A stretch of DNA of 61,530 nt from Macrostomum lignano (lineage: Eukaryota): NCBI GenBank assembly GCA_002269645.1, contig NIVC01004080.1, positions 1-61,530 of the forward strand, written 5' to 3'. Numbering within the stretch: the first letter of the stretch is position 1; each line of letters begins with the position of its first letter. Position numbers and translations under genes: made by a program. Below, piece by piece: positions 1-61,530 of this stretch. The notes under the pieces are model-generated. The model saw nothing but the letters and a program-made list of their open reading frames with translations. It was not told the origin of the DNA and did not search any database.

Positions 1-12084: not shown

Positions 12085-12650
12085 TCTGCTTCCCGGCGTC
12101 CGCAAGGATCTGTGGCGTCGCCGCGGGCTTGCCTGGGCTGTCTGTCGTTCTTTGGGGGAAGTCCTGCAGTCCAGAGGCCTGTCCTGTACCTGACTGCCAG
12201 TGGGCAGCGTTGTTCCAGGTGGTGGTCGAGACCGTCCTGCTGTACAACGCTGAAACCTAGAGGCTGACGGATGCACTCGAGCAACACTTAGACGGGCCTT
12301 GGCGTTCCTGCTGCTCGCTGCCATCAAGATCGGCGATGGGGGAGTCACCAAATGCGGCACTGTATCGCCACCCCGGTCTGGTCCGCCCAAGCGACCTGAT
12401 GTGCGATCGGCGACTCCAGCTGGCGCCTCCATCCGCGCCACTACAGGCACCCTACTGGCTGGGATGTCGTCGACTTCCTGCTGGCTGACGCCGGCGCCCC
12501 GGATTCGGTCGGCGGCGTGGTCATCGTTCGCCACCTATCCCAGAGGCGCGCCCTGCGAGGCTGCCTTCTAATGACCCTGACAGTGTATTTTTACGAGCTA
12601 TTTGGTTGTTGTTACTGTTGTTGTTGTTGTTTTTGTTGTTGTCTCTAGTT
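12085..12650 (+). mobile_element. 5'-truncated, decayed non-LTR retrotransposon (RTE-like) 3' end with (GTT)n tail
   Basis: Broken reading frames give RRRGLAWAVCRSLGEVLQSRGL, AALFQVVVETVLLYNAET*RLTDALEQHLDG, DRRLQLA and LADAGAPDSVGGV. These resemble the C-terminus downstream of the RT domain in RTE-clade LINEs. There is an in-frame TAG, frameshifts, and a gttgttgtt tail at ~12604-12645. Confidence 0.75.
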
Positions 12651-13881
12651 GTCTCATTGGCTTGTTGTTCAAGCTTTGTTATTCTTTACGAGTACAAGCG
12701 ACAGAAGTTTTGCAATGTCAGCTAATCGTTTACCTCGTCGGTCTGGTTCCTGACGTTCGAAAGGCTTGCCTATAGTTTTGTGAGGGTGGGTCCTGCAGTC
12801 CGAGTACCACCAGTCCTTCGGAGGATGATACTGTAGTGTCGTTGACCCAGTTGGTGGTCGAGGCCGTACTACTTGAACGCTGACGAACGAGCTTAGTCCA
12901 ACGACCTTACTTACGCTTTCGCTGCGATACTTACGTTTTTGTGAGTTGTCCTTTTCTCAAAGATGCCCTTAAGATCAGCGACGACCGAATCTTATTGTCC
13001 GTAGACGGTGAAGGAGGTGCTGCTGACGCCGTATGCACCATACAAAGACCACTAGTGGTCCTTGACACCCCACCGTCGAGGACTGGCGCACATTCAGCAG
13101 GATTTGGTCGGCGACGCTGCCTACGAGTATGTTCGCGTTTGCGCTCAAGCCTGAGGTGCGGTCTGCACCGCTGCTCTCATTTACCTTAGGACCTGCGTGA
13201 CAGACAACGTATCTTGTTGCTGTTCATTAATAAAATCAGTTAATCAAGCAGTTAGGAATACTTCGTATGATGACTTCATAGACATGGCACCATCTGAGTT
13301 TGTCAAATCAACAGGCCATAAAAATTGTGATTCACACTGTTGATGAACTTTAAGTATTGATTGAGCGGAAAATTATGAGACAAGTCTGTCATATTGTGTA
13401 TTTTAGCATTTCAAGTTCCGCAGATACTATGAGTGTTGAGTTAATGGGTAGTAACTGTCATCTGCTAGTAGGAAGGACATCAATATCCTTAGTGACTAGT
13501 TAGAAAGAATGGATTTCTTTGAAGTCTAAATTCTTGTCGTTCAAGAAATTAAGAAAAAGGGCAAAATAAAAAGCGACTTTCAAGTGCCACCTGAACAGGA
13601 AACCCCATTTGTGTGAAGCCTAAAATTGTTTGGCGAAATTTCCGGAAAACATCGCTCCCATTTAATGGGAAGCATACGAGCTAAAATTTTGAGTGGCTTG
13701 CGAATTTTGCAGTATTCCAGTGCAGAGCTCCCATAAATGGGAAGCATGTAGGGCCGGCGAATCCTGCAGTATTCCTGTGCAGAGCTCCCATAAATGTGAA
13801 TCCTTTAGGTAATTTTGACTTCACTACAGAGCCTCGGTCAGGACACAATGCAGCAGGAGAGCTCTTATCTTATGTGAGAGC

Positions 13882-13946
13882 GCGCGCACAAAACGTAGCG
13901 TTATCGTGGGGGCCGCCTGGTCTATAAATACAACAGGGCTGCGCGC
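13882..13946 (+). promoter_or_regulatory. Core promoter of the metallothionein-like gene: TATA box and two MRE-consensus sites
   Basis: TATAAAT at 13923..13929. TGCRCNC matches at 13882..13888 (minus strand) and 13940..13946 (plus strand). ATG at 14035. Confidence 0.6.
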
Positions 13947-14034
13947 TGCCTCTGAGCCAAGGACAGCAAAGCAGATACTCCTGTTTTCCTCTACTTCCAA
14001 GTGATTGCTCTACGCCACCCGACTATCAATAGCT

Positions 14035-14352
14035 ATGGAGAAGCCTACCTGCATCAATTGCAAGCGCGATTGCGAGGCCTGCGAGTGCGAGACTTGCATC
14101 TGCGAGAAATGCGAGTGCGACACCTGCGAGTGCGACCATTGCGAGTGCGACAACTGCGAGTGCGAGACCTGCGACTGCACGGACGGTACCTGCAAGTGCG
14201 GCCAAAGCAAGTGCAGCAATGCCACCTGCAAGAATGCCACGTGCAAGATCAACGACCGTAGGACCTGCGTGTGCAAGACCTGCGTGTGCAAGACCTGCGT
14301 GTGCAAGACCTGCAAGTGCGAGACCTGCGTGTGCTGCAAGACATGCAAGTGA
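14035..14352 (+). CDS. Metallothionein-like protein, 105 aa with 34 Cys, intronless
   Basis: MEKPTCINCKRDCEACECETCICEKCECDTC...CVCKTCKCETCVCCKTCK. It has CxC/CxxC motifs, no aromatic residues and no signal peptide. TATA and MRE motifs lie upstream and AATAAA is at 14571. Confidence 0.8.
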   Translation: MEKPTCINCKRDCEACECETCICEKCECDTCECDHCECDNCECETCDCTDGTCKCGQSKCSNATCKNATCKINDRRTCVCKTCVCKTCVCKTCKCETCVCCKTCK

Positions 14353-15049
14353 AGAAACTGGACCGAGAGACCACATGCTACCAGTGACTTCAGCCTTCCC
14401 GTGACTTGAAACGCTAGGGATCCCCAAATTACTTTAAATATGTGTTCCGAGATTTACCTATACAAAAGGACTACAAAATTACATATTGTTTTTTTTATTC
14501 GAGCCTGTTAATAACTCATCAATGCTTCAATAATTTTGACAGATTAAGAACAAATTGCTTAAAGACAACAAATAAACTACCAAAGTAATTATATTAAAGG
14601 GTCTACCTACTGCAAACATTACACAGGTCTCATCTTATTAGCTTAATTGATATCGTTTGAAGCTTATGCCCATTTACACATTCAACATCGGCTTACATGT
14701 ACATAATACTCACGTAAATGTGCTCACGATGAAGTCGCTAGAGTAATGAATTGAAGGCGACGAGATCTTCGGCGAGGTGGCACCCAACTAATAGTCGTAG
14801 AAGCCGCGGATATTAGAATATATACATTTACAAGGTTTGCGAAACCCTAAGCATCTTACCTTCGTTCCTTCATTTTTGTTCTGGGAAGATAGAAGTCGGT
14901 TAATTTTGGCTTGTTCTGGCTTCTGCTGAATAAACGCTCGTTTTTTACTACTTGCGCAGTCAATAGCGACGTTCATTATATATTTTCCTAAATTTCCAAT
15001 AATCTAAAAAAACAAATTTTGGGGTTCGTTCTTTCTTCTATAAAGCTCT

Positions 15050-15127
15050 GCTGCTTCCTAATGACTAGCTGAACGACCTTCTGCGCCGTGATCGGTGGTT
15101 CGAGACTTCGAGTTGGCAGCGACTTTT
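15050..15127 (+). pseudogene. Degenerate tRNA-like sequence (possible TCT anticodon) or SINE head
   Basis: 72-nt stretch with GCTGC...GCAGC terminal pairing, ACGAC-CTTCTGC-GCCGT stem-loop, GGTTCGAGAC B-box-like motif and a TTTT tract after it. D and T stems pair poorly. Confidence 0.3.
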
Positions 15128-16526
15128 CCGCGCTGAGCCATACCACCCACAGCCTGATGTATAACATGCTGTTGCTAATGCTGCAGCTACTCTTCCAACG
15201 AGGACAGACAGAGGGTTACACCTGCCTCCTGGGCTCTGTCTCACTATGACGCATGACGGCGATGTGACCTATATAATAGATACTTTCTCATCCAGGCCTC
15301 GTGTCATGCCACTCTGATTTTCAGAATAATTGTTTGAGTATCAACTTACTTGGTTTCGATTTTTCACGATTGGATGCTCCAAACATCTAATTAACGTCTG
15401 ACTCATCAATCCTCCCGTTTGACCCATTGGACTAAATTTTAAAGTTATGCATAAAGAAATTAGGTGGTTGAAGAACTACAGAACGTTCCAATTGGCAAAA
15501 TTTTTCGTCGAAAAATCGAATTTTCATAATCAAATTTTAAACTCAACTAAAGCAAGCATCCAGATCTTCATTGGTGCGAGTTTTAGTCAATTTCAGTTTT
15601 CGCGTCTAGTTATAACAAAAACAAAATTAGGCACGTGTTCAAATTCGCAACCATACAACATTTTTTATAACTTAATGATAAATTCTAATATATCATGCTT
15701 ATGTTGATTATTATAAAAATGAAATTAAAAAAGCTCCTACTTAATATCATACCATATCATACCATCGTTTTAGGGGCTGCTCTGGACCTGTATTGTATTT
15801 TTATGTGTTGGTAAATTAGTATAATATTAAATTAGTGTAGCCTAACTTTAATCCACTAAATTTTGGACAATTGGTCTATTGGCATCCAACAGTTGTTCTA
15901 CTAACTGCAAGTCCTTGCTCTGTATAAGGTATTATGATTATATTTTATAATTTAGGTTCATAGGTAATACATTGTATCAAAGATAGGCTTATCATTACTC
16001 CTTAGTTTTAAAAGGCCATCTTATACTAATATACATAATAGGCCTAGTCTATTTATATCTAAGCTAGGCCTCCTTACCCTTGTAAACAAGATTAGGTCTA
16101 AGCTAGCCTACATAAGACATAATTCTAATTTCTAACAAATAGCCAAACATAGTATAATAGGCTCTTATTAATTAATAATTTAATATTAGGCTATATAGTT
16201 AAATTGTGTTTTATATATTTGAATTCATATCATAAACCAATTATAATACAATACCTATTACAGTCTATACCTTATGCCTGTGGCTATGCCATGGTCTATT
16301 TATTTAACTATTTTCCATTTGCAATTATCTAATATTAAAAATTTCAAGTTTAAACAAGTTATAATAAATAAAATTAGAATTATTAGAATCTAACAGATTC
16401 AAATCATATGTATTGTTTTGTTTCATTAATTCAATAGGCCTATTCACTTTTCAACTAGGCTTGGGCCTATACTAATAAAGTCTATGTTATATACTTAAAG
16501 CTATATTATAAATAGGCTTTTTATGT

Positions 16527-17175
16527 GGCTTCCAGTCAATTCGGCGACAAGCCAATTCGGCGACAACCAATTCGGCGACAAGTCAGTTTGGCGACAGCCA
16601 ATTTGGCGAATGCTAATTAAGGCGAATTAAGGCGGATCATTGCATAAAGCTACTATAAGTCATTAAATTTTACATATGTATAGTTGTATACGCATAGCCA
16701 TTCAACCCTGACCATTTATTATAGAAAAATTGTTTTAACTATGTCAAATCGCACATTTTCAAAAAAGTTTATAACATTTTATGCTTTCCACAGAGACATT
16801 AGGCATGGCATATGCTGGGGGGATACATGGACATGTATACCATTTTCCCACCTGACCCAACATAATAGGCTTAAATAGTTTGATGGTTGGTTATTTAGGA
16901 TTATTATTATATTTTATATTTACAATAATATACTAGGTTGGTTTGCAGCATTTGTCAAGAAAAAATTGCCACTAAATTGCTACCGATCGCCATTGATTTG
17001 CTGGCGGCTTTTCAAGAGGGAAATTCTTGTACTTGTATCTCAACATTTGTTTTACTGAAATACGTTTGACATTTAAAACCAGTAAAAAGCCTGTCGCCAA
17101 ACTGACTGTCGCCGAATTGACTTGTCGCCGAATTGGCTGTTGCCGAGTTAACCTGTCGCCAAATTAACTGGTTCC
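16527..17175. mobile_element. Non-autonomous MULE-like MITE, about 650 bp
   Basis: The left end has tandem aattcggcgaca units (16527-16610) and the right end has the inverse tgtcgccgaatt units (17090-17175). Flanks tttttatgt (16518-16526) and cttctatgt (17176-17184) match at 7 of 9 positions, consistent with a 9-bp TSD. Confidence 0.75.
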
Positions 17176-18110
17176 CTTCTATGTTATCTAGATAAATTTA
17201 TAGAATTTAAAGTTATGCTTTTGTTTTGATATCATATATGATATAAATTAAAAAGCAAATATAAATATGGATTTTACTATATGAATAATGAATATTTATA
17301 TTGTTTTAGCAAAAGGTATTATGACTAGTCTCAAAATAGTAGAATTTTTTGTTTTTTTATGTATTAATAATATTTAACTAAAGTTTCCTCTTACAAATGA
17401 TAATTTAAATTAAAAAAATAAGAAAATAAAATTTATATATTTCTATCTAGCTAGGCCTATAGCTAATAAGCCATAAATCAAATCAAATATCATTTAAAAA
17501 CATGAAATAGTTTTATCTTGATTAGATCTAGTAGCTAAATAATATATTTAAGTATTTTGTTCTTTATCTTTTTATATAGACTAGATTATACTAATAAAAA
17601 GCAATAAAAAGCAATAAAAAAGCAATTTGTTACTTAATAGAATAAATTAGTATTAAAACCAAAAATTTTATTCCTTTTACCATGTGTTGATTTTCTTAGT
17701 TTTTTGTTATATTTAGAATATACATATCAATTTTTAAAAAATGTACTAGGCCATCTCATTAGTAACTAATAGGTTGATATCAGCATAGATTAATCATATT
17801 ATGACAGCTTCATACTTAAATAGCAACTTGAATTTGCATTGTCAATAGATTAAAAATGGTTAAATGATTCTAAAGCTTCTATAGTGCATAGTTGTCTTCT
17901 TAAACCTAAAGCTTAATGTTCTCAATATCAGTACCACTCTTAATTTTTAGAATATATTTAGTATATTTGGTTGTATGAACTAGTTGACCACTTGGGCATG
18001 CATATGAGGAAGCATTGGCATCCATTGTGCTTGACTATTGTCACTTTTGGTACCTGAGAATTTTCCCTTTGATACTTGACAACACCGATGACCTTCAGGC
18101 GGCCCAGTCC

Positions 18111-20832
18111 ATGTTCGTGGTGCTGGTGCACCCCAGCCTGAAGCTGTTCGTCCGCGCCCTCAACTCCCTTGCTCGGCTGGGCGACGAGCTCTACCTGGAG
18201 TTCGACACTACCGGAGTCCTGGCCAAGACCGTCAACTCCGGCCGCTCCGCCTACGCCGAGTTCACCTTCCAGCCCGAGTTCTTCCACCGCCACTGCCTGG
18301 CTGACGCCTCCGACCGGCCCGAGGAGTCGCTGCGCTGCAAAATTCCCGTCAAAGCCTACAGGCAGACGTTTCGGTCGCTGGGCCACATCGACCGATCTGT
18401 GGAGCGGTGCCGCATCGAGCTGGACGGACCGGCCAGGCGGCTTACGGTGGGTGCTTCTCGCATGCAGATAACCCGGTGAAAACGATTCCTAGGCTAAGAA
18501 AGCGTCCCAGAGTCACCTGCATCGCCGCAGAGTCGTTGCAGCTAAATTTCCAAGAAGCGACTCTAAAACGACAAGATGTCACGGTACAAGTTGCCAAAAG
18601 AGTCGCCTGAGAGCCAAGTTGAGAGGTTTGATTGCCTGCGACTCTGAAACGAATTTGGAACGACTCTGGGGCTACTTGAGCTAGCAAAACGAATTTGGAA
18701 CGACTCTGGGGCTACTTGAGCTAGCAAAACGAATTTGGAATGACTCTGGGGCTACTTGAGCTAGTAAAACGAATTTGGAACGACTCTGGGGCTACTTGAG
18801 CTAGTAAAACGAATTTGGAACGACTCTGGGGCTACTTGAGCTAGTAAAACGAATTTGGAACGACTCTAGGGCTACTTGAGCTAGTAAAACGAATTTGGAA
18901 GGACTCTGGGGCTACTTGAGCTAGTAGAAAGTTAACCGCTAACACAGTAAACTCTTGGACCACTTTTTTATGCGACTCTTACGATTCTGCAACTCGCGTG
19001 AGGCGCTCGTGACTCAACTGTTGCCTCTCTGTCGCATTGCAGTCGTTTGAGTCACACCAGAGTCGCTAGAGTCACCAGTGAGTTGTTTGCTATGAATCTT
19101 TAGCTTTAGATTGTTGTGTCACGGTAACGTTTTCAAGGGGTAATCCGAAATTTACCACTAATCTTGTCCGGTTTTTATCCCACTAATGATGGCCTTGTAC
19201 TAACCGCGGCCAGCTCTGCTTAACTTGGAACCCCGGCGCCTATCGCAGGTGCAATTCCAGTGCCGCATGGGCATCAGCAAGCTGCACCAGCTGTACGTGC
19301 TGGAGTGCGAGTGCCTGCAGGCGGTGGTCCCGCTGCCAACCGGCCGCTTCACCCGCCTGTCCATCCGGCCGAAGCTGCTGGCCGACCTGGTGATGCAGAA
19401 TTTCCAGACCTCCCAGGAGGAGCTGACGGTGACCTGCCAGCCCCGGGCCTGCGTCATCTGCAGCTACTGCGACAACGGCGTGCCGGCTGCCGGCTCCGTG
19501 CAGACTTCGCTCAGCCTTCGGCCGGACGAGTTTCACGAATACCGGCCGTCCGGGTCCAAGGGTGTCACCTTCTGCCAGCGGGAGCTCCGCTGCCTCCTCA
19601 TGTTTGGCGACTGGCAGGTGCGACCTTGTCTCGTTTGCAGGATCCGCTGTTAGAACTCGCCCTCTCTATTAGAATCCGCCCTCTCTTTTAGAATCCGCCC
19701 ACTCTATTAGAATCCTCCCACTCTATTAGAATCCTCCCACTCTATTAGAATCCTCCCACTCTATAAGAATCCACCCTCTCTATAAGAATCCACCCTCTCT
19801 ATTAGAATCCGCCTACTCTATTAGAATCCGCCCCTGTTAGTATCCGTCCCCTGTTAGAGTCCACCCCTATTAAAATCCACCTCTGATCCACCCTTAAAAT
19901 CCACCCTCTATTAGGATCCGCCTCTGGTAAAATCAACCCTCTATTAGGATCCGCCCCCTCCTTATTAGAATCAGCCCCCTCCTTATTAAAATGTGCCCCC
20001 TACTTTTTAGAATCCGCCCCTCCTTATTAGAATCCGCCCCAGCACGCCGATCTCCAATGAGCCGTCGCCCCCACCAAACTCCCAGGCGCCGGCCTCATTC
20101 CCCCTGGAGATCGAATTCGAGCGGCCCGGCCGCCCTGTCCAGTTCCACTACCGCTGCCCGGAGATGGCTTTTGAAGGCCGCTACGTGCTGTCCACCCTGG
20201 CCGAGCCTCAGTCGGCCTCCGCGACCGGCCGCAGCGCCGGGCCGATCTCGGACACCGAGTCCGAGCTGAAGGCCGACCCCGGCTCCCAGCTGACCGTCAC
20301 GACATCGTCCCTGACGGACGGACCTTCGAGCCGGCGGCAGCGCCACCAGCCAGCCAGCCGGAATCAGAAGCGGCCGGCCGCCGCGCTTCTGTCGCCTTCG
20401 CCGACTTCCCGAGCCTCTCAGAGCAGCAGCGGCCCCCGATCCGCGGTGCTGGAGAATCTGCCGCCACCGGCGCCGCGACAGCCTGCCGCCTTCGCCGAGG
20501 AGGAGGAGGAGGAAGATGACGAAGGCGACGAGACCATCGGCCCGGAGGACGTGGCGGCGGCGGCGGCGGCCTCTGCGTCGTCCCGCGGAGGCCGCAAGCC
20601 GCTGCTGTCGATGCTGCAGGCCGATTCGCCAGAGCAGCAGCCGGACAGTCCGGCCAGTGACGCCCAGCAGCAGCCGCTGTGGTCGCCGCACTCGCCCGTC
20701 TTCGGCGGACCTCCGCCTGGCCGATTTGCCGACCGCCGGGCCGCCGGCGGCTGTCGCGAGCGGCAGAGGCGGCCGCCGGCTCCACTGTCGACCTCTCGAA
20801 TTCTGGTGCCGGACTCGGACGGCGAGGACTGA
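18111..20832 (+). CDS. RAD9: RAD9 checkpoint clamp subunit (9-1-1 complex), about 483 aa, 3 exons
   Basis: Exons 18111..18446, 19249..19617 and 20086..20832, with both introns GT-AG and phase 0. Motifs LARLGDELYLE, TVNSGRSAYAEF, LRCKIPVK, ECECLQAV, VTFCQRELR, FERPGRP and FEGRYVLSTL align with Rad9. The acidic C-terminal LVPDSDGED resembles the Rad9 TopBP1-binding phosphosite tail. Confidence 0.95.
18472..19140. mobile_element. MITE-like element in RAD9 intron 1 with TAA flanks
   Basis: Ends CCCGGTGAAAACG and CGTTTTCAAGGGG form an imperfect inverted repeat. TAA is present on both sides (18469-71 and 19141-43). Confidence 0.5.
18647..18925. repeat. 40-bp tandem repeat, about 7 copies
   Basis: Unit aaaacgaatttggaacgactctggggctacttgagctagt. 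Confidence 0.95.
19650..20040. repeat. Degenerate ~19-21-bp minisatellite in RAD9 intron 2
   Basis: Repeated ttagaatccgccc(t/a)ctcta. Confidence 0.9.
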
Positions 20833-21159
20833 CGCAGAGTTCCCGAGTCAATTTTGTAGCATTTGAATCGCTGGCATTTCACCATAGCGGTTTTTTTCTT
20901 GTCTTTTTTGACACTTGGGTTTTGTTGGTCACTTTTTTTGTTTGCTCTCAGCTCCCTTATTCCAGCTTGCCGTCTACTTCCAGTAGTGCAGTTTTCGCGT
21001 TCGCATTTTTAAATCTTAAAATATAAAACATGGCTTAAAGTTTAGCGAAATTTGGTTTTAACTTTTAATTTTTTGTTACGCTCGCTTTGGCCTACTGGTT
21101 TGAATTGAGCTTGTTGAGGACATGGGTTTTTAGCCAGATGCGTCACTGGGTATCACGGC

Positions 21160-23078
21160 ACCACCCCAATCACAGTGCCACCCCCCAATCACAGTGCCAC
21201 CCCCCAATCACAGTGCCACCCTCCAACCACAGTGCCACCCCCAATCACAGTGCCACCACCCCAATCACAGTGCCACCCCCCAATCACAGTGCCACCACCC
21301 CAATCACAGTGCCACCACCCCAATCACAGTGCCACCCCCCAATCACAGTGCCACCCTCCAACCACAGTGCCACCCCCAATCACAGTGCCACCACCCCAAT
21401 CACAGTGCCACCCCCCAATCACAGTGCCACCACCCCAATCACAGTGCCACCACCCCAATCACAGTGCCACCACCCCAATCACAGTGCCACCCTCCAACCA
21501 CAGTGCCACCCCCCAATCACAGTGCCACCCTCCAACCACAGTGCCACCCCCCAATCACAGTGCCACCCCCAATCACAGTGCCAGCCACCCAATCACAGTG
21601 CCACTACCCAATCACAGTGCCAGCCACCCAATCACAGTGCCACCCCCAATCACAGTGCCAGCCACCCAATCACAGTGCCAGCCCCCCCCCCCCAATCACA
21701 GTGCCAGCCACCCAATCACAGTGCCACTACCCAATCACAGTGCCAGCCACCCAATCACAGTGCCACCCCCAATCACAGTGCCAGCCACCCAATCACAGTG
21801 CCACCCCCAATCACAGTGCCAGCCACCCAATCACAGTGCCACCACCCCAATCACAGTGCCACCCTCCAACCACAGTGCCACCCCCCAATCACAGTGCCAC
21901 CCTCCAACCACAGTGCCACCCCCCAATCACAGTGCCACCCTCCAACCACAGTGCCACCCCCCAATCACAGTGCCACCCCCAATCACAGTGCCAGCCACCC
22001 AATCACAGTGCCACTACCCAATCACAGTGCCAGCCACCCAATCACAGTGCCACCCCAATCACAGTGCCAGCCACCCAATCACAGTGCCACCCCCAATCAC
22101 AGTGCCAGCCACCCAATCACAGTGCCACCACCCAATCACAGTGCCACCCTCCAACCACAGTGCCACCCCCAATCACAGTGCCACCCTCCAACCACAGTGC
22201 CACCCCCCAATCACAGTGCCACCTCCAACCACAGTGCCACCCCCCAATCACAGTGCCACCCCCAATCACAGTGCCAGCCCCCCCCCAATCACAGTGCCAG
22301 CCACCCAATCACAGTGTCACTACCCAATCACAGTGCCAGCCACCCAATCACAGTGCCACTACCCAATCACAGTGCCAGCCACCCAATCACAGTGCCACCC
22401 CCAATCACAGTGCCAGCCACCCAATCACAGTGCCACCCTCCAACCACAGTGCCACCCTCCAACCACAGTGCCACCCTCCAATCACAGTGCCACCCCTAAT
22501 CACAGTGCCACCCCCCAATCACAGTGCCAGCCACCCAATCACAGTGCCACCCCCAATCACAGTGCCAGCCACCCAATCACAGTGCCACCCTCCAACCACA
22601 GTGCCACCCTCCAATCACAGTGCCACCCCTAATCACAGTGCCACCCCCCAATCACAGTGCCAGCCACCCAATCACAGTGCCACCCCCAATCACAGTGCCA
22701 GCCACCCAATCACAGTGCCACCCCCAATCACAGTGCCAGCCCCCCCCCCAATCACAGTGCCAGCCACCCAATCACAGTGCCAGCCACCCAATCACAGTTC
22801 CAGCCACCCAATCACAGTGCCACCCCCAATCACAGTGCCACCCCCAATCACAGTGCCAGCCACCCAATCACAGTGCCACCCCCAATCACAGTGCCAGCCC
22901 CCCCCAATCACAGTTCCAGCCACCCAATCACAGTGCCAGCCACCCAATCACAGTTCCAGCCACCCAATCACAGTGCCACCCCCAATCACAGTGCCAGCCA
23001 CCCAATCACAGTTCCAGCCACCCAATCACAGTGCCACCCCCAATCATAGTGCCAGCCCCCAATCTCGGTGCCACCCCT
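21160..23078. repeat. ~18-20-bp minisatellite of about 1.9 kb between RAD9 and RIC8
   Basis: Unit core ccaatcacagtgcca followed by variable C-runs. Confidence 0.97.
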
Positions 23079-23178
23079 GTCGAATAAGCCGCAGACAGAG
23101 TGGCAGCTTCGCCAGGCGCCACTACTAACAGTAGCATGTAAAAACTCCTCTGCCATCAGTTGCAGCCCTATCGACGCC

Positions 23179-25358
23179 ATGACCAGCCAACCGCTGCAGC
23201 TGCCCCTGTCGGATCCTCCGGCACCGGACGCTGATCCGGCCACCGTGGCCACCGCCTTCTCGGCCTCTGAGCAGAAGCTGTCCGAATTCTCAGTTAAACA
23301 GTTTAGCAATTTCCGGCCAGCCCTGGCCGAGCCGGAAGCGGACATTGGCCGGCTGTTGGCCCACCTGAGCCGGCCGGATCTGCCAACCGGCCTGGCCGTC
23401 CTCTGCCTTCGCTGCCTCCGCCTGCTGTGCCGCCACCGGCCCAACCTGGAGGCCTGCGACCCCGCCAGGTTCCTGGAGGCCGGCCTGGCCTGCCTACTTG
23501 ACCGAAGCGGCCTGGCCGACCTGGCCGATGGCGGCAACGCTGAGCCGCAGCAGCGACCTGTCGAGGAGGTGACTGAGAGCCTGATGTGCCTGTGCAACCT
23601 CGGCATCCAGCTGGACGGCCTGGTGCAGCGGCTTGTCGACCTTCGCTGTCCAGCGGCGCTGCTCCGCCGGGCCGCCGGCCTCACCGCCGAGAGCCTCGAG
23701 CTGGACTGGCCGGCCTTCGACCTTCGCCTGCTGTTCCTGCTGGCCGCCAAGTGTCCGGCTGCCCGGCAGGACCTCCGGCTGCATCGCCGAGGCGTCGCTC
23801 AGCTCACCCAGCTGCTGCAGCTGGCCAGCGAGCCTCGGCTGCTCTCCGACAAGAGGTGCGACCTGCTTGGCGACCTGGTCAAAGTTCTCTACACACTGGC
23901 TGCCGGCACTGCGGGGCCCGGCGATAAAGACGATTCTTTGGTGAGCCACTCTTGGAGCTTTGCTCACAGTCTTCGTCTCAGTCCTTGTTCTCAGTCCTTG
24001 TTCTTCGTATTTGTTCATAATGCTTGTTATTAGTCCTTTTTCTTAGTCTTTGTTCTTAGTCTTTATTCTTAGTCTTTGTTCTTAGTCCTTGTTCTTAGTC
24101 TTTGTCTTAATCTTTATCTTAGTCCTTGTTGTTAGTCCTTGTTGTTAATCTTTGTTGTTAATCTTTGTTGTTAGTATTTGTTCTTAGTCCTTGTTCTTAG
24201 TCCTTGTTCTTAGTCCTTGTTCTTAGTCCTTGTTCTTAGTCCTTGTTCTTAGTCCTTGTTCTTAGTCTTGCCCCTCCTTGCAATCGCTGCCAGGCCGAGG
24301 GCGAGGAGACCGTCTTCCATCAGCTGGCGGGACTGCTGCGCCGCCTCCTGCTGGCTGACTGCACCAGCCCAGACAGACGGGACCGCCTCACCCAGCACTG
24401 CGTCAGCCTGCTGCTCTGCCTGCCGCAGGACAGCTTCGACCGCCTGCTTAGCGAGGACGTCCCAGCCGCCGCTTCTTCAGCAGCGTCGACAGCGTCCAAC
24501 TTTGAAGGCAAAGGCGTTGAAGCCATCGACGTTGTGCTGAACCTGCTGGACACTCGGCTGGCTCTGTTCTCGGCCTCGTGCACCGCCGACCCGGCCGCCG
24601 TCGCTGCCGTCCTGCCGGCGGGGGTCAGCCTGACTGGCGGCGCCTTGGAGAACCTGGTGCCGGTGCTGTCCGCCCTGTTCGAGGCCTGCCGGTCTTCGCG
24701 GACCATTCGGCGATACTGCAAGCACCGGCTGCTGCCCAGGCGGAGCTCCGATCAGATGGCCCAGCTGCCCGAGGAAGGTCAGCATGTCTCCTGATTGCTG
24801 ACCCACCTGTGTGATTTCTGACCCATCTGTGTGATTGCTGACCCACCTGTGTGATTGCTGACCCACCTGTGTGATTGCTGATACATATCAGATTCTTGGC
24901 CTACCAGTGCAGTCTATGATCCAGTTTTCCCATCGCTAACCAAGTTCACCTTGCTAACCAATTTGCCTGGTTTATCTCTGCTCAAAATTTGCAATAGTGA
25001 GTACTGTAGCTTCCACCATTCCCGCGCAGGCGCCTCCATGCGCAGCCGCCTGTGCCGCACGCTGACGCACCCGTGCACCCAGGCTGCCGACATGGCCGCC
25101 TCGCTGGTGCACGCGCTGTGCAAGGCCAGCATCGCCAGGGCTGTCCGCCACACCGGCTACGGCAACTTCGCCGGCTTCCTGGCCCGCCGCGGCCTTCTGG
25201 CTGCCGGTCCGTCGGCTGGGGACTCAACGGTGTACAGCTCCGACTCCTCCGGAGACGGCGAGGACGAGGACGAGGATGATGGAGCGGGGGCTGCCGATCA
25301 ACAGGGCGGCGCGGCGGACGGAGGCAGGGCGAACGGAGGTAGGCAGACATGACATAGG

Positions 25359-25420
<62 letters not shown>

Positions 25421-25797
25421 GCCAGGCAGCCAGGCAGACAGGCAGACTGACATACAGACAGACATCACGAAGACAGTAAGACACTAAAATGCTCCCCCCG
25501 CTTACCACAGCGGCCAGCTGGTCCTACAACCCCGTCACGGGCCGCCGCGAGCCGCCCCGGCCAGATCCCACGGCCGGCATGACCGAGGAGCAGAAAGAGT
25601 TCGAGGTGCACCGGATCATGCAAGCGATCGACCGGCTGCAGGCCACCGGCGTCATCAGCCCGGCTGTTATCGGCGAGGACGGCCGACCCTGCCCGGTGAG
25701 CCACCCGCTGGAGCTGATGGACCGCCTGGCCGAGCAGTCGGGCGGCAAGCGACGCGAGGGTGGCGGCGGGGAGGAGAGCAGCGACAGCGATGGGTAG
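23179..25797 (+). CDS. RIC8: RIC8/synembryn G-alpha GEF and chaperone, about 613 aa, 4 exons
   Basis: Exons 23179..23940, 24294..24777, 25030..25338 and 25511..25797 (phases 0, 1, 1; 1842 nt). Motifs ESLMCLCN, FDLRLLFLLAA, KVLYTL, RYCKHRLLP, HTGYGNFAGFLARRGLL, YSSDS, YNPVTGR and GMTEEQKEFEV are characteristic of Ric-8. Confidence 0.95.
24030..24270. repeat. ~13-bp minisatellite in RIC8 intron 1
   Basis: Unit cttagtccttgtt. Confidence 0.92.
24794..24882. repeat. 20-bp tandem repeat in RIC8 intron 2
   Basis: Unit gattgctgacccacctgtgt, about 4 copies. Confidence 0.9.
25358..25460. repeat. (CAGA)n microsatellite in RIC8 intron 3
   Basis: Direct reading. Confidence 0.95.
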
Positions 25798-26487
25798 CCT
25801 TGAACTACTTGCAGTAGTTTGTTAGCGCATGCCCTGTGCATCGAAGCAATTACCATTGGATCAGAACCTTTGACAGCCACCATGGGGCAGAGAACCCTTA
25901 AGCAGAACATTTGATATGCTTATATATTAGTTCAAATCTTGACTCGTTAGTTACCATTTGTTATCATGTCTGTTGTCAGTCTATTACTGATTGATCGACA
26001 TCTTGCTATCAACACAGCTTTCTCTCGTATCTCTCTGCTTCATCGGTTCCAAACGCAATTTTGCACTGTAAAGAGAAAGTTTTGAGTCATTTGTGAAAAT
26101 TGCAAAAGCAGTTTCGTGTCTTTCTACACTTCAGTCTGTTCTGATTACTATTATTATCTTGGAATGCTTGTATCAAAAATTTTTATCTTTTTTCATGAAG
26201 TTTTTTGTCCTTTTTAATGCTTCTTAGTTGTGGTATTGTTATTAAAAATATATATTAATCACTTGTTTGTCCTTGCGTTACGAGTATATGACAATAAGTT
26301 ATGAATTTTTTTACAGCTCGAATATGATTATATTTATTTATATAAATTTGTACCTCTAAAATGCTTGCATGCACTTACGCCGGATTTAAATACAAAACGA
26401 TACCCCATTGTTAGCCACACTTGATATTTGTGTCGTTTCTATGATGTGAGCTACAGTTCTTTAATTCATTTCAATAAGTTTAACATA

Positions 26488-26650
26488 TTGTGTATGTGGA
26501 CTAGCCATTGACCCCCCACTGGGGAACTTAACTTATTGTGTATATGGACTAGCCATTGACCCCCCACTGGGGAACTTACCTTTTGTGTATATGGACTAGC
26601 CATTGACCCCCACTGGGGAGCTTAACTTATTGTGTATATAAAATAGCCAT
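26488..26650. repeat. ~48-bp tandem repeat, about 3 copies
   Basis: Unit ttgtgtatatggactagccattgaccccccactggggaacttaactta. Confidence 0.9.
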
Positions 26651-26897
26651 TAAACTAGCTTATTTACTCGTATTAGGGCCCTATGTGATCTAAAAGCGAC
26701 ATAGTTATTTTGTTAACTTCGGAAAAATTTACATTATATTCAAACATTTATCAATGACCTATTCACTACATAATTAATGCTTTGACCCTATGAGCACAGA
26801 CTCAGATGTTTTTTATTAGGTCCCTATGACCTACTCTCTACATATAATTATGACTGACTTTATGACCAATTCGCTGACCATGATCCTCCTTTAACTC

Positions 26898-27212
26898 ATG
26901 CCGTGTTTCGGCATGGAGGCGGCGTCACAGAGAGCGGGGGCGGGAGACGGTGGCCGCGGCAACGGCGGTCCTTGGCGCGGATTCTCCGGCGTCTTTGCCG
27001 GGTTTGCCGTTGCCGATTCGGTCGCCGGAGCCGGTTGGTCCGAAGGCGGCCTGTTGCACCGCCTGCTGGGGACTCGGTGGGCGACCACCGCGGCGGCATC
27101 GAAGGCGGCGGCCGCGGCCTACGGAGGTCCGGGCGGAAACCCGGGGGGCCGCAACCGGAAGTGCTCGGCCGTCTATCGCGACCTCAACGCTGTGGCGCCT
27201 TCGGGTTTCTGA
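26898..27212 (+). CDS. Uncharacterised Gly/Ala-rich 104-aa ORF in an isolated GC-rich island
   Basis: ATG..TGA ORF coincides with a sharply bounded GC-rich island in AT-rich DNA, and its codons are rich in G/C at third positions like the verified exons. No recognisable domain. Confidence 0.3.
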   Translation: MPCFGMEAASQRAGAGDGGRGNGGPWRGFSGVFAGFAVADSVAGAGWSEGGLLHRLLGTRWATTAAASKAAAAAYGGPGGNPGGRNRKCSAVYRDLNAVAPSGF

Positions 27213-27841
27213 TGATTGGGGTTTTGGGCTGTCATTTCGAACTGCGAACGGGCCTTTGTCGGTTTAGGAATCGCCCTGAGCATCCACTCCTGAATCACAC
27301 TAAAGTATCACCCTGATTAATCACCCCTGAAGAATCACCCCTTCGAATCGCCCCTGAAGACTCACCCCTGAAAAATCGCCCTTGAATTGCCCCTGCAAGA
27401 ATTGCCCTGACGAAAATTGCCCATAAGAATCGCCCTGATTTCGTCTCTGTACTAGCGAGTTGCTTGCATCTCCAGCAAAGCCTGACTACTCCGAAGTTCG
27501 GGAATCGTAGCTCATGATTTACCTTTTTATGAATTGCGTGTAACTGTACGAGTATATGCTGTTAATTAAGCCAGTTGTGTTCTTAGCGTAAAAATCTACC
27601 TTTCGATACATATCGGCCGTTTGGACTTTTAAAATCTCTTTAATTGTAGCATTAAATAAATAATATTGTTCCGCGGTTTCTTTCGCATAATCTCCTACAA
27701 AAATTTATTGACGGTTACGTATGACGAGAGGTGACTCGTATAACTAATCTAAGCGTTTGGTAATAAAATACAATGCACTGCTTTTTACAGCAGAATCTAA
27801 TTACTTCCTCGTTTTCAGCTCAACTTCTTGGGTTAAGTTAA

Positions 27842-28818
27842 ACTGACACCAACCAGAATCCCAGCTGACACCAACCAGAATCCCTACTGACACCAACCAT
27901 AATCCCCACTGACACCAACCATAATCCCTACTGACACCAACCATAATCCCTACTGACACCAACCATAATCCCTACTGACACCAACCATAATCCCTACTGA
28001 CACCAACCAGAATCCCAACTGACACAAACGGGAATCCCTACTGACACCAACCAGAATCCCTACTGACACCAAACAGAATCCCTACTGACACCAACCATAA
28101 TCCCTACTGACACCAACCAGAATCCCAACTGACACAAACCATAATCCCTACTGACACCAACCATAATCCCTACTGACACCAACCATAATCCCTACTGACA
28201 CCAACCATAACCATAATCCCTACTGACACCAACCATAATCCCTACTGACACCAACCATAATCCCTACTGACACCAACCATAATCCCTACTGACACCAACC
28301 ATAATCCCTACTGACACCAACCATAATCCCTACTGACACCAACCATAATCCCTACTGACACCAACCCGAATCCCTACTGACACCAACCATAATCCCTACT
28401 GACACCAACCATAATCCCTACTGACACCAACCATAATCCCTACTGACACCAACCAGAATCCCAACTGACACAAACGGGAATCCCAACTGACACAAACGGG
28501 AATTCCAACTGACACAAACGGGAAGCCCAACTGACACAAACGGGAATCCCTACTGACACAAACGGGAATCCCAACTGACAAAAAACGGAATCCCAACTGA
28601 GACAAACGGGAATCCCAACTGACACAAACGGGAAGCCCAACTGACACAAACGGGAATCCCTACTGACACAAACGGGAATCCCAACTGACAAAAAACGGAA
28701 TCCCAACTGAGACAAACGGGAATCCCAACTGACACAAACGGGAATCCCAACTGACACAAACGGGAATCCCAACTGACACAAACGGGAATCCCAACTGACT
28801 CAAACGGGAATCCCGCTG
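27842..28818. repeat. 22-bp minisatellite with two variant zones
   Basis: actgacaccaaccataatccct dominates to ~28450, then actgacacaaacgggaatccca. Confidence 0.96.
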
Positions 28819-28920
28819 ACTCTACTATCTACAACTGCTTGTACTTCATTCACTTTGCTTACTGCTGTCAATATCTTACTAGCCTACTACAAATATTGCG
28901 CTTGATCTTTTTGTTGCCAG

Positions 28921-30065
28921 CCGCGACTCGCCGCCCTGGAGCTGGTCGCTTCGGTCGCCATGGCAGCGGCCTGTTTGTCTGCGCCGGCGGCCGCCTCGGA
29001 GCCGGAGGAGGCCACGGCCAGCGCGAAGCTCCGCCTGCTGTCGCTGCCGCCCGACGATCGGACAGCGGCCGCCGGCCTTGACGCCTGCCTTCGGGCCGAG
29101 CCGCGGCTGAGCTGCGTCTGGACTCTGATGCTGGCCGGCGGAGGCGGGTTGCGCTCCCTCAGGTGCCACAACGACGGGGCGCTGAGTTGCCGGTCCGATG
29201 CAGCGCACTCGGAGCCGACTGGGTGAGTCTTACGGGCTCTACTACAGAATCTGACAGGCTCTACTACAGAATCTGACAGTTTCTACTACAGAATCTGACA
29301 GTTTCTACTACAGAATCTGACAGGCTCTACTACAGAATCTGACAGTTTCTACTACAGAATCTGACAGTTTCTACTACAGAATCTGACAGGCTCTACTACA
29401 GAATCTGACAGTTTCTACTACAGATTCTGACAGGCTCTACTACAGAATTTGACAGGCTCTACTACAGAATCTGACAGGCTCTACTACAGAATCACAGCAC
29501 CATCGCCCACTGAATTACCCGCAGCTCCTCAGCCTCCTGCGGCGGCTGTCCCGACTGCCTGAAACTATTCAGAGACATCAGCGGCGACAGCGGCGACAGC
29601 GGCGCCGACCTGAAAGTCGGCTGTCTGTGCTCCTGCGCCCCGGCCGGAGCCGGTGACCCCCCGGCCAACCGGACCTACCCGTGCGGCACCGACCCGGCTG
29701 GCGCCTGCGACTCCGGACAGCAGCTGTCTGAGGAGGAGGCGCCAGCGCAGAGCAGCTACCTGCTTGTGGGCCCCCTGGCCGGCCTGGCCGTCATGGCCGC
29801 CATCGGCTTCCTGGTGCTGCGCCGAAACCACATCTGCCGGAGCACAGACCCGCCCCGCATCACCGGCCAGATTGAGTTCGCCTTTTCCGCTGAGCAACAG
29901 CAGCCTCGCCAGTCTGTGGGCTCCGATCGGAGCGGCGGCGGCGGCGGCGGGCGGAGGGAGAGCTGCACCAGGTGCGGCGCAGTGCGAGTTGAGGTCACCG
30001 GCCCGGACTCCGCTGCCGAGGAAGCGGCGCAGGAGCTGATGGAGCCGGCTGAGAAGCTGGGATGA
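28921..30065 (+). CDS. Orphan single-pass (type I) membrane protein with Cys-rich ectodomain, 2 exons
   Basis: Exon 28921..29222 (CAG acceptor at 28920, first in-frame ATG at 28960) ends at GG|GTGAGT, phase 2. Exon 29525..30065 follows a CAG acceptor in the matching phase. Twelve Cys precede a TM segment (YLLVGPLAGLAVMAAIGFLVL-RR) and a cytoplasmic tail. Confidence 0.72.
29237..29493. repeat. 22-bp intronic minisatellite
   Basis: Unit ctctactacagaatctgacagg. Confidence 0.95.
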
Positions 30066-30092
30066 ATATTTCCAAGTGTTTGCTTATTATAT

Positions 30093-30241
30093 TACTGGAG
30101 TGCCAGCCTCTGTTCTGCATCACTCCTTCACTAGGGAACACTGGAGTGCCAGCCTCTGTTCTGCATCACTCCTTCACTAGGGAACACTGGAGTGCCAGCC
30201 TCTGTTTTGCATCACTCCTTCACTAGGGAACACTGGAGTGC
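30093..30241. repeat. 46-bp tandem repeat, about 3 copies, just after the membrane-protein stop
   Basis: Unit actggagtgccagcctctgttctgcatcactccttcactagggaac. Confidence 0.92.
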
Positions 30242-31054
30242 CGTAGCCCAAGGTCAAGCGCGGCGCTCTGATGTGCCAGCGGCCCAGGCTCGATTCCAAG
30301 TGCAGTGACATTAATTTGGGGTCAAAATTGGAATCTCGGCTTGGCTCTGCTCGTGCAATTAACACCCTTGAAGGCCAACCCCCAAGGCACAGTGAAGTGT
30401 ACATGCCTAACGATAAATAAAGTAGGGCCGCTGTACACTGTATCCTTGCGCTTGCTCAGTGGGGGGGGGGCAGTAATGCCTCTCGCCGGTTGTGTGACAA
30501 TGTCGGTTAGAGTGCGCCAGGGCGCATCCAGTGTCCCCGCATTTCTCCTCAGTAGTGAGTAGCGCATGCTTTATGCCAGCTGTTGTTCTTGACAGTAAGC
30601 CGAGTCCGTATTATCGCAGCTATATTTATTATTAATAGATGGATAAATTCGATATGCATTTTGCTTGTAATTGATGCCACAGAACTTTAATAATATAAAA
30701 TGTTTATTCAAATCATTCTTAATGAATTTTTATTACCGCTGCTATCATATTAATGTACATACAGAACTCACTGTGCTCACCTCAGCGCGGGCTCTAGTCA
30801 TACCCGGACCTTTTTGTCACCGTTTTATCAATCTGTCCGTTGTACCGCTTCTGTCTTATTTTATCAATTTGTGATTTTTGTTTTTACTCCCGCGATTCCT
30901 GCGCATGCGAGTCCCGTTTTAATCGAAAATTTATAAAATATATACAAGCAGCGCACACAATAGCAACCATTGCTTCACACAGACAGCTCTTCTCCCCGCA
31001 TTGGCGGGCTGCAACCATTCCTATTGTCTCCGCTTACGCATTCATGGGGATTTT

Positions 31055-33668
31055 GATTTATGAGAATTCTTGTGAGATTTAAGAATTCTTTTGAGATTTA
31101 TGAGAACTATTGTGAGATTTATGAGAATTCTTGTGAGATTTATGAGAATTCTTGTGAGATTTATGAGATGCTTGTGAGATTTAAGAATTCTTTTGAGATT
31201 TATGAGATGCTTGGGAGATTTATGAGAGTTCTTGTGAGATTTATGAGAATTCTTGTGAGATTTATGAGAATTCTTGTGAGATTTATGAGAATTCTTGTGA
31301 GAATTAGAAGAAATCTTGTGTGATTTATGAGAATCCCTGTGAGATTTATGAGAGTTCTTGTGAGATTTATGAGAATTCTTGTGAGATTTATGGGAATTCT
31401 TGTGTGATTTATGAGAATTCTTGTGTGATTTATGAGAATTCTTGTGAGATTTATGAGAATTCTTGTGAGATTTATGAGAATTCTTGTGTGATTTATGAGA
31501 ATTCTTGTGTGATTTATGAGAATTCTTGTGAGATTTATGAGAATTATTGTGTTATTTATGAGAATTCTTGTGTGATTTATGAGAATCCCTGTGAGATTTA
31601 TGAGAATTCTTGTGAGATTTATGAGAATTCTTGTGAGATTTATGGGAATTCTTGTGTGATTTATGAGAATTCTTGTGTGATTTATGAGAATTCTTGTGAG
31701 ATTTATGAGAATTCTTGTGAGATTTATGAGAATTCTTGTGTGATTTATGAGAATTCTTGTGTGATTTATGAGAATTCTTGTGAGATTTATGAGAATTATT
31801 GTGTTATTTATGAGAATTCTTGTGTGATTTATGAGAATCCCTGTGAGATTTATGAGAATTCTTGTGAGATTTAGAAGAATTCTTGTGATTTATGAGAATC
31901 CCTGTGAGATTTATGAGAATTCTTGTGACATTTATGAGAATTCTTGTGAGATTTATGAGAATTCTTGTGAGATTTATGAGATTCTTGTGAGATTTATAAG
32001 AATTCTTGTGAGATTTATGAGAATTGTTGTGTGATTTATGAGAATTCTTGTGTGATTTATGAGAATCCCTGTGAGATTTATGAGAATTCTTGTGAGATTT
32101 ATGAGAATTCTTGGTTGATTAATGAGAATTCTTGTGAGATTTATGAGAATTATTGTGAGATTTATGAGAATTCTTGTGCGATTTACATGTATGAGAATTC
32201 TTTGTTTATTTATGAGAATTCTGGTAGATTTATGAGAATTCTTGTGTGATTTATGAGAATTCTTGTGAGATTTATGAGAAGTCTTGTGAGATTTGAGAAT
32301 TCTTTTGAGATTTATGAGAATCCTTGTGTGATTTATGAGAATTCTTGTGAGATTTATGAGAATTCTTGTGCGATTTACATGTATGAGAATTATTTGTTTA
32401 TTTATGAGAATTCTGGGAGATTTATGAGAATTCTTGTGTGATTTATGAGAATTCTTGTGTGATTTATGGGAATTCTTGTGAGATTTATGAGAATTGTTGT
32501 GTGATTTATGAGAATTCTTGTGTGATTTATGAGAATCCCTGTGAGATTTATGAGAGTTCTTGTGAGATTTATGAGAGTTCTTGTGAGATTTATGAGAATT
32601 CTTGTGAGATTTATGAGAATTCTTGGTTGATTTATGAGAATTCTTGTGAGATTTATGAGATTCTTGTGAGATTTATAAGAATTCTTGTGAGATTTATGAG
32701 AATTGTTGTGTGATTTATGAGAATTCTTGTGTGATTTATGAGAATCCCTGTGAGATTTATGAGAATTCTTGTGAGATTTATGAGAATTCTTGTGAGATTT
32801 ATGAGAATTCTTGGTTGATTAATGAGAATTCTTGTGAGATTTATGAGAATTCTTGTGAGATTTATGAGAATTCTTGGTTGATTTATGAGAATTCTTGTGA
32901 GATTTATGAGAATTCTTGTGCGATTTGTGAGATTTATGAGATTCTTGTGAGATTTCTGAGAATACTTGTGTGATTTATGGGAATTCTTGTGAGATTTATG
33001 AGAAGTCTTGTGAGATTTGAGAATTCTTTTGAGATTTATGAGAATCCTTGTGTGATTTATGAGAATTCTTGTGAGATTTATGAGAATTCTTGTTCGATTT
33101 ACATGTATGAGAATTCTTTGTTTATTTATGAGAATTCTGGGAGATTTATGAGAATTCTTGTGTGATTTATGAGAATTCTTGTGTGATTTATGGGAATTCT
33201 TGTGAGATTTTTGAGAATTCTTGTGAGATTTATGAGAATTCTTGTGTGATTTATGAGAATTCTTGTGAGATTTATGAGAATTCCTGGTTGATTTATGAGA
33301 ATTCTTAGGAGATTTATGAGAATTCTTGTGAGATTTAAGAGAATTATTGTGAGATTTATAAGATGCTTGTGAGATTTATGAGATTTCTTTTGAGATTAAT
33401 GAGAATCCTTGTGAGATTTATGAGATGCTTGTGTGATTTATGAGAATTCTTGGGAGATTTATGAGAATTCTTGTGAGATTTATGAGAATTCTTGTGAGAT
33501 TTATGAGAATTATTGTGTGATTTATGAGAATTATTGTGTGATTTATGAGAATTCTAGTGAGATTTATGAGAATTCTTGTGAGATTTATGAGAATTCTTGG
33601 TTGCTTTATGAGAATTATTGTGTGATTTATGAGAATTATTGTGTGATTTATGAGAATTCTTGTGAGAT
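31055..33668. repeat. 21-bp minisatellite of about 2.6 kb upstream of RPA3
   Basis: Unit gagatttatgagaattcttgt. Confidence 0.97.
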
Positions 33669-33752
33669 TCGGAGACAGTCAAGTCTGTGGACGGATTCAC
33701 AGCATACCGCTCCTCAGCAGCCGCCCCACCCTCCAGTTGCAGCCCCCATCAG

Positions 33753-35455
33753 GTCTTGAGCGATGAGCTGTACTTCTATGACAACCGGGCGGACTCTGCG
33801 GTCACCGGCCGTCGCTGCCGCGTCAACGGCCGCCTGCTGACTGCGGGCGCCGGCACTTCCGCGGCCGGAGCTCCGGTCGTCCTCCTGGGCCGGGTGGCCT
33901 CCATCAGCAGCGACTCGCCAACCGGCAGCCGCTGGACGGTGACCGCCTCCGACTCCGTGGAGGTTCGGGTCGCCTTCGCCAGAGGCGCCACGGCGCCTGA
34001 GGTTGCGCCCGGGCAGCTGGTGGAGATCGTGGGGCTGGTGGCGTCCGGCCCGAGTGCCAGGTGCGTTCTGGGGAGTGCGGAGACCACCTTGCCTTGCCGC
34101 CCTCCCAGATCTTCGGTTGCTAGGCTACCGCCACCCTCCAGTTCCCTAGTTGCTGGGCCGCCCTCCCAGATCCTCAGTTGCTGGGCCGCCCTCCCAGATC
34201 CCCAGTTGCTGGGCCGCCCTCCCAGATCCCCAGTTGCTGGGCCAGTCTCCCAGATCCCCAGTTGCTGGGCCGCCCTCCCAGATCCCCAGTTGCTGGGCAA
34301 GCCTCCCAGATCCCCAGTTGCTGGGCCGCCCTCCCAGATCCCCAGTTGCTGGGCAAGCCTCCCAGATCCCCAGTTGCTGGGCAAGCCTCCCAGATCCCCA
34401 GTTGCTGGGCCGCCCTCCCAGATCCCCAGTTGCTGGGCAAGCCTCCCAGATCCCCAGTTGCTGGGCCAGCCTCCCAGATCCCCAGTTGCTGGGCCGCCCT
34501 CCCAGATCCCCAGTTGCTGGGCAAGCCTCCCAGATCCCCAGTTGCTGGGCCAGCCTCCCAGATCCCCAGTTGCTGGGCCGCCCTCCCAGATCCCCAGTTG
34601 CTGGGCAAGCCTCCCAGATCCCCAGTTGCTGGGCCAGCCTCCCAGATCCCCAGTTGCTGGGCCAGCCTCCCAGATCCCCAGTTGCTGGGCCAGCCTCCCA
34701 GATCCTCAGTTGCTGGGCCAGCCTCCCAGATCCCCAGTTGCTGGGCCAGCCTCCCAGATCCCCAGTTTCTGGGCAAGCCTCCCAGATCCCCAGTTGCTGG
34801 GCCAGCCTCCCAGATCCCCAGTTGCTGGGCCAGCCTCCCAGATCCCCAGTTGCTGGGCCAGCCTCCCAGATCCCCAGTTGCTGGGCAAGCCTCCCAGATC
34901 CCCAGTTGCTGGGCCAGCCTCCCAGATCCCCAGTTGCTGGGCCGCCCTCCCAGATCCCCAGTTGCTGGGCCAGCCTCCCAGATCCCCAGTTGCTGGGCCA
35001 GCCTCCCAGATCCCCAGTTGCTGGGCCAGCCTCCCAGATCCCCAGTTGCTGGGCCAGCCTCCCAGATCCCCAGTTGCTGGGCCGCCCTCCCAGATCCCCA
35101 GTTGCTGGGCAAGCCTCCCAGATCCCCAGTTGCTGGGCCAGCCTCCCAGATCCCCAGTTGCTGGGCCGCCCTCCCAGATCCCCAGTTGCTGGGCAAGCCT
35201 CCCAGATCCCCAGTTGCTGGGCCAGCCTCCCAGATCCCCAGTTGCTGGGCAAGCCTCCCAGATCCCATAAGCCCATCTATCCCAGCTTAGCCAGTTCATC
35301 AGCCCCCGCCCGCCTCTGCCCGCAGTCCGGAGATCCGAGTCACAGAGTCGGCCACGGTGTTCTCCGACTCGCAGAGCTCCAGCTTCGACATGGACTTGTA
35401 CAACTCGGCCGTCGAGATCACGGAGAGGCTGCCCCGGTGTTACTATACCCAGTAG
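33753..35455 (+). CDS. RPA3: Replication protein A 14-kDa subunit (RPA3), two exons seen, start codon not in these exons
   Basis: Exon 33753..34060 encodes VLSDELYFY...RVNGRLL...PVVLLGRVASI...GQLVEIVGLV and ends at AG|GTGCGT, phase 2. Exon 35326..35455 encodes PEIRVTES...FDMDLYNSAVEITERLPRCYYTQ*. These match the RPA3 OB-fold motifs RIN..L, V.FVGR, G.VEVVG.V and FDL.LYNEAV. Confidence 0.85.
34097..35265. repeat. 28-bp minisatellite filling the RPA3 intron
   Basis: Unit gcctcccagatccccagttgctgggcca. Confidence 0.97.
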
Positions 35456-35712
35456 ACTTGATGAGATTGCACGTGACTGGCTATCGAAAAGAAACCGAAC
35501 AATCCGTTTACGTCTGTTTTGAAACTAAATACAAGCTAATTGCATTTCTGTAAATGCTGTCTTCTTATTTTAAACTTTTCAGATCGAATACTTGTTGTTA
35601 AGCGAAGTTCCAGATAACTGCAAAATATAGCCGAGTTTTTGAGCCCAGTTTGAATGAATGACCTAAATTGTCACTGCTTTTGTGAGTTGTTCTCTAAGAT
35701 TCTTATTGAAAC

Positions 35713-38700
35713 CGAGCTCAGAGATCGGCTCAGTGACTTGGAGCACTGATTCCCTGATTGGGACACTGATTCCCTGATTGGGTCACTGATTCCCTGATTG
35801 GGACACTGATTCCCTGATTGGGTCACTGATTCCCTGATTGGGTCACTGATTCCCTGATTGGGACACTGATTCCCTGATTGGGGCACTGATTCCCTGATTG
35901 GGGCACTGATTCCCTGATTGGGGCACTGATTCCCTTATTGGGGCACTGATTCCCTGATTGGGCACTGATTCCCTGATTGGGGCACTGATTCCCTGATTGG
36001 GACACTGATTCCCTGATTGGGACACTGATTCCCTGATTGGGGCACTGATTCCCTTATTGGGGCACTGATTCCCTGATTGGGCACTGATTCCCTGATTGGG
36101 GCACTGATTCCCTGATTGGGTCACTGATTCCCTGATTGGGGCACTGATTCTCTGATTGGGGCACTGATTCCCTGATTGGGACACTGATTCCCTGATTGGG
36201 GCACTGATTCCCTGATTGGGACACTGATTCCCTTATTGGGGCACTGATTCCCTGATTGGGGCACTGATTCCCTTATTGGGGCACTGATTCCCTTATTGGG
36301 GCACTGATTCCCTGATTGGGACACTGATTCCTTTATTGGGGCACTGATTCCCTTATTGGGGCACTGATTCCCTGATTGGGGCACTGATTCCCTGATTGGG
36401 GCACTGATTCCCTGATTGGGGCACTGAGCTCAGAGACCGGCTCAGTGACTTGGGGCACTGATTCCCTGATTGGGACACTGATTCTCTGATTGGGACACTG
36501 ATTCCCTGATTGGGGCACTGATTCCCTGATTGGGGCACTGATTCCCTGATTGGGACACTGATTCCCTGATTGGGGCACTGATTCCCTGATTGGGACACTG
36601 ATTCCCTGATTGGGACACTGATTCCCTGATTGGGACACTGATTCTCTGATTGGGACACTGATTCCCTGATTGGGACACTGATTCCCTGATTGGGACACTG
36701 ATTCCCTGATTGGGGCACTGATTCCCTGATTGGGACACTGATTCCCTGATTGGGACACTGATTCCCCGATTGGGGCACTGATTCCCTGATTGGGGCACTG
36801 ATTCTCTGATTGGGACACTGATTCCCTGATTGGGTCACTGATTCCCTGATTGGGGCACTGATTCCCTGATTGGGGCACTGATTCCCTGATTGGGACACTG
36901 ATTCCCTGATTGGGACACTGATTCCCTGATTGGGACACTGATTCCCTGATTGGGACACTGATTCCCTGATTGGGACACTGATTCCCTGATTGGGACACTG
37001 ATTCCCTGATTGGGACACTGATTCCCTGATTGGGACACTGATTCCCTGATTGGGACACTGATTCTCTGATTGGGACACTGATTCCCTGATTGGGGCACTG
37101 ATTCCCTGATTGGGGCACTGATTCCCTGATTGGGGCACTGATTCCCTGATTGGGACACTGATTCCCTGATTGGGGCACTGATTCCCTGATTGGGACACTG
37201 ATTCCCTGATTGGGACACTGACACTGTTCATCGTCCTTAAGAAGGTCAGCCCTGTGAACTACCGGCTGCAGGCTGTGAACGGCAGGCGCCGCTTGCTGGT
37301 CCACCACGACCGCTTGAAGCGCTTTATCGACCGACCGAATCTGAGCGGCAGGCCACCAGCCAAGCCGGCCACCGAGGACGACTGTCAGAGCGTCGAGGAC
37401 GCCGCGGGCCAGCTGGCCGGCCCGGACGCCTGGGAGCCGCTGCGCAACCTGGACGCGGCTGAACCCGGCAACACGGTGCGCCGGTCGGGCAGGCAGCGCC
37501 GGCGGCCGGATTTTTACACGGCGACCTGTTGACGTGCTTTCTTTTTGATCGGGACTTTTTTCGCGTTGCATGAACTTTTTTTGTTTGCTTTTGTTTTATC
37601 CCGTTTTTTTATCCCATGTATTTTTCTTGGGGGAGAGTGATGTAGGGTTGCGTTTGGTTTGGGCCGTCGGGGTGGGGGCTGCTCTATTAGTATATTTACT
37701 TGCATCTCGCTTTCTTCTCTGTACATGCCCACCACCCCAGTTGGGTGAGTCACTTTATTCGATCTATCATCGCTGACTATTTAATCGCTCGTAAATTATC
37801 GTGCATCAAAATATACTTCGTAAACTTACTCTAAATTCTCGGCTCTTACACCCTGATTGGGGCACTGATTCCCTGATTGGGACACTGATTCCCTGATTGG
37901 GGCACTGATTCCCTGATGGGGCACTGATTCCCTGATTGGGACACTGATTCCCTGATTGGGGCACTGATTCCCTGATTGGGACACTGATTCCCTGATTGGG
38001 GCACTGATTCCCTGATTGGGGCACTGATTCCCTGATTGGGGCACTGATTCCCTGATTGGGGCACTGATTCCCTGATTGGGGCACTGATTCCCTGATTGGG
38101 GCACTGAGCTCAGCTCAACGCCGCCGAGTCCAGAAGGCCAGACCAAACGGGACAGGTGAACCGCAAGTGCCACGCCCAAAGGGGAGGCAATGCAGACAGG
38201 CAAGCTAAGAAACTCAAACCGAAGTTGGCCCGCACTGAGCCCTGAGCGAGGCCGCTCTGCTGATAGCTCGGAGTCACCTAGGGCAAAGCTCAAGCATCAG
38301 CTGACTTCAACGTCGTTAAAGGGTCGAAAACGGCAACAAAGACTTGAACTGGTGCGCTGCGGGAGCAACTGTTTGCTATTTAGCTCTTGTGCTTGAGTCA
38401 GTGATTAGATAATCATATCTGCACTCTGCCACTGGGGAAAGGTTTAATAATTGCGACATTGTGCTGCTCGTTTATCTTGCTGTTATCTTTATGATCTGCA
38501 TGAGACCATGATTCAGCATTACGTGTACAAAGAGTTGAGACAGTTGAGAGAGAGGAGCTCGTAGTTGAGTCTGGAGAAAAGTTTACTCGGACGTACCTCT
38601 TACTCATGCTTGTACTTATTTGACTTAGGGCACTGATTCCCTGATTAGGGCACTGAGCTCAGAGACCGGCTCAGTGACTTGGGGCACTGATTCCCTGATT

Positions 38701-38990
38701 AGGGCACTGAGCTCAGAGACCGGCTCAGTGACTTGGGGCACTGATTCCCTGATTGGGGCACTGAGCTCAGAGACTGGCTCAGTGAATTGGGGGACTGATT
38801 CCCTGATTTGGGACACTGATTCCCTGATTGGGCACTGAGCTCAGAGACCGGCTCAGTGACTTGGGACACTGATTCCCTGATTGGGGCACTGAGCTCCGAG
38901 ACCGGCTCAGTGACTTGGGGCACTGATTCTCTGATTGGGGCACTGAGCTCAGAGACCGGCTCAGTGACTTGGAGCACTGATTCCCTCCCT
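35713..38990. repeat. 20-bp satellite with interruptions (blocks ~35741-37220, 37851-38107, 38626-38990)
   Basis: Unit cactgattccctgattgggg. A 54-bp compound unit containing gagctcagagaccggctcagtgactt dominates the last block. Confidence 0.95.
37221..37850 (+). mobile_element. 3' end of a Gypsy/Ty3-type LTR retrotransposon: integrase C-terminal tail, PPT and 210-bp LTR
   Basis: The frame ending at 37532 reads FIVLKKVSPVNYRLQAVNGRRRLLVHHDRLKRF...TVRRSGRQRRRPDFY, typical of the Gypsy integrase C-terminal module. Purine tract gggggagagtga (37629-37640) directly precedes TGTA..TACA (37641..37850). Confidence 0.82.
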
Positions 38991-39007
38991 GACAATGATC
39001 CCTGACA

Positions 39008-39258
39008 GTGATCCCTAGCTGACTCAGACAATGATTGAGTGATCCCTAGCTGACTCAGACAATGATTGAGTGATCCCTAGCTGACTCAGACAATGATTGA
39101 GTGATCCCTAGCTGACTCAGACAATGATTCAGTGGTCCCTAGCTGACTCAGACAATGATTCAGTGGTCCCTAGCTGACTCAGACAATGATTCAGTGGTCC
39201 CTAGCTGACTCAGACAATGATTCAGTGGTCCCTAGCTGACTCAGACAATGATTGAGTG
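39008..39258. repeat. 31-bp tandem repeat, about 8 copies, each with TGACTCA
   Basis: Unit gtgatccctagctgactcagacaatgattga. Confidence 0.94.
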
Positions 39259-40209
39259 GTTCACTCTGAGCTAGTGCATTTAGATATGTAGGAACGAATG
39301 CACGCATTGTTAAAGGTATCAAGCAGATTTCTATTTGGTGGTCAACTGCAGTCAGTCATGTTTATGATTGAAAGAATTTATTTGTGAATCCGAAACTCCG
39401 CATGCAGGTCATTGTCTCACTGGAGCAAGTCCTCATTAATTATTAATTACTAGTACATAGCAAAGCTACACGTGCATACTGACCAGAGAAACAGCCATAA
39501 ACAATTTGGATGCACAGGCAGCATCGGATAGTCCCCCGGCTGTCCTGGCCGCAGTCTCATTGCTCAGCAGGGACTTGAGTTCCCCGCCCTCCCCTTCTCT
39601 CTTCCCCCGCCCAGATCCCCATTAACGGGAATGGCCTGACTTTCGATGAGTTTGGTTTTGCCTCATCTTACCATATCGGGCCCCGGCTTTGATCTCGCAG
39701 CAGCCAGTGCTCACCTGTAGCGAACCGGCGTCACAAAAAGTACATGTGAAGGTTAGGGGGAGGCTGGGTAGCCATCATAACCGGTGGGAGCGGCTTTGAT
39801 CCCGCTAATTGCAGGTACTGCGGTGTATGTACTGCACCGCCTCAGACACGCGGCGAGACGGAACCCCATTTTTAATACCTTTGAGACGGAGACTCTGAGC
39901 AGCCGAGCTGCCCTAATTAATTGATAACGAGGGGCAGCCGCTGCGGCCTCGGGAGGAGCCGGCGGTCCGCGTTTTCCGCTCATAAATAATTCACCGCCAC
40001 TCGAGGGCTCACAAATCTGGGGGAGCTTGAATAATGGCCCCGGCAACTGCGGGGGGGAGCAGCCTCGGCTCCTCCCCTTCTTTCCCCAGCGAGTCGCTTT
40101 AATCCGCGATTGAGGGGAAAATTTCCAGTCCGTGTTAAAGTGCTTTCCGGCAGAATGATAATGCCTAATGAAACTGCATGCTAGGTTTAGGAGCTTTCCT
40201 ATGGTTACA

Positions 40210-41100
40210 GGCCAGACTAGCAATCCATTCTACACATGCATTCAAGCAGATTAGATCAGCAATCCATTCTACTCCTGCATCCCCGGTGACTTGCTATAGA
40301 TTAGCAATCCATTCTATTCCTGCATTTGTGATAGGCTATATTAGCAATCCATTCTATTCCTGCATTTGTAATAGGCTAGATTAGCAATCCATTCTATTCC
40401 TGCACACATGATAGGCTAGATTAGCAATCCATTCTATTCCTGCATTTGTGATAGGCTAGATTAGCAATCCATTCTATTCCTGCACACATGATAGGCTAGA
40501 TTAGCAATCCATTCTATTCCTGCATTTGTGATAGGCTAGATTAGCGATCCATTCTATTCCTGCATTTGTGATAGGCTAGATTAGCAATCCATTCTGATCC
40601 TGCACACATGATAGGCTAGATTAGCAATCCATTCTGATCCTGCACACATGATAGGCTAGATTAGCAATCCATTCTGATCCTGCACACATGATAGGCTAGA
40701 TTAGCAATCCATTCTGATCCTGCACACATGATAGGCTAGATTAGCAATCCATTCTGATCCTGCACACATGATAGGCTAGATTAGCAATCTATTCTATTCC
40801 TGCACATGACAGGCTAGATTAACAATCCATTCTATTCCTGCATCCATGATAGGCTAGATTAGCAATCCATTCTATTCCTGCACCCATGATAGGCTAGATT
40901 AGCAATCCATTCTATTCCTGCACACATGATAGGCTAGATTTGCAATCCATTCTATTCCTGCACACATGATAGGCTAGATTAGCAATCCACTCTATTCCTG
41001 CATCCATGATAGGCTAGATTAGGAATCCATTCTATTCCTGCATCCATGATAGGCTAGATTAGCAATCCATTCTATTCTTGCATCTGTGATACGATAGATA
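40210..41100 (+). repeat. 40-bp minisatellite, about 22 copies with degenerate ends
   Basis: Unit gataggctagattagcaatccattctattcctgcacacat. Confidence 0.96.
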
Positions 41101-41934
41101 AGCAATCCTGTAATCGCAATGTAAAGTGTCCTGACACATGAATGGCAAAGCTGACACAGCCTTGCCCGCAATAAATGCAGTTCGACCCGCTGCCGGGATG
41201 CAGCACCTGCCTCTGTGTTTGCAAACTCACTGCTGCATCTCCGTTCCCCAACCCCCTGGATCATCCCAGTCGGCCCTGTCCCCTGTCCCCAGTGCGCATC
41301 CCCAGTCTGGGTCTGCCCATCCCAGCCAGCCGGCCAGGGCCAATGGGATTCGGGCAGCAGCAGCTGCACCCGCCAGCTCCCGGCTCAGCAGTCTAAATAC
41401 CCTCCCAGCCTCCCAGCTCCGGCATCTTCCCGGTCTCAACGTCAACAGCCGCTTCTGTCCTACCAAATTTCCCAATTTCCCAAACATCGCGCCGAGTGTC
41501 CGCCAGGTGAAATCCGCGACTCAACCCGGCTTGCGACAGTCTTCAGCCAGTTCTGTGAGCATTTCCTGCTGGCTTCATGTCTTTGCTGCTGTTACTGTTG
41601 CTGCTGTTAGGAGCAGCTGGGATCCCCCGTTGATGCTGGACTGAGTGGAGCTGCCAAAAAATTGCCTTCCTCACAGCTCATCCCCCTCTGAGCTGCTCCT
41701 CTATCCTCTCCCTTCTCTCCCCTCCCCCTGTTGGCTGGGGGCATTTCTGCTTCTGGAAGCCTGGAAGCCGGCTTCAGGCCTGCTGGGGGATAATTGCTCC
41801 CTAAAAATCCTCAATTGGGAGCCGCCGCAGCCACCGGGAGTTGCCCCGCCAGGCGTGCACTTTAAGCCACGGCTCACCTACGAGCAGTTTGAAATCCCCA
41901 CCGGCCGCCGAGCTGGCGAAGCCTCTTATTGTCT

Positions 41935-42190
41935 TTCTGCCTGCTGCTTCTGCTTTCTGCTTCTGCTTGCTGCTTCTGTCTGCTGCTTCTGCTTGCTGCT
42001 TCTGTCTGCTGCTTCTGCTTGCTGCTTCTGTCTGCTGCTTCTGCTTGCTGCTTCTGTCTGCTGCTTCTGCTTGCTGCTTCTGTCTGCTGCTTCTGCTTGC
42101 TGCTTCTGTCTGCTGCTTCTGCTTGCTGCTTCTGTCTGCTGCTTCTGCTTGCTGCTTCTGTCTGCTGCTTCTGCTTTCTGCTTCTGTCTG
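41935..42190. repeat. 26-bp CTG-rich minisatellite
   Basis: Unit ctgctgcttctgcttgctgcttctgt. Confidence 0.93.
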
Positions 42191-43080
42191 CTGCTTTCTC
42201 CGCTTTCTGTAGCTCTCTGGGCTGCGCTGGGGCTCCCCGCATCGGCACCTGAGGGGGGCTGGGCTGAGAAGATCCCCAGCAGCCCCGATCCCTGCCCCCC
42301 TTACTGAGATCCCACTGGGAACAGCGGAGTCTCTTAGCCTCCCTATCCTCTTCATCTTATCCTCCCGAGGGATAAATCGGATTATGGAGGACTTCGTGGT
42401 CCGTCTTTTATCACCTTTCCTCTCCCGCATCCCCCTGCCTGGCCTGACCGCAGGCCGAGTTCGAGCTGCTCGGGCAGAATCTTCAAGCCCGATGAAGGAG
42501 GAGTCTGGGAGCTTTGCAGCTTCCTCTGTTCAGCAGAGAAGCGGGATTCTGAAGAGCGCGGGAGAGCGGGGAGAGCGGGGTGGCCCGAGAGGTGTGGAAG
42601 CGACGCGATCCCGGAGTCCAAGTGGGCTGCCTGACTTCTCCCAGACCCAATCGAGCTGCGGCCCCAGCTGCGAGCTTGCAAATCGCTTGCAGAATGATTA
42701 AAATTGCAGAGACTGGCACTGAGCGCTTCCTCTACTTCCCTCATCCCTCTCCACCCCCAGCTCCTCCATCGCTCACTCTTGCAAAAGGACTCTCTGTTTA
42801 TAAAAACAGAGCCTGAATGCTGCGAGCCGGGAGGCTGTTGCTAAATGAGGCTCAGGGACAGGCGGGGAGGCAGCTTCCATTGATTCCCAGGTGGAGCTGG
42901 GGGGGGGGCTGCTTTCAAGCAAAGCAGTTGGAACAGAAGAAGTTTGAGATGCTGGCCTCCATAGCCGCGGGGCACGCCGTCCCCAAACAGCCGGGAGGCA
43001 TCTGCGGCGGCTTGAAAATCAATAGAATTTTTTTGCAAATTTTTCTACCCTTTATGCAGCGACGATGGGTATTGTTTCCT

Positions 43081-43430
43081 ATCTCACAGCCTCATCTAGA
43101 CTATCTCATCGGTATCTCACAGCCTCATCTAGACTATCTCATCGGTATCTCACAGCCTCATCTAGACTAGCTCATCGGTATCTCACAGCCTCATCTAGAC
43201 TATCTCATCGGTATCTCACAGTCTCACCTGGAGTATCTCTGTCTAGCCTACAGTATTTCAGAAGTTATCCCAGTCTAATCTAGAGTATCTCACCGGTTAT
43301 CTCAGTCTAGCCTACAGTATCTCAGAAGTTATCTCAGTCTAATCTAGAGTATCTCACCGCTTATCTCAGTCTAGCCTACAGTATCTAAGAAGTTATCTCA
43401 GTCTAATCTAGAGTATCTCCCTGGTATCTC
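43081..43430. repeat. 33-bp repeat (about 4 copies) followed by a related ~64-bp repeat (about 3 copies)
   Basis: tatctcacagcctcatctagactatctcatcgg, then tatctcagtctagcctacag...tctaatctagag units. Confidence 0.88.
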
Positions 43431-43924
43431 ACAGGATCACCCAGAGTATCTCCTACTTTGCCATGCATATGTTGCAACAAGTCTGCTTGCAGTCGTGTCT
43501 GATGTTTCCAATTAGCAAAAGTATCCAGCTGCTGACTCAGTGAAATCTGGCACATCCTGCTTTCAGCTATCAATATCCCCCCCCCCGCATCTTCGATACT
43601 ACTGCCTCATCCTGAGCACCCCCGTGCTCTCCAATCTCGCTAATGAGTTTGTCTCACCTGCCACGTGTGAAATGAGAGAAATTGACTTTTCCAAGAATCG
43701 CTACTGCTGCGGGGCCGGGGAATGAGTGGGGAGCAGAGGGGTAGGGAGGCGGGGGTCCTTTGCCGGGGTTTGTTTGCTTTGTGTGCAAATTAATTTTAGC
43801 AGCGGGAAAGTCAAATTAGAGCGAATGTTGAGACAGGTTGGCGAGCCGAACCGGCGCCAGCTCGGAGCCGCTTATCGCCCTTGGATTGTGGCGATTTTTA
43901 CTGATGAAGTGCTCAGAATGCTGA

Positions 43925-45135
43925 GATTTTGATAGGGAATGGGGTGAGATTTTGGTAAGAAATGGGGTGAGATTTTGATAGGAAATGGGGTGAGATTTTG
44001 ATAGGAGATGGGGTGAGATTTTGATAGGAGATGGGGTGAGATTTTGATAGGAAAAGGGGTGAGATTTTGATAGGAAATGGGGTTAGATTTTGATAGGAGA
44101 TGGGGTGAGATTTTATAGGAGATGGGGTGAGATTTTTAGAGCAGATGGGGTGAGATTTGATAGGAGATGGGGTGAAATATTGATAGGAGATGGGGTTAGA
44201 TTTTGATAGGAGATAAGGTAAGATTTTTAGAGCAGATGGGGTGAGATTTTGATAGGAAATGGGGTGAGATTTTGATAGGAAATGGGGTGAGATTTTGATA
44301 GGAGATGGGGTAAGATTTTGATAGAAGTCAGTGTGAGATTTGATAAGATATGGGGTAAGATGTTGAAAGGAGATAGGGTGAAATTTTTAGAGCAGATGGG
44401 GTGAGATTTGATAGGAGATGGGGTGAAATTTGATAGGAGATGGGGTGAGATTTGATAGGAGATGGGGTGAGATTTTGATAGGAGATGGGGTGAGATTTTG
44501 ATAGGAGATGGGGTGAGATTTTGATAGGAAATGGGGTGAGATTTTGATAGGAAATGGGGTGAGATTTTGATAGGAGATGGGGTTAGATTTTGATAGGAGA
44601 TGGGGTAAGATTTTGATAGAAGTCAGTGTGAGATTTGATAAGATATGGGGTAAGATGTTGAAAGGAGATAGGGTGAAATTTTTAGAGCAGATGGGGTGAG
44701 ATTTGATAGGAGATGGGGTGAAATTTGATAGGAGATGGGGTGAGATTTGATAGGAGATGGGGTGAGATTTTGATAGGAGATGGGGTGAGATTTTGATAGG
44801 AGATGGGGTGAGATTTTGATAGGAAATGGGGTGAGATTTTGATAGGAAATGGGGTGAGATTTTGATAGGAGATGGGGTTAGATTTTGATAGGAGATGGGG
44901 TAAGATTTTGATAGAAGTCAGTGTGAGATTTGATAAGATATGGGGTAAGATGTTGAAAGGAGATAGGGTGAAATTTTTAGAGCAGATGGGGTGAGATTTG
45001 ATAGGAGATGGGGTGAAATTTGATAGGAGATGGGGTGAGATTTCGATAGGAGATGGGGTAAGATTTGATAGGAGATGGAGTGAGATTTCGATAGGAGATG
45101 ACTGAGATTTTGATAGGAGATGGGGTGGGATTTTG
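43925..45135. repeat. 22-23-bp G-rich minisatellite
   Basis: Unit gattttgataggagatggggtga. Confidence 0.96.
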
Positions 45136-46197
45136 AAATAATATAACCAATGAGAAAAAAAGATTTTGAATAAAGATGGGGGAGATTCGTGAGGTGTTTG
45201 CCGATCGCAGTGAGCATGCTGTCACTAAAAGCAGCTTGGCAGAGCCTGGCTCTCATAACTGGAAATCCAGGAGGTCGATGCTCACAGCGGTGATAAAAAA
45301 CCCCTGCACTCCCCGAGCTCCGAGGCAGCTGGACCACCAGAGCACAGCGGGTCTGGGCAGGAGAGAGAATTAAACTGCTCGGGAGACGGCCGACTCACAG
45401 GCCATCGCTTTATTGTGATGAGGCTGCATGGCCCTGGTGGGACCTGATCCCGCTGACCCCAGCCTCCTGCTGTCCCGTCTCTCTATCCTGTGCTCAAGTA
45501 CCTCCGGCAATTAGCTGGCAAAATACGGGAAGCCTCCGATTAATGAACGGGCAGGTCCGGTGGTGGGGCAGAGAGGCACTGATGAAGCTGGCACGGCCTC
45601 CCAGCCTCCCACGCGCGGCTCAACCACTGGGCCAGGTGAGAGGGGAGAATGCAGTATTGAAGGGATGGCGCGGATGATGAATTGCCTCTCCCCCTGACAA
45701 CAAGCAGACAGCTGCAGCTCGAGCAGAGCCGGTCGCCAGCAAGAGTGCATCTGGGTGGGGCCGCATCAATCTGCGCTAATCCCCCCAGGCTAATTAAATA
45801 ATAATCCGTCACTGCGGATGCCATGGGATCCGCGCCAACCCCGCTGCTCGGTCCGGCTGCCTCTCAATTATTGATGAAGCTGCCGTGCCGCAGCCTCCAG
45901 CGCATCCGCCAAACCCCCTCAGAGATGCCCTGTCCAGCCCTGGCACTTGTCACCTTGGAGCTGTCTGCCCCCCCCTCTGCCCCGGCCTGTCTTCACCTTC
46001 CGTGTTTGCCTGCCGAATCGATCGCTTTGCTGCCTCTGGAAATTCAGGCCAGAAATACTGCAATTTGGCTATTTGTGCGCCTTGACACTTCCTGTGCGGA
46101 CAGCCTGCGCCCGCGTGTGCCTGCGGTATTCACTTAAACTCTTGCCGATCTCCTGTCTGACACTCAGACTGGACTGAACTTCTCTGAGGTACAGTGG

Positions 46198-46756
46198 CTT
46201 GACTGACTGACTGACTGACTGACTGACTGACTGACTGACTGACTGACTGACTGACTGACTGACTGACTGACTGACTGACTGACTGACTGACTGACTGACT
46301 GACTGACTGACTGACTGACTGACTGACTGACTGACTGACTGACTGACTGACTGACTGACTGACTGACTGACTGACTGACTGACTGACTGACTGACTGACT
46401 GACTGACTGACTGACTGACTGACTGACTGACTGACTGACTGACTGACTGACTGACTGACTGACTGACTGACTGACTGACTGACTGACTGACTGACTGACT
46501 GACTGACTGACTGACTGACTGACTGACTGACTGACTGACTGACTGACTGACTGACTGACTGACTGACTGACTGACTGACTGACTGACTGACTGACTGACT
46601 GACTGACTGACTGACTGACTGACTGACTGACTGACTGACTGACTGACTGACTGACTGACTGACTGACTGACTGACTGACTGACTGACTGACTGACTGACT
46701 GACTGACTGACTGACTGACTGACTGACTGACTGACTGACTGACTGACTAACTGACT
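46198..46756. repeat. Near-perfect (GACT)n microsatellite
   Basis: Direct reading. Confidence 0.98.
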
Positions 46757-46811
46757 CCCCAATCCCACTGCAGCCAGGGCCACAGGCGATGCCAGTCACT
46801 GCAGGGGAGTC

Positions 46812-61065
<14,254 letters not shown>

Positions 61066-61530
61066 GTGAGCGGCCGGGTTGGCTCACCAGAACAGCTCCT
61101 GAATTTTGACCCAACCGCAGCCGAAGTGCAGAAAAGGCTTGAAAAGTTTTTCTTTAAAACTGCCGGACTGGCCCTGTCATTCAAACGGCCGAACACCGCA
61201 ATGGGAAGGCGGCGGTCCCGGGTCAGTTTGGTTCCCAGTTGGCCAGAATTCGCCCCGCTGCCCCCTGGTCGCGGTGCAGATGCGATGCGCCCTCGTTCTT
61301 CACTTGCGTCCGCTCCTAACCCTCTGTGCGGTTGGTCTTCTTTCATGTCCGCCGCCTGTGTTCATCTGTCAATGGGAGGCTGTTTACGGAGTGCCGCGGC
61401 TTCAGCGTTCTGGCTGACTGTTTCATCCGTTTCCCAGCTTCGTTGTTGCTGACTGGAATTTCAAGGTGCCGAGGGAGCAGAACTGTTGTCAGTGAAGTGC
61501 ACAGGCCGAAATTGGGTCTTTGAAATGCGA

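What the first reader, a model, noticed from the sequence alone, without database searches (positions are those of the whole stretch)
14035..14352. Metallothionein-like protein built from CxCxx pentapeptide repeats with acidic and basic halves
34 of 105 residues are Cys. The N-terminal half is about 7 tandem 15-nt units (tgcgagtgcgacacc-like) encoding acidic CECDx, and the C-terminal part is basic CVCKT repeats, joined by a Cys-sparser linker. This regular five-residue periodicity with opposite charges differs from the classic two-cluster vertebrate metallothionein. It suggests expansion by coding minisatellite and possibly a higher metal capacity.
Basis: partly seen in the sequence, partly recalled or inferred. 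Interest (0 to 1): 0.7.

Follow-up and report, generated by a model that had tools for sequence, protein, structure and literature searches.

The report
Candidate flatworm metallothionein from pentapeptide repeats
A small intronless gene of the flatworm Macrostomum lignano encodes a 105-residue protein that is one-third cysteine and built almost entirely from a repeated five-residue Cys-x-Cys-x-x unit, which makes it a credible but untested candidate for a metal-binding metallothionein in a phylum where none has been described.

Summary
ORF 14035..14352 (+) encodes 105 aa with 34 Cys, all TGC. It has no aromatic residues and one His. The N half has net charge -12 and the C half +10, with 17 Cys in each. 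Both arrays have a 15-nt period. The window is contig NIVC01004080.1 of Macrostomum lignano assembly Mlig_3_7.

Gene status is supported in five ways:
- All differences between repeat units fall outside the Cys codons.
- A collinear second copy on another contig differs by one synonymous base in the CDS, against 2-2.7% in the flanks, and has the same repeat number.
- A TATA box lies 110 bp upstream and the ORF starts at the first ATG.
- AATAAA lies 220 bp downstream.
- The deposited annotation, which appears to be RNA-seq-based, calls this ORF.

The promoter holds the window's only perfect heat-shock element and two TGCGCGC metal-response-like cores beside the TATA box.

No Pfam metallothionein family, PDB chain or database protein matches. 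However, the protein collections seem to lack flatworm proteomes, so this absence is weak evidence. The motif resembles the CKCXXCKC building block of Tetrahymena copper metallothioneins.

Verdict: a probable lineage-specific metallothionein-like gene that grew by coding-minisatellite expansion. Expression, metal induction and metal binding are untested.

The parts
14035..14352 (+). Intronless CDS of 105 aa plus TGA stop: the Cys-rich metallothionein-like protein
   Evidence: The same product is called as a gene in both assembly copies. The second copy differs by one synonymous base, at 14283.
14080..14184 (+). Acidic array: 7 units of 15 nt encoding C-E-C-[DE]-x (residues 16-50, 14 Cys, 13 Asp+Glu)
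   Evidence: All 17 base differences from the consensus (11 distinct variants) lie outside the two Cys codons.
14185..14259 (+). Cys-sparser basic linker (residues 51-75, 5 Cys). It is still 5-residue periodic (Cys 55, 60, 65, 70), so it is a decayed part of the same repeat.
14260..14349 (+). Basic array: x-T-C-V-C / K-T-C-K-C units (residues 76-105, 12 Cys, 7 Lys+Arg), ending in CCKTCK
13925..13930 (+). TATAAA box 110 bp upstream of the ATG. No ATG lies between it and the start codon.
   Evidence: It is identical in the second copy.
13882..13888 (-). TGCGCGC, which matches the metal-response-element core TGCRCNC, 37 bp upstream of the TATA box
   Evidence: Conserved in the second copy.
13940..13946 (+). 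Second TGCGCGC core, 10 bp downstream of the TATA box and in inverted orientation to the first
   Evidence: Two of the window's six TGCGCGC matches lie within 65 bp here.
13635..13647 (.). Perfect trimeric heat-shock element GAAatTTCcgGAA, the only one in the 61.5-kb window, 388 bp upstream of the ATG
   Evidence: Conserved in the second copy.
13695..13808 (+). Two 57-bp direct repeats in the promoter. The first contains a perfect CArG-type CCATAAATGG at 13731-13740.
14571..14576 (+). AATAAA poly(A) signal 219 bp after the stop codon, with ATTAAA at 14593

Best explanation
This is a real, intronless, lineage-restricted gene of Macrostomum lignano. It encodes a cytosolic metallothionein-type protein.

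Shown here: a 105-residue protein with 34 Cys arranged almost only as C-x-C-x-x-C; no aromatic residues; no signal peptide; growth from a single 15-nt founder unit into an acidic (CECDx) and a basic (CVCKT) array.

Inferred mechanism: in the reducing cytosol the 34 thiolates bind soft d10 metal ions (Cu(I), Zn(II), Cd(II)) in metal-thiolate clusters. Using the mammalian ratios from general knowledge (20 Cys for 7 M(II) or about 12 Cu(I)), capacity would be about 11-12 divalent ions or about 20 Cu(I). The Lys-rich C half would neutralise negatively charged clusters, as Lys does in classical metallothioneins. The Glu/Asp-Cys N half resembles a gene-encoded alpha-linked (Glu-Cys)n, that is, a phytochelatin-like chelator. 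The two oppositely charged halves may pack against each other.

Inferred regulation: stress-inducible transcription from a TATA promoter that carries a heat-shock element and two MRE-like cores.
For: Composition and motifs: 32.4% Cys, 13 CxC, 14 CxxC, 1 CC, no F/Y/W, 1 His, 11.6 kDa. The highest Kyte-Doolittle mean over 9 residues in the N-terminus is 0.96, so there is no signal peptide.

Coding constraint: among the 7 acidic units, all 17 differences from the consensus (11 distinct variants) avoid the Cys codons. P is about 1.7e-4, or 3.6e-3 if only distinct variants are counted.

Conservation: the collinear second copy (window 9448-13267 and 13447-15911, 98% and 96.5% identical) has 1 synonymous change in 318 CDS bases. 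The 3' flank has 18/679 substitutions plus 5 indels. P(<=1) is 0.002-0.011. There is no change in repeat number.

Gene signals: TATAAA at -110, first ATG with G at -3 and +4, AATAAA at +219, and GC3 of 0.88 in line with neighbouring genes (0.61-0.80).

Annotation: both copies are called as a 105-aa gene, whereas a 369-aa GPCR ORF nearby is not called. The Mlig_3_7 annotation is RNA-seq-guided with TransDecoder (PMC5730564), which implies transcript support.

Promoter: the window's only perfect heat-shock element lies 388 bp upstream (0.005 expected in 500 bp). Two TGCGCGC cores flank the TATA box.

Precedent: Tetrahymena 7b copper metallothioneins are built from CKCXXCKC (PMC1808422). Fungal CnMT and TmMT were built by tandem amplification of a Cys unit (PMC4755600).
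Against: There is no direct evidence of transcription, metal induction or metal binding.

No Pfam metallothionein family matches at E<=10, and no PDB chain matches.

All three + frames and two of the three - frames are open across the array, and the window is full of minisatellites with open frames, so the ORF alone proves little.

The acidic half is atypical for metallothioneins, and metal loading would make it strongly negative.

TGCRCNC is not enriched over the whole window (55 found, 66 expected). The promoter statistics are post hoc. Whether flatworms have an MTF-1 was not tested.

The low CDS divergence rests on only two copies, and gene conversion could also produce it. The promoter is itself fairly conserved (4/388), and against that rate the CDS is not significantly slower (P = 0.16).

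The AlphaFold model is uninformative (pLDDT 45).
Confidence: 0.55

Rival explanations
1. It is a real gene, but the protein is a Cys-rich structural or cross-linking protein rather than a metal buffer. Its cysteines would form disulfides in a hardened intracellular structure such as the stylet, sperm parts or eggshell precursors. The analogy is mammalian ultra-high-sulfur keratin-associated proteins, which are also built of Cys-rich pentapeptide repeats.
For: The protein has five-residue periodicity and more than 30% Cys. From my own knowledge, keratin-associated proteins share these two properties. A perfect CArG-type box lies in the promoter repeat, which could point to tissue-specific rather than stress-driven expression. 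No metallothionein family profile matches.
Against: There is no signal peptide, so the protein would sit in the reducing cytosol. The motif is CxC/CxxC with flanking Lys or Glu, as in metallothioneins, and not the CC-x-P-x unit of keratin-associated proteins. It has only one Pro, two Gly and no Tyr, which are residues typical of structural Cys-rich proteins. A heat-shock element and MRE-like cores in the promoter suit a stress gene.
Confidence: 0.17
2. It is not a functional gene. A 15-nt minisatellite happens to be open in a Cys-encoding frame, and it was either picked up by annotation from spurious transcription or is a very young de novo ORF without an established function.
For: The window holds many minisatellites that are open in several frames. 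Five of six frames are open across this array. A metagenome scan shows that CECDx arrays arise repeatedly as simple 15-nt satellites in unrelated DNA: 25 loci, mostly perfect repeats or short inserts in unrelated proteins. No homologue was detected.
Against: Variation among units avoids the Cys codons. The non-repeat N-terminus and the linker also keep Cys spacing. The CDS has one synonymous difference against 2-2.7% in the flanks and no copy-number change between the copies, which is unusual for a neutral minisatellite. It has a TATA box, starts at the first ATG, has a poly(A) signal and shows gene-like codon usage.
Confidence: 0.18
3. It is a zinc-binding regulatory or redox protein rather than a bulk metal store. 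Examples would be a zinc-cluster adaptor or a thiol redox buffer induced by heat or oxidative stress.
For: A heat-shock element lies in the promoter. The opposite charges of the two halves could mediate binding to partners. The Cys density suits redox buffering.
Against: No match to any zinc-finger or CXC-domain family in Pfam. The uniform repeat without a defined fold (pLDDT 45) is more typical of metallothioneins. In practice this role overlaps with accepted metallothionein functions.
Confidence: 0.1

Closest known systems
Tetrahymena metallothionein subfamily 7b (copper metallothioneins MTT2/MTT4 type)
   Same: Both are built by reiterating a CxCxxCxC block (CKCXXCKC). Both have essentially no CC or CCC clusters, have Lys next to Cys, and exceed 100 residues as a result of internal repeat expansion (PMC1808422). 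The C-terminal half here (CVCKTCVCKTCVCKTCKCETC) follows the same pattern.
   Different: No detectable sequence homology. The hosts are a ciliate and a flatworm. In the ciliate proteins, spacers of 2-5 residues separate the blocks, whereas here the 5-residue period is strict. The ciliate proteins have no acidic (CECDx) half.
Vertebrate metallothionein (Pfam PF00131), beta domain
   Same: Both are small, Cys-rich and lack aromatic residues. From my own knowledge, the mammalian beta domain contains a local CKCKECKCTSC run with the same CxCxxCxCxxC spacing. Metal-response elements near the TATA box are the classical regulatory feature, and two core matches are present here.
   Different: No profile match. 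The vertebrate protein has 20 Cys in two non-repetitive domains of 61-62 residues and a gene with introns. Here there are 34 Cys in a periodic 105-residue protein from an intronless gene with charge-segregated halves.
Fungal high-capacity copper thioneins (Cryptococcus CnMT1/2, Tremella TmMT)
   Same: These are long metallothioneins made by tandem amplification of a Cys-rich unit, which gives extraordinary metal capacity (PMC4755600).
   Different: [quoted passage not shown] Here the unit is 5 residues (15 nt) and the gene has a single exon.
Phytochelatins and synthetic (Glu-Cys)n peptides
   Same: The N half (CECECETCICEKCECDTCECDHCECDNCECETC) is largely alternating acidic residue and Cys, like (gamma-Glu-Cys)n. 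Flatworms are known to carry phytochelatin synthase as a proposed substitute for metallothionein (PMC3101182 and PMC3561135).
   Different: Phytochelatins are made enzymatically with gamma-peptide bonds and are 5-23 residues long. This is a ribosomal alpha-peptide with a Thr, Asn or His spacer at every fifth residue.
Ultra-high-sulfur keratin-associated proteins
   Same: Pentapeptide periodicity, more than 30% Cys, and size of about 100-200 residues (my own knowledge, not tested here).
   Different: Their unit is CC-x-P-x with disulfide cross-linking in cornified cells. Here the unit is CxC with charged spacers, and there is one Pro in the whole protein.

Membership tests
Metallothionein (operational definition: small, Cys-rich, metal-thiolate protein) | Low molecular mass (classically under 10 kDa, although longer multi-repeat forms are accepted) | tested here: met
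   105 aa and 11.6 kDa. This is slightly above the classical limit but within the range of ciliate and fungal metallothioneins.
Metallothionein (operational definition: small, Cys-rich, metal-thiolate protein) | High Cys content (about 15-35%) in CxC, CxxC and CC motifs | tested here: met
   34/105 = 32.4% Cys, with 13 CxC, 14 CxxC and 1 CC.
Metallothionein (operational definition: small, Cys-rich, metal-thiolate protein) | Absence or scarcity of aromatic residues and His | tested here: met
   No Phe, Tyr or Trp, and one His.
Metallothionein (operational definition: small, Cys-rich, metal-thiolate protein) | Binds several d10 metal ions in thiolate clusters | not testable with these tools
   This needs recombinant protein analysed by ESI-MS, ICP and CD. 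The AlphaFold model without metals has pLDDT 45.
Metallothionein (operational definition: small, Cys-rich, metal-thiolate protein) | Transcription induced by metals or stress | tested here: inconclusive
   Two TGCGCGC (TGCRCNC) cores flank the TATA box and one perfect heat-shock element lies at -388. These are motif matches only. The motif is not enriched window-wide, and no expression data are available.
Any sequence-defined metallothionein family (the Pfam metallothionein models, e.g. PF00131) | Significant match to the family profile | tested here: not met
   hmmscan against Pfam-A returned 0 families at E<=10. PDB sequence search returned 0 hits at E<=10. The protein is therefore not a member of any curated metallothionein family.
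Tetrahymena metallothionein subfamily 7b | Elementary motif CKCXXCKC, essentially no CC clusters, and Lys next to most Cys (Table 1 of PMC1808422) | tested here: inconclusive
   CxCxxCxC occurs 10 times and CC once. Lys adjoins Cys only in the C half, and Glu or Asp takes that place in the N half. There is no homology, so this is a resemblance and not membership.
Secreted disulfide-rich repeat proteins (e.g. beetle antifreeze-type beta-solenoids) | N-terminal signal peptide | tested here: not met
   The N-terminus MEKPTCINCKRDCEAC is polar. The highest 9-residue Kyte-Doolittle mean is 0.96.

The most novel reading that the evidence does not exclude
This would be the first metallothionein of the phylum Platyhelminthes. 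It would have arisen de novo within the Macrostomum lineage by expansion of a single 15-nt unit, and it would have an architecture not seen elsewhere: a gene-encoded phytochelatin-like (Glu/Asp-Cys)n half fused to a classical Lys-Cys half. The two oppositely charged halves would zip together around a large metal-thiolate core, under combined heat-shock and metal control.
Probability: 0.3. Interest if true: 0.7.

Novelty: new variant of a known kind. Interest (0 to 1): 0.5.

Why it matters
Flatworms are a noted gap in metallothionein biology. [quoted passage not shown]

A 2024 review of M. lignano as a marine toxicology model reports Cu and Cd toxicity data. It names GST as a biomarker and does not mention metallothionein (PMC11641670).

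If this gene is a working metallothionein, it would offer three things:
- A metal biomarker for that model.
- A compact promoter of about 600 bp that may be inducible by metal or heat, in a flatworm for which efficient transgenesis has been reported (PMC5730564).
- A clean example of a metal-binding protein born from a coding minisatellite, with a natural acidic versus basic contrast for studying how residues next to Cys tune metal preference.

Tried and rejected
**Homology searches**
- Word-indexed protein search: no hit.
- PDB sequence search: no hit.
- Pfam: no hit.
- Exhaustive phmmer against 1.84 billion representative proteins: one hit, P0001.
- Control: a Rad9 exon from the same window also found nothing in the word-indexed search, and the exact protein is not in the collection. 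The collection behind that search therefore appears to lack M. lignano and close flatworms, and the representative library is drawn from a like-described collection. I do not read these negatives as 'no homologue in flatworms'.

**P0001 (964-bp JGI metagenome contig, L003)**
- It matches the N half at 52% identity over 48 aa, including CxNCxRD.
- Its ORF continues into a non-Cys tail, and the contig is too short to interpret.
- It is not used as evidence of a family.

**Metagenome scan for the coding pattern CECDxCECDxCEC**
- It returned 25 loci. All were simple 15-nt satellites or short arrays inside unrelated proteins.
- I rejected them as relatives. They are useful only as a control showing that such arrays arise easily.

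**Structure prediction**
- Mean pLDDT was 45, so I did not run a fold search, which would have been meaningless.

**Transposable-element origin of the HSE-bearing promoter**
- M. lignano LTR retrotransposons are reported to use the heat-shock response.
- I rejected this origin because the two copies are collinear over about 6.4 kb that includes the neighbouring GPCR gene.

**Longer gene with upstream exons**
- I rejected this because an in-frame TGA at 14002-14004 directly precedes the ORF.

**Literature**
- Searches for a described flatworm or M. lignano metallothionein, and for the peptide strings themselves, found nothing.

**Bacterial tools**
- The bacterial promoter/terminator scan and the phage, plasmid and E. 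coli collections were not used, because the window is an animal genome.

Full report
**Where the window comes from.** An exact-protein look-up places the ORF on two contigs of GenBank assembly GCA_002269645.1. One is NIVC01004080.1, which is 61,530 bp and therefore the window itself. The other is NIVC01003265.1. Several papers identify that accession as Mlig_3_7, the genome assembly of the free-living marine flatworm Macrostomum lignano. The rest of the window fits an animal genome. It has no tRNA or Rfam hits. It contains an ABCA-like transporter (2537-7283, -), a rhodopsin-type GPCR ORF (10179-11288, -), Rad9 (from 18015, +) and Ric8 (23068-24794, +). It also contains many long minisatellites that are open in several reading frames.

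**The observation.**
- Translation of 14035..14352 gives a 105-residue protein with 34 Cys (32.4%), all encoded by TGC.
- There are no aromatic residues and one His.
- Residues 1-50 have net charge -12 and residues 51-105 have +10, with 17 Cys in each half.
- Calculated mass is 11.6 kDa.
- Tandem Repeats Finder finds a 15-nt array at 14066-14178 (7.5 copies) and another at 14262-14334 (4.9 copies). It also finds 15-nt periodicity inside the 'linker'.

When the protein is written in pentads, nearly all of it is periodic:
- CxCxx units in residues 16-50.
- Single Cys every fifth residue at 55, 60, 65 and 70.
- xxCxC units in residues 76-100.

The acidic unit (TGCGAGTGCGAGACC, CECET) matches the basic unit (TGCGTGTGCAAGACC, CVCKT) at 13 of 15 bases. 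It matches the CKCET unit inside the basic array at 14 of 15 bases. Both arrays therefore descend from one 15-nt founder. Two or three substitutions (Glu to Val, Asp/Glu to Lys) followed by separate amplification produced the charge dichotomy.

**Is it a gene or just a repeat with an open frame?** The ORF alone is weak evidence. All three + frames and two of the three - frames are open across the array, and the window has many such repeats. Four independent lines favour a real gene in this frame.
1. *Cys-codon invariance.* Among the seven acidic units, all 17 differences from the consensus fall in the three non-Cys codons and none in the 42 Cys-codon bases. P is about 1.7e-4, or 3.6e-3 if only the 11 distinct variants are counted. 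The four differences in the basic array also avoid Cys codons.
2. *Conservation between copies.* The second contig is a collinear copy of the locus. Window 9448-13267 and 13447-15911 align at 98% and 96.5%. This fits the two to four paralogous copies reported for most of this neopolyploid assembly (PMC10733133).
   - The CDS differs at one synonymous base (14283, TGC/TGT).
   - The 3' flank has 18 substitutions and 5 indels in 679 bp.
   - The proximal promoter has 4 substitutions in 388 bp.
   - Against flank rates, P(<=1 change) is 0.002-0.011. Against the promoter rate alone it is 0.16.
- The repeat number is identical in both copies, which a neutral minisatellite would not be expected to keep.
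3. *Gene signals.* TATAAA lies at 13925, 110 bp upstream, and no ATG lies between it and the start codon. The start context is ATAGCTATGG, with G at -3 and +4. An in-frame TGA at 14002-14004 closes the frame upstream. AATAAA lies at 14571. GC3 is 0.88, and the TGC/GAG/AAG preference matches neighbouring genes.
4. *Annotation.* The gene table for the deposited assembly calls exactly this 105-aa product on both contigs but omits the nearby 369-aa GPCR ORF. The Mlig_3_7 annotation was built from a genome-guided RNA-seq assembly with TransDecoder (PMC5730564). This suggests that a transcript exists. That step is an inference; I could not see reads.

**What the protein most likely does.** It has no signal peptide and would therefore stay in the reducing cytosol. 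It meets every compositional criterion of a metallothionein: small size, about one-third Cys, CxC and CxxC motifs (13 and 14 occurrences, one CC), and no aromatic residues.

The most likely mechanism is binding of soft metal ions in metal-thiolate clusters. Using the mammalian ratios from general knowledge, 34 thiolates would hold about 11-12 divalent ions or about 20 Cu(I). This is an estimate, not a result.

The Lys-rich C half looks like a classical metallothionein segment. The N half, which largely alternates Glu or Asp with Cys, resembles a ribosomally made phytochelatin-like (Glu-Cys)n. Dominance of CxC with almost no CC is the signature of the copper-induced Tetrahymena 7b subfamily (PMC1808422). 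That gives a slight lean toward Cu(I), but metal preference is open.

**Regulation.** The promoter is suggestive.
- The window's only perfect trimeric heat-shock element (GAAatTTCcgGAA, 13635-13647) lies 388 bp upstream of the ATG. About 0.66 are expected per window, or about 0.005 in any given 500 bp.
- Two TGCGCGC matches to the metal-response core TGCRCNC lie in inverted orientation on either side of the TATA box, at 13882-13888 (-) and 13940-13946 (+).
- The degenerate core is not enriched window-wide (55 found, 66 expected). However, two of the window's six TGCGCGC matches lie within 65 bp here.
- A 57-bp direct repeat at 13695-13808 carries a perfect CArG-type CCATAAATGG.
- All of these elements are identical in the second copy.

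These are motif matches found after the fact. Whether M. lignano has an MTF-1 was not tested.

**Comparison with what is known.** No curated family claims the protein.
- Pfam-A gives no hit at E<=10.
- The PDB gives none.
- The word-indexed search of 5.8 billion protein clusters gives none.
- An exhaustive phmmer search of 1.84 billion representatives gives a single hit (E = 3.5e-5).

That single hit is an ORF on a 964-bp metagenome contig. It begins MGVCANCERDKCECAKCESDRCECDNCECDKCECANCECANG and then loses all Cys. It is 52% identical to the N half over 48 residues, but the contig is too short to interpret.

A scan of 241 million metagenome records for DNA encoding CECDxCECDxCEC found 25 loci. 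Most are perfect 15-nt satellites or short arrays inside unrelated proteins, and none is a whole small Cys-rich protein.

One caveat matters. A Rad9 exon from this window also found nothing, and the exact protein is not in the collection. These protein collections therefore seem not to contain M. lignano or its close relatives. The lack of homologues says little about other flatworms.

Functionally and architecturally the nearest precedents are:
- Tetrahymena 7b copper metallothioneins (CKCXXCKC repeats).
- Fungal high-capacity copper thioneins built by tandem amplification (PMC4755600).

The protein is not a member of either family.

**Rival readings.**
- A disulfide cross-linked structural protein, analogous to the pentapeptide-repeat keratin-associated proteins. 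The cytosolic location, the CxC-plus-charge motif and the stress-type promoter make this less likely. It cannot be excluded without localisation data.
- A non-functional minisatellite ORF. Cys-codon invariance, CDS conservation and the gene signals argue against it, but it retains some weight because expression is only inferred.
- A redox or zinc-handling role. This overlaps with accepted metallothionein functions.

**Novelty and value.** The searchable literature holds no description of a metallothionein from M. lignano or of a sequenced flatworm metallothionein, and none of the peptide strings appears in any paper. Parasitic flatworms are stated not to have metallothionein genes (PMC3561135). 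A 2024 review of M. lignano toxicology does not mention metallothionein.

I rate this a new variant of a known kind. It is a metallothionein-type protein with strict whole-length pentapeptide periodicity and charge-segregated halves, in a phylum where the class has not been described. All functional claims remain untested, so interest is moderate (0.5). Confidence that it is a working metallothionein-type metal binder is about 0.55.

Noticed in passing
window 21087-23128, 31320-31874, 33687-35553, 36333-38293, 46130-46799, 50274-50732, 53721-54569, 57477-58883: Many long minisatellite or microsatellite arrays are open in several reading frames on both strands, giving false 'ORFs' of 150-640 aa. 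Open frames over repeats are common in this genome and should not be read as genes.
   Followed up: partly
window 10179-11288 (-): A 369-aa single-exon ORF matches rhodopsin-family 7tm_1 (E = 3e-10). It is not among the called genes of the locus, so it may be an unannotated or weakly expressed GPCR.
   Followed up: partly
window 2537-7283 (-): Two long ORFs together look like an ABCA-type transporter (ABC_tran E = 3e-34; ABC2_membrane_3) about 6.7 kb upstream of the Cys-rich gene. Nothing indicates a functional link.
   Followed up: no
window 13268-13446 versus L002 3808-4428: The two copies of the locus are collinear except for a replaced segment just upstream of the promoter: 179 bp in the window and 620 bp of G/C-rich short repeats in the other contig. 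Homology also ends at window 15911, where an AT-rich stretch (28% GC, 16001-18000) begins.
   Followed up: partly
L003 565-900 (JGI metagenome 3300031569, contig Ga0307489_10355566): An environmental ORF starts MGVCANCERDKCECAKCESDRCECDNCECDKCECANCECANG and is 52% identical to the N half over 48 aa, including the non-repeat start CxNCxRD. It then continues without Cys. A GT follows the array, so this could be an exon boundary. Its origin is unknown.
   Followed up: partly
L004 and L011 (metagenome contigs), open frames of about 200 aa: Two related environmental proteins begin MDQPGMIANTCECECD[SP]CECD...CECECH and continue into a conserved non-Cys domain. This is an example of a short CECD array used as an N-terminal tag on an otherwise ordinary protein.
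   Followed up: no
window 13984-14004: The polypyrimidine tract plus AG (ttttcctctacttccaag) ending at 14001 looks like a 3' splice or SL trans-splice acceptor 33 nt before the ATG. It is followed at once by an in-frame TGA. About 39% of M. lignano genes are reported to be trans-spliced (PMC5730564).
   Followed up: no
window 14345-14354: The sequence caa|gtgaag around the stop codon resembles a 5' splice donor, so an alternative spliced form with a different C-terminus cannot be excluded. The annotation gives a single exon in both copies.
   Followed up: no
window 18147-18479 (+), used as a control query: A Rad9 exon (Pfam E = 3e-19) found no protein in the 5.8-billion-cluster word-indexed search. 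That collection seems to lack M. lignano and close relatives, which weakens all negative homology results for this window.
   Followed up: yes
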